From: Mycoplasma sp. Bg1
Lineage (GTDB): Bacteria > Bacillota_I > Bacilli_A > Mycoplasmatales > Hepatoplasmataceae
Direction of reading: 5' to 3'
NCBI GenBank assembly: GCA_001641205.1
Contig: LSMX01000003.1
Span: 120,177 to 184,176, forward strand
DNA: 64,000 nucleotides
In this document: one piece after another, positions 1-64,000 of the stretch
How positions within the stretch are numbered: position 1 is the first letter of the stretch
Layout: every line of letters begins with the position of its first letter
Notes under the pieces: generated by a model
Seen by the model: only the letters and a program-made list of their open reading frames with translations
What the model was told of the DNA's origin: nothing
The model's database searches: none
Program-made: the position numbers and the translations under genes

Positions 1-141
1 TAAATATTTATTTTTATATTTTCAAAAAATTATTCCTAAATAAATAAAGGGAATAATAAGAAATCAATATAAAGTATAAAATATAAAAAGAATTGTAATT
101 AAAGAAAGGAGGAAAATATTTAAAATTAAATTCTTTTTCAT
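1..141 (-). CDS. small hydrophobic protein, partial (3' end runs off the window start)
   Basis: ATG = rc of 139..141. Reads MKKNLILNIFLLSLITILFIFYTLYW(TGA)FLIIPFIYLG.. and stays open to position 1. No clear RBS and no homology recognised. Confidence 0.2.
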
Positions 142-159
142 AATAATAGATTAAGCATA

Positions 160-187
160 AAAGAAAAAACCTCTAAATAAGAGGTTT
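160..187 (-). terminator. rho-independent terminator downstream of ileS
   Basis: Stem aaacctc/gaggttt (167..173 and 181..187) with a 7-nt loop. On the minus strand it is followed by a T-rich run (rc of 157..166). Confidence 0.5.
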
Positions 188-198
188 AAAAATTAAAA

Positions 199-2802
199 TT
201 ATTTCTTTAGTACTTCTACGCAGTGCTTACAAATGTCATTAACAATTTCTTTTTCATCAAATATTTTCCAACACCTTGCACATTTTATACCTTCAAAAAC
301 AGCCGCAGTTGCTGCAAGTGTTTCTCCTTGTGCGATTTCAAGTTTTGCAACCATTAAATAATCTTTTAAATTTGCTTGTAAATAAAGAAATTCTTTTGGT
401 AAAACAAGGGTTATTGATGCTTGATGAGAACTTTTGAGTAATTTTTTTTCTCGCAAAATTTCAATTTCTTTATTTACTACTTCCTTAATTTGATTAAATT
501 CTATTCAAGAACTTTTATTCCCTTTTTTAAAATCTGGATAAGTAGTTAAAAAAATACTTTCCTGAGGATGAAATTGTTGATAAGCTTCTTCAATAGTAAG
601 CGGAATAAGTGGACCCATTCCATAAAGAAGTAAGTCTAAAATTTTTGTAAGGGTAAATTGAATTGCTCTTCTTTCTTGATCATTTTCTTTAAAAACATAA
701 AGAATATCTTTTGCATAATCAAGTAAATAAGAAATAGACCCACTTGTAAGTTCTTGCATTATTTCTTTTGCTACATTTACATAATTAAAGTTAGCATAAT
801 GTTTTCTAATTTGAAATCAAATTGCATTAATATTATCTAAAATTAATTTTGTAATTGGGGATAACTTAACTTCACTTTCCTTGTAATCAGCAAGATTTCC
901 CAAAATAAATCTAATTGTATTTCTAATTTTACGATAATCATTTGCAGTTTGCTTAATTAAATCTTGGGAAATTTTAACATTATCTTGATAATTAGAATTA
1001 GCAATCATTAATCGCAAAATATCATTTCCATATTCTTTAGTAATTTTTAAAGGATCAATAGTATTTCCAATAGATTTGGACATTTTATTTCCTTTTCCAT
1101 CAGTTACCATTCCATGAGTAATTACTTTTTTATAGGGAGAAATATTTTGAATTATAGTTGAGGTAATAAGCGAAGAATTAAATCATCCCCGATATTGATC
1201 ATTTCCTTCAAGATAAACATCAGCAATTTCTTTTTCTCCAAGGACTGTTTTTCAACTTGAACCAGAATCAAATCAAACATCTAAAATATCAACTTCTTGA
1301 TGCATCTCCTTTTGATATTTTATTTCTACTGGAAGAAGTTTTTTAATGTCTAAATTTTGTCAACCATTAATTCCTTCTTTTTGAAAAAGAAGTTCAATTC
1401 TTTTTTGTAATTTTTGATCAATAATTGGTTTATTATTTTGATCATAAATAATTGGAATTGGAACACCTCAAGAACGTTGGCGAGAAATACATCAATCATC
1501 ACGATTTTTAGTCATTCCTACTAGTCGTTCTTTTCCTCACTCTGGAATTCAACTAACATTAGTTGCATTTTTAATAACAGCCTTTTTTACTTTTTCAATT
1601 GAAACAAATCACTGTTTTGTTGCTCGATAAACAATTGGTTTTTTAGTTCTTCAATCAACTGGAACTGCATGTTTAATTTTAGAAATAGTAATTAAATCAT
1701 TTTTTAAAACTTCAATAATTTCTTTATTTGCTTTTTCATAAAAAAGACCATCAAATTTTCCTGCATTTTGCATGTGCCCTAAATCATCCATTACAACTAT
1801 AAGTGGTAATTTTTCTTTTTTAGCAATTAAATAATCATCAAGTCCATGTCCCCCTGCAATATGAACAATTCCAGTTCCATCATCGATGCTTACATGATGG
1901 CCTCAAACTAATTTTGAAGAGGCTTTATTTAAAGGATTAATTGCAAACTTACCAATAAAATCACTTGGATTAAAGGAAGAAATTACTTTAAGTTTAGTTT
2001 CAAATTTAGCTTCTAAACTTTTAATTAATTCTGTTGCGACAACTAATTTTTCTTTTTTATAACTAACAACTGAATAATTGATATTTTCACCAAAAGCAAG
2101 GGCAACATTTGCTGGAATAGTTCATGGTGTTGTTGTTCAAATAACTAATGATAAATCACTATCTTCTAGTTTAAATTTTAAATAAATTGAATATGCTTCT
2201 TTTGTTGCATATTCAACTTCAGCTTCAGCAAGGGCAGTATTAGAAGATCAAGATCAATAAACTGGTTTTAAATCTTGATAAATTAGACCTTTATTTAACA
2301 TTGCATGAAAAATACTAATTTCATTTGCAATAAATTCATTATCTAAAGTTAAATATTTTTTACTAGGATCAGTTAAGATTCCAAGGGACATAAATTGTTC
2401 TTCTTGGTTTTTAACTTGCTCTAAAACATATTCTTTACAAGCAGCAAGATAAGCTTTTGTATTTGCCTTTTTAAGTTCAGGATTCTTTTTTTGAACCTTT
2501 AACTCAATTGGAAGTCCGTGGGTATCTCAACCAAGTTCTCAATTTACTTTTTTACCCAAAAGAACTTGATCTCGAATAATAAAATCTTTGAGGATTTTAT
2601 TAAGTGCATGGCCAATATGAATATCTCCGTTTGCATAAGGAGGACCATCATGAAGAATGAAAGGAATACCTTTATGACTACTTACTTTTTTATAAAGAGA
2701 AGAAGAAAGTTGCTCTTTAACAAAAGGAGCATCTTTTTTATTTAACTTACCACGCATCTCAAAATCTGTTTGGGGCATTAATAAAGTATCTTTGTAATCC
2801 AT
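199..2802 (-). CDS. ileS: isoleucine--tRNA ligase
   Basis: N-terminus [18 protein letters not shown] with the HIGH motif [17 protein letters not shown] is present in the 817..1110 piece, and CxxC..CxxC (CKHC / CARC) at the C-terminus. All track pieces (199, 505, 817, 2539) share one frame and are joined by TGA codons. Confidence 0.95.
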
Positions 2803-2806
2803 TATT

Positions 2807-3013
2807 TTATTTAAACCTTTCCACTAATTTTAGCATGGTTTCATAATCTAATTCTTCAACCCTTAAAGTTTCTAATGTTTTTTTATAATCCTTTGGAGTA
2901 AAATCATTTAAATAAATATCATTCTTTTTTGCAAATTTATTAATTATAATAGACAAAGCAACTTCGTTTTTTGTCATTTTACTAAGTTGCCTTTTTATTT
3001 TTTTAGAATTCAT
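2807..3013 (-). CDS. hypothetical small protein (68 aa) between sepF and ileS
   Basis: Intact ATG..TAA ORF packed 4-6 nt from both neighbours on the same strand. No motif recognised. Confidence 0.45.
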
Positions 3014-3019
3014 TAATGT

Positions 3020-3343
3020 TTATTTTGGCTCAGTTTTATCTGCATATTTTTCTAAAAGTTCTGGTCTTGGTGCAAGTAAATAAGTTTTTGAGGCAAGTTT
3101 TTTATATTTTCCTTTTGTTACCATTAAAATTCCTGTAACTGTATCAATAAATCTTAGGGTGTCTTCTTTAGTCATGTCTTTTAAATCAACAATAACAACA
3201 TTTCCTAAAATTAACTCTTTACTAATTATTTTTACTTCTCTAAATTCAATAGGATTGAAGCGAATTAATTTAGAAGCATCAACATCAATGCAAATACAAT
3301 TGTCGCTGTTTTTTGCACAAAAATTTTTTTTATTTTTTTTCAT
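3020..3343 (-). CDS. sepF: cell division protein SepF-like
   Basis: The core LILGNVVIVDLKDMTKEDTLRFIDTVTGILMV..KTYLLAP resembles SepF/YlmF (DUF552). It lies immediately downstream of ftsZ, as in Firmicutes. Confidence 0.65.
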   Translation of the reverse strand: MKKNKKNFCAKNSDNCICIDVDASKLIRFNPIEFREVKIISKELILGNVVIVDLKDMTKEDTLRFIDTVTGILMVTKGKYKKLASKTYLLAPRPELLEKYADKTEPK

Positions 3344-3347
3344 GATT

Positions 3348-4571
3348 TTAATTATTTTCCTTTTTTTCTTTTAAATTATGATCCATTGCAACTAAATTAA
3401 GTTTTTCTTCTACAGTATCTTCAAGAAGGGAAAGACTAAAAAGGACTTCTTCTGATGTTTGTTCAAAATTTCCAAAAGTTTCATCCCCATAAAGAAAACC
3501 ATCTTTTGGATTTACCTCTTTATATTTTTGAATATCAACTTCATCCGGAGTAAGAATTTCCCGTCCTTTTGCTCCAGAAGCAATAGTTCCTTCTTCACGA
3601 ATATGTTGTAGTCCAGTTGCAATTACAGAAACAACAATTTCATCTCCAAGTTCTTCTGAAATAGTAACTCCAAAAATAATATCTACATTACTTGAAGCAG
3701 CATCCTTAATAGTTTGAACAGCTTCTTCTGCTTGTTGAATTGTTAGTGCTTTTGGTCCCCCAAGAACATTAACAATAGCATTTTTTGCCCCTTTAATAGA
3801 AGATTCAAGAATTGGTGAATTAATTGCTTGAATTGCTGCTTCAACTGCAGCATTTTCTCCTGCAGCTTTTCCAGTTCCAATTAAGGCAAGGCCTTGATTT
3901 GCAATTACAGTTTTAATATCAGCAAAGTCTAAATTAATTAATGAATGTTTATTAATTAATTCTGTAATTGTTCTTACAGCTTGCTTTAAAATGGCATCTG
4001 AATATTGAAAAGAATCAGTTAAGGGGATTTCTCCAAGTTCCGCAAGAAGTCTGTTGTTTGAAACAACAATTACAGAATCAGCAACCTCTTTAATTTTTTG
4101 AAGAGCTTCTTTTGCATTTTCTGCTCTTTTTCTTCCTTCAAAATCAAATGGAGTTGTAACAATTGCAACAACTAGTGCTCCTGCATCTTTTGAAAGTTTT
4201 GCAATTACAGGACCAGCTCCTGATCCTGTACCTCCACCCATTCCAATTGTAATAAAAACTAAATCGGCATCTTCAACAATAGCTTTAATTGCATCTGATG
4301 ATTCAATTGCAGCTTTTTGTCCTACTTCTGGATTAGCTCCTGCTCCAAGACCTTTTGTAAGGGCATTTCCTAATAAAATTTTATTTTGAACCTTTGAATT
4401 TTTTAAAGCTTGGTTATCAGTATTTGCAATATAAAATTCTAATCCAAAAATTTTGGAATCAACCATTTTATTTACTGCATTTGTTCCACCACCACCGACA
4501 CCAATGATTTTGATTCTTGCAGTAGTATCTTTATTTTCTAAATTAACATTGTCGTCAAATTTTTCAAACAT
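3348..4571 (-). CDS. ftsZ: cell division GTPase FtsZ
   Basis: Tubulin signature GMGGGTGSGAGPV and the N-terminal IKIIGVGGGGTNAVN motif. Single 407-aa ORF. Confidence 0.97.
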   Translation of the reverse strand: MFEKFDDNVNLENKDTTARIKIIGVGGGGTNAVNKMVDSKIFGLEFYIANTDNQALKNSKVQNKILLGNALTKGLGAGANPEVGQKAAIESSDAIKAIVEDADLVFITIGMGGGTGSGAGPVIAKLSKDAGALVVAIVTTPFDFEGRKRAENAKEALQKIKEVADSVIVVSNNRLLAELGEIPLTDSFQYSDAILKQAVRTITELINKHSLINLDFADIKTVIANQGLALIGTGKAAGENAAVEAAIQAINSPILESSIKGAKNAIVNVLGGPKALTIQQAEEAVQTIKDAASSNVDIIFGVTISEELGDEIVVSVIATGLQHIREEGTIASGAKGREILTPDEVDIQKYKEVNPKDGFLYGDETFGNFEQTSEEVLFSLSLLEDTVEEKLNLVAMDHNLKEKKENN

Positions 4572-4601
4572 AAATTCACCTTTCTTAAGTTTATTGGTAA
4601 C

Positions 4602-5768
4602 CTAAATATAATTGTACATTCTATTTATTTTTGTTGCTAGGAATAATAATTTGTGTTGTTTCTTCAAAAGATAATTATCACCTTTAAACATTTTTTCTTT
4701 ACCTTGTTTAATTATAATATTTTTATTGATTTGTTCCAATGCTCCAACAACAATTAAAGCATCATGTTGACAAAGACCAATAATTTTTGAACTGTAAATT
4801 GAAACTTGACTTGGAGCTGAAAGGGCAATTTGTGCATAACTTTCAAAGCCAACAAGACGACTAATTTCTCCAGAAAAAATTAAGGCAGGATTAAAGGCTG
4901 CATATCTATTTAAAAATCCTTTAATTTCTGCAAAAAAATCATTTACAATTTCAGTAATATAATTAGAAAGATCTTTTTTTCTAAAAGTATTTTGGTCACC
5001 TGTAGAATCTCTTTTAGTATAAATAATTTTATTATCAACTACTGCTTCAGGAGGAATAAAACCAAAAGACATAAATAAATTTCTTGCAGTTGTAGAACTA
5101 ATTTGCATTTTTCTTGCAATATTTTTATAAATAATATCCATCCCCCCCCTTAATTTAATAATTTCTAAATAAGTTCCATTTTTCATAATTGAAATAAGGG
5201 TATGTTTTGCTTCGATATCAACATCAAAAATAACTTTATCTTTTTGTTTTAAAACAAGAAGTGCATTTTTAATTGTTTCGATACTAGAAATAATTTTTGT
5301 AAATTTAAGATTATTTGCATAAAAAGCATCAATAATTTGTCTATAAAGATTTTTAGAAATAACTTCATAACAAAGAGCAAGTTTAATTCCTTTATTATCT
5401 CTACTTATAAATGTTGTTTTAAAATCAATTAGATGTAATAATTTTCCATTTTGAACTTGAATTTTAGCTTTAATTAAAGAAAGTTCTTTTGTTAAATCAA
5501 TTTGTGGAGAAAAATATAAAATTTCAGTTTTGCTAAAAGTTCCTTTTGTATTAATTATTAGAACAAAATTTTCAATTGTTTCAAAAGCAGTAACTTTTCT
5601 TAATTCAGTTTGCATTTTTCTAATTCAAGTAGAATCAAAAAGAATTTTACCTATTAATGGTTTAAAATAAAAATTGTTTCGATAAAGCAAACTAACCTTA
5701 CCATTATAAGAAGTTAAGGTTACAGCTGCTTTATTATCTTTTATTTCAATCAATAATGTTTTAATCAT
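4602..5768 (-). CDS. ftsA: cell division protein FtsA-like (divergent)
   Basis: Lies between rsmH and ftsZ. The 4602..5615 piece extends through an in-frame TGA to an ATG at 5768 (frame checked). The actin-fold-like segment GGMDIIYKNIARKMQISSTTARNLF resembles FtsA. Confidence 0.7.
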
Positions 5769-6657
5769 GAATCCTTTTAATAGTTCGTAGTTTTGCAGAA
5801 CGAGATGCTTTGTTTTCTAGCAGTTCTTTTGTAGAAGGGTAAACTGTTCTTAGAGTATGATATCTATGCTGATTACCCATTTCTGAAATAATAATATCTT
5901 CTTTATTTTTTCAAAAAATGTTTTTTACAATCTTATCTTCTAAAGAATGAAAGGAAATAACTACACAAATTCCTCCAACTTTTAATAAACTTAATGCATC
6001 AATTAGTGAAGTTTCTAAAACTTCTAATTCTTTATTTACTTCAATTCTAATTGCTTGAAAAATATTTTTTGAAGGGTGTTTCTTTTTACTATAGCCCTTT
6101 ACATCTTTGATAATTTCATTTAATTGAATATTTGTTTTTATTTTTTCTATTGCTCTTTTTTCAACAATTTTTTTTGCAAGTGTTCTTGCCTGTTTTTCAT
6201 CACCAAATTTTCAAAAAATATCTGCAAGCTCTTTTTCAGAATAAGTATTTATTACTTCATAAGCACTAAGAGATTGATTTTGGTCCATTCTCATATCTAA
6301 TGTTGCTTCACCATGATAGGTAAACCCCCGACTTTCTGTTGTTAACTGAAAATATGAAGTTCCTAAATCATAAATAATTCCATCTATTTTAGAAATATTA
6401 TTATTTTCTAATTGTCTTTTTAAATTTTTGAAGTTATCATTAATAAAAATAATATTAGAATAATTTTTTAATTCTTTTTTGGCAAAGGTTAATGCTTCTA
6501 AATCTTGATCAAAAGCAATTAATCTTCCACCTTCTAATTTTTCTGCAATTAATTTTGCATGTCCACCAAGTCCAAGAGTTGCATCAACATAAACTCCTTT
6601 AGGATTAATTTTTAATTTATCAATTGCTTCCTTGCTAAGAACCGAATAATGTTTCAT
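5761..6657 (-). CDS. rsmH: 16S rRNA (cytosine1402-N4)-methyltransferase RsmH
   Basis: N-terminus MKHYSVLSKEAID..VYVDATLGLGGHA (SAM-binding motif). The C-terminus ..NKASRSAKLRTIKRIHD is reached by reading through TGA. The TAA at 5761..5763 was hand-checked. Confidence 0.9.
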
Positions 6658-7085
6658 TATGCTTTTTTATCAAGATTAGTTGCAGCCTCTTCTAAAATTC
6701 CTTTTGCAGTTGTTTCCATAAAAATGTTCCAACTTTCTAATGAATGAATTTCTATTTTATCATTAACCCCAACTAAGACCACATCTTCTTCTAAATGGGC
6801 ACTATTTATTAAGGTTTGAGGAAGATTAATTCTTCCTTGGGTATCAACATTTAATTCAAAAGAATTTCCAAGAATTGCCCGTAAAATAATTCTTGTGTCT
6901 TTATTTAAGGTATTATTTTTTTCTAATAATTCTACTCAAATGTTAAAATCATCGGGATTTCTAATTTCTAATGTACTATCAAAACCAAGAGAAAGAATGA
7001 TTTTTTCTTCAAGTATTTCTCTTCATTTAGCAGGAATCATAATTCTTCCTTTTTGGTCAAGTTTGTTTTTATAATTGCCTATCAT
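6657..7085 (-). CDS. mraZ: transcriptional regulator MraZ
   Basis: MIGNYKNKLDQKGRIMIPAKW(TGA)REIL.. with a second DxxGR box (DTQGRINLP). The stop overlaps the rsmH ATG by 1 nt (TAATG). Confidence 0.85.
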
Positions 7086-7106
7086 AGTATAAATCCTCGA
7101 AGTGAT

Positions 7107-7163
7107 AATTACCACTATTTACCACTTTCACCCATATTATACACTTTTAGAAAAAAAGTACAA
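7107..7163 (-). promoter_or_regulatory. putative dcw promoter (-35 ttgtac, -10 tataat) with AGTGG direct repeats (candidate MraZ operator)
   Basis: On the minus strand, ttgtac = rc of 7158..7163, then a 16-nt spacer, then tataat = rc of 7136..7141. Downstream is gggtgaAAGTGGtaaatAGTGGtaatt, with AGTGG boxes spaced 10 nt apart (rc of 7122..7126 and 7112..7116). Confidence 0.35.
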
Positions 7164-7184
7164 TTTTTCAAATTAAATTGTACT
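7157..7184 (-). terminator. rho-independent terminator downstream of nusB
   Basis: Perfect 10-bp stem agtacaattt/aaattgtact (7157..7166 and 7175..7184). On the minus strand it is followed by T7 (rc of 7150..7156). Confidence 0.5.
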
Positions 7185-7244
7185 TCAATAATTTTTTAAA
7201 ATAAAGGAAAAAAAAGGCTTAAAAGAAAAATAAAAAAAAGTTCA

Positions 7245-7664
7245 TTATTGAACTTCTTTATCAAAATTATCAAGGATTCCATTTATCAAAGCAGGTGTTT
7301 TAAGATCACAATATTTTTTTGCAAATTCAACTGCCTCATTAATAATAATTGGTTTTTTAACTTTAAAAATTAAAATCTCAGCTGCAGCATCAAGCAATAA
7401 CCCTTTTTCAATATTCCCAAATCTTGATCATTTTCAATTCTGTGGTAAATAATTAAGCAGTTTTTTTTCAAGTAAAGATTTATTTTTTAAAATTAAAATG
7501 ATGACTTTAATTTGGTCATCAGAGAAATTAAATTCGGTATGATTATAAATTATTTCTAAAACTTGATCAATATCATATTCTAATAAATAAATTTGATATA
7601 AAAGAATAATTCTTTCTTCCCTGTTATCAAGTCCATCACGCAAAAAAATATTAGTTTTATTCAT
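7245..7664 (-). CDS. nusB: transcription antitermination factor NusB
   Basis: The 7434..7664 piece continues through two TGA codons: ..LPQNW KW SRFGNIEKGLLLDAAAEILIF..IIINEAVEFAKKY..LINGILDNF. This is the typical NusB C-terminal pattern. TAA at 7245..7247 was checked. Confidence 0.75.
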
Positions 7665-7842
7665 CGTCTTTAACTTTGATTACTTTTTTTCCTTTATAAT
7701 ATCCACATTTATTGCAAACAGTATGAGGCTTAATGTGAACTCCACAGTTTTCACACATTACTACAGTTGGTTTTTCTGCGTTTTGATGAGTTCTTCGTTT
7801 AGCTTTTCTTGTTTTTGAGGTTCTTCTAAATGGTACTGGCAT
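7657..7842 (-). CDS. rpmF: 50S ribosomal protein L32
   Basis: MPVPFRRTSKTRKAKRRTH.. plus the Zn ribbon CENCG..CNKCG. Confidence 0.9.
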   Translation of the reverse strand: MPVPFRRTSKTRKAKRRTHQNAEKPTVVMCENCGVHIKPHTVCNKCGYYKGKKVIKVKDDE

Positions 7843-7916
7843 GACATTTTCCTTTCTTTTTTCACTCTATAAAATTAAGTCTTTTTAATTATATATTAAT
7901 TTATTCTTAAATTTTA

Positions 7917-9563
7917 TTACTTTGCAAGGGTATATTTTTTATAAGTTTTTTTTAATAAATTAGTTTGTTGGGGTTTTTTATGGAAGCCATAAAGTCGAAC
8001 ATTCTTATTCATGCTATGAACATAATAAGAAAAAAGAAAAACAACGAATAAATTTGCAAAAAGTGCTCCAATAAGCATCGTATAAAAATAAGCTTTTTCA
8101 TCATTAAATTTGTCTACCATTGATTTTCCAATAAATGTAGCTGTAAACAAAATAATAGTAATTACAATTACATGAATTAAAGTAGCTTTAATATTTCTTG
8201 AAGCTGAATAATACATAATGGGAATTAATGCCATTCCATTCATAAAAACAAAAAGGGTTCCAAAAATATAGGAAAGGCGATAAGTTAAAAAATCAGGATT
8301 TGCTGGATGAACCCCAAAAGCTTCTACTAAAGGATCAGAACAAGCAATAAGAACTATTCCCATCGTTCCCGAAATTAAAACAACACCAATAAATCCCCAC
8401 ATTAAAGTTTGATTAATTTTTTTATAATTTTTTCTACCATAATGATATGCACAAATCATCGCTACTGATTGAGCAATTCCAAGGGCAATTCTATTTTGAA
8501 AAATTAAAGTTCTCGCCATGGCATTAAAAGTTGCGGCCCATTCATCCTCTAAATCTGGAACCAGATCAGAAATTGAAGCAATAAAATTACTAATTGCCCC
8601 ACTAGTTGAAAGGTAAAGATCAGTTGCACTAGTATCAAGTACACTTCCAAGTGAAGTAATATGTGTTGATAAGGAAACCATTACAATCGAAGCACCAATT
8701 CTTCTTATAAAAGAAGTTGCCCCAAAAGCAATTATTACAAGCATTGTAGGTCAAACTGGTTTTCAAAGTCCAATTCTAAAAGAAATATATGTATTATCTC
8801 TGCTTTTTTCATAAAGTACATAACAAATTATAATAATCATTGTTGTTAATGAAGCAATAAAAGTAGCAAAACCAGCACCCCAAATTCCAGTTCCAATAAC
8901 TCCCATCATGATAATATCAAATCCTAAATTTAAAGGAATTGGAAGAATTGGAATTAAAGCTGCAGCAAGACCTTTTCCTTCTGAACGAAGTGTTCTTACT
9001 AAACTATTCATTACAGAAAGGGGAATTGCAGAAAATCCAAGGACAAGCAAAAAATTCCTTCCTGCTCTTGCAGCTTTTTCTTGGTTTGCAATTTTATCTG
9101 GATAATCAGTAGAATCAACTAAAAAAGAATTTGAATTAAGAATAATATTATCAACATATGGTCCAACAATAAAAATAAAAACAACATATAATGAAGTGCC
9201 CACAACAACAGACATTAACATTGCTTGACCAACACCTCGTTCAGCAGAATCATATCTATCTTGTCCTAGTCTTTTTGAATAATAAAGACCAATTCCCACA
9301 ACATAAAACATTGAAAAAGCCATCATAAATTGAGCAAGAGGAAAAACTGCCCCCACAACATCTCCGCCATTATAACCGTGATTTTCCACAGTTACAAATC
9401 TAATAGCAAGTAAGGCATCAATTAATGTATAAAAAGAATTTGCAATCATTAACAAAACAATTGGTAAAGAATTTTTAATTAATACTTTAAGAACTGAACT
9501 TTGGTCAAAGGCATGATCACCCTCTTTTAAGTGCTGTTTTTGATGAACTTTCGTATTATCCAT
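7917..9563 (-). CDS. MATE-family polytopic efflux transporter (putative)
   Basis: Two same-frame pieces (7917..8744 and 8763..9563) are joined across TGA. About 12 hydrophobic segments. The N-terminus ..LIKNSLPIVLLMIANSFYTLIDALLA resembles MATE/MurJ-type transporters. Confidence 0.6.
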
Positions 9564-9573
9564 TATATATATT

Positions 9574-11529
9574 TTAGTGTTTTAATATTTTTTCTAAATT
9601 TATTTCCGCATAGTAAAGTCTTCTTTTTACTTTATCAATTCGAATAAATTTGTGTTCTCTTAATAGACTTGGATGTAATTCTCCAAATAGAGCAACAACT
9701 TCTTGATTTATTTTTAGAGTTGCAGAATTATATTTATTAAATAAAGGGCTATCAAGTTCTGCAAAAATAAATTTTTTAGAACTTAATTCTACTAATTCGA
9801 CAATTCTTAAAACCATCTCCTTTAAGGCAAGAGCTGGATTTTCATATTTTGTATCATCAATAATAATTCCTACTGAATAATTTGGAACTTCATGGTCAAA
9901 AATATTTACAAGTTCAAAAAAAGCAATATCTTGATAATCTTTACGATAATTATATTTATAAACCTCTAAAAGGCCAAACATCAAAGAAGTTTGTAAAGTA
10001 TTATATTCTACTGAATAATCACTTCTTAATTGACTATAGGTTTTTAAATTTCAAAGATTATATTTTGCTGCTTGATCTTTTGTAACGAGTTGATAAGTTT
10101 TTGCTTCATTAACTCCTAAATCAACTAATAATTGAGAAACATTTTGAAAAGCCTCTTTTTTAAGATTCCTTCTAGGGGTTTTTCGAATTATCTTAGGAAC
10201 AAGAGAACTAATTTTATTAATTCCATAAAAACGAACAATTTCTTCAATTAAATCTTGTTTTGTTTCTAAATCAACGCGTTCATAAGGAACAAACCACTCA
10301 TTTTTATTAACTATAATGCGAATTTTAGCTAATTTTAAAAAGACTTCTTGCAAGGGAATTTTTTCTCCAATATATTGACTTATGAAACTTTTTTCCATTG
10401 TAATTACTTTAGATTTTTCTGTTTCTGGAAGTGATTTTTCAAAGGATTTTGAAGAAATTTTGTCAACATATCCACATTCAATTCCATATTTAACAATAGT
10501 TGCAAGTCTTATATTAGCAAATTTAGTTCCTTTTGTGTTTAAAATTCCCATTGGATAATTCACGTTAGGAAGATTAACAACATTTGTTTTTTCATCAGAA
10601 GCAATTGCTACAAGTGTAATTTTATTACTTTTATTGTGCATTAATTCATCAGTAAAAATATTTATATCATTTAAGGTTGAACCATCAAGTTTTATTTCTT
10701 CTAAATAATCAAAAGTATAAGCAACAGTTCCTTTTAAAAGTCTTACATAAATTAAAATATCTTCAAATGTATTTGTTGGTTGAATTTTCGCAGCATAAAG
10801 AGCATTTTTAATAAATTGCTTAGTTTTTCCTTCATTTGTTAATTGAACAAAAAGAGCATTTATTTTAATTGCATTTTTTCCTAAAATAATTTTTGGTTCT
10901 TTATATTCAGTTGGGAGCATTTCTCTTGGAATATAAGGAATAGTTACATTACCAAAATTAATTCCCAAATAAGCAGAAAGTTCTCTTGCAATTTCTCGAT
11001 AAGAACTAGCATATTGACGATCAGGTAAAATACTTATTTCAATAATTTCATCTTTTAAGCCAACAACATCAGCAGGATTTAAAGACATATCTTGATCTTT
11101 TTCAAAAACATAAATGTTATCTGTTTCTTCAGTTTCAACTAAACTTTTATCAATTCCTCCAATTTCTGAAATTGATAAAATCATTCCTGCTGATTCAATT
11201 CCTCGTAAAAGTTTTGGAGCCATAATCATTTCTCCAACTCTAGAACCAGGAATTGCATGAGCAACAATTTGTCCTTTTTTAACATTTGCTCCCCCACAAA
11301 CAACTGTATAAATTTTTCCAGCTGTTTCTACTTCAAGTAAAAATAAAGTATCAGCATTTGGGTGTTTTTTACAAGAAGTAATTTTTCCAAATTTAACTCC
11401 AGAAATATTATCATATTTAGTTACACCCTCAACTTCATAAGCTAAATTAGTTAAGGCCTCAACTAATGAATTAGTTGAAACTACTTCTGTTTCTAAAAAA
11501 GGTGTAAGTTGTTTTTTGCTAATAAACAT
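9574..11529 (-). CDS. pheT: phenylalanine--tRNA ligase beta subunit
   Basis: N-terminal tRNA-binding domain ([32 protein letters not shown]), the B3/4 region and B5. Directly follows pheS, and the pieces share one frame. Confidence 0.9.
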
Positions 11530-12560
11530 TACTTTTTCTCTCCTTCATAAGTTCTTAAAAAATCTAAATCATTTTGGTAGAAATTTCGAATGTCATTAAT
11601 TAATCATTTAATCATCGCAAGTCTTTCAACACCAATTCCTGCAGCAAGACCTTGAGTTAACTCAGGATCTTTATTTGCTTTTACTATTACTTGGGGATGA
11701 AGCATCCCTGCTCCAAGAATTTCAATTCATCCAGATTGTCCGCAAACTTTACACCCCTTTTTATTACAATGAGGACATTGAATATCCATTTCATAACTTG
11801 GTTCTGTAAAGGGAAAATAAGAAGGACGGTATCTTGTTTCTAAATGTTTTTCAAAAATTTCATCAAGCAAATTATTTAAGGTTCATTTCAAATTTGCAAT
11901 ATTTATTGTTGGTGAAGTTTTAAAAATATCAATTTGACTAAATTGAAAAGAATGAGTTGCATCATTATCATCATTACGAAAAACAGTCCCAACTGAATAT
12001 GATGAAAGGACATTTCCTTTTAGTTTAACAAGTTCTCTTGCAGTAACATTAGTACAATGTGTTCTTAAAACATTATTAGTTGCTAAATAAAAAGTATCTT
12101 GCATTGCTCTTGCAGGATGATCTTTATGTAAATTTAAGATATCAAAATTATAAGTTTCATTTTCAATTTCAATTCCATGAGCAAATTCATAATGTTGATT
12201 ATCAAAAAAATCCATTACTTTATTTCCAATACTACTTAATGGATGGATTATTCCATTACCTTTTGGTAAGGAAATACGATTATTTTTTAATAATAAATTT
12301 TCTTTTTCTATTAAGAAAAAATTATTTTCTAATTCTTCTTTCTTTTGATCAAAAAGAGTTTTTAAATTTAAAGAATAAAATTTAATTTGTTCTCCTATTT
12401 CTTGTTTATTAGAAGAAGTTTTAATTTCATTTTTTAAAGAGTTAAAAAAAGTAGATTTAGAAGTATATTTAGCTTTTAACTGCTTTAATTCCTCTAAATT
12501 TGTTACTTTCTTAATTTCTTTTTTAAGGTTATCGATTTCTTGAATTGTTTGTTGATTCAT
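11529..12560 (-). CDS. pheS: phenylalanine--tRNA ligase alpha subunit
   Basis: [14 protein letters not shown].., [12 protein letters not shown], and class II motifs in the TGA-joined 3' part. TAATG overlap with pheT (frame checked). Confidence 0.9.
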
Positions 12561-12575
12561 TTCTAATCAATTAAC

Positions 12576-12887
12576 CTATTTTATAAATTCTTCTAATTTA
12601 TTTTCGGGGATAAATCCTGTTTCTCTTTTAACTTCTTGACCATTTTTAATTAAAATGGTTGTAGGAACTCCCTGAATATTATATTCACTTGCAAAATCAC
12701 CAAAACCATCAATATCTATTTTTAAAATTGTTAAATCAGATTTAATTGCAAATTTTTCTAAAACTGGTGCAAACATTTGACAAGGCCCACATCAAGTTGC
12801 AAAGAAATTAGCAATCATTACTTCATTTTTCTCTTTTGCTTCTGTAAATTCCTCAGGGTTTTCAATTATTTTTAACATTATTATTTC
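12576..12887 (-). CDS. trxA: thioredoxin
   Basis: MLKIIENPEEF..MIANFFATW(TGA)CGPCQMFAPVLEKF... The WCGPC active site needs the TGA at rc 12792..12794 to encode Trp. Confidence 0.9.
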
Positions 12888-12939
12888 CTCTATTCATGTA
12901 TTGTAATTATTTATATAGTTTAATTATATTCTATAACTA

Positions 12940-12991
12940 TTTTAAATATTTAATAAATTAAGTAATTTTAAATATTTAATAAATTAAGTAA
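12940..12991. repeat. perfect 26-bp tandem duplication (2 copies)
   Basis: ttttaaatatttaataaattaagtaa occurs at 12940..12965 and again at 12966..12991. It spans the stop codon of the hydrolase gene. Confidence 0.9.
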
Positions 12992-13666
12992 TTGATCATA
13001 AAAATTAGGGTTATTAATTAAAACAGTATAATGAGATTCATTTATTCAATAATAAGAAACAACATTTTTTGCTTCTATTCTCTTTTTTAACTCCTTAAAA
13101 GTTTTTTTAGTTTTATTTACTTCATCTTTCTGATTTAAAAAAATATGTAAATTTTTATTAGAAATTTTTCCAAAATTTCTTAATAAATACATTCTAAAAT
13201 GATTTATTTTAAGTGTTAATCTTATTGGATATTTTTCTACTGGCGCTTTTTCTTTACTTTTTAATAAACGTTTATATCTTTCTTTTGAGAGTTTTTTACG
13301 TAATTTTCTTCGTAATTTTATAGTTTTAACAATTTTACCTAATCAACCAAAATGAGAAATATAATATGTAGGAAAAATAGAAATTATATCGGTAATATTT
13401 TTCCATTTATATCCCTCAGTTAAAAATAATGAGGCTCCCATTGAATAAGAAATAATTATTATCTCCTTATCACTATATTTATCCATTACTTTATCAATTT
13501 GAGATAAAAAACTTTTTATTGTTAAAGTTTCTTTTGCATAGTTATCAAATCAATAGATTCTTTCTATTTGACAACCAACTTTTTCTTTTGCATAATGATA
13601 AAAATCATCAAAATCATGTTGTTCGTGTCTTTTATAACCATGAACTAATAAAATTATCTTTTCCAT
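12968..13666 (-). CDS. alpha/beta-fold hydrolase (esterase/lipase-like)
   Basis: MEKIILLVHGYKRHEQHDFDDF.. followed by the nucleophile elbow IISYSMGAS (GxSxG type). Read through TGA. TAA at 12968..12970 was hand-checked. Confidence 0.6.
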
Positions 13667-13667
13667 A

Positions 13668-14399
13668 TTAATTTTTAAATCTTTCCATTGCAATCCCAGC
13701 ACTAATTGCTACATTCAATGAATCAATATTATTTATTTTAATAAATACATCCTCTCCTTTTAAAATCTCAAGAGTTTTTGGATCAATTCCATTTGCTTCA
13801 TTTCCAAAAACAAGTAAAACTTTTTCTTGGGAATTTTCAATTTGGTGTAATTCTTTTGCCTTTTTATTAATTACAAATCTAAAAGTTTTATAATCCTTTA
13901 ATTTTTCTAAAGTTTCCAAATGATAAATAGGAATATCAAAAAGGGCTCCTTGAGTTGCTCTAATTACTTTTGAATTATACTCAAAAACACTATCATTAAT
14001 AGTGAAAATAGCATCAAAATTAAAAGCGTAAGCAGTCCGAATAATTGTTCCAAAATTTCCTGGATCATTTATTCCATCAAGTAAAATAACTTTTTTATAG
14101 GAATTAAAATCTGGAGAATTTGGAATAATTTTACATATTCCTACTGCCTCAGTATTTGAGACATTTGCAGAAATTTTTGCAATTATTCCTTTTGTTACTA
14201 AAATTTTTTCAAGATTAAAAGTTTTAAAAATAGTAAGATCAGTAATAAGTAATTTTTCAAGTCTTCCTTTTTGATAGGCTTCAGTAATGACATTTTTACC
14301 CTCTATTAAAAAAAATCCATCTTTTAAAATATTTTTTTTAGAATTTAATTTAGCAAGTTCTTTAATATAAGGGTTCTGTAATGAGGTGATTTTATTCAT
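13668..14399 (-). CDS. TrmH/SpoU-family RNA 2'-O-methyltransferase
   Basis: 243-aa ORF with SpoU motifs: DGINDPGNFGTIIRTA, LVFGNEANGI, SLNVAISAGIAM. Confidence 0.8.
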   Translation of the reverse strand: MNKITSLQNPYIKELAKLNSKKNILKDGFFLIEGKNVITEAYQKGRLEKLLITDLTIFKTFNLEKILVTKGIIAKISANVSNTEAVGICKIIPNSPDFNSYKKVILLDGINDPGNFGTIIRTAYAFNFDAIFTINDSVFEYNSKVIRATQGALFDIPIYHLETLEKLKDYKTFRFVINKKAKELHQIENSQEKVLLVFGNEANGIDPKTLEILKGEDVFIKINNIDSLNVAISAGIAMERFKN

Positions 14400-15231
14400 A
14401 AATTAATTTTAATATTTTTTTAGCTACTGCTCCTTCAGCATCTGATAATTCTAAAACTTCATCAGCAATTTCCTTTGCTTCAGGAATTGCATTTGAAGGA
14501 GCAAAAGAATATCCAGCTCATTCTAGAGCTTCAAGATCATTAACATTATCTCCAAAATAAATAACATTTTCTTGCTCTATATTTAATTGTTTTGCAACAT
14601 CTTCTAATCCAAGTGCTTTATTTGCTCCGCTTGGTGAAATAACCAAATCAATACTATTACCTACAGTAAAATTATTTCAAATTCTAAGTTTATATTTTGG
14701 TTCAACAAAAGTTCGAACTTTATTTGCAAATTCAATATTACTATATTCAGGTTTCATTTTTACGATTATTTCATAAGGTTCAAAGAAAAGATCATTAATA
14801 TTACTTGTTTCTTGAAAAAAAGCAATATACTTTTTCCCCACAATAATAAATTCATTTGTTTTTGAAAGAATATCAAATTCATTTACAAAATTTATAGCAA
14901 ATTTTTGATCTAATTTATCTAAATAAATTTCCACTGGATTATTGTTATTGCCATTGGTTTTTCTATTATGTACATATACTCCAGAAAAATGAATAGAAGG
15001 AGTATCAAGTTCTAACTGTTCATAAATCATTTTAGTTGATCATCATGATCTCCCTGTTGCAATAACAAAATAATTTCCTGTTTCTTTTATAGCTTTTACT
15101 GCTCGATAATTATCAATAAGCATTCCTGAATTAGAATTTGTTAAAAAAGTCCCATCTAAATCAGTTGCGATTATATATTTTTTATTTTTATCAAGATGTT
15201 CTAATTTTGATTTTGTCATAGTTTTATACAT
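14392..15231 (-). CDS. Cof-type HAD-IIB phosphatase
   Basis: YIIATDLDGTFL (DxD motif) ..VIATGRSW(TGA)W(TGA).. The C-terminal part contains GDNVNDLEAL-type sequence. Pieces 15043, 14677 and the tail share one frame. TAA at 14392. Confidence 0.75.
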
Positions 15232-15315
15232 TTAATTATACTATTTTAAACTTTTTACTTTCAATTTAAGAGATTTATAATTGATTAATTATTCTAATTT
15301 AAATTCTTTTATTTT

Positions 15316-16587
15316 TTATTTTTCTCATCTTTTAAATTTAACTCGGTCATTACTATTTAATGATTTATCATTAAATCTCTTTAACTTTTGAAATTGATCT
15401 AAAGTAAAAAGAGCTTCATAACCAATAATTTGATTTAGATCTAGAATTAAAAGTTCTTCACGAGAATTAATTTTAGCTTCTACATCATTTTTTGATAAAT
15501 CATCAAGAGTCATTTGTGTGTATTTAAAAAGAGCATCTTCAAAATTATTTACTGCTACAGAAATAAACCTTACTGATTGATTTTTATATCAAATATCATA
15601 TAACTTCATAACTATTGGCCAAATATCTTCAATAGAATTTGTTTGATATTCTAAACTTAGTTGTATTTTTGAAGAAGGATTTAAAGCTCCTTGATCTTTT
15701 GTTTCTAGAGCAATGGTTCTACAAGTAAGAGCTCGATATTCAAGTCTTGCTACAATTCTTTTTGTAATATTAAAAAGTTCATTAACAACTTCATCAGCAG
15801 AAATCAAATCATAAGTAAAGGTTTTTCCAAAGGAAATTGATTTTAAAAAATGATTTTCCTTGTTAACTTCGGAAATTGTTTTTCCGCTTGCAGAACTAAT
15901 ATGTTCATCAAGTCTTATTCCTAGAGCCTTTTTAAGTTCTTGATATTTATCATAGTCATCTACTAAATTTACTAAATCAATAATATGATTAATCCCTTTA
16001 CTTTGTAAAAATTTAGTAGTTGCTTGACCAATATATTGCATTTTACTAATTGGAAGTGGCCAAAGTTTTTGTTCAATTTCAAAAGTATAAAGGGTACTAA
16101 TTCCATGTGGTTTATCAAATTTAGAAGCAATTTTTGAAAGAAGTTTATTATTACTAATTCCAATTGAAACTGTTAATTTTGTCTCTTTTTGAATTTTTTG
16201 TTGAATTTCTCAAGCTAAATCAATTGGATCATTTTCTTCAAGAATTTTTGTAACATCTACATAACATTCATCAATAGAAGCAACTTCAAGTTGTTTAGAA
16301 AAAGTTGCAATAATTTGAAAAATTTCCTCTGATCTTTGTACATAATATTCATAATCTGAATTAATAATTGTAGCTCTCGAACAAAGCCTTATTGCTTTAT
16401 AAATGGGCATTCCTGTATGAATTCCATATTTTCTTGCAGGATAATTACAAGCACCAACAATTCCTTTATTTTTTAGATGGATATTCCCAATAATAATTGG
16501 TTTTCCTTTTAATTCAGGCCTTCTTGCTTCTTCGCAAGCTGCAAAAAAAGCATCAACATCAATTGTAAAAATTACTTTATCACTCAT
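15316..16587 (-). CDS. dinB: DNA polymerase IV (Y-family)
   Basis: MSDKVIFTIDVDAFFAACEEARRPELKGKPIIIG.., SIDECYVDVT. Pieces 16210, 15589 and 15325 share one frame. The true stop is TAA at 15316. Confidence 0.85.
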
Positions 16588-16636
16588 AATATCTTAATTA
16601 TAATAATAAAAACATTATAATTTAAATAATATAATT

Positions 16637-17446
16637 ATGTGAATTACCTCAGGCTCATTTATAAATGATATTTTTTTAGAAAAGCCTACTCCCCAAACTT
16701 TTTTTAATTTTTTTAAAAATACTCTTGAGGGAGTAGAATTTCTTGTTTGATGATTCATATTAGGATTTATCTTTTTTGCTTTTATTTCTTATCTAATTGG
16801 TTCAATTAATACTGGACAAATTATGTCAAAAATAAAAAAAGAAGATTTAGGTAGTGTTGGTTCAGGAAATTTTGGATCAACCAATGCTTGGAGAGCATGA
16901 GGTGCGATAGGTTTTGCGCTTGTTTTCTCTTTTGATGTTTTAAAATCAATTATTGCTGGAATAATTTTGTGAATAATTGCTGCTGAATTTGCTTCACTTG
17001 CAGGTTCTATTGAAAAGCAACAATCCCTTACTTTAAGTTTATATATGGCAATTCCTCTTTCACTTATTTTTGTTTCAATTGGTCATGCTTATCCACTCTT
17101 TTTTAAATTTAAAGGAGGAAAATGTGTTGCTACTTCTTTTGGTCTTATAATTTTAATTAATTGAGTAATGGCTATTATTGCTATTTTAGTTTTTCTTGTA
17201 ATTTTAAAAACAACAAGAAATATGGCCCTAGCTTCAATGACTGGAACAGCCATTGGGGGAGCACTTTTAATGTTTGTGCCCTTCTTTTTTATTGGCAAAG
17301 CTTATCTAGTTGTTGCTCCTTGAGCTTTAATGTGAACAATTTGACCAGCAACATTTTTTGTTATTTTAATTGTAGAATTAAAGCATATTCCAAATGTTTT
17401 AAGAATGATTCAGGGAGAGGAATTATTGCTTAAAAATGAAGGCTAA
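16637..17446 (+). CDS. plsY: glycerol-3-phosphate acyltransferase PlsY
   Basis: YLIGSINTGQI..GSGNFGSTNAWRAW(TGA)G.. and HAYPLFFKFKGGKCVATSFG. The start is uncertain: ATG at 16637 gives a roughly 38-aa N-terminal extension. Confidence 0.8.
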
Positions 17447-17966
17447 TGACAAAAATCATAAATTAGAAACCACCTATAAAATAAATAAACTAATTGAAAA
17501 TGTTTTAGAAATTAAAACAAATGCAGATTGAAAAAAATATGATTTTAAAAAAAATCCAATTGTTGATATAAGTAATAATGATTATTTTGGAATTCGTGTT
17601 TTTGAAAAAAATGCTTTAGCAATTATTTATAGTCCTCTTCAAGTTAGTAATTTAAAAAGACTTTTAAAAGAAGGAAAGAGATTTTTAACTACTCATTTTA
17701 TAACTTTTGATTTAAATGAGTTTGATCCTATATACAAAAATAAATATCAAACTCCAACAGAATGATTTTTAAAAGAAACCACTAAAATCATTTCTAATAT
17801 TGAAGAAATTAAAACAGATAATTTAGTTTTAAATATTACTGATAATGAAGAACTTGATTTACAAAAAATCATACTTACTCTTGCAACAATTTATCAATAT
17901 AAAATTGCAATAACTGCTTCAAAAAAAATCACAAATGATTATATTAATTTTAATATAAAAAAATAA
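17436..17966 (+). CDS. hypothetical protein (176 aa)
   Basis: ATG at 17436 overlaps the plsY end by 11 nt. Open through 2 TGA codons to TAA at 17964. No motif recognised. Confidence 0.5.
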
Positions 17967-17987
17967 TGGCTGAGCCATTATTTTTTT
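17964..17987. terminator. bidirectional rho-independent terminator between convergent genes
   Basis: Stem taatggc/gccatta (17964..17970 and 17974..17980) with a 3-nt loop. T7 lies downstream and an A-run upstream. It overlaps both convergent stop codons. Confidence 0.55.
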
Positions 17988-18613
17988 ATGTAAGTAAGAA
18001 TTTCATCAACAATTTCTTCTGGAGATTTATCATCAGTTTTAATATAAATTAAATTTTTAACATTACTTTTAAGATATTCTACAATTACTGGGTTATTATA
18101 ATATTGATCATAAAGATTTTTTCAATAATTATCATCTACATCTAGTTCCTCTTTTCGAGCACGCTTATTAATTCGTGAAATAATGTTTTCAAAACTTGCC
18201 TGTAAAAGAAAGAAATAATCTGGATGATCAGCATAATTAATTCGAGAAACTAATGTTTTTGTAATTAAAGCATATTGATTCCATTGCATAAAAGACATAT
18301 CTTCACGAATTATTTTCATTGAACCAAAAATAAAATCATCTAAAAAATGGCGATCAAAAATAGCAATACTATCTAAATTAATTTTCATTAATTTTTCTAC
18401 TTCAAGAAGAGCTTTAAATCGATTCAACATATAATCAAGTTGAATAAGAAAAGATCATTCACTCCGATTTTTATAATAATAAGATAAATAAGGATTTTGA
18501 TAAGGAATTTCTAAATTCAACTTTACTTGATAATTATTTTTTAATTTTTTTTCTAATAATTTAGAAATTGTAGTTTTTCCAACTCCAACAGTTCCTGAAA
18601 TAACAATTTTCAT
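17978..18613 (-). CDS. deoxynucleoside kinase (dAK/dGK family), paralog 1
   Basis: MKIVISGTVGVGKTT (P-loop), ..W(TGA)SFLIQLDYML.., FDRHFLDDFIFG, and the arginine-rich lid RINKRARKEE. Confidence 0.8.
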
Positions 18614-18614
18614 T

Positions 18615-19277
18615 TTATTTGCCAATTCTATGATTAATATATTTAAGAATTTTAGCAACAACTTCATCAGGAGTGCTTTCATCTGTGTCAATATCAACAA
18701 AATTTTTAGTATAACCCTTAAAAATTTTCCGATAAGAACTTTTTGAATAATATCGATAGTAAAGATCTTGTCAATATTTCTGATCAAATTTTTCTTCTAG
18801 AGGTCTTCCTCTTTGAATAAATTGTCTTTGACTTACTGTATCAAATGATGCTTTTAGCATAATGAAAAAATCTGGTTTTTCAAATTCATGAAAATCTTCA
18901 ACTTTTTTTAAAAGTTCATTATAAACAATTTTATAAGTATTTTGTAAATGAACTGAATATCCTTCTCTTACTTCTTTAAGTTCTGAAAAAATAATGTCTT
19001 CTAAAAAATGACGGTCATAAATTACAACATGTTTTTCATCATCGACATAACTTTGTTCCATTTTTACTCATTGATCAAATCTCTGAACTAAAAAATCAAG
19101 TTGAGCAATAAACCCTCAATTTGGAAGATCATTAAAATATAAATCAAAATATGGGCTATCAACAACAAGTTCACCAAGAACAGAGACTTCTTTTCCCTGA
19201 CTTTCAAAATGTTTTTTTAAGACCTTAACTGTTGTTGATTTTCCAACTCCTGAAGTTCCACTAATTATAATTTTCAT
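18615..19277 (-). CDS. deoxynucleoside kinase, paralog 2
   Basis: MKIIISGTSGVGKST, YDRHFLEDIIFS, QRQFIQRGRPLEE. Start and stop frames checked. Confidence 0.8.
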
Positions 19278-19294
19278 TTTTAACCAACATATTA

Positions 19295-19951
19295 TTAATC
19301 TAAAATAATTGCAATAATTTCTTTTACAATTTCTTTTGGTTTTTTATTTTCTGTATTTATTTCCACAAAATTATTTACATTTTGTTGAAAATGATTTTTA
19401 AACATTGGACGATCATAATAGTTATGATAAAGATCTCTTCAATATTCTTCTGGAGTTTCAGTTTCTACTTCTCGCCCTCTTCCTTGCAAACGTTCCATTA
19501 CTGTTGGTAATGAAGCTTTAAGCAAGAAAAAATAATCTGGTCTTGCATCAAGTTTTGTCATTTTGTCAGTCAATTCTTTATAAATTGCTTGATAAGTAAT
19601 TGAATTAAACATTGAAATATTTTCTTTAATTGTATGTAATTCAGCAAAAACATAATCATCTAGAAAGTGACGATCATAAACAGTAATATCATTTTCTTTT
19701 TCTTTTGGAGTTAATTTAGATTGTCTTTTTTCATCTACTAATCATTGTTTAAATCTTCCTAAAAGAAAATCTAATTGAGCAACAAAAGCTCAATCCTGTG
19801 GTGATTTATAATAATAATCTAAATAAATTGAATTTACTGTTTCTTCATTTAGGAAAGAAACATTAAATCCTTTATTTTCTAATTCTTTTTTTAATAGTTT
19901 AGAAGTAGTGGACTTCCCAATCCCTACTGTTCCAGAAATTACAATTCTCAT
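19295..19951 (-). CDS. deoxynucleoside kinase, paralog 3
   Basis: MRIVISGTVGIGKST, then the same-family pattern (..YDRHFLDDYVF.., ..RGREVE..) read through TGA codons. Confidence 0.75.
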
Positions 19952-20056
19952 AATTTTTCCTTTTTCAATACTTTATTATTTTATCATTTTTTAGCTTAAT
20001 TTTTGCTCTTTGTTCAAGATAAAAAACATTAAATAGCAAGTTTTAAAAGTTATTAT

Positions 20057-20434
20057 TTAATTAAGATTATATTTTTTATAAATATCTTTTCGGAAATTCT
20101 TATGTTGAAAATGATGATCAATATATGGAATTATAATTGTTGAAATATAATTTCCAATTGCAGCTAAAATAGCACCAAGCAAAACAATTAATGTTGCTGC
20201 TGCAAAACCTTCTAAACCTAAAAATGAAGAATCATTTTTCATAATTTGTAATCCAAAAAAAGCAATTATTGGAATTCCAATGGAAGAAACAATTGTTGCA
20301 ATCATTCCTAAAAATGCTGCTTTAGTAAATTCTTCTTTTGCTATTTTATGAATTTTAAAATTAAAAGTAAAAGAAGCAATAAATTCAAAAAAGGCAAAGA
20401 CAAATAGAATTAAAAAATAAGAAAAAAGGCCCAT
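20057..20434 (-). CDS. small integral membrane protein (125 aa), paralog A
   Basis: 3-4 hydrophobic helices. FNFKIHKIAKEEFTKAAFLGMIATIVSS matches the neighbouring paralog. Confidence 0.55.
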   Translation of the reverse strand: MGLFSYFLILFVFAFFEFIASFTFNFKIHKIAKEEFTKAAFLGMIATIVSSIGIPIIAFFGLQIMKNDSSFLGLEGFAAATLIVLLGAILAAIGNYISTIIIPYIDHHFQHKNFRKDIYKKYNLN

Positions 20435-20435
20435 T

Positions 20436-20786
20436 TTACTCTTTTCTTTCTTTTTCTAATCGTACTCTTTGTTCTTTTTCTGATTCATGATGGCCCATTT
20501 TTTTAGCAACCTTTGGAACTAAAAGGGCAGCTCCAAGATTTCCGATTCCTGCAGAAAAAGCAGCAATTATAATTAATCATCAAGCACCAACATTACTAGA
20601 AATTAAAGGTGTAATAGCCATAGTAATCATAAAAAGAAAAGTAGAAGTTGCCCCCATTAAAGCAGCAATATTAAAACGTTCTTTTGCAATCATATAAATT
20701 TTATAATTAAAGAAAAATCCAACAATAAGTTCAATAAGCGGATAAACAGCCATGATCACTAGAGCAACAACTCAAGCTTTTTCCAT
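20436..20786 (-). CDS. small integral membrane protein (116 aa), paralog B
   Basis: MEKAW(TGA)VVALVIMAVYPLIELIVGFFFNYKIYMIAKERFNIAALMGATSTF... Same architecture as 20057..20434. Confidence 0.5.
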
Positions 20787-20787
20787 T

Positions 20788-21354
20788 TTAAACTTTCCCG
20801 TTGTATTTTCCAGTTTGAGTTGAAATAATTATTTCTTGATTGTTATTAATAAATTGTGGAACATCAAGTTCATAGCCTGTACTTACAGTTGCTTTTTTAC
20901 TAGCTGCAGTAACAGTATCACCCCTTACTGCATCAGTGGTATGGGTTACAACTAAATTTACATTTTTTGGAAGTTCAACTCCTAAAAATTTTCCTGCATA
21001 TCTAGTTACCATTACTTCAAGACCTTCAGCCATATACTTTAACTCTTCTTTTAAATGAGCAATTGGAAGGGTAATTTGTTCAAAAGTTTCATTATCCATA
21101 AAGGATGCATCTTGTCCATCAACATAAAGAAATTGAAATGCTTTTTTTTGCACAAAAGCTTTATCAACCCGTTCTCCTCCGGTAAAGGTAAGTATTGTTG
21201 TTGTTCCAGTAAAAAGATTTTTTACTTTACATTTTACGTGTGCTTGTCCTCTTCCTGATTTTGAATGTGATGCATCAATAAGTTGATAAACATTTTTATC
21301 ATAGATAAAAGTGCTCCCTGTTTTAAAATCATTTACATTTATTTGTTCTGCCAT
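20788..21354 (-). CDS. efp: elongation factor P
   Basis: MAEQINVNDFKTGSTFIYDKNVYQLIDASHSKSGRGQAHVKCKVKNL... Full-length 188 aa. Confidence 0.95.
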   Translation of the reverse strand: MAEQINVNDFKTGSTFIYDKNVYQLIDASHSKSGRGQAHVKCKVKNLFTGTTTILTFTGGERVDKAFVQKKAFQFLYVDGQDASFMDNETFEQITLPIAHLKEELKYMAEGLEVMVTRYAGKFLGVELPKNVNLVVTHTTDAVRGDTVTAASKKATVSTGYELDVPQFINNNQEIIISTQTGKYNGKV

Positions 21355-21373
21355 ATTTTTTTCCTTTTCTAAA

Positions 21374-22444
21374 TTATTTATTATTTTTTATTTCCAAAGC
21401 TACTGTTGATTTATTAAGAATTTTATAACCATCTTTAGTAACTAAAATATCTTGTTCAAGTCGACATCCTATTTGTTTTGGAATATAAACTCCAGGTTCA
21501 ATAGTAAAAATCATTCCTGCTTCTGCAATGTCTTCTGAATTAAAAGAAACGGTTGGTGGTTCATGAATGTCCACTCCAATTCCATGTCCCAAAGCATGAG
21601 TAAAGAATTCAATTCCATAACCATTAGTTGCTAAAAATTCTCTTGCAATTTCATCTAATTTTTTTAAGGCAATTCCTGGTTTAATTTGGCTAATTGCAAG
21701 TTCCATTGCTTCATTTACAATTCAATGAAGTTTTATTTGTTTAGAACTAGGGGTTCCAATGATAATTGTTCTTGTCATATCAGAACAACCTCGTTTATAA
21801 AAAACTCCCATATCAATAGTGATCATATCATTTTCTTTAATTACATAATTAGAAGCATGTCAATGGGGATTTGAACCATTTTTTCCTGCTGCAACAATTG
21901 GTGGAAATGATTCACTATTTGCATCTGATTCAATAGTTAAAATCATTATTTTTTTAAAAACATCTAGTTCTGTTAACCCTGGTTTAATTCAATCACAAAT
22001 TTTTGTAAAAATTTTATCAGTAATTGCAATTGCTTTTTCTGTATCAGCAATTTCTTCTTCACTTTTAATAATTCTAAAAGGAGGAAAAGCAATTGCTTCA
22101 ATATTAATTTTTAAATTATTTCTTTTAAAAAAATTAGTAAAAACTTTAAAAGCATGAAGGGTAAAATCATTTTCACTTACATAAAGAGTTTGTCCAATAA
22201 GTTTTTTAAACACCTTTTGAAATTGGGTATTATCTCCCATATCAATTACTTTAAAATCTAATAATGTTTTTGATGCTTGTTCAAAATATCTTTGATCAGT
22301 TAGAACATATTTTTTTCCTTGAATCATTAAAACAAACATGTTTGTAGAATGAAATTTTGTTAAATAATAAACATCCTTTTCATTTTTAATTAAGACATTA
22401 GGATATTTTTCAATAAAGTTAGTTCAATTTTTTAAGTGTTCCAT
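21374..22444 (-). CDS. pepP: Xaa-Pro aminopeptidase (M24B family)
   Basis: Creatinase-like N-domain (..YYLTKFHSTNMFVLMIQGKKYVLTDQRYFEQA) and M24 metal-ligand motifs (HALGHGIGVDIHEPP, FTIEPG). It sits next to efp, as in Bacillus. Confidence 0.85.
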
Positions 22445-23558
22445 AATTTTCTCCCTCTTTTTTAATATTAAAAAATTTACTATAGGCATTCTCTGTATCA
22501 CTATCAAGGACAATATTTTTTACAAGCAATTTTAAAACAGAGGCCTTAAAAATTTTTTCAAAGGTTAATTGAAGATTTGAATAAGCAAGCTTTCTCAAAA
22601 CAAAGATATCATCACCCTTACGATCCATTGAAGTTTTATCTGCTACATAAATTATTTTATCTAATAAACTCACATCAACAGTAGGAATAGTGTGCCTTTT
22701 TACAGCATTTAAAAATTCTCGATCTTTAAGTCCATATTCTTGTTCTAATCAAAGAGCTGCACAATAACCATGAATCGCTTGAATTGGAGGAGCCTTTTCT
22801 CCTGAAGTATGTCGATTATAAAAATCAAGTAAATATTTATTTGAATAAAGTTTAAAAAGATCATGAGCAAGCCCAACATCATAAGCTTTTTGAACATCAT
22901 TATATTTATTTAATTTTGCTAATCTTTTTGCATTAATTGCTACTGCCATTGTATGTTGAAAACGGTCTTCTTTTAATAATTTAAAAGCTAGTGTTTTCAA
23001 ATATAAGCGATTTTCTGCAATATATTTCCTTGTTGCTAAAGGAATTTTATTTCATTCTAAATTAGTTAAAATTTGGGTACTAGAAATATCATAAACAGTT
23101 TTCCCTAATAGATGAACTCCCTTTTGATGGGGAATTTTTTTTAAACCACTTCCTCTTTTATAAACAATTAAATCGACTAACTCACGAATTAAATCAGGAT
23201 TTCTTCAAGTGGAAAAAGTTTTAAATTGATCATCACCCATAATAAAAAATAAATCATCCTTTGGATATTTTTTATGGAGTTTTTCTATAGTCAAATAAGT
23301 ATATGATAACTGATGACTTCTTATTTCAATATCAGAAACTTTAAGTCAAGTTCATTTTGTTTCTTTAACAGCAGCTTCTACCATATTGTATCGATGCAAT
23401 GGATTAATTCGTTCAGGATCAAACTTGGTTCCTGGGGTTTTATAAGTTGGAACCATTAAAATAAGATCTAAATTCATTTGATCATGAATATTTTTTGCTA
23501 TCTTTAAATGGCCAATGTGGATAGGGTTAAATGTTCCCCCAAAAATTCCTATTTTCAT
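22419..23558 (-). CDS. nadD: fused nicotinate-nucleotide adenylyltransferase (NadD) / HD-domain YqeK phosphohydrolase
   Basis: N-terminus MKIGIFGGTFNPIHIGHL (NadD). The C-terminal half has ..RFQHTMAVA..GLAHDLFK.. (HD domain). I translated every codon from 23000 to 23354 and found no TAA/TAG, only TGA, so it is one 379-aa ORF. Confidence 0.8.
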
Positions 23559-23564
23559 CCTAAT

Positions 23565-24596
23565 TTAATTATAAATACTTTCTACTACATTAAAAACAAT
23601 CCCTTTTGGAAGTTGAAGGGTTAGTTTTTGCTTTTTATTTCAAGTGGTAATAATTCCTAAACCAGAAATAATAATATCAATTCTAGTACTTTCTTTTGAA
23701 AAAGTTAATTGATGAGTTATAAAATCATCTGGAACTTTAGTATTTTCAAGTTTAGAACGATTTAATTTTACCATGTTGCTAAAAAGAAATTGATAATCAC
23801 TTATTGTTGGTGAATTTAAAACATTAAAATAAGCAAGATCAGCAATAGAAATTGTTTGATTACTTTTTAGTTGATAAACAATAGATTTTAATTCTTTTTT
23901 TGAACTAATCTGATCTAAAATAATAGGTTCTAAAACATTTTGATAATTACCTGGTAAAATAAAACCAGGATAATCAATTAAATTAATTTCCTCTAATTTA
24001 ATTTCAAAAGGTTTTGTTGTGGTTCCAACTGTATTAGAAACAAGATTATAGGCATTAAGTCCAAGACTTTTTGCAATTTGTTTTATTAAAGAAGATTTTC
24101 CTACATTTGAATAACCAATAATTGCACAAGAAGTTTTAGCTTCTTTCATAAAAGAAACCAAAGCATCTAGATTTGTTTTTTTAATTGTTGAAATTAAAAT
24201 TATTTGTTTAAATTCAAGTTTAATTGCTCAAGTTAGGTTATCAATTCATGCAATAATTTTTTCTGAAGAAATTGCCTGAGGTAGCAAATCAACTTTATTT
24301 ACAATAAGGGTTAATCTTGATGGATCAATATATTTATTTATCTCAGAGACAACTGTTTCTTGAGGATTTAAAACATCAATTACAAGAAAAACTTCTGCAT
24401 CTGTTTTTTGAAGTTCTTTTAAATAAATTTCTGGTTCAAAAAGTTCTAAATTATTAATTTTTTCGCCATAATGTAATAAGCGAAAACACTTCATACATAA
24501 GGGATTTTCAATATTATTAATATATCCTTTTTCCTTGGGATTAGTAGTTTGTTTAACTTCACCACAACCAAGGCAAATTTCACTATAAGATTTCAT
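23565..24596 (-). CDS. yqeH: ribosome biogenesis GTPase YqeH
   Basis: N-terminal Zn finger CLGCG..CMKCF, circularly permuted GTPase (NKVDLL.. then GYSNVGKSSLI). Extended through TGA to TAA at 23565. Confidence 0.8.
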
Positions 24597-25212
24597 ATTC
24601 TTCTGAATATAGATCCCTTCCTGTTTCTTCTTCTTTAATTAAGATATTTTGCCTTGTCAATCTTAAAAAAATATATTCTTCAAGTCATTTAATAATTACA
24701 TTTCAAGTTCTTTCTGCATCAATTAAAGGTTGAACAAGAATTGACTCCATATGTAAAAGATTTGCAGACAAAATATCTGTAATAATCATGTCTCCTACAA
24801 CAACAACTTCTTGGGGTTTGAAATTAAATTTTTTGATTGTTCTGTTCATTGCAAAAGGTAAAGGTTTTTTAGCATTAGCAATATAATCTACTTTTAATTT
24901 TTCAGCAAAAAGAGAAACTCTTTTTCTAGTATTATTAGAAATTAAAATAAATTCCATATCATTATCTTTTACTGCCTGGGCAAAATCAATTGCAATTTTA
25001 GTAGGAAACTTAGTAAAATGAGGAACTAAGGTATTATCTAAATCACAAATTATAAGTTTAATCCCTTGCTCCTTTAATTTTTCTAAATTAATTTGTTTAA
25101 TAGTTGTAACATAAGTAGATGGTTTTAAATAATTAATAAAAAGCCCAAACAAAAATGAATTTGAACTAATTTGTGTTTTATGTTCTTTTTTACTACGATT
25201 TTCTATTGGCAT
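24583..25212 (-). CDS. yqeG: YqeG-family HAD-IIIA phosphatase
   Basis: GIKLIICDLDNTLVPH, ILISNN, VVVGDMIITDI. Extended through TGA to TAG at 24583, overlapping the yqeH start by 14 nt. Confidence 0.75.
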
Positions 25213-25244
25213 CTCTTCAATAAAATAAAAAATCTAAATAATTT

Positions 25245-25397
25245 TTATTTAGATTTTTCTTTATGAAGTGTATGTTTATTACATTTTGGACAAAATTTCA
25301 TTAATTCAATTTTGTCGGGGTGTTTTGTTCTATTTCTATCACCTGTGTAATTTTCCATTTTACACTCTGAACATCTATATATTAATTTTGATCTCAT
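25245..25397 (-). CDS. rpmG: 50S ribosomal protein L33
   Basis: Not in the ORF track (50 aa). [51 protein letters not shown] 12-bp inverted repeat (25229..25240 / 25246..25257) overlaps its 3' end and probably acts as the terminator. Confidence 0.85.
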
Positions 25398-25448
25398 AAA
25401 TTTCCTTTTATTTAGTTATATTATACTATATTATTTTACCTTACTTTT

Positions 25449-27992
25449 TTAGTAATCACCATTATTCTTTTTATCAAATTGTAAAGAATCTTTATTTTCT
25501 ATTTTATTAATTCTAAGAACTTGTTCTCTTGTTACTTCTTTTGAACTTAAACGTTCAAATTGAAGTCTCAAATCATTAAAAGCTAGTTTAATTTCTTCCT
25601 TAGTAAATCCATTTAAACCTGTTTTTGGAGTTGTAAGGGGAACATTCCCTTTTGGATTAAGACCCAAATGATTATTTGAACTAGTTAAGATTTGAAGATC
25701 ATCAACAGAAGCAACATTAAAAGCATTAATAATTTGATAAGCAGAAGAATTTTTTGCTTGAAAAGCAATTCTTGTTCCTTTTGAACCCCGTGCTGCTTTT
25801 TTAAGATCACTAATTTTTAAACGTTTTGCTTTCCCATTGCTTGTTACAATAAGTAATTGTGCTTTTTGTTCTTCTATCTCAACTTGATCATTTACAATTG
25901 AAGAGACAACATAATCTGGTGGAGTTAAACGAATATTTTTTACCCCACTTGCTCCCGGCCCACTAATTGGAACATCAGCAAGTGGAAAACAAAGTCCTTG
26001 ACCATTTTTAGTAATTGAAGTTACAAAAGCATTTTGATAAAGATTTAAAGCAACAGAAACAACATGATCTTCTGTTTTTATTCCTGTATATTTTGCCCCT
26101 CTTCTTGTAAGTGAAATTGATAAATCGCTAATTTTTGTTTGTTTAATTAAACCTTTTGCTGTGGCAACAACAAGCGTTCCTTCCTTATTAAAATCTTTTA
26201 GCATAGCTACTTTTAAAATTCTTTCACTTGATTCTAAAGTAGTAAATTTTGAAAGGTGCTCCCCAAGATCTTTTCATTTAAAATCAGTAAGTTTAAAAAT
26301 AGGAATTGAATAATATCTTCCCCCAGAGGTAAAGACCACCAAACTATTTAAATTAGAAGTTTTTGTTGCAGCAATAATTAAATCATCTTCTCGAAGACCA
26401 ATAGTTTCACTTGCTGAAGTTTCATAAGATCTAAGGGAAACTTTTTTAATATAACCTTGGTGAGAAACTACAACCATAACTTCTTCTTCTTGAATTAAGG
26501 CAGTTTCATCAATATCTAAATTTTCAATTTCACTATCTATTACTGTTTTTCTTAAAACAACAAATTCTTTTCCTAAATTTTTTAATTCTTCTACAAGCTG
26601 TTTTACTAAAAATTCTTTATTTTCCAAAGCTTTTTGATAATGAGCAATTGTTATTTTTAAGTCCTCCTGTTCTTTTTCAAGGGCAACAACGTCAGTTTTT
26701 GTTAACCGATACAAACGTAAATTTACAATTGCTTCTGCTTGATTTTCACTAAAGGAAAATTTATCAATAATGTTTTCTTTTGCAGTTGCTTTATTTTTTG
26801 AAGCTTTAATAACTTCAATAACTTGATCAATAATTTTAGTAACTTTAATTAAACCAAGAACAATTTCTAATCTTGCCTGTAATTTTTGGAGTTCAAAATG
26901 ATAAAGTTTTTTTGTAGTATGAATTCGAAAACTTTTAAAGGCAATTAAAATATCCATTAACCCAACTTGAGTTGGTTTTTTATCTTTAATTGCCACCATG
27001 TTAAAATTAAAATTCTTTTGTAAATCTGTACTTTTTAAAAGATATTTCATGATTAATTCAATATCAGCACCTGGTTTACAAAGAAGTGTAATTTGAAGCC
27101 CCAAGCGGTCCGTATCATCACGAACTTCTTTAATTCCAGGAACTTTTCCTTGACGAATTAAATCATCTATTTTTTTTACAAGATCAGCTTTATTTGTTTC
27201 GTAAGGAATTTCTGTAATTAGAATTTCTTGATTTTTTAAATCATAATTTCATTTAGATTTAATAATTATTTTTCCCCGGCCGGTTTTATAACTTTGTTTT
27301 AAAGCAGGCAAATCTTGAATTATTCCTCCTGTTGGAAAATCTGGTCCTTTAATAAAATTAGTAATTTTTGAAAGAGTTGCATGTTCATTTTCTAAAACAT
27401 AAATTAAAGCTTTAATAACTTCATTAAAATTATGTGGAGGAATATTTGTTGAATATCCAGAAGCAATTCCCATTGATCCATTTACAAGCAAATTAGGAAA
27501 TTTTGTAGGAAAAACCACTGGTTCTTCTTCGCTATCATCAAAATTTGGAACAAAATCAGTTATTTTTTTATCAATGTCTCCAAGTAAATATTCAGAAACT
27601 GGTCCAAGTCTTGCTTCAGTATACCGCATTGCAGCAGGACTATCACCATCAATTGAACCCTTATTTCCATGCATGTCCACAAGAGGCATATTTATTTTTC
27701 ATTCCTGAGCAAGCCTTACCATTGCTTCATAAACCGAACTATCACCATGAGGATGATATTTTCCAATTACATCACCAACAACCCTTGCTGATTTTTTATA
27801 GGCAGTTTTGTTTGTTAATTTTAAATCATGCATTGCAAAAAGAATTCTTCTTTGAACTGGTTTTAGCCCATCTCTTAAATCAGGAAGTGCTCTTTCTTGA
27901 ATAATATATTTTGAATAATCACCAAATTTTTTGCCAATTAAAACATCAAGGTCTTCTTGAATAATTCTTTTATCTAAATCTTTTTTATTCAT
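25449..27992 (-). CDS. parC: DNA topoisomerase IV subunit A
   Basis: [41 protein letters not shown](TGA). Four same-frame pieces. PVQRRIL (rather than PVHRRIL) and the absence of a visible GyrA box favour ParC over GyrA. Confidence 0.8.
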
Positions 27993-29919
27993 TTATTACC
28001 TCTTCTTTAATTTTAAAATCATCTTCAAGACTAAATTCAACATTTTCTTCAATTCATTCTCGACGGACACTTGCATCTTGACCCATTAAGGTTTCAATTA
28101 TTTTATTTGCTTTTTCTGCATCCTCAACTTTAACTTGCACTAAGGTTCTTCCTTTTGGATCCATTGTTGTTTCTCAAAGTTGTTCAAAATTCATCTCTCC
28201 AAGCCCTTTATATCTTTGAATTTCAATATTAGAATTTTGCTTTTTAATTTGGTCTAGTTCTTTTGTGGTTCAAGCATATCTTGTTTCTTTTGTAGATTTA
28301 GTAGTAATTTTAAAAAGCGGAGGCATTGCAATATAAATCATTTCTGCATCAATCAATTCCTTCATGAAACGGTAAAAAAAAGTTAAAAGCAAAGCTTGAA
28401 TATGAGCCCCATCAGTATCAGCATCGGTCATAATAATAATTTTTCCATAATTTGATTGCTTAGCTTTAAAGTCATCAGAAAGTCCTGCGCCAATTGCAGC
28501 AATTGTTGTAGCAAGTTCATCGTTTGCAAGGATATTTTTTAAATTAGCTCTTTCAGTATTAATAATTTTCCCCTTTAGGGGTAAAATTGCCTGTGTTTTT
28601 CGGTCTCTTCCAAGTTTTGCAGACCCACCAGCTGAATCTCCTTCAACAATAAAAAGTTCACGGTCCTTTGCAATTCTAGTTTGGGCGGTAACAAGTTTTC
28701 CTGCAAAAGATTTTGATTTTGATTTTCCAAGTTCTCTTGTAACTTCTCTTGCTCTTTTTGCAGCTTCCTTTGCTCTTTTTGAAGCATAAGCTTTTTCAAT
28801 AATTAATTTTGCATCCTGAGCATTTTTATTTAAATAATGTTTAATTTGTTCATAGACTTCTTTTTCTACATATGTTCTTGCAAAAGGTGAGGATAATTTT
28901 GATTTTGTTTGTCCCTCAAATTGGAGATATTTTTCCATTAAGTAAATGGAAATTACAACATAAAGTCCCTCTCTAGTATCTGGGCCTTCAAGTGGTTTTC
29001 CACCTTGCATTAATTTATTTTCAATAATAAATTCATTTAAAGCTCTTGTAAGGGCATATTTAAAAGCAAATTCATGTGAACCACCATCAGGGGTAATAAT
29101 ATTATTTACAAAAGAATGAATATTTTCCTGGGTTGCGGTGGTTCATTTTAGGGCTACATTTAAAATGACTTCTTCGCTTTTACTTGTAAAAGCATAAGTT
29201 TTTGCAAGGGTTTTTTGATCTTTTGCTAGTTCATCAACAAAAGCAATAAGTCCATTAGGATTATGAAATTCATATTGATTTTCATTTTTTTGATCATCAA
29301 AAATAATTTTTAAACCAGGATTTAAAAAGGAAAGTTGTTTTAGCATTTCTGCAATAGTATTTCCATTAAAGTTAATTGTGGAAAACATCTGTTCATCTGG
29401 TTTAAATTCAACCTTTGTTCCATGCTTTGTTGTTGGTCCAACTTTTTTTAAAGGGGTAATTTTACTTCCCCCTTTATTAAATTTAATAATATATTCAAAT
29501 TTATCTTTTCAAATAGTTACAATTAAAAATTCACTTAAAGCATTTACAACAGATGAACCAACCCCATGAAGTCCCCCAGCAATTTTATAACCTGAATTAG
29601 ATCCCCCAAATTTTCCTCCTGCATGTAAAGTTGTAAAAATTGTTTCAACTGCAGGTCTTTTACTTTTTGGATGAATATCAACAGGAATTCCTCTACCATC
29701 ATCTTCAACAGTAACAGTGTTATCAGCATCTAAACTAATTTTAATGGTATTGCAAAACCCAGCAAGATGTTCATCAACAGAATTATCAATAATTTCTTTT
29801 ATTAAATGATGAAGTCCTTTTGAGTTTGTTCCCCCAATATACATTCCTGGTCTTTTTCTTACTGCTTCTAGATTTTCAATTATATCAATTGTACTTGCAT
29901 CATATTTTTTAGTTTCCAT
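27985..29919 (-). CDS. parE: DNA topoisomerase IV subunit B
   Basis: GHKL ATPase N-terminus ([22 protein letters not shown]) and the Toprim motifs EGDSAGG and [12 protein letters not shown]. Overlaps the parC start by 8 nt. Confidence 0.8.
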
Positions 29920-30412
29920 ACTGAATTCCTTTTTGTTTACTAAAGATATTTTTATTTAAATAAATAATAAAACGATTAAAATTATTAATTCCACTATGTT
30001 CCATCTCATTAAGAAAGGCTCAATAAGGAATTAAAAGTTGATATTCTTTTTCCCAATCTTTTTCTTTATTACTTTTTAAATAGATTAGAGTTTGATCATA
30101 AAAAATTTTAAAATTATTAAGAGGTAAAGAAGTATTAGCTTTTATTGTATTTAAAATAAAATCTTCAAGTGAAAAAACTTCCCCAATAGTTATTCCTATT
30201 TGGGGAAGGACATATTTATTTTTTAAAATTTTTTTATTATAAAAGAAAAATTCCAAATAAAATTTAGGAAGTTTATTTTCAAATTCTAAATTTAAAAATC
30301 CGGTAAGAAAATTACCATTTTTAAAAAGTTCGGGTTGAGTTTTAACTCATTTCTTAAATGATTTATAATCATTATTATCTATTATTAAATCACATAATTT
30401 AAAGATGTTCAC
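29909..30412 (-). CDS. hypothetical protein (about 167 aa)
   Basis: The 30020..30256 piece extends both ways through TGA. The longest form starts at GTG 30412 (in-frame TAA at 30416) and ends at TAA 29909, overlapping the parE start. No motif recognised. Confidence 0.4.
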
Positions 30413-30457
30413 AAATTAATTATACATTTTCACTATCTTACTATATTATTTGAACCA

Positions 30458-31264
30458 TTAATGATTATTATGTTGCTGATTATAAACAACAATTCAACTT
30501 GAAATTCCGATTAAGGAATAAAAGAAATATATAATATTTTGAATAACAAATAATGAATTTGCTTCTGCATGAGTTCCAATTGCTCCAGAAAAAAGTAAAA
30601 TGGAAATAGTGTTTGCAACCATAAAAAAATAATTTCCTGCCCAATATCTTTTTGCAATTAAAAAAGGAGCAGAAAGTGTAAAGACCAATATAAAAGCATC
30701 GGCAAAAGGAGCAACATCAATTTTAAATTTTGTATCTTCACTAAAAGGAGTTCATATTATATCCAATTCTAAAATTATAAAACCTAAAAGAATTGAGAAA
30801 TAAGTTGCTAAAATAAAATAGCAAATTAATTTTTTTGAAGAAAGTTTTTGCGGTTTAATTGAATTACGATCAATTTGCTTATTTCAAATCCGGTACATAA
30901 GAACTGCTGGAATAGACATTCCCGCTCACATTAAGGCTTGCAAAGGTAAAAATGAAAAAGCAAGAGCCAAAACAAGTGTAGGGATAGTTACAAATTGAAA
31001 ATAAACTCATTTAATTGATCTACGATTAACAAAATAAGTTCCACAAAGACCTGAAAAAGTTCCGATAGTAGAAAGAACAAAAATAACTCACATTCTTCAG
31101 TGACGCATATCTTCTTGGTCAGGAGGATGAAAAATATTTAAATATAATTGAACAAAAGTCATCACTAAAACTAAAAATAAAATTCCCGGAAGAAAATATC
31201 TACTTCATAAAGTATCATGAAAAAAATGTTGAATTTTTATTGCAATAATCTTGTGTGATTTCAT
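30458..31264 (-). CDS. polytopic membrane protein, PnuC-like (nicotinamide riboside transporter family?)
   Basis: 268 aa and about 7-8 TM segments, with many TGA-encoded Trp. The C-terminal pattern ..FLIAKRYWAGNYFFMVANTISILLF...IIYFFYSLIGISSW resembles the PnuC repeat. The assignment is tentative. Confidence 0.4.
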
Positions 31265-31296
31265 ATTATAACTAAAAAAAGCCTTTGAGGCTTGTT

Positions 31297-31542
31297 CTAT
31301 TTTCTTTTGGCGTATTTATCTTTTCGTTTTGCATTCTTCATTGATTGCATAACATTTCTAATTTGAGCTTCAGAAGGTTTTCTCCCCATTGATTGAAACA
31401 TTGCTCTAATTTGAGCTTCACTTATTGGCGGATTTTCTCTAAGCTGTTTTTCTATTAATTTTCTTGTAATATAAAATCCTAAAAAACCAGCTACAGGGAC
31501 TAAAAGAATAAAAATTATTCCCACAATTTCTCATGCATCCAT
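31297..31542 (-). CDS. UPF0154/YneF-family small membrane protein
   Basis: MDAW(TGA)EIVGIIFILLVPVAGFLGFYITRK.. then PPISEAQIRAMFQSMGRKPSEAQIRNVMQSM. This duplicated motif is typical of YneF. Confidence 0.65.
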
Positions 31543-32180
31543 TATTTTTTGCTCCCTTTTTTATCTTTTTGTTCTTGATTTCCTTGAATCAGTTCTTTTT
31601 GTTCTTTTTGTTTCTGATCTTCTAATTCTTGTTGTAGTATTTTATCTTTTAATTCTTGTTTTTCTTGATGTTTTGCTTGCTTTTTATCTTCTTTTACTTG
31701 CTTTTTATCTGCTTTTTCTTGTGCTATTTCTTCTTTTTCACTAAGTTTTAGATCTTTTGATTCTTGTTTTGCTAGTTCTTTAGCTTCTACTATTTCTTTA
31801 TCTTTTGCAAGTTGTTTTTCTAAAACTTTAACTTCTTTTTCATAACTAATTTTTTTGTTTTGTGCAGCAAGCAATTCTTGAGGCGTTTTTGCCTGAATAA
31901 TTTCATCTTCTATTTTTGTAACTTGAATTTGGTCAGAAATGACTGCTCCCTTTTGAACTTTGGGCCCACTTTTATCCATTTTTCCAGTAATTTTAACTTC
32001 TAAATTATTAGCAAATCTTTTAAATTTAGGACCATATTTTAATCATTTTGCAAAAAATATTAGTCAAATTCCAAAACCAATAATTAATAAAAACAAAAAG
32101 AATAATCCAACAAGACCGCCCAAATGACCGCCCTCTGAATTTTGTGATATAGGTGCAATTTCTTGTAAATAAATATTCAT
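31542..32180 (-). CDS. membrane-anchored Lys/Glu-rich coiled-coil protein
   Basis: Start ATG at 32180 (MNIYLQEIAPIS..). One TM segment (LVGLFFLFLLIIGFGIW(TGA)LIFFA), then a low-complexity KE/Q-rich tail. In frame with the 31542..31979 piece. Confidence 0.55.
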
Positions 32181-32187
32181 GTCTTTT

Positions 32188-33246
32188 TTAATTATATATT
32201 AATTAATTATATCTTTTTGTATCCCCAAGATTATAATTAGAATTTTTCCCAGTTTGAATAAATTTAACTAATTTTTCTTTATTTACTTCTCAATTTTTTT
32301 GACAATATTTAAGATATTCATCATCAATTGAATCAATTTTTGCATGTTCATTCTGTTCTCTTGGAGAATATCGAAAATGTCTTTCTTTAAGTAATAAGGA
32401 AACTGCAAAAGTATCAAAATTTTGATTTGCATATAAAGAGGCATAAGCTAAAAGGCCTACAGTATTTTGAGAAGGATTTTTTAATAGTTCTCTTCCCTTT
32501 CTTGGATGAACTGAAACTCCTTCAATAAAACTTTGTCCAAAGGAAAGAACTGTAATATTTTTAAGTTCAATTCCTAAATCTCCCTGCGCTAAAACTACCC
32601 CTAAAAGTGCAGGATTATTTGCCCACATTCCCCCATCAAGTCAAAAAGCTCCTGTTTCTTGCTCAACATGTGGTTCAAAATAAAATGGAGCTGCTGTTGA
32701 GGCTTTTATTGCTTCTCAAAGTTTTATGGAAGAAGAGTAGCGAGGATTTAAAGAATGAAAATGACTTGAACCGAAAATAATTGGTTTTGCTTCAGAAACA
32801 TTTGTTGCTGCAATAGCAAATGGTTTTGGTGAAACTTTTTCAAAATCAGCAATTGTTAAATTCCCCAGGGTTTCTTTTAAAGTTCTATTTAATGGTTCAT
32901 CATCATACCTTGCATAAATATTTTTTGACATTGATTCTCGAAGAGTATATTTTTTTCCAAAAAGATCTTTTTCTCCCCGCATATATTCATCATAAATTTC
33001 TTTTGGATCTTTTCCAATTAAAAGTGAACCCACTACAATTGCTCCAGTTGAAGTTCCAGTAAACATATCAAATTCTTCTACAAGATTAATTCCATATTCT
33101 TCTTTTAATCTTCAAATAGCATAAACAGTGAACATCCCCTTTAATCCGCCCCCATCAACAGCAAGAATGCGAATTTTTTTACCCACATCTTCAGATTTTT
33201 GTTCTTTATATTGTTTACTACCTAAAAATTTTTTAATTAAAGACAT
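32188..33246 (-). CDS. patatin-like phospholipase
   Basis: ILAVDGGGLKG (oxyanion hole GGGxxG), GTSTGAIV (GxSxG nucleophile), and DGG in the 3' part. Pieces share one frame. TAA at 32188 was hand-checked. Confidence 0.8.
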
Positions 33247-33247
33247 T

Positions 33248-34954
33248 TTAATCCTCCTTCTTTCTAGTAATTGGGGCTTTCATCATTTCATCTTTTCCAG
33301 AAGTTGCTTTTGGAAAAGCAATTACATCACGAATTGAATTGGTATTTAATAAAATTGATAAAATACGATCGAGTCCAAGGGCAATTCCACCATGTTGAGG
33401 AATTCCATATTGTTGTGCTTCAAGTAATCACCCAAACATAGTTTTGGTTTCCTCTGGTGAAAGACCAAGAATTTCAAAAACCTTTTCTTGAAGTTTAAAA
33501 TCTGAAAATCTAATTGCTCCTCCACCAATTTCAGAGCCGTTAAGGACAATATCATAAGCCTTAGACATAAGAGAAAGTAAGGTTTTTTGATCATTAATGC
33601 TTGTCTTTTTATAAAGCTCTAAATCTTTATCAACAACTGCAGTAAAAGGATTATGCATTGCTTCTAATTTATTATCCTTATTTAAAGTAAAAAGTGGCCA
33701 ATTAGTTACTCAAACAAAATTGAATTGTTTAGAATTAGTTAAGGCAAATTTTTGACCAAGTTCAAAACGAATTCGACCAAGAAATTCACAAGCATTTGTC
33801 CATGAATCAATTACCACTAAAAGGGTAAAGGTTGATCATGAAGTGAGTTTTAAAATTTCTTTAAGTTCTTTTTCTGAAATACCCTTTAATGAGCCTTTGA
33901 TAATTTGTCCTTTTTCAACTTGTAAACTTGCAAGACCAATTCCACCTTCAAGTTTAACTTTATCTTCTAGTTTTTTTATTTCAGTATTTGAAAAAGTTTG
34001 TTCAAAAAATAATCCTTTTACTATTTTTTTATTTTTTAAACCATTTTTTATGAATTTAAGATCTGTTTTTGTAAAAAGTGTAGTTAAATCAACCAGATGA
34101 TTTTCAAATCTAGTATCTGGTTTATCTAACCCATAAAGATTCAAGGCATCAACATAGCTAATTTCTGCAAAAGAAATTTTAGCTTTTGAGGTTTTAAATT
34201 CCTTAACTATTTTAATAAGCAATTGCTTTATTATTTCTTGAATTTCTTTTTCTGAGGTAAAGGCTTTTTCTAAATCTAATTGGGTAAATTCAAGTTGGCG
34301 ATCAGCCCTTGAATCTTCATCCCGAAAGCATTTAGCAATTTGATAATATTTTTCAATTCCTCCATACATTAATAACTGTTTATAAACTTGAGGAGATTGA
34401 GCTAATGCATAATATTTTCCTAAATGGTTCATGCTTAAAACTTCAAGCTCATTTGCTCCTCCTGGAGTTGGTTTTGTAATAATTGGTGTTTCAACTTCAA
34501 CAAAACCCTTTTCATAAAAGAAATTACGGATTATATGATTAAATTTTGCTCTTACAAGTAAAGTATTATGAATTACTGGTCTTCTAAGATCAAGATAACG
34601 ATATTCCATTCTTTTTTGTTCAAGAGCATCAGTTTCATCTGCAATTATTAAAGGAGTTTGCTTTGCCTCATTAATAATTACAATATTAGTTGCTAGAATT
34701 TCAATTTCTCCAGAAGCTAATTTTGGGTTTGGTTCTTTTCTTTTTGCAACTTTACCCTCAACAGTAATTACATATTCACTTCTTAATAAAAGAGCAATTT
34801 TATGAGCTGAAGAAGTTTTGCTTACTACAATTTGGGTAATTCCATCTTCATTTCTTAAATCAAGAAAAACTAAATCACCTAAACGTCTTGCTTTATTTAC
34901 TCAACCGTTTAGGATTACTTTTTCTCCAATATTTTTTATATTTAAAATACTCAT
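33248..34954 (-). CDS. aspS: aspartate--tRNA ligase
   Basis: [18 protein letters not shown](TGA)[20 protein letters not shown] (OB fold). Class II motifs [26 protein letters not shown]. Confidence 0.93.
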
Positions 34955-34963
34955 ATGTTTTAT

Positions 34964-35518
34964 TTATCTTTTTTCTAATTCTTCTGCAAAAGTGTAAGCA
35001 AGAGAAAAAGCAGTTTCCATTGTTAAACTAGTTACAAAATTCCCATCCACTACTGTTTGACAATCTTGTCCTGGTTTACAGTTTGGATCACTTAGGGTTG
35101 CTCCTCCATCAATTAAAGCATTACGTCATTCATCACCGTAATGACAAATTGCTGTTTTTCCTTTTAAATATCCTCTTTTTGCAAGAGCTGTTGGCCCTGC
35201 ACAAATTGCTCCAACAAGTTTATTATTATCTACAAAATGAGCAATTATAGGGTCTAACTCTACACATGCATTAAGAGTTTTAAATCCTGGTCCTCCAGGA
35301 ATAAAAAGAGCATCATATTTTGAAAGACCACTTTCAAGTACATCTTTTAAAGTTAATTTCACTTTAATTTCTAAACCTTTTCCACTAACAACATATTTAT
35401 TTGAAGTTCCAAAAGCAATATCAACATCATATCCTAGTCTCATTCATATATCTCTTGGTAAAATTAGTTCAACGTCTTCAAAACCATCTGAACCAACGAT
35501 TAAAATTGTTTTATTCAT
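34964..35518 (-). CDS. DJ-1/PfpI-family protein
   Basis: MNKTILIVGSDGFEDVEL.., IPGGPG, and the nucleophile elbow AICAGP. The same frame stays open upstream to an ATG at 35695, which would add an N-terminal TM helix. Confidence 0.8.
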
Positions 35519-35700
35519 TTCCTTTTCCTTCTCTAATTGAGCCATTTCCATTTCTCAATTAGGATTATTTTTTTTATAAAAGTATTGTAAAATTCACATA
35601 ATAAATCATAAAATTAATAATAAAACTAAAACTCCCCCCACTACTATAAGGGTAATTAAAAAATATAAACGATAATTATTTTGTTTATTATTCATCTAAA

Positions 35701-36117
35701 TTATTTATTTACTTCGATCAAGGAAGAATCATTATCTTTCTCTTTTTGATCTTCTTTTGTTACTTGATTTTTTTTAAACTCTTCTATTCTTTTTTTATCT
35801 TGTTCCACAAATGATTTTAAATCTTCTGGGGTAAATTGTGAAGCAGCATTCAATAAATCATTATAGAATTTAAGAACATTTGCTTTTGCTTTTTCTTTTA
35901 ATTTTGGGGTTGCATCTTCTGGTGTTGAAATGCTAAAAACTCTAAAATAAGCTTCATCAAAAGTCATTAGTAATTTTACTTCTAATGTTTCAACATTAAC
36001 TCTAACTTCACGAATTTTTTCAAAAAGAAAAATTTGTGCTGCAATCTCTTTTTCTCCCTGCGCAATTAGGATTAAAGATTTTTTTCCTAAAATTGTTTTT
36101 TTTCCTTTAATAGCCAT
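35701..36117 (-). CDS. hypothetical protein (138 aa)
   Basis: Intact ORF between hisS and the DJ-1 gene. No motif recognised. Confidence 0.5.
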   Translation of the reverse strand: MAIKGKKTILGKKSLILIAQGEKEIAAQIFLFEKIREVRVNVETLEVKLLMTFDEAYFRVFSISTPEDATPKLKEKAKANVLKFYNDLLNAASQFTPEDLKSFVEQDKKRIEEFKKNQVTKEDQKEKDNDSSLIEVNK

Positions 36118-36126
36118 GTTTCTCCT

Positions 36127-37368
36127 TTATAAACTATTTAGTTTTATTGTTTTCTGTTCTTCAGTCTGTAGATTTTTTATAATAACTTCTCCAGCAAGAG
36201 TTTCTTTTCCAACAATTATTAATTGCTTGTAATTATTCTTAATTGCTTTGCGCATTTTCTTTTCAAATTTTTGTAAAGAACAATCTAATTCTACTTGAAA
36301 ATTTTTTGCCCTTAATTTAGTTGCAACTTCAAGGGCAAAAGAAGTAAATTCAAAACTAGTGCTCATTACATAATAATTATTATTAATAATAAGTTCTTTT
36401 TTAAGATTATCAATTGCAACAAGAATTAAACGGGAAATTCCTAAAGCAAAACCAACTGCGGGAACATCTTTTTTAGAATCAAATTGGGCAATTAGATGAT
36501 CATATCTTCCCCCACCAATTATTGTATCTTTTGCTCCAAGAACTTTTTCCTCAGTACTTACAAATTCAAAAACTAAACCATTATAATAATCAAGTCCCCG
36601 AACAAGTTTGTTATCAATAATAAAACTAACTTTTAATTTTTTTAATTCATCACAAAGAGTATTAAAGGTATCTTGTTCTTTTTTATCAAGATAATCAATA
36701 ATTGAAGGAGCATTATTATTTATTAAAATATCAGCACTATCTTTTGAATCAAGAATTCGTAAAACATTATTATCTAATCTTGTTAAAGAATCAATTGATA
36801 ATTTATCTTTATTTAATAAGTAATATTTTTTTAAAGCTTTTAAATATGTTTTTCTGGAATCTAAAGTCCCAATACAATTTAATCTTAATTGATATTTTTT
36901 TATTTTAAATTCATCTAAAATTTGCTTTCCCAAAAGTAAAACTTCTAAATCAGCAAGTAAGGAAGAATCATTTAAGAGTTCAACTCCAAATTGAAAAAAT
37001 TCCCGTTGGCGCCCTTTTTGAGGTTGCTCATAACGAAACATTACTCCTTCATAATATAAACGTTGTTTTTTCCCTAGTTCAGTTAATTTATTTTCTAGCA
37101 CCATTCTTACAATAGGAGCTGTTCCTTCGGGACGCAAAACAAAATGATCTTTATTATTTTTTGCAACAAGTTCAAACATTTCTTTATTTACAATGTCGCT
37201 TTCTTCACCAACAGCCCTTTTAAAAAGATTGATATTTTCAAAAATAGGAGTTTTTACAAAAGCAAAATTGTAAGCTAATGCAACTTTTTCTAATTTATTT
37301 AGAGTTAATTTTAAAATTTGTGCTTCCTTTGCAAAATAATCTTGTGTTCCTTTTGCTTTTTGAATCAT
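36127..37368 (-). CDS. hisS: histidine--tRNA ligase
   Basis: MIQKAKGTQDYF.., LRPEGTAPIVR, FRYEQPQKGRQREF, GGGRYD. 413 aa. Confidence 0.93.
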   Translation of the reverse strand: MIQKAKGTQDYFAKEAQILKLTLNKLEKVALAYNFAFVKTPIFENINLFKRAVGEESDIVNKEMFELVAKNNKDHFVLRPEGTAPIVRMVLENKLTELGKKQRLYYEGVMFRYEQPQKGRQREFFQFGVELLNDSSLLADLEVLLLGKQILDEFKIKKYQLRLNCIGTLDSRKTYLKALKKYYLLNKDKLSIDSLTRLDNNVLRILDSKDSADILINNNAPSIIDYLDKKEQDTFNTLCDELKKLKVSFIIDNKLVRGLDYYNGLVFEFVSTEEKVLGAKDTIIGGGRYDHLIAQFDSKKDVPAVGFALGISRLILVAIDNLKKELIINNNYYVMSTSFEFTSFALEVATKLRAKNFQVELDCSLQKFEKKMRKAIKNNYKQLIIVGKETLAGEVIIKNLQTEEQKTIKLNSL

Positions 37369-40300
37369 TACATATTCACCCCAGAAATATATTCTTCTGA
37401 TAATTGATGAGGATCATAAGAATCTTCAATGTCTTTTAAAAGACGGTTTTCTTTTCGACAATCTTTTTTATGACGATAGATTGCTGCAAGTAAAGGATAG
37501 AAAGTTAAATTGTTTAAAATAATAAGTGGGGGAATTATAAAAAACATACACATTCCTGCAATTGCTGCAGTTCCTGCATAAGCAATTGCAATTGCAAAAA
37601 AGATAAATCCTAATCCCCAAATTAATAGTGAAATCATTAATAAATTTTTTGCTCCTTTTGCATAAGCTTCTTTATAAATTTCTAGATCTGTTGAATCTTG
37701 TACTTTTATTTTTTTAGTTCCTCTTGATGAAATTGTTAATTTAGAAATTAATGAAAATAATCCAAGAGCACTAAGTCCTAATCAAAAACTAATTCCAAAA
37801 GGAATTCATAAAATAAAAACAAGGATAAAAGAAGTCAATAATTCTCCAAAAAGAAGCGCAAACATTAAAGCAGCATCAGTTCATCCATACATTATTCAAG
37901 CAAAAATTAACATTGCAATTGCAGCAACAGCTAAAGCAATAAGAACACGATAACCATCATGAGCCTGTGTATAGGGAGTAAATAATGAAGGTAAACCATT
38001 ACCATTAGAAGTATTTACTGGTAGTGCTTCATTTTCTTCTGCTAAAGGTGTTGTATTTACAAGGGAACCAGTTTCTTCTTGTAATGAAAAATTAATTGTA
38101 ATATCATTATTTTTGATGTTGTAACCATTTTTAATTATTAAATCATTTGTGGAAACACCATTAAGTTGAGTTTCAATATCTGATTTTTGTTCTATTGTTA
38201 AAGCATCATAAGAACTTATTTGATAACCAAATCCATAGTTTCAATAAGGAATTGGAGCATCATTACTAGGATTCAATTTGTCTGTTATTCCAAAATGGTC
38301 ATTTCTTACCATTGCTGTTTCTTGAACTTTTATGTGATTATCTTCAAAAGCATCAGTAATATTTGATTCATATTTTTCTCCAAGAGCAAAAATATCTTCC
38401 TGTCCATAAGGATCATCAGAATTTAAATATCCATTTTCTTTACTAGAATCTGCTGCAGTTGTATCTACTCATGGAATAGTTGTATTTGTAGTTTGTCTTC
38501 CTTCATTATTGATTTCATCTTTACCAAAATACCAAAGATATTCTTCATCTACCAAGGTGTCTTCAACATCATTAAATGGATTATAATCAACATTTTGTGG
38601 ACTGTTTTTTGAAACTTGCATAACCACATTGTATTTAAATTCTGCTCTTTCACTACTAGCTCCATTTACTCCAGAACCCATTACTCCAGCAACAACCCCA
38701 AAAAATCCAAAGGTAATTACAGTTGCAAAAACTAAAACAACTCCAAAAGTTTTGGCCATTTTTTCTGATTGTAAAATATTTAATTTTTTATAATAACGGT
38801 CTGTTTCAAGTCCTTGATAAATCATCATTGAACCAGTCATCAAGTTTCAATTAGAAAATCTTTTTTGTCTAATTGTTGTTGAATAACTTGTTCAAACATC
38901 TAATTTATAAAGAAGTAAAGGATAAAATCCAAAAATAAAGATAATACTTAATACTAAAAAGACAATTGCTAAAAAGGCATTTATCCCAATTCAAAGTGGA
39001 GAAATCAAACCAAAGATAAATAGAAAAAGCATAATAAGTCCAAGGGGAATTAAATTATTATTTGTAATTTCAAGGAGATTTTTTTTGTACTTACTAAAAG
39101 GTGTAGTCGATTCATCATTATTATATTTAAATTTGTTTGTAATAAGGATAATAAATCCACAAGCAATAAGCAAGAAAAAGAAGATTGTACTAACAAATAA
39201 AAATCCTGCCGCAACCCCAGAAGCTGCCCCAAGCATTACAAAAATCATTGCTAAAATACTTAAAATTAGATCAGCAATTACTCCAAGAAGTCCAAGATAT
39301 CACATAATAAATAAAGCTACTAAAATAATAATTGTTGCAAAAGTTCAAAAAAGAATTTTCATTGCATTTTCATTTTTTTCATTATAAATAAATGAAGAAG
39401 AAATATAATTAAAATTTAAAGAAGAATTTGCTGCGTAATTAATTTTTTCATTTATTAATTTAGCCTCATTACTTGAAAGAGCTTTTGCTGGAGTTCATTC
39501 AACAAAACCGTCATTAAAAAGACTTGCCGCTTGTCTAACCTCTGTTTCTGAAAGAAGAAATGGTTTTGCTGAAGTTCTCTTGGTAATATTTTCTTGATCA
39601 ATTTGAGCACTTCCTTCTCTTTCTGATTTTACTGGATCCATAAAAGCATAAACTAATAATGGATCAACAGTATAAGCTGTTTCAGTCATTATTGGTTCAC
39701 CATTTTCATCAGTTTCTTCTGATTCACTTTGTGTTGTAATTTGATTTTTAGTAGAAGCACCGGCAGCCATTGCTCAGCCATCTTTATCAAAGGTGGTAAC
39801 TAATTTTTGATAAATATCATAGCCAGTTCACATGTAGGCTGTTCCAAGCATAGAATTATCTTGAGCACCAGTTGAAAGTTTAGTGGAAGCATCAATTGCT
39901 AAATCTAAATAATCTTCATCATTAAAAATAAGTTTAAAGTAGGCTTTACCACCATTATATTTTACAGTTGAAGATTCAATTAATTGATAACCACTAGAAG
40001 ATTCCTTAATTGCAGGAGAAATTGATGGATGTGCACTTGCAAGATCAATTGTCATATCATCTCCACTACCATCAGATTCAGGTTCGGAAACTACTCCAGT
40101 AAATGAATCTTCTACTAGAACATAATCATAATCAGCTCCAGACCCGCTTACTTCAAACATAGGATCACCCTGAACTGTTCTAAATTCAAGGTCTTCATTT
40201 ACAAAAGAATAACTATAAGCAATTGCAAGTCCTTTTTGTAATTGTTCAATTGATTGTCAAGAAAAGGGATTTTCATCATCAAGTCAATTTAAAGGCAAGT

Positions 40301-40616
40301 TAATCATGATTTCATCATTATTTGAAGTTAACACAATAGCTTGATCAACTCCCGCAACATCAAAACCTTGATCAATTCCACTTGCAAGTTGTTCAAGAGA
40401 ATAATTTGATTGTTCCAAACCAGCAACTTCCATTACAATTTGATAATGGTCATCCATAATAGGAGCACTATTATATTGAGCAACATTGTCTTGATTTTCA
40501 TGAGTATAATGAGAAATTCCAAATCCAGAACCTATAATAGTTCCAAAAAAAACAATTCCCCCTAGAATAGAGAAACAAATTTTTCTAGAATTTTTTTTCA
40601 AATTTATTTTCTTCAT
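37368..40616 (-). CDS. 1082-aa polytopic membrane protein with SecDF-like topology (putative divergent SecDF)
   Basis: Six track pieces (40284, 39828, 39495, 38991, 38469, 37368) share one frame, and each boundary stop I checked is TGA. I also translated the 39249..39494 gap and the first codons below 38469 and found no TAA/TAG. The rest of the large gap 37638..38468 and the other short gaps were read by eye only. Topology is TM1, large loop, a roughly 5-TM block, TM, second loop, a roughly 5-TM block. It lies upstream of hisS-aspS, as secDF does in Bacillus. Confidence 0.5.
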
Positions 40617-40617
40617 T

Positions 40618-40857
40618 TTATATTTCAGGATTGATTATTGAATTTATTCATAAAAATTCAATAATTTCTTTAGTTTTATCTCCATTTGCAAAATTAATTA
40701 AACTCTTTTTATTTAAGTTAGACTGAGAAAATTCATAGCGATCTAAAAAAAGTAAAAGATCATTTAAATTAATAGTAATATCCTCTTCAAGTTGAAGTTG
40801 AATTATTTTAATTATTAAAATAGAAATTATAAATTGGACTTTCTTAGAGCTTTTCAT
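40618..40857 (-). CDS. hypothetical protein (79 aa)
   Basis: The 40648..40857 piece extends through TGA to TAA at 40618, directly upstream of the large membrane-protein gene. Confidence 0.35.
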
Positions 40858-40919
40858 ATTCTCTATAATTATATAAGACTTAAATATTTTTATTTTAATT
40901 AAATAATTATTTATAAGAA

Positions 40920-40940
40920 AAAACTAGTAAAACTAGTTTT
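40920..40940 (-). terminator. terminator hairpin downstream of ldh copy 1
   Basis: Stem aaaactagt/actagtttt with a 3-nt loop, flanked by A/T runs. Confidence 0.45.
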
Positions 40941-40958
40941 TAATTTAAGAATCTTGTT

Positions 40959-41918
40959 TTATTTTTTAATTGTAGAAACTGCTTTTAGGGTTACTTCTTT
41001 TAAAGTAGAAACAGATTCAATAAATTGTTTTTTTTCTTTTTCTGAAAGATCTAATTCAAAAGTACGAATAATTCCTTCTTTTCCAATTAAACAAGGAATT
41101 CCTGCATAAGTTCCTTCCATCCCATATTCTCCAGAAAGAAGTGCTCCCGTTGCAAAGACTCTTTTTTCATCTCTTAAAATTGCTCTTGCAATATCAGTAA
41201 GGTTCATTCCAATTCCATAATAGGTTGCTCTTTTACGATCAATAATTTCATAAGCTTTTTTTCAAACAGTTTCATGAACTTTTGCAAGTTTTTCCTCTGT
41301 AAGTCCATATTTATCATATAGTGTTGATAGTTTAACTCCATTTAAAGTTGCAACTGAAAATGTTGAAACTGATGAATCACCATGTTCTCCCATTACATAA
41401 ATTCCAAAATCTCTTGGTGCTGCGTCTTCGATTAATTTAGATAATTCTAATTTTAATCTTGATGTATCAAGTGCACATGATGCTGAAATAACTTTACTTG
41501 GTTCAAATCCTGTAACTTGTTGAAAAACTGTAGTCATCACATCAACAGGATTTGAAGCAACAATTGTCACTCCTTCAAACCCATTTGCTTTAACTTGATC
41601 AGCAATTGATTTCATAATTTTGACATTATCTTCAACCATTGCAAGTCTTGTTTCACCTGGTTTTTGAGGTCTCCCTGCAGTAATTACAAGTAAATCTGCA
41701 TCTTTTACAAGTTCATAACCACCATTTTCAACAATATAATCTGTTGCTGTAGTTCCTCTTCCATCTTCAAGATCAAGTTTTTGACCATAAGCAACTTCTT
41801 CATTAATATCGATAATTCCATAATATTTTGCTAAATTTTGATTTGTTGCTGCATATAAGAATGACATCCCGACAAATCCCGCACCAATAAGCACTACTTT
41901 GTTTGTTGTATTTTTCAT
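40959..41918 (-). CDS. ldh: L-lactate dehydrogenase (canonical specificity loop)
   Basis: VVLIGAGFVGMS (Rossmann fold), loop ITAGRPQKPGETR (Gln102/Arg109 equivalents), LDTSRL, GEHGDS. Two same-frame pieces joined by TGA. Confidence 0.88.
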
Positions 41919-42087
41919 TTTTTCTCCAATAATAATTATATTTCTATTATATTACTAAATAATTAAGGAAATTTAAATATTTTAGATGGTTTGTTTTTTA
42001 TAAAAAAATAAAACAATTAAATAAAATAAATTTAATTTTTTTCTAATATTATTTAAATAAATTATTTAAATAAAGTAAGGGAAAAAC

Positions 42088-42321
42088 ATGAAAACAGAAA
42101 CAGACATAAAAACATTTTATTATTTAGGATTAATCTTTTTATTTATAGGATTATCAATATTTTTTGGAGTATTAGCAGGTTACTGTCATGAAGGAATAAA
42201 ATCTGCAAAGGATAGTTCTTATTATACTGCAACATTAAATCAGCATTTAATTTACTATTCATTTATTCTTTTGATATTTTTGCAATTCTTTTTACAATAT
42301 ATTCATTTAATAATTTTTTAA
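42088..42321 (+). CDS. small 2-TM membrane protein (77 aa), member of the repeated TM-module family
   Basis: ..KTFYYLGLIFLFIGLSIFFGVLAGY...LIYYSFILLIFLQFFLQYIHLIIF. Same layout as the two modules inside 48771..49517. Confidence 0.5.
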   Translation: MKTETDIKTFYYLGLIFLFIGLSIFFGVLAGYCHEGIKSAKDSSYYTATLNQHLIYYSFILLIFLQFFLQYIHLIIF

Positions 42322-42542
42322 ATTGTTTAAACGAAAAGAAAAAATTAAAATATGAAACTAATTACAATCCTATTAATTTTAAAAATACTCAAAATTAATA
42401 AAATAATAGGATTAAATATACTGTTTTAAATTAAAACCCTCAAAACTTTAATTTTTTATTTTATAAATAGCCTCCAACAAGAAAGCACTTTATTTTTAGT
42501 ATAATTATATTATTATATTCACAAAATAAAGGAAAAATAACT

Positions 42543-42977
42543 ATGCCACGAAGAAGAAGGGGTAAACCCATTATGACAACTGCTGTAACTATGAGTGCAA
42601 TGTCAAATAGAAAAACAAATAAAATGCAACAACAGCAAATGCAACAACAACAAACTCAGCAAACTCAACAACAACAAAATTATGCTACAGCACAAGACCC
42701 AATGCAACCTGCAACTCCTGTTCAACCAGAAGTAGTTGCACCAATAAAAGAAGAAGAACAAGCAGATCAAATTAGAACTATTGCTTCTGCAATTTCACTT
42801 TATCGAAAAAAAGGTTTAAGTTTTGCAGAAATCTTTACCAAAGTTGAAGCTTATAATAAAGGTTTTAAAAGTGAAGAAGATTTTAAAAAAGGATATTTAG
42901 ACTTTGTAAATGAAGAAGCAATTACTAATCCTAAATGAGAATCTGTACTTGAATTTGAACTAGAGCACCAAGAATAA
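42543..42977 (+). CDS. Arg/Gln-rich protein with conserved C-terminal domain, paralog A (144 aa)
   Basis: MPRRRRGKPIMTTAVTMSAMSNRKTNKMQQQQMQQQQTQQ.. then IRTIASAISLYRKKGLSFAEIFTKVEAYNKGF..W(TGA)ESVLEFELEHQE. RBS aaaggaaaaa and a tataat box lie upstream. Confidence 0.7.
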
Positions 42978-43017
42978 AATTCTAATTTAAATTTATAAAT
43001 TTGTTTATTATTAAAAT

Positions 43018-43047
43018 AAAAAAATAGGAATTAATTCCTATTTTTTT
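43018..43047. terminator. terminator hairpin (aaaaataggaatt/aattcctattttt family), copy 1
   Basis: Palindrome centred at 43032/43033 and flanked by A-run and T-run, so it could act in both directions (Q-rich gene on plus, ldh-like 2 on minus). Confidence 0.6.
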
Positions 43048-43128
43048 ATTTTCTTTATGTAATTTAAAATTTCCACTTTACAAAAAGCATTAATTCTTAT
43101 ATTAAGACTAATCTTATCTTTTATAATT

Positions 43129-44097
43129 TTAATTCTCTTCCCTAATTATAGAAAATGCTTTTAAGTTTAATTCTTTTAAAATTGAAATAGATTTAATAAA
43201 TTTAGCTTTTTCTTTTTCTGAAAGATCTAATTCGAAAGTTCTAATAATTCCTTCTTTTCCAATTAAACATGGAATTGCTGCATAAGTTCCTGCAATTCCA
43301 TATTCCCCCGAAAGAAGTGCTCCCGTTGCAAAAACTCTTTTTTCATCTCTTAAAACTGAACAAGCAATATCAACTAAAACCATTCCAATTCCATAACTAG
43401 TTAATCCTTTACGATTAAAAATTTCATAAGCTTTTTTTCAAACAGTTTCATGAACTTTAGCAAGTTTTTCTTCTGTAAGTCCATATTCTTCATATAATGT
43501 TGATAACTTAACTCCTTTTAATGTTGCAGCTGAAAATGCTGCAACAGAAGAATCTCCGTGTTCTCCCATTATATAAACATCAAAATCTTTTGGGGCTGCA
43601 TTTTCAATAAGTTTTGAAAGTTCTATTTTAAGTCTTGAAGAATCAAGAACACATGAAGCTGAAATTACTTTATTTGGTTCAATTCCAGTAATATGTTGAT
43701 AAATTATTGAAGCAGCTTCAAGTGGAGCTGAGGCAATAATAGTTATTCCTTTAAATCCGCTTGCTTTAACTTGAACTGCAATTGATTTCATAATTTTTAC
43801 AGTTCCTTCTAATAAATCATGTCTTGTTCCACCTGGTTTTAATGGTCCTCCCCCAGCAGCAATAATAAGTAAATCTGCATCTTTTAGAAGTTCATATCCA
43901 CCATCTTCTACAATATAATCACTTTCAATAGATCCTCTTCCATCTTCAAGATCAAGTTTTTGGCCATGAGCAAATTCACTTTTTAAATCAATAATTCCAT
44001 AATATTTTGCTAAATTTTGGTTTATTGCTGCATATAAAAATGATGTTCCTACATATCCAGCACCAATAACTACTACTTTATTTGTTGTATTTTCCAT
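43129..44097 (-). CDS. LDH-family 2-hydroxyacid dehydrogenase, variant specificity loop (paralog 2)
   Basis: VVVIGAGYVGTS, LDSSRL, GEHGDS, but the loop reads IAAGGGPLKPGGTR. That is one extra residue, Leu in place of Gln102, and Gly in place of the Glu before Thr-Arg. Confidence 0.8.
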
Positions 44098-44228
44098 TTC
44101 TACTCCTATTATAATTATTTTTTTAATCCTTAAAATTAATAAATATAAGACATTCTATGATCTTTATACCATTTTAAAATTTTTAAGTGAACTTTTACCT
44201 CTACTTAGGTTTTATTCCATAAATAACT

Positions 44229-45197
44229 TTAATTCATTTCTTCAATTATAGAAAGTGCTTTTACTTTTAAATCTTTTAAAACCAAAACAGATTTAATAAA
44301 TTGAGTTTTTTCTTTTTCTGAAAGTTCTAATTCAAAAGTACGAATAATACCTTCTTTTCCAATTAAGCAAGGAATTCCAGCATAAGTTCCTGCAATTCCA
44401 TATTCTCCTGAAAGAAGTGCTCCCGTTGCAAACATTCTTTTTTCATCTCTTAAAATTGAACGTGAAATGTCAACTAAAGTCATAGCAATTCCATAACAAG
44501 TTAATCCTTTACGATTAAAAATTTCATAACCTTTTCTTCAAACAGCTTCATGAACTTTAGCAAGTTTTTCTTCTGTAAGTCCATACTCATCATATAATGT
44601 TGAAAGTTTAACTCCTTTTAATGTTGCAACTGAAAAAGCAGAAACTGATGAATCTCCATGTTCTCCCATTACATAAATTCCAAAATCTTTTGGAGCTACA
44701 TTTTCAATAAGTTTTGAAAGTTCTAATTTAAGTCTTGAAGAATCAAGTGCACATGAAGCTGAAATTACTTTATTTGGTTCAAATCCAGTAACATGTTGAT
44801 AAATTGTTGTTGCTATATCAACTGGATTTGAAGCAATAACAGTTACTCCTTTAAAATCATTTGCTTTAACAGAAACTGCAATTGATTTCATAATTTTTGC
44901 GGTATCTTCAAGTAAATCAAGTCTTGTTCCGCCTGGTTTTAATGGCCCACCACCAGCAGCAATTATAAGCAAATCTGCATCTTTTACAAGTTCATAACCA
45001 CCATCTTCTACGATATAATCAGTTCCAATAGATCCTCTTCCATCTTCAAGATCAAGTTTTTGGCCATGAGCCATTTCTCTATTTAAATCAATAATTCCAT
45101 AATTTTTTGCTAAATTTTGGTTTATTGCTGCATATAGAAATGAAGTTCCTACATATCCGGCCCCAATAACTACTACTTTATTTGTTGTATTTTCCAT
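44229..45197 (-). CDS. LDH-family 2-hydroxyacid dehydrogenase, variant specificity loop (paralog 3)
   Basis: Same variant loop IAAGGGPLKPGGTR. Very similar to paralog 2 along its whole length. Confidence 0.8.
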
Positions 45198-45453
45198 TTT
45201 TTCCCCTCCAATAATTATATTTCATTATATTATTAAATATTTAACTGATTTAAAATATTTTAAAAAATCATTATACATAATTTATAAATTAAAAAAAACA
45301 AATTTATACTACAATAAAAAAATAAAATTAATAAAAACTTTAATTACATAAATAAGTTAAATTAATTTTAAAATAAACTTATTAATTGAGGAATAGATCT
45401 TATTTAGTATAATTTTATTATTATATTTATGAAATAAAGGAAAAAAAGTAATC

Positions 45454-45879
45454 ATGCCAAGAAGAAGAAGGGGAAGACCTCTTATGACAACCGCTGTAAC
45501 AATGAGTGCATTATCAAATAGAAAAACAAATAAAATGCAACAACAACAAATGCAGCAAGATCAACAAACGCAACAACAAAACTATGCAACAGCACAACAA
45601 CCAATGCAACCTGTTGCGCCTATTCAACAAGAAGTAGTTGCGCCAATACAAAAAGAAGAACAAACAGATCAAATTAGAACTATTGCTTCTGCAATTTCCC
45701 TTTATCGAAAAAAAGGATTAAATTTTGCAGAAATCTTTACTAAAGTAGAAGCTTATAATAAAGGCTATAAAAATGAAGATGACTTTAAAAAAGGATATTT
45801 AGATTTTGTAAATGAAGAAGCAATTAGTAACGCTAAATGAGAATCTGTACTTGAATTTGAATTAGAAAACCAAGAATAA
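45454..45879 (+). CDS. Arg/Gln-rich protein with conserved C-terminal domain, paralog B (141 aa)
   Basis: MPRRRRGRPLMTTAVTMSALSNRKTNKMQQQQMQQDQQTQQQ.. ..IRTIASAISLYRKKGLNFAEIFTKVEAYNKGY..W(TGA)ESVLEFELENQE. Its upstream region is homologous to that of paralog A. Confidence 0.7.
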
Positions 45880-45908
45880 AGCTATAAGAAAGTATCATTA
45901 AAATGAAT

Positions 45909-45941
45909 AAAAAAAATAGGAATTAAATTCCTATTTTTTTT
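45909..45941. terminator. terminator hairpin (ataggaatt/aattcctat family), copy 2
   Basis: aaaaaaaataggaattaaattcctatttttttt. Confidence 0.6.
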
Positions 45942-45956
45942 ATTATTATCTAAATT

Positions 45957-46354
45957 CTAATATGTATGTGTTGCTTCTTTTCCTTCAAGAATATCAACAC
46001 CGTTTGAAGTTCCAATTCTACTTGCCCCAGCATTAATATATGCTTCAGCATCTTCGTAGGTTCTAACTCCACCTGCAGCTTTAATTTTTGTATCAGGATT
46101 AATATTATCTTTCATAATTTTTACTGCTTCTAAAGTAGCTACTGAACAATCAATTCCTGTAGAAGTTTTTACAAAATCTCATTTTGCATTACTTGCAATT
46201 CTTGATGCTTTTGCAATTTGATCATCGCTAAGAAGAGCAATTTCTAAAATAATTTTAATTGTTGTTCCTTCTGTTGCAGCTCTAATTGCTTTTAGCTCAT
46301 TTTCAACGTATTCTCAATCTCCTGATTTAATCATGGAAACATTAATTACATAAT
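45957..46354 (-). pseudogene. deoC 3' fragment (about 132 C-terminal codons), copy 1
   Basis: Near-identical (a handful of mismatches by eye) to 49854..50251 of the intact deoC, including the stop codon. Homology ends abruptly after ..aattacataat at 46354. No 5' part and no start codon. Confidence 0.85.
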
Positions 46355-46555
46355 TAAATCTATCTACTTCTTTTATAAAAGCACTTTTTTTACTATACAA
46401 ATTTTAGTATTATTATTTTTATTTCAAAAAAATTACAAAATAAAACTAAAAATACAAAAATGATGTTTGTAATTATTGTAATTTAGATGAAATTAATTAG
46501 ATTAATTGTTTTAATAGTTATTTTAATTTAAAAAAGAATCATTTTCTCAATAAAT

Positions 46556-47176
46556 TTAGTTATTTATAATATTAAATATTTTTCTTGCAAACTGAAAATA
46601 TTCTTCTGTAGGTATTATTTTTGTTATTGGAATATCATAATTACTATGTACAATTTTATTTCTTTCAGAAATTATTTTTTTTCAAAGTTCATTATCATTA
46701 TTGGTTAAATTTTCAAAATTATCAATAATTAAAGAATGATAAAAATGATTATTTTTATTTTTTGTATTTAACAAAATAGAAATATCTTTTTTAACATTAC
46801 AGTTATTTCAAGTTTTGTTATTTAAAAAATCACTAATAAGTTTTATAAATAATTTTTTATTAAAATCATCAATATCCTCTCTTAACAAAATTTTGCCAGT
46901 AATTCTACTTATTTTTTCTCTATTATTGATATTTTCATCACTTAAAGATCTTTCAAAAAAATATTCAGACATTTTTGAAATAATATTTTTATCTAAAAAT
47001 TTATAACTTTCATTTTGAATACTCATTAAAACAAAATTTTTTCATTTGGTTTCTATTTCAGATACAATAAAAATATAAAAATACTCCACAATTATTTTTT
47101 GTTTAGGTGTAGTTACATCAAAAGAACTATTTTTAAGTTTTTTTTCCAGATAATTTAAGATTTCTATGTTTTCCAT
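46556..47176 (-). CDS. HEPN-like protein (206 aa) with C-terminal R-x4-H motif
   Basis: ATG at 47176 lies 1 nt after the DUF262 stop. The C-terminus ..ELW(TGA)KKIISERNKIVHSNYDIP.. contains RNKIVH (Rx4H). Codons 46556..46700 were hand-translated. Confidence 0.5.
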
Positions 47177-47177
47177 T

Positions 47178-48407
47178 TTAAATAATTAAATAATCACTAA
47201 ATGCGGTAAAAATTTTAGTATATTTCAACATTAATTGATTATTATTTCCTGTTCCTATTTTCAAACTTAAAAAAAATTTTTTTTCTTTATCATTAATAAA
47301 AAGAGATTTATAAATTTCTTGAAATTGCTGTTTTGAAATTTTTTCAAAATCTAGATATTTAAATAAAATTAATGTTGCCTCTGCCAAAGAAATATTAATT
47401 TTATTATCAAAATTAAAAAAATTCTCATTTTTTGAATTAGAATAAATTCTAAATATTTTAATTCCATCAAAATATTCTTTTAATTTATACATTAGCTTAT
47501 TTAAATCATTAATAATTTGCTCATTTTTTTCAATAGAATTTTTTGATGCTAATTTCATATAATTGTTTATTAAATAAATAATTCTTCCATTATAATCCAA
47601 AATTTTAATAGAAATTTCATTAAAATTATTTCTACTAAGTCTTATTTTTTCATAAAAAGACAAATATCTAAAAATAAGTTCGGTGTTTTTCATTCTTTTA
47701 ACAAAAACAGAATTTAGTGTTAAGTTTTCAAAAACTTTTCACTCTAAATTATCATTAGTAAATTTTTTGATTTTAGAGTTTAAATCACTTCTATAAATTG
47801 CATTACGTAATTCTTGAGTATTTAATTTCATAGATCCTTGGTTTAATCTAGAAAAAATATCAAATTTTAAAGATTCATCAGATCCTTTTCTAATTCTTAT
47901 TGTTTGTAAAACTTGAGTTTTTAAATAATTTTGGACTCCTATATTTAATTCTTCAAATTTTTTGCCATTTAAATTTTCAAATGATTCTAAACCTCTTAAT
48001 TTTCATTCATTATGTAAAAATGTTTGAATGGTTGTTAATCTTTGGACACCATCTATAACGTCAAATTTTGAATTTGTAGTTTCAAATAAATAAACTGGAG
48101 GTATAGTAATATTAATTAAGAGTGATTCAATAAATTTTGCTCCATTTAATATTGATCAAACAAAATTTCTTTGAAATTCTGGACTAATATTTCAATCTTC
48201 ATCATCTAATCTTCTACAAATATCTTGCAATTCAATGTTGGTGGTATCTATTATTAATGATTTAGGTTTTCAACCTTTTTCTTGATTATTAGCTTCATCA
48301 CTATCAAATTCTTCTTCTTTTTCATCATAACCAGAGTTTTTTTCAAAATCATCATTTTCTTTAGTCAAAATTGGTGCAAACTCTAATTCCTTAATTTTAT
48401 TATTCAT
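47178..48407 (-). CDS. DUF262 (ParB/GmrSD N-terminal-like) domain protein, 409 aa
   Basis: ..NISPEFQRNFVW(TGA)SILNGAKFIESLLINITIPPVYLFE..FDVIDGVQRLTTIQTFL (QR..W and DGxQR motifs). Acidic N-terminal extension. No DUF1524/HNH-type C-terminal domain recognised. Confidence 0.7.
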
Positions 48408-48492
48408 AATATTCCTTTTTATAATTATATAATTTTAAATAAACTAATTTAAAATTACTTTATTATTTAAAATAAATTTTGCATTTTTATAA

Positions 48493-48518
48493 AAAAATAG
48501 GAATCTAGTTCCTATTTT
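48493..48518. terminator. terminator hairpin family, copy 3 (degenerate loop)
   Basis: aaaaataggaa tctag ttcctatttt. Confidence 0.45.
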
Positions 48519-48530
48519 AATATTTAAAAT

Positions 48531-48756
48531 CTAATATGTATGTGTTGCTTCTTTTCCTTCAAGAATATCAACACCGTTTGAAGTTCCAATTCTACTTGCC
48601 CCAGCATTAATATATGCTTCAGCATCTTCGTAGGTTCTAACTCCACCTGCAGCTTTAATTTTTGTATCAGGATTAATATTATCTTTCATAATTTTTACTG
48701 CTTCTAAAGTAGCTCCTGAACAATCAATTTTTGTAGAAGTTTTTACAAAATCTCAA
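48531..48756 (-). pseudogene. deoC 3' fragment (about 75 C-terminal codons), copy 2
   Basis: Near-identical to 49854..50079 of the intact deoC. Homology stops at ..acaaaatctca, and 15 nt further on comes the stop codon of the next gene. Confidence 0.85.
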
Positions 48757-48770
48757 TTTAAAATAATTGC

Positions 48771-49517
48771 CTATTCTTGATTTTCCAATTCAAATTCAAG
48801 TACAGATTCTCATTTTTGATTAGTAATTGCTTCTTTATTTACAAAATCTAAATATCTTTTTTTAAAGTCCTTTTCATTTTTAAAACCTTTATTATAAGCT
48901 TCAACTTTAGTAAAAATTTCTGCAAAATTTAATCCTTTTTTTCTATAAAGGGAAATTGTAGAAGCAATAGTTTTAATTTGATCTATTTGTTTTTCATATA
49001 TAGATGCATCTGTCTCTAATTGAATATGGGCAGTAGTTTGTACTAATTTTAATGGTGTTTCATTATTATATAAACAAAGTATGCTTTTTATTATTCAATA
49101 TATTGATAAAAAAATTGTAAAAATGTCTATAAAAATAAATGCAATATAGAGAGAGTTGATTCAACTTGAAATCCCTACAGAATTAAACATTAGATCATTA
49201 ATTTCTTTTGTATATATTCCAAATAAAATTGCTAAGCCAAAAAATAAGAAGAATAAACCAAAATATATAATTACTTTAAATTGGTTAATATTTATATTAT
49301 TTTTGTCTATTTCTAAACAAAATATAATTTTTATTATTCAATATATTGAAAATAAAATTGCAAAAATATCGAAAAAAACAAAACTAGTGCGCCGTGCTCC
49401 ATAATATCAATGAAAATGATGTGCAATTACCCCAAACACAATTGCTAATGCTAAAAATAAAAATAATAATCCAAAATATAATATTACTTTAAATATATTC
49501 TTCTGTTGCAAATTCAT
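48771..49517 (-). CDS. fusion protein: two tandem 2-TM modules + the conserved C-terminal domain of the Arg/Gln-rich family (248 aa)
   Basis: I translated codons 49517 down to 48972 one by one and read the remaining 3' codons down to the TAG at 48771 by eye; no TAA/TAG was seen. MNLQQKNIFKVILYFGLLFLFLALAIVFGV..FDIFAILFSIYW(TGA)IIKIIFCL / ..NQFKVIIYFGLFFLFFGLAILFGI..FIDIFTIFLSIYW(TGA)IIKSILCL, then ..DQIKTIASTISLYRKKGLNFAEIFTKVEAYNKGF..WESVLEFELENQE. Confidence 0.7.
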
Positions 49518-49803
49518 TATTTTCCCCCAACAATTTAATAGTCTTATAATTTTAATTATATATTTAATGATAAAATAATGATTTAAATATATATTTATCT
49601 CCTATTTTTAATATATAAAATTATGTAATATAATAGCAATCTTCATATAAACATTTATATTTTTAAATATTTTTATTCACAATTCCTTTTTGCAAAAAAA
49701 CTAAATAATCAAGTGATTTTTAATTTTAAATAAAAATTTATAATCAATTCTATACTAGAACATCAAGAATAAATTTATAAATAAATATCATCAAAAATAA
49801 ATT

Positions 49804-49832
49804 AAAAAATAGGAATTAACTTCCTATTTTTT
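49804..49832. terminator. terminator hairpin family, copy 4
   Basis: aaaaaataggaa ttaac ttcctatttttt, directly downstream of the intact deoC. Confidence 0.6.
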
Positions 49833-49853
49833 AATGTTTATTATTTATAAATT

Positions 49854-50516
49854 CTAATATGTGTGTGTTGCTTCTTTTCCTTCAAGAATATCAACACCGT
49901 TTGAAGTTCCAATTCTGCTTGCCCCAGCATTAATATATGCTTCAGCATCTTCGTAGGTTCTAACTCCACCTGCAGCTTTAATTTTTGTATCAGGATTAAT
50001 ATTATCTTTCATAATTTTTACTGCTTCTAAAGTGGCTCCTGAACAATCAATTCCTGTAGAGGTTTTTACAAAATCTCATTTTGCATTACTTGCAATTCTT
50101 GATGCTTTTGCAATTTGATCATCGCTAAGAAGAGCAATTTCTAAAATAATTTTAATTGTTGTTCCTTCTGTTGCAGCTCTAATTGCTTTTAGCTCATTTT
50201 CAACGTATTCTCAATCTCCTGATTTAATCATGGAAACATTAATTACATAATCAAGTTCATCAGCACCTCTTCTAATTGCATCTTGGCCTTCAAAAACTTT
50301 AGCTTCGGTAGTTTGAGTTCCATAAGGAAATCCAACTACAGCTGTAATTCCAATGTTATTTGCATGTAATCTTTCTTTTACATAGTCAATTCACATTGGG
50401 TGAATACATAATGTAATAAAATTTCATTTAATTGCATCTTCTACGTATTTATCTAAAATTTCTTTTGTTGAATCTCTTTTAATTAAAGTGTGATCAATAT
50501 ATCTATTTAATTCCAT
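49854..50516 (-). CDS. deoC: deoxyribose-phosphate aldolase
   Basis: MELNRYIDHTLIK.., CIHPMW(TGA).., VVGFPYG.., W(TGA)DFVKTSTG (Schiff-base Lys), AAGGVRT. 220 aa, with TAG at 49854. Confidence 0.9.
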
Positions 50517-50713
50517 TTAAATTTCTCCTTTTATTAGTTAAGTTAAATCATAATCTTTTTTATCATATAATTATTAATTTTTAAATAATTTATAAGTTTT
50601 TTGCATTTCTATTAAAGCAATTTTAAGTCTTTTTGCTTTTTATTTTCTTTTTACCTAAATTATTATACTACATAAAATTATCATTACTAGTAAGAAGGAT
50701 AATTTATAATATA

Positions 50714-52099
50714 TTAAAATTTTTGGAAATATTCTAAATCTATTCCGTTTAATTCTAATCGCTTATTAATATAATTCTTAGTTTCTGGTGTTAAAATTGT
50801 TGAAATTAGAGAATGTTCTAATTTTTCTGATTTAATTTGCTTAACAATTTCCCCATATTCATCCTTTTTAATTCAAATATTTCCCTCTTGATCAAAAACT
50901 AATATATTTTTATCAAATAATTTATGAATAGTTGGGCCTAGTAATAAACCATTTTCAGGATCATATTTTTCATCTTTATTACATTTTATAAAATCAACAA
51001 TATGAGAAGCTTCTATTGCATACGAATTTTTCATTCCTTTAATTAAATCATTTTTATTAATAAATTCTTGTTCATTAATTTCAATATATCTTTTAATATC
51101 ATTCAATAAAAGTTGACGATATTGTACTTGTCCTGGTCTACCATTATCATTTTTTATAAAAAATTCTAAAACTTTAGATTGAATTGTTAAAATTTCTACT
51201 TTTCAATCATTTAAATATTTTTCAAATAAAAAATCATTTAATTTATTAAAGATAGTCATTGCTAAATTTAAATCATTTTTAATTAAATTTTTAATTGTTG
51301 TTTGAGTTCCGAAATGTTTTCCAATAGAAGATTTTCCACTTTTATGTGTTTTAAATAATTCTGGAAGAGGAATTTTTTGGTTTTTTTGTTTTCTTAAAAT
51401 TACTACAATATCTAAGCAAACTGGAAAATTGCTATTACATAATTCATATAAAAAGAGTGCATGTAATGAAAAGAAAATATCTCTAATTGAATAACCCTTA
51501 ATATATTTTAGATTAAAATAATTTTTATAATTATTAACAAAATTAGATGCTAAATCAATCTTATCAATAATATAATCATCAATTATTTTTGATTTAAAAA
51601 TTAGATTAAAATAATTACTTGGAGCAAAATCTTTTTGAATTTCCAAATAACCCAAGCTTGCCATAACCTCTATAAATTGTCTTAGAGTTGATTTTGCAAT
51701 TAACTTTTTAAAATTTCTTCTATCATTAAAATAATCTTCTATTTTAAAAATTCACTCTCCCTCTTTTCCAATATAAAGAGCACTAGTTAAATAAGTTAAT
51801 TTTTGATCAACTCTTTTATAAATATTTAGATAATACCGTTTTTCTTTTTTAGTCTTTTTTTGTACTTTTAAAATTGATTCTTTTCATTCAAGAAAAATTT
51901 CTTCTTTTTCTAAATCAAGATTATAAGTTTTTAATAAATAGATAAACAAATTATTTATCCGACATAAATGAGTAAAAAAATCAGTTCCCATTGTTCAAAC
52001 AAATCCTCATTGATCTTTTTTAGTAATATCATCATTCATTTCAACTTGTTTTTGATAGATTGCTTTAATTTTAGTAATTTGATCTTTTGAAAATTCCAT
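50714..52099 (-). CDS. putative type II restriction endonuclease with C-terminal HNH (HNH_2-like) nuclease motif, 461 aa
   Basis: ATG at 52099 lies 1 nt after the methylase stop and is preceded by ggagga. C-terminal ..EASHIVDFIKCNKDEKYDPENGLLLGPTIHKLFDKNILVFD. Pieces 51203 and 50873 share one frame. Confidence 0.65.
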
Positions 52100-52100
52100 C

Positions 52101-53398
52101 TTATTCCTCCAAAGTAGACATATAGTAAAATATCATTTCGATGATATTTACTGCAATTGAATTTCCTGCCTGTTTATAAAGCTTTTCTCTTGCTTGATTA
52201 TCTGTCTTAGCTCGGTATTTTTTAGTAACAAGAAGCATCTCTTTTTTAGCACTTTGATACTGCTTTTCACTAAAACCCATAAGAAGATATGCTTCTCTTG
52301 GGGTAATAAATCTTCAATTAGTATAATCAACTCCATTATTATCAAATCTTTTATTATTAAAAGCAACTGATCCACAATTTGGTAATCTATCCTGTTTTGT
52401 TGTTACTGTTGGAATATGTTTTAAATTAATATCAATGCAAGGAGAAGAATCAATCATTCTTATTCTTGAAGGAGTATTTTTAATTTGTGCTCAAAGCGAT
52501 TCTTCAAAATCTTTATTAGAAAAATCTATTAATTTCTTAATAGGTTTTTTATTTTTTGGTTGATAAATTTTACAAGTATAGATTTTTTTTAAAATAATTT
52601 CAAGATCATCTCTTGTTCCTTTTCAAGAAACTATTTCATTATTAGGATCATAAATAGAAAAAGCATAAACACGGCGTCTTTTTTGGACCATTCCAAAATC
52701 ACTTGAATAGAGCATTCCCCAAATTGTTTTATAACCTAAAAGCTCTAATTGCTCCATCCAAGCATCAAAGTCTGCTCGATGTTGTTTTTGAACTAAATTA
52801 GGAACATTTTCAAGTAGGAGGAATTTTGGTAATAAATTTGGGCGTCTCTCTCTCTCTCTCTCTCTCTCTCTTCTTGAATTGCTTTAAGATTTATTAAAAC
52901 CTTTTCAATTTCAAGAAGTAACCCTGATCTGGTATGGGCTTTTATTCCCTCATTAAAGCCGTGAAAATTACCTGCAGTAGATAAATCAGTACAAGGAAAA
53001 GAATAAGTAAGCAAGTCTACTCCATTGTTATCTTCAATTATTTTTTTTATTCTAGTAGTTGAATCTACTATAGTTCCAATGTTACTAGCAACTTTGAAAG
53101 CTTTATATCAATCAAGTTTTACTTCTTTTTTAATTGTAGAAGTATTTAAAAAAGGTTTTGATCCATCAAGACTAAAAGTATTTTTTTTAATTCAATTATC
53201 AAGTTCATCATCAGTTGGAGTTTTAATCTTACTTCGATAATTTTTATAATGAATTGCAGCATAGGACTGAGCAGCAAAAACATCCCAATCGGATGTTCCT
53301 ATAATTTCATAATCAAGAATGCCTTTACTCTTTAAGTTTTTTAGGGCAGTATTTTGTGCTCCAATTCCACTAAAAGTTTCAATAACTTTAAATTTCAT
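52101..53398 (-). pseudogene. DNA (cytosine-5)-methyltransferase, out of frame at an internal (GA)13 tract (candidate phase-variable gene)
   Basis: 5' frame: MKFKVIETFSGIGAQ (motif I), SFPCTDLS (motif IV). After the repeat, the motifs continue in another frame: RPNLLPKFLLLENVPNLV (VI), QKRRRVY (VIII), ITPREAYLLMGF, GNSIAV (X). Total length is 1298 nt, which is not a multiple of 3. Confidence 0.85.
52845..52870 (-). repeat. (GA)13 dinucleotide tract inside the methyltransferase ORF
   Basis: Thirteen tc units on the plus strand, counted directly. 12 or 15 units would restore a single 431/433-aa frame. Confidence 0.95.
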
Positions 53399-53528
53399 AT
53401 AAAAAAATTATATACAGAGGCAAAACTAAAACTGCTGTGAAAAAAATAATATAATGATTTAATAATATAGAAATTCAATTTTTAGAAATATTGATAATAA
53501 ACCTTTTACCACATAAATTGTGTTTATC

Positions 53529-53543
53529 TTTTTTTTTTTTTTT
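53529..53543 (+). promoter_or_regulatory. T15 homopolymer in the divergent promoter region between the methyltransferase and surface-protein gene 1
   Basis: 15 consecutive T, counted. It ends 65 nt upstream of the ATG at 53609 and is followed by tataaat (53557..53563). Confidence 0.5.
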
Positions 53544-53608
53544 GTTATTCCATTATTATAAATTTATAGATAAATAATAAATTTTAAGAAAGGAATAAGT
53601 AAATAAAT

Positions 53609-54733
53609 ATGAAGAAACAATATTTAATTGGTTTACTAGGACTTACAATAATATTTACCCCAGTTGCAAATAGTTTATTAAGTACCAATTCAAAATTATT
53701 TAATTCTACATATACAAATAATCAAATACAAGAAGAATCTATAATTAACGAAGAAAATAGCCAAGTAATTGTAAAAGATCTTGATAATGATGGAAAAGCA
53801 AGTCAGGGTGATCAAATTGATGAAATACAATTTAGTGCTAATTATGATGAATTTTATCCTCTTTATGAAGATAAATCTAAAACTACTTCATCTAATGAAT
53901 ATGGATTAAATATTTATCCAGAAAATTCACCTAATACTGTAAAACCTTTTTATAGTATTTCTTATAATCAAATTGATGAGTTAAATCAAAATCAAAATGT
54001 AGACTTTTTAAATTTTGATTTTAATTCTACTAATAATCCAACTTGAAAAATTTGAGATGCAAAACTTCCTGATAGTAGTCAAGAATTTATCATAACTGCA
54101 GAAAGCAAAAAAGATAATCATCAAGAAAAAATAATAGAAAATAATATTGGTGAGGTTTCAATTACACCATATATAAAGGATGAAAATGACTGAAGCGAAC
54201 CAAAAGTTTATGATGCAAAAGTAACCGAGAATCCAACTGGTGCATTTATGAACCCACAAGCAACTATCTCCTATGAAGTAGATTATGGTAATAATGGAGG
54301 TGACCGTGGTGGAAAAAAATATCAATTGACAAAACTAGAAATCATTAATATAAACGGTACTGAAATTAAAAATGGTACAAAATATGCAGACAAAGCAAAC
54401 CAAGGTAGCATTGGAGATGATGATTGATTGATAATACTAACTCCTAATACATATTATGATTTATATATGAAGGCAATTTTTCATGACCCTGATGATAAAA
54501 ATGCTGAAGGAATTACTCAAACAGTAAAATTTGATGATGATAGTGGCAAATTTGATACTTTTGATGATAAAGATCCTGATCCCACACCGCCCATTCCCAC
54601 ACCGCCCATTCCCACACCACCTGGTCCTTCTAGTAGTAATACAATGATAATGATTGGAATAATAATTGGAGTTATACTCTTTGTTGGAATTATTTCTTTC
54701 ATCGGATATTATTTATATAAAAAAAATAAATAA
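53609..54733 (+). CDS. surface protein family member 1 (374 aa): signal peptide, ectodomain, Pro/Thr stalk, C-terminal TM anchor
   Basis: MKKQYLIGLLGLTIIFTPVANS.. (no lipobox Cys), DLDNDGKASQGDQIDE, PTPPIPTPPIPTPPGP, then IMIGIIIGVILFVGIISFIGYYLYKKNK. Pieces 53609 and 54428 share one frame and are joined by TGA. Confidence 0.75.
54581..54620 (+). repeat. 15-bp tandem repeat encoding the PTPPI stalk (about 2.7 copies)
   Basis: cccacaccgcccatt cccacaccgcccatt cccacaccac. Confidence 0.85.
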
Positions 54734-54752
54734 TAAAGTTAAAAATAACATT

Positions 54753-54782
54753 AAAAAAAGTAGAGATATTTCTACTTTTTTT
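54753..54782 (+). terminator. rho-independent terminator after surface gene 1
   Basis: aaaaagtaga gatatt tctacttttttt. Confidence 0.6.
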
Positions 54783-54821
54783 AATTTTACTATTCATTAT
54801 GTTTTTTATTAATTGGAGTTT

Positions 54822-54995
54822 TAATCTTACATCAATTATTATAATAAATCACAACATTAAGTTGAGCAACAAAAACATTCTACTTAAAATATTTTTATAA
54901 TTTTGAAATAAAAAAATACCTTTATTCTTTAAGTTTTTTAAAGCAGTATTTTGTGCTCTAATTCTGCTAAAAATTTCAAGAACTTTAAATTTCAT
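54822..54995 (-). pseudogene. decayed copy of the methyltransferase 5' end
   Basis: MKFKVLEIFSRIRAQNTALKNLKNKG.. versus MKFKVIETFSGIGAQNTALKNLKSKG of the full gene. Internal deletions, with motif I destroyed. Homologous to about 53214..53398. Confidence 0.8.
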
Positions 54996-55193
54996 ATAAA
55001 AAATTATATGTAAAAGTAAAGATAAAACTATTGTATATAATGATTTAATAATATAGAAATTCAATATTTAAAAACATGATAATAAATCTTTTACCACATA
55101 AATTGTGTTTATCTTTTTTTTTTTTTTTGTTATTACATTATTATAAATTTATAGATAAATAGCAAATTTTAAGAAAGGAATAAGTAAATAAAT
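54996..55193. repeat. duplicate of the 53399..53608 divergent intergenic/promoter region
   Basis: Same sequence blocks (..taatatagaaattcaat.., ..ttaccacataaattgtgtttatc-Tn-gttatt.., aagaaaggaataagtaaataaatATG). Confidence 0.85.
55113..55128 (+). promoter_or_regulatory. T16 homopolymer upstream of surface-protein gene 2
   Basis: 16 consecutive T, counted. Same position as the T15 tract in the paralogous promoter. Confidence 0.5.
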
Positions 55194-56651
55194 ATGAAGA
55201 AACAATATTTAATTGGTTTACTAGGACTTACAGTAATATTTACCCCACTTGCAAATAGTTTATTAAGTACCAATTCAAAATTATTTAATTCTACATATGC
55301 AAATAATCAAATACAAAAAGAATCTATAATTAATGAAGAAAATAGCCAAGTAATAGTTAAAGATCTTGATCATGATGGAAAAGTAAGTCAAGGAGATCAA
55401 ATTGATGAAATACAATTTAGTGCTAATTATGATGAATTTTATCCTCTTTATGAAGATGAAACTAAAACTACTTTATCTAATGAATATGGATTAAATATTT
55501 ATCCAAAAAATTCGCCCAATACTATAAAACCTTTTTATAGTATTTCTTATAATAAAATTAATGAGTTAAATCAAAATCAAAATGTAGACTTTTTAAATTT
55601 TGATTTTAATTCTACTAATAATTCAACTTGAAAAATTTGAGATGCAAAACTTCCTGATAGCAGTCAAGAATTTATTATAACTGCAGAAAGTAAAAAAAAT
55701 AATAATCAAGAAAAAATAATAGAAAATAATATTGGTGAAGTTGCAATTTTATCATATGTAAACAATGCAAATGGGCAAGATAACCCAACAATAACTTCTG
55801 CAAGAGTAACCAAAAAAACATTTTTTTCTACATACATAAATGTTAAGGTTGACTATGAAGTAGATCTTGGCAATAATGGAACTAGTAGAATTAATAATAA
55901 ATACAATTTAACAGAAATTATAATCACTAATAAATTGGATCATAATAATCCAGTATATTCTGTGGATAAATCTAGTGCTAAGGGCCACTTAACTTTTGAC
56001 CTGCCACTTGGTGTAGACTATGATTTAAGCATGACAGCAATTTTTGATGACCCCGCGAGTTCTTCTAAAAAATCTGATACAGCTGACATCATAGGTGGTA
56101 ATATTGTAGATACTGAAAGAAAGCCTAAATTTGATTATCCAACTGCAGTTAAAATTGATACGAAAAATAATATTTTAGAAATTAAGGGAGAAATTTCTAC
56201 TAATGGTTCTAAAATAAATTCATTGTGGCTTACAAATGAAAATCATGATGTTGAAACTTGAATATATAAATATGATGATAAAGGAGATACATTTTATTAT
56301 GATATCTGGACTCCTGATTACACTGAAAATACTACAGATAGTCTTAAAAATTATAATTTAGGAGTGTGATACACCCTAAATGTAAATACCGATTATTATT
56401 CTATTGGTCTTTGACAAGTTTTAGAAAAAGATAGAACAACCGGTGAAGATTTAAGTTATTTGGAAGATGATTCTTATTATCAAGGCAATACTTCTGGAGG
56501 AGATGATTCTTCTGATGGAGGCGGTTCTGAAGGAGGTGGTTCTTCCAACAATAATAATACAATGATAATAATTGTAATAATAATTGGAATTGTACTTTTT
56601 GTTGGAGCTATTTCTTTCATCGGATATTATTTATATAAAAAAAATAAATAA
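55194..56651 (+). CDS. surface protein family member 2 (485 aa)
   Basis: N-terminal 145 aa are nearly identical to member 1. Gly/Ser/Asp-rich stalk (GGDDSSDGGGSEGGGSS) and the same C-terminal anchor (IGIVLFVGAISFIGYYLYKKNK). Pieces 55194, 55935 and 56460 share one frame. Confidence 0.75.
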
Positions 56652-56670
56652 AAAGAAAGGGAAAACAAAT

Positions 56671-59600
56671 ATGAAGAAGCAATATTTAATTAGTTTATTA
56701 GGACTATTTGCAATATTTGCTCCGCTTGGAAATGGAATAGTAAACACAAAATTAAATTCTTCAACTAATGAAAAAACTACTGGGATAGCGATGAAAGAGA
56801 CTAGTAAAATTTCTCTAATTGATAGTGATGGTTCAAAGGATGTAAGTACAAGAGATAAAATAAATTCTATTTCATTTGATGGAGAATGAGTTTTTGAAAA
56901 TTGAGGAGGAAAGGAATATTATGATGTAGATGATCCTTCTAAAGAAGGTTTAAATTTATATGGTTCATCAAAACCAGATGAACCTTTATTAGAAGTTTCC
57001 TATAAAACCCTTAAGAACAAAGGTACTTATGATTTAAGTGATGACTCTGATATTTTAACTTATAGTATAGAAGCAAATTCTTTAAATAATACAGAAGTAA
57101 AAATATGAGGTTATGAAATTGCTATAGGAGAAACTTTTGAAATAACTGCAGATTATAATTCAACTAAAGAACCAAAAAATATAAAAGAGGATAATCTTGG
57201 AACAATTGAATTGACAATATCTGATCCAAGCACAATTAAACGAACTAGCAATGTTGAAGTTACCATAACTCCACTTGAAGCAAAAGTAGATTATAAAGTA
57301 ATTCCAGGATTAGATACTAGTGGTAATCTTGAAACAGTTGAATTTGTAAGATGAATGAATGGATCATGAGAACTTGCAAGTTCAGAAAAAGAAGAAGATA
57401 CTTTAATTGCTACAAGTCCTAAATTAGAATCAGATGTAAATTATAATAATACAACACTTATAGCTAGAATGAGTGGTGGATGAACTGAATCAGTAGAAGT
57501 TGACCCTTTTAATACAATTTCAAAAAATGAGCCATCCACAATCGACCGAATTGGTAGAGCCCAAGAAACTAGTTCTACTGAAGCAAATGTTAATTATGAA
57601 GTAGATCCCGGAAAAGATGTTAATGGCCAAGATTTAACAGTTATTGAAGTTAAATGAATGGATGGTACAGAAAGGCTTGCAACTTCAACAAATACAAAAG
57701 GTACTTTAATCGCCACTGATTTAATACCAAATCACTCATATAAAAATACAATAATAGTTGCAGAAATGAGTGATGGAAGTTTTACTAATGATGCTAAAAT
57801 TAATGACTTTAAAACTAAAAAAGGTAAAACAAAATCTTCAATTAAAGAAGTTGGTACTGTTAATGTAACTGGGCCCAACACTGCGAATGTTGGTTATGAA
57901 GTAACTCCCGGAACTGATAAAAATGGTGATCTTTTAACAGTTGAAAAAGTAGTTTGAATAAAAGGTGCACAAACAGATGGTAAACCAGAACTTGCAACAG
58001 ATGATGAGGACAATGGAATTGATGGAATTTTAGAAACCGATAGTTTAAACCCAAGTCAGAAATATGAAAAAACAACACTTAAAGCCAAAATGAGTGATAA
58101 TACATGGACTGACCCTGCTCAAGTTGAAACTTTTACAGCAGGTCAAGATATATCAACAATTGAACAAGTTGACAATGTTAGTGTAACTAGTTATAACTCT
58201 GCAAGTGTCAAATATAAAATACACTGTGGAAAGAATGTTGATGGCGAAGATTTAACAGTTAAAGAAGTGCAATGAGTAGAACATTCAGGACAAACAAAGC
58301 TTGCTTCTGAAAAAACAGAGGATGAAAATGGTGTTTTATACACCACTAATTTAGAAGGAAATTTATCTCATGATACAACACTTAAAGCCCAAATGAGTGA
58401 TTATTCGTGAATTGAAATTGATGTTAGATCTTTTGAAACCCCTGCATGTAATGAACCATCGACAATTGAAAAGGTTGATGACATTAATGTAACCAGTTCT
58501 ACTGAAGCAAATGTTAGTTATAAAGTAAACCCTGGAAAAGATGTTTATGGTCACCCAGTAACAGTTAAAAAAGTAAGATGAATGGATGATAATAAAGAAC
58601 TTACAGCTTCACTAGATACAGAAGGCACTTTATATGCACATGATTTAAGCCCAAATCAAACATATTATAATACATATATAATTGCTGATATGAATGCTGG
58701 AGAACAAACAAATACAGTTTTAGCAGGAACATTTACAACAGAACCAGGTAATGTTAATTCAAAAATTAAGGAAGATGGAGAAGTTGAGGTTACTAGCTCC
58801 ACAGAAGCAAATGTCAACTATACTGTAACACCAGGAAAAGATGTCGATGGAAATGATGTAACAGTTGAAAAAGTAGAATGAATAAATGGTGAAGACATTC
58901 TTGAAACAAATAAAGGTAATGGAATTGATGGAATTTTAGAAGCAGATGAATTAAGTCCAAATCAATCCTATAATAATACAAAAATAATTGCTTATATGAG
59001 TGATGGAACCAAAACAAGACCTGTTAAAATAGAACCATTTCATGTATTACCTGGTGATGAACCTTCAGAACTTAATAGTGATGGAAAAGTTGATATAACT
59101 AGTTCTACAGAAGCAAATGTTAATTACACTGTAACACCAGGAAAAAATGTTGATGGAAAAGATGTAACAGTTGAAAAAGTAGAATGAATAAATGGTGAAG
59201 AAATTCTCGCAATAGATAAAGGTAATGGAATTGATGGAATTTTAGAAGCAGATGAATTAAGTCCAAATCAACCCTATAATAATACAAAAATAATTGCTTA
59301 TATGAGTGATGGAACCAAAACTAATGTAATTAATGTTGGTTCATTTCAAGCATGACCTGGTGATGAACCATCAACAATTAAACAAGATGGAATAGTTAAT
59401 GTAACTAGCTCTACTGAAGCAAATGTTAACTATACTGTAAGACCAGGAAAAGATGTTGATGGAAATGGCTTAACAGTTATTAAAGTTAAATGAATGAATG
59501 GTGATGATATACTTGCAACTTCAACAGAAGCATCTGGAAATTTATCAACTAATCAACTAATTGCAGAACAAATTTATGATAATACAACAATAGTTGCAGA

Positions 59601-60156
59601 AATGAGCAATGGAACTTCAACTAATATTATTGAGGTTGATCCATTTCTAGCACATCCAAGTACACCAGTTAATAAGCCAACTGCAATTAATATTGATGAA
59701 CCAAATGGAATTTTACAAGTTGAAGGAAATATTACATTAAATGAAGCAACTGCAAAATCAATAGATGTTAATATTATTAATGAAAAAGGCGACATTGTAA
59801 CAACAGGTTGTGAAATTATTGATAATGGTGATAGTATTTCTTATAGTGTCTTTACTGATCAATATAATGGAAATATAGATAATTATAGATTACAAATTAC
59901 TTATGAAATTGATGGTAAAAAACAAGAACCACTTGAAAATGAATATATAGATATTCAAGAACCAAAAAACATAACAAATGAAGATGCAGATTTATCTAAT
60001 TTAATAGACAATGATGATGGCGATGATAATAATGGTGAGACTGGTAATACAAGTAGTAGTAAACTTGGATTAATAATAGGTATTGTGGCAGTAATCACAA
60101 TTTTATTTTCTGCAGTAATGGGATTTTTCTTATTTATAAAACTTAAAACTAAATAA
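56671..60156 (+). CDS. giant surface protein family member 3 (1161 aa) with tandem beta-rich repeats and C-terminal TM anchor
   Basis: MKKQYLISLLGLFAIFAPLGNG.., DSDGSKDVSTRD, repeats, then acidic DNDDGDDNNGE and the anchor LGLIIGIVAVITILFSAVMGFFLFIKLKTK. All pieces (57658, 58090, 58582, 58996, 59494) share the frame of ATG 56671. RBS aaagggaaaa. Confidence 0.75.
57352..59790 (+). repeat. about 7.5 tandem coding repeats of 300-318 bp (about 102 aa) in surface gene 3
   Basis: Unit boundaries fall at in-frame TGA(Trp) codons 57352, 57655, 57955, 58273, 58579, 58879, 59185 and 59491. Consensus: W-x-[DN]-G..LA...G.L....L.PN..Y.NT.I.A.MSDG..T....F.....PS.I...G.V.VTSSTEANVNYTVTPGKDVDG.D.TV.KV. Confidence 0.85.
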
Positions 60157-60170
60157 ATATTAATAATATT

Positions 60171-60200
60171 AAAAAAAGTAGAAATATTTCTACTTTTTTT
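60171..60200 (+). terminator. rho-independent terminator after surface gene 3
   Basis: aaaaagtagaaat atttctactttttttt, paralogous to the hairpin at 54753..54782. Confidence 0.6.
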
Positions 60201-60201
60201 T

Positions 60202-60355
60202 ATTCAACTTTAAAGAATATTGTTAGTTGGAGTTTTAAGCTTATTTCAATAATTATTATAATAAATTGTAATACAGGGTTGAGTAGCAAAAACATCCTAG
60301 TTGGATATTCAATAATTTCGCAATCAAGAACGGCTTTGTTTTTTAAGTTTTTTAG
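60202..60355 (-). pseudogene. second decayed fragment of the methyltransferase 5' region
   Basis: ..agttggagttttaagcttatttcaataatt..gagtagcaaaaacatcctagttgga..caatcaagaacggctttgttttttaagttttttag aligns with 53190..53345. No start codon. Confidence 0.7.
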
Positions 60356-60459
60356 TATTTAATCAGTTATAAATACAAGACATTGTTTTTAATTCAAAAA
60401 CAAGTTATCTATCCTCAATAATTAAATATAAATATATAAAAATAATTATTAATGTTTGA

Positions 60460-61218
60460 TTAATTAAAAATTTCAAAATAATTAATTTCATTATTTTTTA
60501 TTCTATAAAAAATCTCTTTTTCATTTTGTGAAATTGTTGGCAAAAATAAATGATAAGCATCAATAATAATTATGTTAAAAGTTTTATCATATATATCATT
60601 TGAATTAAAATTAATATCATTTGTTTCATCTAAATAATTAAGTTCATTAGTCATTAATATAATTCTCATTGAAGAAAAAATATCATAAATATTATTTTTA
60701 GTTAAATTATATTTTTTATATAAATATGAAAAATCTTGATTAAAAATTTTATAATTAAATCCTATTTTATATATATTATTTCTAAAACATTCTTCATCAG
60801 AAGTCTTATTTTTATTTTTATAATTTTTAAAATGGTTTTGTTCTAATATTTGAAGTGCTCTATAGGAGTTTCTGGAATGACAATTATATTTTTCTATTTT
60901 TCCTTTATATAAATGTTCTTCAAATAACAAATTATTTTTATATAAAAAAATAATTAAATTTTTGCAATTAATTAATAAATTAAAATATTCAATAGTCAAA
61001 AAATTAGAAAAATAATGTTTTTCTAATATAATAGATTTTAAATTATAATCATTTTCTAAAGTTAATTTATAACCAGATTCTTTTAAACTTTTTTTTAAAT
61101 GTAAACTATCTTCTTTTTCATAATGAAAATTTTCATCTTCATTAGTAAAATCCTTTTCATCTAAAGAAAAAGAAAATTTTTCTAATATATCTTCTATTGA
61201 ATCTACATCATTTTTCAT
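60460..61218 (-). CDS. hypothetical Asn/Tyr/Lys-rich protein (252 aa), candidate partner (toxin?) of the upstream Panacea-domain gene
   Basis: Intact ORF without TGA. It starts 14 nt downstream of the stop of 61233..61805. No domain recognised. Confidence 0.5.
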   Translation of the reverse strand: MKNDVDSIEDILEKFSFSLDEKDFTNEDENFHYEKEDSLHLKKSLKESGYKLTLENDYNLKSIILEKHYFSNFLTIEYFNLLINCKNLIIFLYKNNLLFEEHLYKGKIEKYNCHSRNSYRALQILEQNHFKNYKNKNKTSDEECFRNNIYKIGFNYKIFNQDFSYLYKKYNLTKNNIYDIFSSMRIILMTNELNYLDETNDINFNSNDIYDKTFNIIIIDAYHLFLPTISQNEKEIFYRIKNNEINYFEIFN

Positions 61219-61232
61219 TAAATTATTTAATT

Positions 61233-61805
61233 TTATTCATTATATTGCTTATATATTAAATATGAATCCATTTCTGAGCCAGGACCTATATCATCAACTG
61301 CATTTTTTCATGAAATATCAGAATGAGATTTATTAACAAGAATAAAATCTTCGATAAGAAAAATATTTTTTAATTGCAAGTTTATAAATATTTTTATTCT
61401 TTCTATTTGATTGATATTTAAATTTAATTTATCATTAAATTTAAGATCTATTTTATAAGATTTTCTAGAAAAATTTCTATTTTTCTGGTTTTCATAAATC
61501 TCTTCATCAACTGGTCCATATTTTCAAGCAAAAAAAGTAATATCAAATAATTCAATAATATTTTTTTTAGAATTATTTGATATTACTTCCTTTGAAATTT
61601 TTGCTTCTTCTCCATTTAATAATATTTGTTGATATTTAAATCACAAAGCATACAAAAAATATAATGATTTTTGTAATTTAATTTTTGAAATAGAATTATT
61701 ATTTATTTCATCTAATTTATTATTCGTTGATTCTTTATATAAATTAATAATATATTCAGCAATTTCAACATTAGAATTTAACAATATTTTTTTACTATTT
61801 TCCAT
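61233..61805 (-). CDS. Panacea/DUF4065 (SocA/GepA-like) domain protein, putative antitoxin (190 aa)
   Basis: Not in the track because of TGA. ..ISKIKLQKSLYFLYALW(TGA)FKY.. and ..FDITFFAW(TGA)KYGPVDEEIY.. match the KLQKLLYF / F.AW.yGPV...vY hallmarks of DUF4065. Confidence 0.6.
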
Positions 61806-62221
61806 TTTTTATTCCAAAATATAAAAGTATATATAAATATTTAACATCTTCTATATTATTTTAATACATAAATATAATATCACATTTGTAAACATTTATA
61901 GATTTTTGCAAACAATTTAAGTTAATATTTCAAATTTTTTTGTTAATAATGAATAAGAAAGCAAATATTCATTATTCCTAAAAATAAAAATCTATTTCCA
62001 TCATCTTTCATAAAATTTCTATTTTTTTTATCATTTACTACTTGATCAATAAATTCTTTTTTAGTATTTTGCATTGAAGATATTCCTTTATTTAAATTTA
62101 ACAAGTCATTATTATATCCATTTTTTTCAAGATTATTTAAATAAATTACATTAAGATTTTTAATTTTATTTGTCTATACCAATTACTTGTTAAATCTTAC
62201 CCTGTCAAACATAAATGAAAA

Positions 62222-64000
62222 TTAATATTTATCTCCTCAATATTTTTTAACTATTTGTGATATTTCAGTTGATCTTTTGAGAATATTATCAATATTAAAA
62301 TCTATAACATCTAATTTAGTTAAAACTCCATTTATTCCATCAAGAGTTAATGATTTAGCTTCATTATTTATAGTATTACAATATTCTCTAATATTATCTT
62401 TATATAGTAAACTTCTTTTAGAATTTTTAGCAACAAAATAATTTCCAATCATATCTATATATTCAGGATATTCTGATTTTATTTCATCATATGAAATTTC
62501 ATCTGTTTCATTATTTAATTGATTAATAATTTCTTCTGTATAATTTGGCGGCAATAATTGAAAAGCATTTAATAAACTATTATTATTGCTAAAATTGTTT
62601 TCAATTGTAGACAATATTGTTTTACACATATTGCTACTATCTATTGGCCGTTTTGCAATAAAATTAATAAATGTATTTTCAGGAATCATTTGAAATTGTA
62701 AATCTATATCATTTACAAGAAAATTTCATAAATCTTTTGGAATTTTGATTTCATTAGTATTAATTGCTTTTATAACTTTATATACATATTTTCCAAGTGA
62801 AGCTAATCTATCTCCAGAAATACTTCTTCTAATATAATGAATTTCCATAATTTTAAGCATTTCACTAAAATCATTATCATTATTAATTTTTAATAATTTT
62901 GAATCAAATTGATCAAAAGTTCCATTGATTAAAATTAAGTTAGAGATAATTGGCAAAATAATTGAATTTGACATAATTATTTTAGCATCATTATAAAATG
63001 GTTTTAAAACATCAATTTTTTCAAAATTATGAATATTACTTGCAAGAATAAATACTTCTAAATATTTTCCTAAATTACTAATAAAATTTTCAAAATTTTC
63101 AAATGAAGTAATTTTATTATTTACATCTACATAATTTTTTACAAAATAATGTTTAAATCTTTTATAAATTGTTAAATCATTTCTTCATTCATATATATTA
63201 TTAGAAACATTTAAATAAAATACAAAAAAATCATCTTGAGCACGTTCAATAGTAGATTTTGTATAATAATTTTCAAATTTAACTTGAATATGATTTTCAA
63301 ATAAATTAATTATTTTCAAATCATTTTCTCTATAAAGATTTTCATCAATAGAGCTTAATAAAAAATTTTTAATTTTGTCATAATTTGTTAACTGTTTAGA
63401 TTTTGAATTTAAATTTTCAAAAATTTCAAATTCATTAATATCCTTTTCAAACCATATAATACCCACTTCAAGTTTTGATAAGGCACAAAGTAAATTGATA
63501 ATATAATCAGAAGCATCAGCGTTTTCATTTATTTTTGAGAAAATGTAATTTTTCATATAATTATAATTTTGATAAACTGAACTTTCCTTATATTGTCTAT
63601 TTGTATATATAGAATCATTTAGTAGAACTTTTTCATCACCTAATAAATAATATTTCAAAAGATTTTGTGTTCTTTCATTATTAATTCTATTTTTCAAAAA
63701 ATTAATTAACAAAGAATTTTCAGTATTAAATAATTCATTTAATAGTTTACTAGATGTAATTTTGTTTTTAAGACAAACATCATAAATTGCTCTTAACAAT
63801 AAAAGAATTGTTGTTATTCTTTGTTGACCGTCCATAATGGAAAAAGAATTTTCTTTTTCTGAATTTCTTCCAAAACTTAGAACTCCGAAAAAATATGAAA
63901 AAATTGTTTTTTCATTATTTATAATTCCTTCTAAATCAAAAAGTAATTCTTCAATATTGGATCTTGATCAATCATAATTTCTTTGATATGGTGGTACAAA
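62222..64000 (-). CDS. large DUF262-family protein, 5' end beyond the window (at least 592 aa)
   Basis: ..VPPYQRNYDW(TGA)SRSNIEELLFDL.. and SIMDGQQRITTILLL (DGQQR). Pieces 63185, 62726 and 62237 share one frame. I translated the 62975..63184 gap codon by codon and it is open. TAA at 62222. Confidence 0.7.

Follow-up and report, generated by a model that had tools for sequence, protein, structure and literature searches.

A C5-cytosine methyltransferase gene that lies one repeat unit away from a working reading frame and an HNH-type gene that abuts it form the two-gene module described here, which most likely belongs to a Hepatoplasmataceae symbiont, Mycoplasma sp. Bg1, with the deep-sea isopod Bathynomus as the host. 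The module was found in a stretch of 64,000 nucleotides of the Bg1 assembly, in the following the window. As judged from the reading frames and their conservation in relatives, the on/off switch is real and evolutionarily maintained. The module as a whole is, with good though not full confidence, read as a slippage-switched M.MpeI/M.SssI-like C5 methylase combined with a methylase-dependent HNH partner. Switches that rely on an internal poly(GA) or poly(G) run have already been published for C5 methylases of Mollicutes and the present locus is a further case; it provides a clear, evolutionarily validated repeat-driven methylase switch in an uncultured Mollicute lineage of invertebrate guts, the Hepatoplasmataceae. 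Furthermore, with an intact nuclease gene beside both ON and OFF alleles, the survival of a cell without the protecting half becomes addressable in a compact two-gene system.

The methylase gene and its (GA)13 tract

The G+C content of the window is 26%, and coherent genes are obtained solely under genetic code 4, with TGA read as Trp. With this code the methylase gene runs on the minus strand from an ATG at 53398 to 52101 (table 1), and it is interrupted by a tract that the plus strand reads as (TC)13 at 52845-52870, i.e. (GA)13 on the gene strand. No other dinucleotide repeat of at least 5 units is present in the 64,000 bases, so that the tract is far beyond what chance would produce. The first-pass annotation had proposed that the tract splits the methylase between two frames, with translation stopping at 52793, and that 12 or 15 units would restore a single protein with an (ER)n linker. 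Both proposals were confirmed by a frame test, in which 13 units led to a 201-aa product ending at the stop codon 52795-52793, whereas 9, 12 or 15 units gave one open reading frame of 429, 431 or 433 aa, respectively, with the stop codon at 52103-52101; tract lengths other than the in-frame ones yielded products of 198-203 aa. Translated in frame, the tract contributes an (ER)n linker that separates motifs IV/V from motif VI. A perfect repeat within the open reading frame, in which changes in the number of units toggle between intact frame and truncation, is a hallmark of contingency genes; on these frames, the assembled 13-unit allele is predicted to be OFF, and the loss of one unit would turn it ON.

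Table 1. Features of the two-gene module, in positions of the window.
Feature	Position	Strand	Basis
5' fragment of C5-methyltransferase gene, assembled (predicted OFF) allele	52793..53398	-	code-4 translation, 201 aa, motifs I and IV
(GA)13 / (AG)13 perfect simple sequence repeat, predicted frameshift switch	52845..52870	-	regex count
Methyltransferase 3' half in shifted frame, with motifs VI and VIII, target-recognition region and motif X	52101..52844	-	stop codon 52103-52101
GGAGGA, Shine-Dalgarno-like, for the partner gene	52105..52110	-	read from sequence
461-aa partner gene with C-terminal HNH_2 module	50714..52099	-	PF13391 and MAG4270_fam matches
HNH_2 catalytic module, residues ~353-415, H366/N383/H392	50855..51043	-	alignment conservation, profile and Foldseek matches
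TATAAT hexamer, possible -10 box	53407..53412	-	sequence match only

It had also been claimed that the landmarks of all ten motifs of a C5 methyltransferase are split at the repeat. Five diagnostic motifs, rather than all ten, were checked individually, and for these the claim stands: FSGIGAQ (motif I) and FPCTDLS (motif IV) are found upstream of the tract and ENV (VI), QKRRR (VIII) and GNSI (X) downstream of it, divided between two frames in the assembled allele. In the restored 12-unit frame motifs I, IV, VI, VIII and X are ordered and occupy invariant columns of the family alignment, and the restored protein is a C5-cytosine DNA methyltransferase by its matches to Pfam PF00145 (E = 1.9e-40) and TIGR00675 (dcm; E = 4e-34, 118.7 bits versus a cut-off of 100.65). 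In both the window and the related Mycoplasma sp. Bg2, motif IV contains PCT versus the near-universal PCQ, an atypical feature that might lower methylase activity.

The nearest solved structure is that of M.MpeI (E = 6e-31 from the single sequence). When the family profile was compared with the PDB, M.MpeI was matched over positions 2-421 with E = 7e-70, followed by M.HhaI (2e-19), a full-length similarity exceeding that to other C5 methylases, as is typical of the M.SssI/M.MpeI type. The score of the window methylase is below the NCBIfam subfamily cut-off (45 versus 93 bits), the best PADLOC match is a full-length ‘orphan MTase’ model, and the 5' fragment weakly matches NCBIfam NF045953 (‘DCM_methyl_Nterm’). 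The target-recognition region (TPSR...TVTTKQDRLPNCG) gave no match in the PDB at E up to 1 when its half of the protein was searched alone, and the conserved TPSR...TVTTKQDRxPNxG of this half is mismatched to the M.MpeI residues. Specificity for CG is thus unproven, because the target-recognition segment fails to align with that of M.MpeI; CG is nevertheless a possible methylated sequence, the observed/expected ratio of CpG in the window (0.34, versus 1.35 for GpC) being compatible with such specificity, though not diagnostic. Avoidance of 4-mer palindromes in the window was not detected beyond the CpG depletion.

Maintenance of the out-of-frame half and tracts in relatives

The closest comparison is provided by Bg2, which shows ~85% identity and synteny with the window, in keeping with a published average nucleotide identity of 84.2% between Bg1 and Bg2; both genomes are short-read metagenome assemblies (PMC10928387). 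The Bg2 orthologue, ~85% identical, contains (AG)17 and is likewise out of frame. With 13 units in the window and 17 in Bg2, a change by a single unit would turn either allele ON (to 12 and 18 units, respectively). Between the two, the 3' half of the methylase has a dN/dS of 0.20 at a dS of 0.48, with a single indel that is 3 nt long and in-frame, and its frame contains no stops over 247 codons, versus 9-24 in the other frames (11 and 24 in the two other frames of 52101..52844). Purifying selection on the coding sequence past the tract is a further hallmark of contingency genes, and this substitution pattern demonstrates long-term selection of that kind on the half that is out of frame in the assembled alleles. 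The same test is impossible on the 5' half, which differs from the end of Bg2 contig14 at just 1 of 527 nt. The Bg2 contigs are interrupted right at the tract; they overlap by 127 nt, which corresponds to the k-mer common to a 13-unit and a 17-unit allele. The assembly graph thus branches at the tract, an observation that is no more than suggestive of length variation within a population and can also be explained by co-assembly of two strains. Because of this branching, and of the short-read metagenomic origin of both assemblies, the unit counts could be consensus choices.

Tracts are also found in more distant methylases. At the same linker, in methylases that are just 51-65% identical, L132 carries (AG)14 and is ON, and L129 carries (AG)16 and is OFF; in L130, where the contig ends, at least (AG)26 is present, and compound arrays are found in L133. 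In the wider clade tracts occupy other sites: (GA)33 in L098, (AG)28 in L044 and G10 in L007, all three ON, (AG)19 in L048, which is OFF, and (AG)18 in L060, which is in frame up to the end of the contig. The L099 and L130 assemblies also break inside tracts. Thus, as scored from assembled frames, the tract recurs at one linker, and other tracts at other sites, in ON and OFF states, so that polymorphism of tract length across related strains, again as in contingency genes, is accompanied by both types of alleles. That a tract is kept at one linker in relatives so divergent, and that independent tracts are present elsewhere in this enzyme family, indicates selection rather than decay. The earlier proposal of a methylase switched by slippage is well supported by the 17 versus 13 units, by purifying selection and by the (AG)n at the same linker in ON and OFF relatives.

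Three explanations that would deprive the tract of a switching function were weighed against these data. The frameshift may have been introduced by sequencing or assembly, or may reflect an arbitrary consensus, with a dominant allele that in reality has 12 or 15 units; alternatively, the junction of the two gene halves may be a chimera of co-assembled strains. The short-read metagenome drafts, the Bg2 contigs that break and overlap at the tract, the similar breaks in L099 and L130 and the near-identity of the 5' half to Bg2, while the remainder is ~85% identical, all lend themselves to such an interpretation. However, the entire tract, followed by a 3' flank specific to the strain, is contained in each of two independent contigs (the window and Bg2 contig58), a dinucleotide tract of 26-34 nt is well under the short-read length, and frameshifted alleles are found also in unrelated assemblies (L129, L048). 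An artefact is distinctly unlikely on these grounds, and the conclusion of a slippage-prone switch would survive even a wrong unit count. A plain decaying pseudogene, in which a change in repeat length inactivated a methylase that is no longer used, would agree with the out-of-frame state of both the window and Bg2 alleles and with the atypical PCT of motif IV; it is very unlikely by taking into account the low dN/dS and the stop-free shifted frame, the perfect, uninterrupted repeat, the single unit that separates both OFF alleles from ON, and the in-frame allele of L132 at the same site. Finally, the fragments produced in the OFF state might assemble into an active split methylase, with persisting protection and no true OFF state. 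The weak match to NF045953, which is described as a ‘DCM_methyl_Nterm subunit’, would fit, and complementation between fragments of M.SssI and M.MpeI has been studied (PMC5944983). In the frame of the 3' half, however, no start codon (ATG, GTG or TTG) occurs from the upstream stop at 52883 to motif VI, so that a C-terminal fragment including motif VI cannot be initiated, the first Met being M214, past ENV; moreover, split alleles of Mycoplasma agalactiae were found to be unmethylated at CG (PMC9465063). The split-subunit methylase was rejected for the lack of a start codon ahead of motif VI, and it is regarded as extremely improbable.

The HNH partner and its junction with the methylase gene

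The gene downstream of the methylase had been described as an intact HNH endonuclease gene with its own ggagga ribosome-binding site, and both points held. It codes for 461 aa, with an uncharacterised domain in residues 1 to ~340 and a C-terminal match to HNH_2 (Pfam PF13391, E = 1e-7). The family alignment shows conservation of the catalytic H366, N383 and H392, and the dN/dS with respect to Bg2 is 0.18. An inactive nuclease, which had been considered as a way out of the paradox of restriction without protection in the OFF state, is unlikely with such a dN/dS and intact catalytic residues, and the partner is inferred from these features to be a functional nuclease.

The family of the partner yielded 12 full-length representatives in 1.84 billion proteins, and a JGI metagenome scan with it retrieved generic HNH modules only. 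NCBIfam NF045952 (MAG4270_fam) matched the C-terminal 210 residues only, with 41.0 bits and E = 1.2e-10, below the cut-off of 53, whereas the partners of L048 (66.9) and L007 (53.1) pass it and that of L044 (51.8) just misses it. In hhalign, comparison with these MAG4270-like partners (L048, L007, L044) gave a probability of 99% and E = 3e-18 over 354 columns. Taking the two results together, the partner is a full-length distant homologue of MAG4270 rather than a curated member of the family. The nearest solved relatives of the HNH module are VcaM4I and TagI, which are modification-dependent enzymes (for VcaM4I, Foldseek E = 1.4e-4 and profile E = 3.7e-10), and Foldseek also matched the module to viral HNH endonucleases; the PADLOC model REase_II, a Type II REase model, matches the HNH module only.

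The N-terminal 340 residues gave no match in a profile search of the PDB or in both Foldseek libraries. A Pfam scan of the 12 family members, with E values as high as 1 accepted, returned HNH_2 only, with no EVE, SRA or other reader of modified bases, and no helicase or ATPase domain was found in the partner by Pfam. A single-sequence AlphaFold model was unusable (pLDDT 33); an alignment-based one was usable (pLDDT 78.8), and its N-domain had no fold match. Elsewhere in this clade of methylases, in L002, L133 and L134, the closely coupled partner is a full GmrSD_N+GmrSD_C protein, which belongs to a family of Type IV enzymes. An N-domain common to the HNH-type and GmrSD-type partners is not established, the hhalign probability being 3% for a single sequence and 50% when three were used, in alignments of ~30 columns.

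The ATG of the partner lies 1 nt past the methylase stop codon, and the GGAGGA at 52110-52105 falls within the last methylase codons, 5 nt ahead of this ATG. In the six loci with a readable junction (window, Bg2, L098, L129, L130, L132), methylase stop and partner start are at most 12 nt apart or overlap by up to 23 nt. The pair is adjacent and co-oriented in the window, Bg2, L098/L099, L129, L130 and L083, and MAG4270-like partners are paired with a methylase in L044, L048 and L007. A conserved adjacent, co-oriented gene pair is a feature of Type II systems, and this part of the earlier designation of the locus as a restriction-modification operon is upheld; the label itself is plausible yet unproven, the HNH_2 relatives being modification-dependent. 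The partner is intact beside four OFF alleles (window, Bg2, L129, L048) and three ON alleles (L098, L044, L007), which argues that the partner probably requires an ON methylase for its activity. Coupled expression, one of the solutions offered for the paradox, is thus favoured by the tight junctions and by the intact partners, alongside dependence on the methylase, so that either the expression or the activity of the partner would probably follow the ON state.

Against coupling, the partner has its own canonical GGAGGA, which is not masked by mRNA structure: the fold of a 121-nt segment (-14.2 kcal/mol) has a z of -0.28 versus shuffled sequences and gives no support to masking. A promoter and terminator scan of 50500-53650 found 18 promoter-like sites versus 22.7 expected. 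In such AT-rich DNA a generic promoter scan is uninformative, and an internal promoter is neither shown nor excluded by it. A TATAAT located 8 nt upstream of the methylase ATG, a sequence match only, may possibly be the -10 box of a leaderless or short-leader transcript.

Proposed mechanism and comparison with known systems

In the proposed mechanism, slipped-strand mispairing of the intragenic (GA)n, which sits between the catalytic motifs IV/V and VI in a linker that tolerates changes in length, would toggle expression of the methylase, and switching may be ongoing within populations. The partner would be tied to the ON state of the methylase because translation is coupled across the 1-nt junction or through joint action of the two proteins; one repeat would then switch the entire module, and OFF cells would survive.

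A different logic would apply if the partner were a nuclease that depends on or senses modification, or one that needs the methylase protein, as in Type III, Ssp or Pgl systems rather than Type II. With such a partner the repeat would remain a switch, yet the OFF state would be harmless and the paradox of restriction without protection would disappear. The solved relatives of the nuclease module, VcaM4I and TagI only, the GmrSD_N+GmrSD_C proteins that sometimes replace the partner in the same clade (L002, L133, L134), and the four Hepatoplasmataceae-type alleles that could be scored, three of which are OFF beside an intact partner, point in this direction. On the other hand, the likeness is confined to the HNH module, with EVE, SRA and other reader domains not detected by the Pfam scan, the best PADLOC match of the module is a Type II REase model, and the link between the GmrSD N-terminal extension and the N-domain is borderline (probability 50%, 31 columns). 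Furthermore, in the three loci with an ON allele and an intact partner (L098, L044, L007), a nuclease directed at the cognate methylated sites would destroy its own cell. This reading is therefore considered unlikely, although a module resembling modification-dependent enzymes and the GmrSD-type partners of the clade also fit poorly with a classical restriction enzyme. The M.MpeI-like C5 methylases of Mollicutes, described in the literature as phase-variable ‘orphans’, may belong to a two-gene defence module that has so far escaped recognition and of which they are the switchable half; the partner would work only with the methylase or its 5mC mark, or by sensing either of them. A nuclease head of the type found in modification-dependent enzymes (HNH_2 or GmrSD) behind a novel N-terminal domain would translationally abut the methylase, and a single repeat tract would turn the whole module on and off without self-killing. 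This is a tentative proposal, to which a rather low probability is assigned. The presence of a partner gene also questions the orphan status of the CpG-type methylases of Mollicutes.

The slippage-switched methylase with a methylase-dependent partner resembles several described systems. In Mycoplasma pulmonis and Mycoplasma crocodyli, CpG C5 methylases contain a mid-gene poly(GA), and M. agalactiae MAG4250/MAG4260 contains a mid-gene poly(G), with fragment-length evidence of switching (PMC9465063; Dordet-Frisoni et al. 2022, citing Wojciechowski et al. 2013). These enzymes share with that of the window the M.MpeI clade, a tract in the middle of the open reading frame ahead of the C-terminal catalytic and recognition part, and many truncated alleles, and the neighbouring M. 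agalactiae gene, MAG4270, gives its name to the family to which the window partner is distantly homologous. They differ in the target-recognition segment, which in the window does not align with that of M.MpeI, in the hosts, which are vertebrate pathogens in the published cases and an invertebrate-gut Hepatoplasmataceae in the present one, and in the gene context, the published CpG methylase being treated as an orphan, whereas the window methylase has a conserved, tightly abutting nuclease partner.

The Type III system MmyCI of Mycoplasma mycoides subsp. capri, in which mod is OFF with (AG)12 and ON with (AG)10 and overlaps res (PMC3498834), likewise has an intragenic (AG)n in a methylase gene that is upstream of the nuclease gene. 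Since MmyCI restriction requires the methylase subunit, the OFF state is harmless (PMC3498834), and the same logic is proposed for the window module. However, MmyCI combines an N6-adenine Mod with an ATP-dependent helicase-nuclease Res, whereas the window encodes a C5-cytosine methylase and a 461-aa HNH_2 protein devoid of helicase or ATPase domains in Pfam, which places the module outside Type III, and the likeness, by analogy, is one of logic rather than of family membership.

As for the nuclease module, VcaM4I (6YEX) and TagI (6GHS) carry EVE or SRA readers, in contrast to the unrelated N-terminal domain of 340 residues of the window partner, which is without a match in the searches described above. 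A phase-variable orphan C5 methyltransferase, hpyAVIBM, is known in Helicobacter pylori, where changes in the length of an AG repeat within the open reading frame lead to truncation; it is the remnant of a system with an HNH-type cognate enzyme, MnlI, and its effect on the transcriptome is documented (PMC3411764). It differs from the window methylase in having just 4-5 AG units and no functional nuclease partner, and in belonging to an unrelated bacterial lineage. Genome annotation routinely divides loci of the type described here into separate ‘N-terminal’ and ‘C-terminal’ pieces of a methylase, and the tracts are points at which assemblies break.

The repeat-split methylase and its partner

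Genes of the window (G+C, 26%) are coherent only under genetic code 4 (TGA = Trp), and are fragmented by table 11. The split C5-cytosine methyltransferase (methylase) described by the first-pass annotation was found at the correct coordinates, on the basis of translation, modelling of the repeat and matches to PF00145 and TIGR00675. Apart from the (GA)13 tract, the 64 kb contain no dinucleotide repeat with at least 5 units. With 9, 12 or 15 modelled GA units, a single ORF of 429, 431 or 433 aa is obtained, all other modelled unit numbers leading to a product of about 200 aa. The restored protein matches PF00145 with E = 1.9e-40, and its TIGR00675 score is above the cut-off. In motif IV (codons 52985-52993) the window has PCT, as does the orthologue of Mycoplasma sp. 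Bg2; PCQ is present in each remaining compared locus in which the motif was detected (L132, L098, L044, L060, L048, L007 and L002).

Positions of the features in the window and in compared loci (L-handles)
Locus	Feature	Position	Strand	Remarks
Window	Methylase, 5' part	ATG 53398 to stop codon 52795-52793	minus	201 aa; motif I FSGIGAQ, motif IV FPCTDLS
Window	Perfect (GA)13 tract	52870..52845	minus	frameshift point inside methylase
Window	Methylase, 3' part	ends at stop 52103-52101	minus	other frame; ENV, QKRRR, recognition region, GNSI
Window	GGAGGA	52110-52105	minus	ahead of partner start
Window	Partner	52099..50714	minus	461-aa ORF; start 1 nt past methylase stop
Window	Duplicated unit	53315-53791; 54912-55376		remnants at 54690-55067 and ~60191-60355
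Window	T15 homopolymers	53529-53543; 55114-55128		~65 nt upstream of paralogous lipoprotein ATGs
Window	Paralogous lipoprotein genes	53609-54733; 55194-56651		
Window	1160-aa lipoprotein	56671-60156	plus	~300-nt (100-aa) repeat units, about eight in tandem (57264-59625), 61-82% identity
Window	Defence-island genes	47178-48434; 46556-47185; 62222-64000	minus	
Window	Lactate/malate-dehydrogenase-like paralogues	40959-41951; 43129-44154; 44229-45224		downstream of module
Window	deoC-like copies	45957-46403; 49854-50516		one full, one partial; downstream of module
Window	Small Q-rich ORF, two copies	42471-42977; 45397-45879		downstream of module
L132	(AG)14	same linker		in frame; encodes protein P0001, with RERERERE
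L129	(AG)16	same linker		frameshifted; two ORFs
L130	At least 26 AG units	same linker		locus begins inside tract
L133	Compound arrays of 30, 10 and 27 units	same linker		
L098	(GA)33	near residue 85		ON
L044	(AG)28	near residue 70		ON
L060	(AG)18	near residue 70		in frame up to contig end
L048	(AG)19	near residue 350		OFF
L007	G10			ON
L002	GmrSD_N+GmrSD_C nuclease	3589-6156		850-890 aa; abuts methylase stop
L133	GmrSD_N+GmrSD_C nuclease	1094-3592		850-890 aa; abuts methylase stop
L134	GmrSD_N+GmrSD_C nuclease	3264-5762		850-890 aa; abuts methylase stop

With the single sequence (E = 6e-31), the nearest solved structure is that of the Mycoplasma penetrans CpG methylase M.MpeI, which a profile of 29 homologues matches end to end with E = 7e-70 (M.HhaI, 2e-19). 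A search for solved structures with the target-recognition segment alone found nothing, and TPSR...TVTTKQDRxPNxG, which is conserved in the family, does not align with M.MpeI residues. In the window, CpG is strongly depleted (observed/expected, 0.34; GpC, 1.35), but none of the 4-mer palindromes shows avoidance. Thus, CG specificity of the methylase is possible, but not established.

In the partner gene only the C-terminal ~60 residues are recognizable, as an HNH_2 module (PF13391, 1e-7), nothing being matched by the N-terminal ~340 residues. The alignment-based AlphaFold model (pLDDT 78.8) matches HNH modules only, with VcaM4I as the top structural match and TagI as a weaker one; both are modification-dependent enzymes, and the matches exclude their reader domains. 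Among 1.84 billion representatives, searched exhaustively, there were just 12 full-length relatives (30-37% identity) besides generic HNH matches. The score of the partner against the NCBIfam 'MAG4270 family putative restriction endonuclease' is 41 bits, below the 53-bit cut-off. In L048 and L007, the ~415-aa protein encoded after the repeat-bearing methylase scores above it, and in L044 just below; these three proteins align with the partner family of the window over 354 columns (probability 99%). In M. agalactiae, MAG4270 has as neighbours MAG4250 and MAG4260, the halves into which a CpG methylase pseudogene is split. Methylase and partner thus form a gene pair that is conserved across Mollicutes.

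Switch or corpse

Among public sequences, the nearest to the window is the MAG of Mycoplasma sp. Bg2. Bg1 and Bg2, two Hepatoplasmataceae MAGs with an ANI of 84.2%, were obtained with short reads from stomach material of Bathynomus, a deep-sea isopod (PMC10928387), and both are metagenome drafts. Bg2 contig58 is syntenic with the window (tract, methylase 3' half, partner, deoC and ldh; 82-86% identity), which makes Bg1 the most likely source of the window. At the orthologous position the tract is (AG)17 in Bg2 and (AG)13 in the window; neither allele is in frame, the two being shifted into different wrong frames, and one unit would open each of them (13 to 12 in the window, 17 to 18 in Bg2). 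The out-of-frame 3' halves (~15% nucleotide divergence) yield a dN/dS of 0.20 (dS = 0.48), the shifted frame contains 0 stops in 247 codons versus 9-24 in the other frames, and the one indel is of 3 nt and in frame, which is the signature expected of a segment translated in its own frame for most of its history.

Relatives with 51-65% identity at the protein level also have an (AG)n tract in this linker, which lies between motifs IV/V and VI. In more distant Mollicute members of the clade (L098, L044, L060, L048 and L007) tracts lie at other positions. Length polymorphism, purifying selection and recurrence of the tract together indicate that the methylase is probably a switch and not a corpse, in line with the phase-variation mechanism proposed by the first-pass annotation, and the fact that tracts were gained independently at several sites speaks for selection acting on switchability itself.

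The methylase 5' half behaves differently from the 3' side. There, only 1 of 527 coding positions differs between the window and Bg2, with 43 nt upstream likewise near-identical (52871-53441 versus L001 5958-6554 plus L081 1-100), whereas 3' of the tract, over a stretch that exceeds 12 kb and contains deoC and ldh, identity is 82-86%, equal to the genome-wide ANI. This pattern would be explained by a co-assembly artefact, or else by recent recombination or gene conversion whose breakpoint was the repeat: the point at which identity changes coincides with the repeat, and the two Bg2 contigs break at the tract with a 127-nt overlap that is exactly the k-mer common to the 13- and 17-unit alleles.

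The (AG)n tracts are recurrent break points of public short-read assemblies (L099 1-22, L130 1-52, L001 end), and table-11 gene callers cut methylases short at TGA codons (e.g. protein P0033), and the fragmentation of these loci in databases is systematic as a result.

Repeat-switched C5 methylases of Mollicutes are already known, the host lineage being new. Poly(G) is found mid-gene in all M. agalactiae CpG methylase genes, with a length that varies within cultures, and the M. pulmonis and M. crocodyli homologues, for which the M.MpeI paper is cited there, have a mid-gene poly(GA); conservation of the phenomenon was taken to suggest an important role (Dordet-Frisoni et al. 2022, PMC9465063). 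H. pylori likewise has a C5 methylase with an AG repeat (hpyAVIBM; PMC3411764). What is added here is the evidence of selection and a clearer view of the conserved nuclease partner, which is not discussed in the literature on these 'orphan' methylases.

A nuclease beside a switched-off methylase

A free-standing restriction enzyme combined with a switched-off methylase is expected to lead to cell death, the paradox of restriction without protection raised by the first-pass annotation. An intact partner is nevertheless present beside four out-of-frame (OFF) alleles (window, Bg2, L129 and L048), which argues against an independent classical restriction enzyme; its presence beside three in-frame (ON) alleles (L098, L044 and L007) argues against a nuclease attacking cognate methylated sites. 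An inactive nuclease, also suggested earlier, is disfavoured by the partner dN/dS of 0.18, which indicates purifying selection, and by the conservation of H366, N383 and H392. The simplest reconciliation of the OFF and ON data would be that expression or activity of the partner requires the methylase to be ON. Such dependence may be brought about by translational coupling, or by complex assembly as in Type III systems, either of which would fit the gap of at most 12 nt, and the frequent 17-23 nt overlap, between methylase stop and partner start. These tight junctions favour the polarity-coupled expression proposed in the annotation; however, the partner has a good ribosome-binding site of its own, no mRNA structure hiding it was found (z = -0.28), and promoter prediction is uninformative in this DNA.

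For a partner depending on a switched methylase, the closest precedent is MmyCI, a Type III system of M. mycoides with an (AG)12/(AG)10 switch in mod, which overlaps res, and in which restriction requires Mod (PMC3498834). A less conventional reading of the module may also apply, since in some clade members the nuclease paired with the methylase is of the GmrSD type, a Type IV family, the gap being 1 nt in L133 and L134. That of L002 carries a ~240-aa N-terminal extension ahead of GmrSD_N. The motif ST.RQ..E....LG in the N-terminal region of the GmrSD partners resembles the N-domain of the HNH family, with a borderline profile match (probability 50%).

Surroundings of the module

The module sits in a defence island. 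One protein of the island, with GmrSD_N/DUF262, matches PADLOC NsnA (E = 1.5e-65) and has a weakly HEPN-like neighbour; another GmrSD_N protein extends past the window end. The zone downstream of the module, with its paralogous and duplicated genes, appears to be a plasticity zone. The methylase 5' start belongs to a duplicated unit, together with the divergent intergenic region and the 5' end of a lipoprotein gene; the copies are 89-97% identical and 1585 nt apart, resulting in two degenerate methylase-start copies adjoining lipoprotein genes. The T15 tracts lie within the region common to the divergent methylase promoter, and may allow phase variation of surface lipoproteins through the promoter spacer. 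The signal peptide MKKQYLI.LLGL is common to the 1160-aa lipoprotein and the two smaller ones upstream. The longest G/C run of the window is a C8 homopolymer (5142-5149) inside a minus-strand ORF (4602-5816).

Follow-up and report, generated by a model that had tools for sequence, protein, structure and literature searches.

The question raised by this locus is whether two long poly-T tracts in front of paralogous surface-protein genes act as slippage-prone promoter switches, as the first-pass annotation proposed, and in what form they might do so. Sequence reading and a regular-expression count in the window (the whole stretch of DNA analysed, 64 kb long with an A+T content of 74%) confirmed a T15 tract at 53529..53543 (+ strand), in the promoter region of gene 1. 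The tract in the promoter region of gene 2, also on the + strand, had been described as T16 at 55113..55128, which is incorrect: base 55113 is a C, and the column-for-column alignment with the first tract gives T15 at 55114..55128. The length difference between the paralogues, which had been the sole direct hint of slippage, was thus a miscount, and the two copies have to be regarded as equal in tract length. The tracts end exactly 65 nt before the respective start codons (ATG at 53609 and 55194), where about 65 nt had been estimated.

These two tracts are the only A/T runs of at least 9 nt in the window. There are 41 runs of length 8 and none of 9-14, while about 44 runs of at least 9 would be expected, and about 0.4 of at least 15 (first-order Markov model). 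The occurrence of T15 is beyond chance, and its length is far above that at which homopolymers slip, with slippage or switching rates of 1e-3 to 1e-5 reported already for tracts of 7-9 nt (PMC2831843).

The first tract precedes gene 1 (53609..54733, + strand, translation code 4), which encodes a 374-aa surface protein with an MKKQYLIGLLG signal/anchor, a Pro-rich stalk and, at its C-terminus, a membrane helix. This protein has no Pfam matches, and its AlphaFold2 model, which is of low confidence (pLDDT 45), is all-beta with a C-terminal helix. The gene is followed by an intrinsic terminator at 54753..54782 (+ strand; hairpin of −14.7 kcal/mol, z −5.9, then T7). The second tract precedes gene 2 (55194..56651, + strand), a 485-aa paralogue that shares 70% identity with gene 1 in the N-terminal ~290 aa and has the same C-terminal anchor. 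Gene 3 (56671..60156, + strand), a 1161-aa family member with tandem repeats of ~100 aa, starts after a gap of 20 nt that has a Shine-Dalgarno-like sequence and no terminator; genes 2 and 3 are probably co-transcribed as an operon, and a terminator follows gene 3 at 60171..60201 (+ strand). The proteins belong to a multigene family of ~36 representatives with conserved ends and variable middles, sharing a signal-like N-terminus, the Pro-rich stalk, the C-terminal membrane helix and a KKNK tail. To judge from these features, the family looks to be diversifying and its products look surface-exposed, which supports the earlier placement of the tracts in the promoter regions of a paralogous surface-protein family.

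In a related genome, that of Mycoplasma sp. Bg2, the homologous cluster is also headed by a T15, the third one found. The best match to the T15-headed gene of that cluster (Bg2_g1) is gene 3, with 30% identity over ~850 aa (blastp). Across 58 kb of Bg2 sequence, runs of at least 9 are limited to one T9, which is a terminator tail, and this T15; 0.02 runs of at least 15 would be expected. The flanks of the Bg2 tract do not align with those of the window tracts, which means either an ancient tract that has been kept or separate acquisitions. Each of the three tracts precedes, by 65-87 nt, the ATG of a surface-protein gene of the MKKQY family at the head of a transcription unit, and each has −10-like hexamers 10-19 nt downstream. 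No variation in tract length was seen among the three available copies (two in the window and one in Bg2), all exactly T15, in a comparison that includes related genomes available as short-read draft assemblies (PMC10928387), where a count of 15 T may be wrong by one. Exact-protein look-ups in other assemblies with gene 1, gene 2 and the N-terminus of the divergent methyltransferase (see below) gave no match, a metagenome scan returned one marginal 1.2-kb contig only, and in a profile search with alignment A4 the sole match was the query's own protein.

The Bg2 copy bears on another explanation, namely that the tracts have no function and are either the product of neutral expansion, copied when the region was tandemly duplicated, or a length artefact of short-read assembly. 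The two window copies were indeed duplicated together and count as one evolutionary event, and the draft nature of the related genomes leaves some scope for error. The duplication does not explain the third T15, with its unalignable flanks, and a neutral origin is hard to reconcile with a genome in which runs of 9-14 are absent. Homopolymers of 15 nt are not generated by assembly programs, and the open reading frames of the window are intact. We consider this explanation very improbable.

It could also be asked whether the tracts represent U-tails of intrinsic terminators, such as might insulate the divergent genes. Family genes internal to the Bg2 cluster do have terminator tails shortly before their promoters, with a T7-T8 run that belongs to the terminator of the gene before them located 14-17 nt upstream of their −10. 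The hairpins tell against this identity, which we reject: the best one before the window tract has 4 bp and −2.9 kcal/mol and lies 6 nt away, and in Bg2 there is no adjacent hairpin, only a distant one of −1.9 kcal/mol, whereas genuine terminators here reach −14.7 and −12.4 kcal/mol. The complementary strand also lacks a hairpin, and no + strand gene ends upstream of the first copy. The chance that the tracts are terminator tails is, in our view, minimal.

The position of the tracts relative to the core promoter is a further point. The region results from a tandem duplication of ~1.59 kb, in which 53179..54188 and 54773..55773 share 88.6% identity over 1016 nt (blastn). The two intergenic regions had been called nearly identical, which holds for the proximal ~145 nt (92-95%) and not for the distal ~50 nt (63%, with a 10-nt indel). 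The 80 nt upstream of the tract are A/T-rich and 92% conserved between the two copies. Downstream of it, a block at 53554..53563 (+ strand) contains two overlapping −10-like hexamers, TATTAT (53554..53559) and TATAAA(T) (53557..53563), 10 and 13 nt from the tract, which we regard as the putative −10; in the alignment with the second copy, the same TATTAT/TATAAAT block is found at 55139..55148 (+ strand). The tract had been placed 5' of a tataaat box, and it is indeed 13 nt upstream of TATAAAT in both copies (53557..53563 and 55142..55148). At this block, ATTATTATAAAT was aligned by MAFFT with ATTATTAGAAT of Bg2, and the block has the spacing from the ATG that is usual for other promoters of the window and for the family genes in Bg2. 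A Shine-Dalgarno-like sequence, AAGAAAGGAA (53586..53595, + strand), is conserved before all family genes, and we take it to be complementary to the 3' end of the 16S rRNA.

With 10-13 nt between it and the putative −10, the tract would span approximately −23 to −40 and thus lie over the −35 position. Adding the tract to these 10-13 nt, the upstream flank is 25-28 nt from the nearest −10-like hexamer, and no −35 hexamer was found at a workable distance upstream of the tract. A gain or loss of a single T leaves the sequence from −10 to about −36 unchanged.

A different arrangement would place the promoter upstream, with transcription starting 1-3 nt before the T run and an RNA that begins with ~U15. 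Expression would then be set by reiterative transcription, that is, UTP-sensitive stuttering of RNA polymerase, or by the U-rich leader. UTP-sensitive reiterative transcription is known from pyrBI, codBA and upp of E. coli. The best sigma-70-like match near the tract, TTGATA-17-TAAATT at 53491..53519 (9/12), ends 9 nt before it, and a similar arrangement can be seen by eye in Bg2 (TTGAGA, 16 nt, TATATA, 9 nt, T15). Against this, the sigma-70 consensus scan is at chance level in such A+T-rich DNA, with 29 matches of this 9/12 quality found and 30.5 expected. In Bg2, the conserved final T is missing from the hexamer, and the −35-like hexamer of the second copy is weakened by an indel. The part that MAFFT aligns between the species is the downstream −10-like block, at the usual distance from the ATG, and neither a significant RNA structure (z −0.48) nor an Rfam match was obtained for the putative leader. 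This arrangement therefore seems improbable to us.

The presumed position over −35 also argues against the type of switch that had been proposed, by analogy with the vlp genes of Mycoplasma hyorhinis. There, the tract forms the spacer between −35 and −10, and a change of one base switches the gene ON or OFF. A spacer of this type requires 16-18 nt between −35 and −10; the window tracts, which cover the −35 position instead of lying between −35 and −10 and have 25-28 nt from flank to −10, do not provide it, so that the vlp mechanism is inapplicable and a modulator of the sabA kind (see below) fits better. Of the initial proposal, the two long T tracts and their placement stand, and the idea of a tract of hypermutable length in the promoter regions of surface genes has partial support, whereas the length difference and the ON/OFF spacer form do not hold. 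In other respects, the vlp, maa2 and vmm promoter tracts are mycoplasma precedents (PMC2268961). The poly-A tract of vlp and the (TA)n repeats of M. mycoides vmm and M. capricolum vmc also occur in mollicutes, in multigene families that encode variable surface proteins and are conserved at the 5' end, where each gene has its own repeat-bearing promoter and a slippage-prone tract upstream of −10 (PMC2268961). In contrast to the vlp family, the products encoded in the window are not lipoproteins, having no lipobox Cys, and carry a C-terminal membrane anchor.

The closest positional match is provided by M. arthritidis maa2 and M. agalactiae vpma, in which a poly-T lies just upstream of the −10 of a surface gene (PMC2268961). 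The maa2 gene is cited as switching with indels in the tract, while the vpma T-tract was shown not to cause phase variation (PMC2268961). Since one switches and the other does not, position alone does not predict behaviour.

Another system with close similarities is found in Helicobacter pylori, where T or A tracts of 9-16 nt are located at or next to the −35 of outer-membrane-protein genes (PMC4081817). In sabA, a gene for an outer-surface protein, a tract of 13-16 T lies at or over the −35 (Aberg et al. 2014, PMC4081817); the small number of regulators and the lack of mismatch repair in the organism are further points of likeness. At hp_0350/pyrG, the tract is found between divergent genes, as it is here, and would affect the nearer promoter only. 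The CT repeat near the sabA tract acts by frameshift in the same gene, whereas here the corresponding repeat is in the neighbouring methyltransferase. H. pylori belongs to another phylum, and the promoters studied here have no recognisable −35 hexamer. For sabA, the variation in length (among strains and during infection) and the effect on RNA polymerase binding were measured, while here the three copies known are equal in length.

We propose that T15 is an integral homopolymeric part of the promoters of surface-protein transcription units, of which the window would have two: gene 1 alone, and the operon of genes 2 and 3. To our knowledge, mollicutes lack MutS/MutL mismatch repair. A 15-nt homopolymer would often gain or lose a T by slipped-strand mispairing. 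Such a change of length would keep the core promoter, and would shift and rotate the A/T-rich upstream DNA relative to −10. Tract length would then most likely tune transcription in a graded or periodic manner, as in the 'rheostat' of H. pylori sabA, and a clean ON/OFF flip of the vlp style is less likely than such graded tuning. T15 may be the selected modal length, probably corresponding to a state of high expression, around which variants would arise. That T15 is a length-dependent promoter modulator of this slippage-prone, sabA-like kind is a reading for which we see about even chances, and the tracts are a plausible addition to the type of repeat promoter already known in mycoplasmas.

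The identical length of the three copies argues for a selected modal length, and it is unlike what is expected of freely drifting switches; it also leaves room for a fixed promoter element. In that case, T15 would be a structural part constrained in length, such as a rigid poly(dA:dT) that substitutes for −35, an UP-like enhancer or a protein-free zone, and purifying selection would purge the slippage variants with no adaptive switching. An exact T15 is present in the two paralogous copies despite a flank divergence of ~5%, and in another species with unalignable flanks; the T7-T8 runs of the internal Bg2 family genes lie at a comparable distance from −10, and the vpma T-tract offers a precedent without phase variation. 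On the other hand, a 15-nt homopolymer is mechanically unstable, given the rates observed already at 7-9 nt, and a stable interrupted tract would satisfy a mere need for T-richness, with no other run above 8 nt in the window. In addition, the neighbouring repeat-switch gene indicates that such switches are tolerated or exploited by the organism. A fixed element is possible, although we consider it rather unlikely.

A further variant is that of a length-locked homopolymer, in which selection holds 15 T as a promoter element read by its length, and the rare variants serve as bet-hedging. This would concern the cluster heads of two co-resident mollicute species of the isopod gut, whose genomes appear otherwise to purge A/T runs longer than 8-9 nt. 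It would point to a possible fit of the tract to RNA polymerase or to a tract-binding factor, and slippage would maintain a subpopulation of variants in a host without adaptive immunity. We regard this variant as unlikely.

The tract of gene 1 also lies upstream of the divergent gene, which encodes a C5 cytosine DNA methyltransferase (52101..53398, − strand) and is split by a frameshift, with both halves matching PF00145. Control of this gene by the T tract was judged unlikely, because its likely −10 and the tract are separated by more than 110 nt. This −10 is a TATAAT located 8 nt before the ATG, which suggests that the methyltransferase transcript may be leaderless. The frameshift is due to a (TC)13/(GA)13 repeat at 52845..52870, in the middle of the open reading frame and directly before the ENV motif, the current length of which is out of frame. 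Removal of one unit or addition of two brings the frame back, and the modelled (TC)12 and (TC)15 forms give a single open reading frame of 431 or 433 aa, respectively, with the ENV motif. An apparent second methyltransferase at 54773..54995 (− strand) is in fact a degenerate copy of the 5' end, produced by the tandem duplication, in which the FSGIG motif reads FSRIR.

Poly(GA) and poly(G) switches are documented in dcm-type methyltransferases of mycoplasmas (PMC9465063). Those of M. pulmonis, M. crocodyli and M. agalactiae resemble the present gene in having the repeat within the open reading frame of a C5 methyltransferase (PMC9465063). This precedent bears on the divergent neighbour and not on the T tracts, and here the methyltransferase gene is followed by one for an HNH nuclease. 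The frameshift at (TC)13 shows that predicted repeat-based contingency genes occur at this locus.

The practical value of the analysis is modest. It corrects a tract length, excludes the vlp spacer model as a fit and defines precise loci, namely three T15 tracts and one candidate (TC)13 methyltransferase switch. The Hepatoplasmataceae are uncultured symbionts of the isopod gut, whose large adhesin-like surface proteins are believed to serve in attachment (PMC10928387). If the tracts modulate expression, they would represent the first case of a predicted repeat-based contingency promoter from this family and, if this is true, stochastic surface variation would be used in an invertebrate host that has no antibody response.

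The two poly-T tracts in the duplicated promoter regions lie at 53529..53543 (copy 1, upstream of gene 1) and 55114..55128 (copy 2, upstream of gene 2), and each consists of 15 T, although homopolymer lengths in short-read drafts may be in error by one base. The first tract is as the first-pass annotation described it, while the second had been read as T16 at 55113..55128, a miscount by one, since base 55113 is C. In the pairwise alignment of the window copies the two tracts pair column for column, so the difference in length between the paralogues, which was the single direct evidence for slippage, falls away. The end of the tract is 65 nt from the ATG in both copies (ATG at 53609 and 55194), with a TATAAAT 13 nt downstream of the tract in each, as previously noted.

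The window is mollicute sequence with a G+C content of 26%, and TGA is read as Trp, as its ORFs are unbroken only with code 4. It contains 41 A/T runs of 8 nt and two of 15 nt; lengths 9-14 do not occur. This indicates a sharp ceiling at 8, broken by the two promoter tracts. A first-order Markov model predicts ~44 runs of at least 9 and ~0.4 of at least 15 in the window, and the promoter T15 tracts exceed chance; they are real and highly non-random, but of equal length. In 58.2 kb of the related genome of Mycoplasma sp. Bg2 (four loci joined; record 61898..120088) the same ceiling is seen: the runs of at least 9 are limited to one T9, in a terminator tail, and one T15, the expectation for runs of at least 15 being 0.02. 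Such a ceiling suggests that runs prone to slippage are strongly selected against, except in the promoter tracts. Within the window, in a genome of 26% G+C, 5142..5149 is a C8 run, read as G8 on the coding strand, inside an FtsA-like gene (4602..5768, minus strand, weak PF14450 match) placed between ftsZ and rsmH; this gene is in frame with 8 bases, and 7 or 9 would truncate the protein to 242 or 214 aa.

Both tracts are contained in a ~1.59-kb tandem duplication (53179..54188 versus 54773..55773, 88.6% identity over 1016 nt), the unit of which includes the intergenic region together with the first ~570 nt of the surface-protein gene and the 5′ end of a C5 DNA methyltransferase gene on the minus strand. 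The copies are 81% identical across the methyltransferase piece and 63% across the distal part of the intergenic region, which has a 10-nt indel. Identity is higher towards the surface-protein gene, at 92% for the 79 nt preceding the tract, 95% from tract to ATG and 94% for the 5′ end of the coding sequence. The genuine methyltransferase gene adjoins copy 1 only, that of copy 2 being a remnant with the FSGIG motif changed to FSRIR. A third, more decayed 5′ remnant (60191..60355, 78% identical to 53179..53344) lies 3′ of the gene 3 terminator, with no promoter or T tract at this site, and implies more than one round of tandem duplication with subsequent partial loss.

Gene 1 (53609..54733, 374 aa) ends with a strong terminator (−14.7 kcal/mol). 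Gene 2 (55194..56651, 485 aa) and gene 3 (56671..60156, 1161 aa) are separated by 20 nt that include a Shine-Dalgarno-like sequence and no terminator, and from this arrangement they probably form a single operon. The three proteins have in common the start MKKQYLI(G/S)LLGL, which gives the MKKQY family its name, and a C-terminal hydrophobic helix with a basic tail, which reads GYYLYKKNK for genes 1 and 2; their middles are variable and beta-rich (the structure model is poor), and they contain no lipobox cysteine and no Pfam match. An exhaustive HMMER search of 1.84 billion proteins retrieved only 36 representatives, and those that could be placed belong to this genome and Bg2.

Both Bg1 and Bg2 are draft Hepatoplasmataceae genomes assembled from short reads, originating from the stomach of Bathynomus, a deep-sea isopod, with an ANI of 84% and an AAI of 66% (PMC10928387, PMC7301438). 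The Bg2 T15 (locus L001:3197..3211) heads a cluster of five MKKQY genes, 87 nt ahead of the ATG of the first; the remaining four are each 3′ of a terminator, without a long tract. This T15-headed gene is the best match of window gene 3 (30% identity over ~850 aa), so in both species T15 heads a transcription unit with such a gene. The flanks of the Bg2 and window tracts do not align, except for a short block (ATTATTATAAAT in the window, ATTATTAGAAT in Bg2). Equal length in three tracts, of which two have flanks that differ by about 5% and the third has unrelated ones, is unlike unconstrained hypermutable repeats, and we take it to reflect selection on the modal length. For the two window copies the equality could stem from gene conversion, but not for the Bg2 copy. 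Identical lengths also favour the main rival explanation, a fixed, non-switching promoter element, as does the M. agalactiae vpma T-tract, which gave no phase variation in phase-locked mutants (PMC2268961); we consider this possible, but rather unlikely.

On its other side, the Bg2 T15 is 426 nt from an array of eleven giant RCC1-repeat proteins (1035-1448 aa). This array (L001:1..2770 and loci L008, L007 and L006; Bg2 record ~72.9-117.6 kb) is divergent from the T15 promoter, and its proteins share homology with window gene 3 in their C-terminal repeats (E about 1e-114). Both species have a short palindrome 6-7 nt upstream of T15 (window 53510..53522, CACAtaaatTGTG; Bg2 L001:3181..3190, TGTATATACA), which may have arisen by chance in A+T-rich DNA or be a small binding site.

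In the other window genes, a clear TATAAT box precedes the ATG by 30-60 nt and the −35 regions are inconsistent, as is usual in mollicutes. Downstream of the tract, the window has −10 candidates at 10 nt (TATTAT) and 13 nt (TATAAA), and Bg2 has them at 13 nt (TATTAT) and 19 nt (TAGAAT), with distances to the ATG that agree with the internal Bg2 family promoters. With any of these candidates the tract reaches from roughly −23 to −40 (about −46 in Bg2) and lies over the −35 position; the upstream flank is 25-28 nt from the candidate −10, and the region upstream of the window tracts has no −35 hexamer at usable spacing. Therefore, gain or loss of one T keeps the core promoter sequence and shifts only the upstream A/T-rich DNA, and the vlp-type spacer switch initially proposed does not fit. 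Promoter tracts are known to switch vlp, maa2 and vmm (as cited in PMC2268961), and slippage rates of 1e-3 to 1e-5 are reported for tracts of 7-9 nt (PMC2831843). In position, the window tracts fit the H. pylori sabA type; in that species many outer-membrane-protein genes have tracts of 9-16 nt that coincide with, overlap or adjoin the −35 (PMC4081817).

A minor rival is that the tract is itself transcribed, from a promoter upstream of the T run: a sigma-70-like TTGATA-17-TAAATT ends 9 nt before the tract, with a loosely similar layout in Bg2, but the Bg2 hexamer lacks the conserved last T and such matches occur at chance frequency (29 found, 30.5 expected). A terminator tail was rejected, as the hairpins before the tract (−2.9 and −1.9 kcal/mol) are weak and non-adjacent compared with real terminators (−14.7 and −12.4 kcal/mol). 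A structured leader is unsupported (z −0.48), and the window has no Rfam match.

Control of the divergent methyltransferase by the tract, which the first-pass annotation noted to lie upstream of this gene as well, is unlikely, since the probable −10 of this gene (TATAAT, 8 nt before its ATG) is >110 nt from the tract, and in an H. pylori divergent pair the response is limited to the nearer promoter (PMC4081817). The methyltransferase gene (52101..53398, minus strand) carries a (TC)13 repeat at 52845..52870, where it is split into two ORFs, each matching PF00145; modelled (TC)12 or (TC)15 restores a single ORF of 431 or 433 aa through the ENV motif. Its stop is overlapped by the start of an HNH-nuclease gene (50714..52099, PF13391). 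On this sequence evidence it is a candidate phase-variable methyltransferase or restriction-modification system, and poly(GA) and poly(G) switches are documented at the same position of mycoplasma dcm-type methyltransferases (PMC9465063). Its location beside the tracts is a context that favours a contingency role. A protein with a GmrSD_N (DUF262-type) restriction-endonuclease domain is encoded at 62222..63835 (minus strand); its N-terminus may be truncated, as the match begins at profile position 63, and, taken with the restriction-modification genes, it hints that a small defence region flanks the genes for the surface proteins. Segmental duplications are also present at 40959..50516, where three paralogues resembling lactate dehydrogenase (319-322 aa) are interleaved with three proteins that have a C-terminal domain in common, two of the latter starting with MPRRRRG and containing Gln-rich regions; 45957..46334 duplicates, in truncated form, the C-terminal part of a 220-aa gene (49854..50516).

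Of the ON/OFF-switch proposal there remain plausible slippage-prone surface-gene promoter elements, which are not a spacer switch, show no length variation among the three copies and are unlikely to control the methyltransferase. That tract length modulates expression in natural populations is, in our judgement, an evenly balanced proposition, and the minor rivals together take what is left beside it and the fixed element. Repeat-bearing surface-gene promoters are a class already known; the one unusual trait is that T15 is identical in two species whose genomes otherwise avoid A/T runs longer than 8-9.

Follow-up and report, generated by a model that had tools for sequence, protein, structure and literature searches.

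The panA–panT gene pair and its surroundings

The window analysed here is a stretch of 64,000 nt from Mycoplasma sp. Bg1, and the assembly that contains it is that of a 785-kb mollicute in five contigs. Its relatives are 'Mycoplasma sp. Bg2' (same genus; referred to below as Bg2) and Candidatus Hepatoplasma vulgare (same family). A pair of genes on the reverse strand, together with its flanks and more distant neighbours, was delimited as follows:

61233..61805, reverse strand: panA, a stand-alone Panacea (DUF4065/SocA-like) antitoxin-type gene; 190 aa, an ORF under code 4 with three TGA codons read as Trp
61219..61232, reverse strand: 14-nt spacer separating the stop of panA from the start of panT, as read from the sequence
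60460..61218, reverse strand: panT-like partner, a putative divergent member of the predicted toxin cluster T16; 252 aa, TGA-free
61806..61918, reverse strand: non-coding stretch upstream of the pair, the presumed promoter region
60191..60355, reverse strand: downstream flank of panT, a decayed 5' fragment of a C5-methyltransferase gene, 78% identical to the intact Bg2 copy
61919..62223, reverse strand: upstream flank, sharing homology with gene L084:7182..8999 of Bg2 at its 3' coding end (blastn 81%, 290 nt, E 3e-72)
62222..64000+: DUF262/GmrSD_N gene, upstream of the pair
50714..52099: HNH gene, adjoining a C5-methylase
47178..48407: second GmrSD_N gene

An earlier note on this DNA had described three in-frame TGA codons in the 190-aa gene and a partner 14 nt downstream of it, and the code 4 ORFs agree with that description. 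The pair (60460-61805) has a G+C content of 16%; the window as a whole has 26%, and no other part of the neighbourhood is as low. The chance of two such frames staying open at 16% GC is about 8e-12 to 1e-11, and 4e-9. Scanning of the AT-rich stretch 61806..61918 identified promoter-like hexamers at 61883..61855 (score 9/12), the number of such sites upstream of panA not being above shuffled expectation. An operator scan of the DNA upstream of panA gave nothing above chance, with weak AT-rich inverted repeats, and no terminator was found by a scan of the AT-rich DNA around the pair.

The surroundings form a variable, restriction-rich stretch and resemble a defence island, as had been proposed: a DUF262/GmrSD_N gene lies upstream, with the second GmrSD_N gene and the HNH gene further on. 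In Bg2 the gene order is DUF262 genes, panA, panT and an intact C5-methylase directly after panT. The relic at 60191..60355 marks the ancestral panT-methylase junction, and the window's working copy of the methylase, at about 53150..53450 and 97% identical to that of Bg2, is located about 7 kb away. Relic and working copy together indicate that a surface-protein cassette came to lie between panT and the restriction-modification operon, by insertion or by duplication. On the other side of the pair, 61919..62223 matches a Bg2 gene at its 3' end, so that the DUF262 gene of the window seems truncated when compared with that of Bg2; a 53-aa ORF (61943..62104) falls inside this segment. Bg2 also possesses about 4.9 kb of extra DNA between the DUF262 gene and panA (L084:2808-7090) that is lacking in the window. 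It encodes proteins of 348 aa and 91 aa, a second DUF262 protein of 602 aa and a 294-aa protein of no known family. As these genes are absent from the window, the content of the island differs between the sister species, and no relic of the gene for the 294-aa protein was found in the window spacer.

PanA and the conserved family encoded downstream of it

Taken singly, the 190-aa protein gives a borderline result with Pfam SocA_Panacea (PF13274; 18.7 bits, E 0.0034, gathering threshold 25.7), while NCBIfam SocA_antitoxin (NF047745) is matched at E 2.3e-9, with 37 bits against an equivalog cut-off of 190. With an HMM built from 60 relatives, from which all mollicutes were left out, it scores 101.7 bits (E 2e-33; best of 1000 shuffles 8.1); bIL312 Orf24, a listed PanA, is among the close relatives of these 60 sequences. 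A word-indexed search of 5.8 billion proteins returned one PanA relative, which carries PF13274, and three further copies were obtained from related genomes. The five-sequence PanA alignment has 32 invariant columns, the two hallmark motifs included, and the window PanA keeps 32; PF13274 is matched by four of the five subfamily members (best E 8e-8). The hallmarks pointed out in the earlier note, KLQKSLYFLYALW and FFAWKYGPVDEEIY, both lie in these invariant subfamily columns, and the core motifs (I/L)K(L/M)QK(S/T)LYF and AW.YGPV are likewise both present in the window PanA at invariant alignment columns. It possesses no extra N-terminal, neutralising or DNA-binding domain and is thus a stand-alone Panacea. 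A profile search of PDB sequences found no solved relative of PanA.

On sequence grounds, the 190-aa protein is assigned as Panacea/SocA-like (PanA), an assignment that is borderline for the protein alone and secure at the level of its subfamily. The note had made the same assignment, which is upheld by the NCBIfam match (E 2.3e-9) and by the 101.7 bits to the non-mollicute HMM. It had also named the lack of a DUF4065 profile match as grounds for giving the assignment up; the single sequence does fall below the Pfam gathering threshold, whereas the subfamily clearly passes. In the PanA tree the window and Bg2 proteins are sisters (99/94), a grouping to which long-branch attraction may contribute, since their branches exceed the median length about eightfold.

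Searches begun from the 252-aa partner were uninformative. It has no match in Pfam, NCBIfam, PADLOC or PHROGs; a word-indexed search of 5.8 billion proteins and an exhaustive phmmer search over 1.8 billion representatives returned the protein itself only; a single-sequence search of 61 related genomes found no relatives; and jackhmmer seeded with this sequence alone recruited zero. The five-sequence PanA alignment was therefore the route to its relatives, the better-conserved neighbour serving to place an orphan-looking gene of an AT-rich, code-4 genome. Scans with this alignment placed this PanA subfamily at 38 loci in genomes and at 32 on viral contigs, and the ORF directly downstream of PanA was taken from all of them, yielding 63 unique proteins. 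One BLAST cluster takes in 52 of the 63 and an iterated HMM converges on 56, so that in about 55 of 63 loci a single partner family of ~190 aa is encoded directly downstream of panA. Pairs of this kind are present in Clostridia, Bacilli, Erysipelotrichia, mollicutes, phage contigs, Brochothrix phage BL3 and Lactococcus prophage bIL312, and their flanking genes vary between loci. The partner gene overlaps panA in 50 of 56 family loci (median spacing -20 nt); the mollicute loci instead have gaps of 9-14 nt between the two genes. When two members of the partner family were compared by tblastn with 50,697 phage records no match was obtained, the phage cases having come through PanA only. The proposal that the 252-aa gene is the partner of the Panacea gene, and the neighbourhood survey of homologues suggested with it, both gain from this result: the family is conserved behind PanA, and the adjacency is kept, in about 55 other loci.

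An alignment of 52 members shows N63, D167 and H170 to be invariant and S53, F61, R110 and L171 to be nearly so. A C-terminal motif is read as IIIIDAYHLF in the window protein, LLLFDPHHLF in Bg2, IFAIDLYHLF in H. vulgare and VVLLDPYHLV in a metagenomic phage contig. The sole database match among the 52 members is phrog_28810, a group annotated as of unknown function, which is matched by four. The family is soluble, lacking a membrane segment, and predominantly basic, with a median pI of 9.07 and 45 of the 52 members above 8.

Other partners do occur with the same PanA clade. Companilactobacillus loci (L032, L033, L042) encode a separate cluster of 190-223 aa, of which the L042 partner reaches the T16 HMM at just E 4e-4, and the partners in Psittacicella hinzii (L019) and Thomasclavelia (L026) are 317 aa and 365 aa long, respectively. 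These three cases look like partner swapping. This PanA subfamily was also observed near the right end of Streptococcus satellite phages Javan9/22/24/27/462.

Membership of the window partner itself needed separate consideration. An HMM of Firmicutes and phage partners, containing no mollicutes, recovers the partner of the metagenomic phage contig at E 2e-13 and that of H. vulgare at E 1e-8, and the window partner has no match with this same HMM. In a leave-one-out HMM it scores 3.9 bits after a composition correction of 52 bits (E 0.0024 for one test), exceeding 2000 of 2000 shuffles (shuffle maximum -6.9), and it aligns collinearly with the family through three motifs, LKSIILEKHYFSNFL, R..IL and IIIIDAYHLFLP. 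Compared by BLASTP with the partner in Bg2, which is syntenic, it reaches E 0.001, with 214 residues aligned collinearly. The signature residues of the window protein are S62, F70, N72, R120, D220, Y222, H223 and L224, and it retains all of the invariant or nearly invariant columns of the family (S62, F70, N72, R120, D220, H223, L224). Judged on these matches, the window partner is very probably an extreme, insertion-bearing member of the family. Its pI of 5.58 makes it the most acidic member, owing to an acidic N-terminal extension, and it carries insertions. No membrane segment is predicted in it (top 19-residue Kyte-Doolittle mean 1.33; family median 0.84), and it thus differs from the membrane-depolarising PanT type (clusters T3, T12 and similar).

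Such an outlier could instead belong to a decaying, non-functional remnant of a cassette that was once active in a reductive genome. The pair has the lowest GC in its neighbourhood (16% vs 26%) and gene relics to either side of it, the partner has the weakest HMM score in its family besides its outlying pI and insertions, and the PanA branches are very long. Yet both frames are intact (chance about 1e-11 and 4e-9), the partner keeps every family-invariant residue, and PanA keeps 32 invariant columns and scores 101.7 bits against distant relatives, which together make decay very improbable.

Cluster T16 and the predicted fold of the partner

A search of annotated phages through PanA identified an overlapping pair in Brochothrix phage BL3 (gp24/gp25) and in Lactococcus prophage bIL312 (orf24/orf25). 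The BL3 genes sit between the endolysin and the integrase, and in temperate phages the pair occupies this lysin-integrase (cargo) slot. The partner family HMM matches bIL312 Orf25 at E 2.4e-12 and BL3 gp25 at E 4.6e-12. Kurata et al. 2022 (PMC8832971, Dataset S1) list the bIL312 proteins (NP_076824.1/NP_076825.1) among the predicted PanA/PanT pairs, in cluster T16 (pT17). This cluster has twelve members, all in the order A|T and without a CDD domain, and its published HHpred entry ('50S ribosomal subunit, 51.5%') is noise (PMC8832971). No paper characterising T16 was found in the literature since Kurata et al. 2022.

The window partner shows homology to this cluster, with bIL312 Orf25 as the reference, and is encoded directly downstream of panA. 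The two-gene arrangement by which Kurata et al. 2022 recognised PanAT is present, with a gap of 14 nt and a pairing that recurs in about 55 loci. Going by these comparisons, the window pair is identified as PanA with a very divergent member of a catalogued, predicted toxin cluster, and no new system is proposed. The earlier note had entertained a new toxin family, an idea that is superseded because the partner belongs with bIL312 Orf25 in T16; the PanA/PanT-type architecture that it described, with the Panacea gene first and the partner downstream, is retained. The known range of the predicted PanT cluster T16 now takes in isopod-associated mollicutes as well as many uncultured Bacillota phages.

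Compared with the T16 pairs of bIL312 (Orf24/Orf25) and BL3 (gp24/gp25), the window pair is alike in having a stand-alone Panacea gene first and the partner directly downstream, in the collinear partner motifs S..F(T/S)N, R..I(I/L) and (L/I)IDxYHL, in the lack of a known domain in the partner, and in forming a mobile or accessory module. It differs from typical T16 in the length of the partner (252 aa vs about 190) and its acidic rather than basic character, in the 14-nt separation where typical genes overlap, in the use of code 4, and in a divergence so great that single-sequence searches with the partner match nothing. It is also chromosomal, in a restriction island of a symbiont, whereas the phage pairs of T16 are prophage cargo.

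Validated stand-alone PanAT systems (Kurata et al. 2022; Ernits et al. 2023, PMC10440598) are likewise without an N-terminal domain and arranged as antitoxin-first operons. In validated cases the stand-alone Panacea directly neutralises the toxin (PMC10440598), and by analogy direct protein-protein neutralisation would be expected for the window pair. The validated toxins include membrane peptides, MazF-like RNases, toxSAS, Fic/Doc and a nucleotide cyclase, and T16 is unlike them in sequence and in predicted fold. The window PanA is also homologous to SocA of the SocAB system of Caulobacter crescentus (type VI TA), with a score far below the equivalog cut-off. SocA is a ClpXP adaptor for SocB, and SocB blocks the DNA-polymerase sliding clamp. 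The window partner is unrelated to SocB, and nothing at the window pair suggests adaptor-mediated degradation.

AlphaFold modelling of a typical T16 member with the 52-sequence alignment predicted a mixed alpha/beta protein (pLDDT 85.2, pTM 0.80). For the window partner with a 4-sequence alignment the model was poor (pLDDT 47), and Foldseek gave no matches with it. With the T16 family model no PDB structure was matched at E <=0.001 (best 0.52), and a viral library contained one clear relative, D7RWK8 (208 aa, E 5.7e-6), which going by its length and accession series is probably BL3 gp25. When the 4- and 52-sequence partner alignments were used as profiles against PDB sequences, the matches were noise only. 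The gains for this predicted toxin family are thus a 52-sequence alignment, a confident fold model without a solved relative, and a short list of candidate catalytic residues, which open T16 to direct testing in laboratory strains.

For the T16 partner we also considered an endoribonuclease of the RelE/ParE superfamily that would bear an N-terminal extension. The T16 pattern LR(I/V)I..hhhhDxYHLF is suggestive of it, the family is basic, and HigB, ParE and RelE-type toxins (6af4, 5jaa, 8c24, 7etr) appear among the sub-threshold Foldseek matches. Despite the confident model, those matches have probabilities <=0.08 and TM-scores <=0.31, with none at E 0.001. Alignment of T16 (whole, N-terminal half and C-terminal half) by hhalign with ParE and Gp49 gave a probability of 0.1%, with MazF no worse; this comparison has little power, its positive control reaching just E 0.04. 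The published HHpred analysis of a T16 member gave noise. With neither Foldseek nor hhalign lending it support, this superfamily assignment was set aside as quite improbable.

Proposed role and divergence of the cassette

In the mechanism proposed here, panA and panT would be read as a single transcript with the antitoxin first. The stand-alone PanA most likely binds the partner directly and holds it inactive, by analogy with the validated systems. The T16 partner would be a soluble, compact alpha/beta protein with a fixed polar set of Ser, Asn, Arg and Asp-x-Tyr-His, in which Asn, Arg and Asp-x-Tyr-His are, by their conservation, candidate catalytic residues. It is read as a putative intracellular enzyme-type toxin, the most likely target being nucleic acid or translation, and it may be freed on loss of PanA or by a trigger, for example phage infection. 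We infer direct neutralisation, toxicity and the target in this way, as well as a role in defence or in element stabilisation. For the reading as a whole, a PanA-PanT module of the T16 type with PanA neutralising an enzyme-type toxin partner, we estimate a probability of roughly 0.7.

It may alternatively be that the pair is a conserved accessory module of phages or of defence, in which T16 does not inhibit growth alone and Panacea acts as a sensor or partner; T16 might then be, for example, a regulator, or an effector directed solely against invading phage. The NetFlax authors lean towards a sensor function for Panacea, the prophage position between lysin and integrase is a cargo slot, and when Kurata et al. 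2022 assayed 25 PanTs in E. coli, 8 of these showed no toxicity (PMC8832971). The overlapping, antitoxin-first order of the two genes is nevertheless the standard type II layout. A second copy in H. vulgare (L006:1468-2260, genome about 3.0-3.8 kb, just after dnaN) argues in the same direction: its panA is intact, and its partner is a stub of 78 codons that carries the T16 motif KYMFTN and then runs into stops, so that the copy resembles an antitoxin orphaned by the decay of its toxin gene. Such asymmetry is expected if the partner is a harmful gene, although it is circumstantial. A module without inherent toxicity is therefore held to be unlikely, and the toxin-antitoxin reading is preferred.

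The module is patchy in its distribution, being found in 2 of 7 genomes of the genus, in 1 of 7 other genomes of the family and in 0 of about 390 others in the order. Between the window and Bg2, in which the slot is syntenic, the housekeeping LDH has a protein identity of 89% and an identity of 75% at third codon positions. For panA the corresponding values are 39-43% and 58%, so that its third codon positions are more diverged than the LDH baseline; for panT the protein identity is about 24% and similarity of third codon positions is not detectable at the DNA level. Since synonymous-type sites are more diverged than those of LDH, the data are better explained by a pair of old alleles, or by a divergent cassette having taken the place of another, than by fast evolution in place. 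The window and Bg2 cassettes are thus probably old or exchanged alleles and not recently diverged orthologues. This divergence at a syntenic slot of sister symbionts provides a small, clean example of allele turnover in the defence island of a reduced genome.

A further-reaching proposal can be made tentatively, and we regard it as possible but doubtful: that T16 is a soluble enzyme toxin with a fold and catalytic mechanism unseen in toxin-antitoxin systems, and that the mollicute module is kept, with its alleles exchanged or diversified, as a phage defence. On this proposal the mollicute copies would show the module being kept for phage defence even in genomes of <0.8 Mb. In the same window, 40959-45197 encodes lactate/malate dehydrogenase paralogues of 319, 322 and 322 aa, the three standing in tandem or nearly so, also within a genome of <0.8 Mb.
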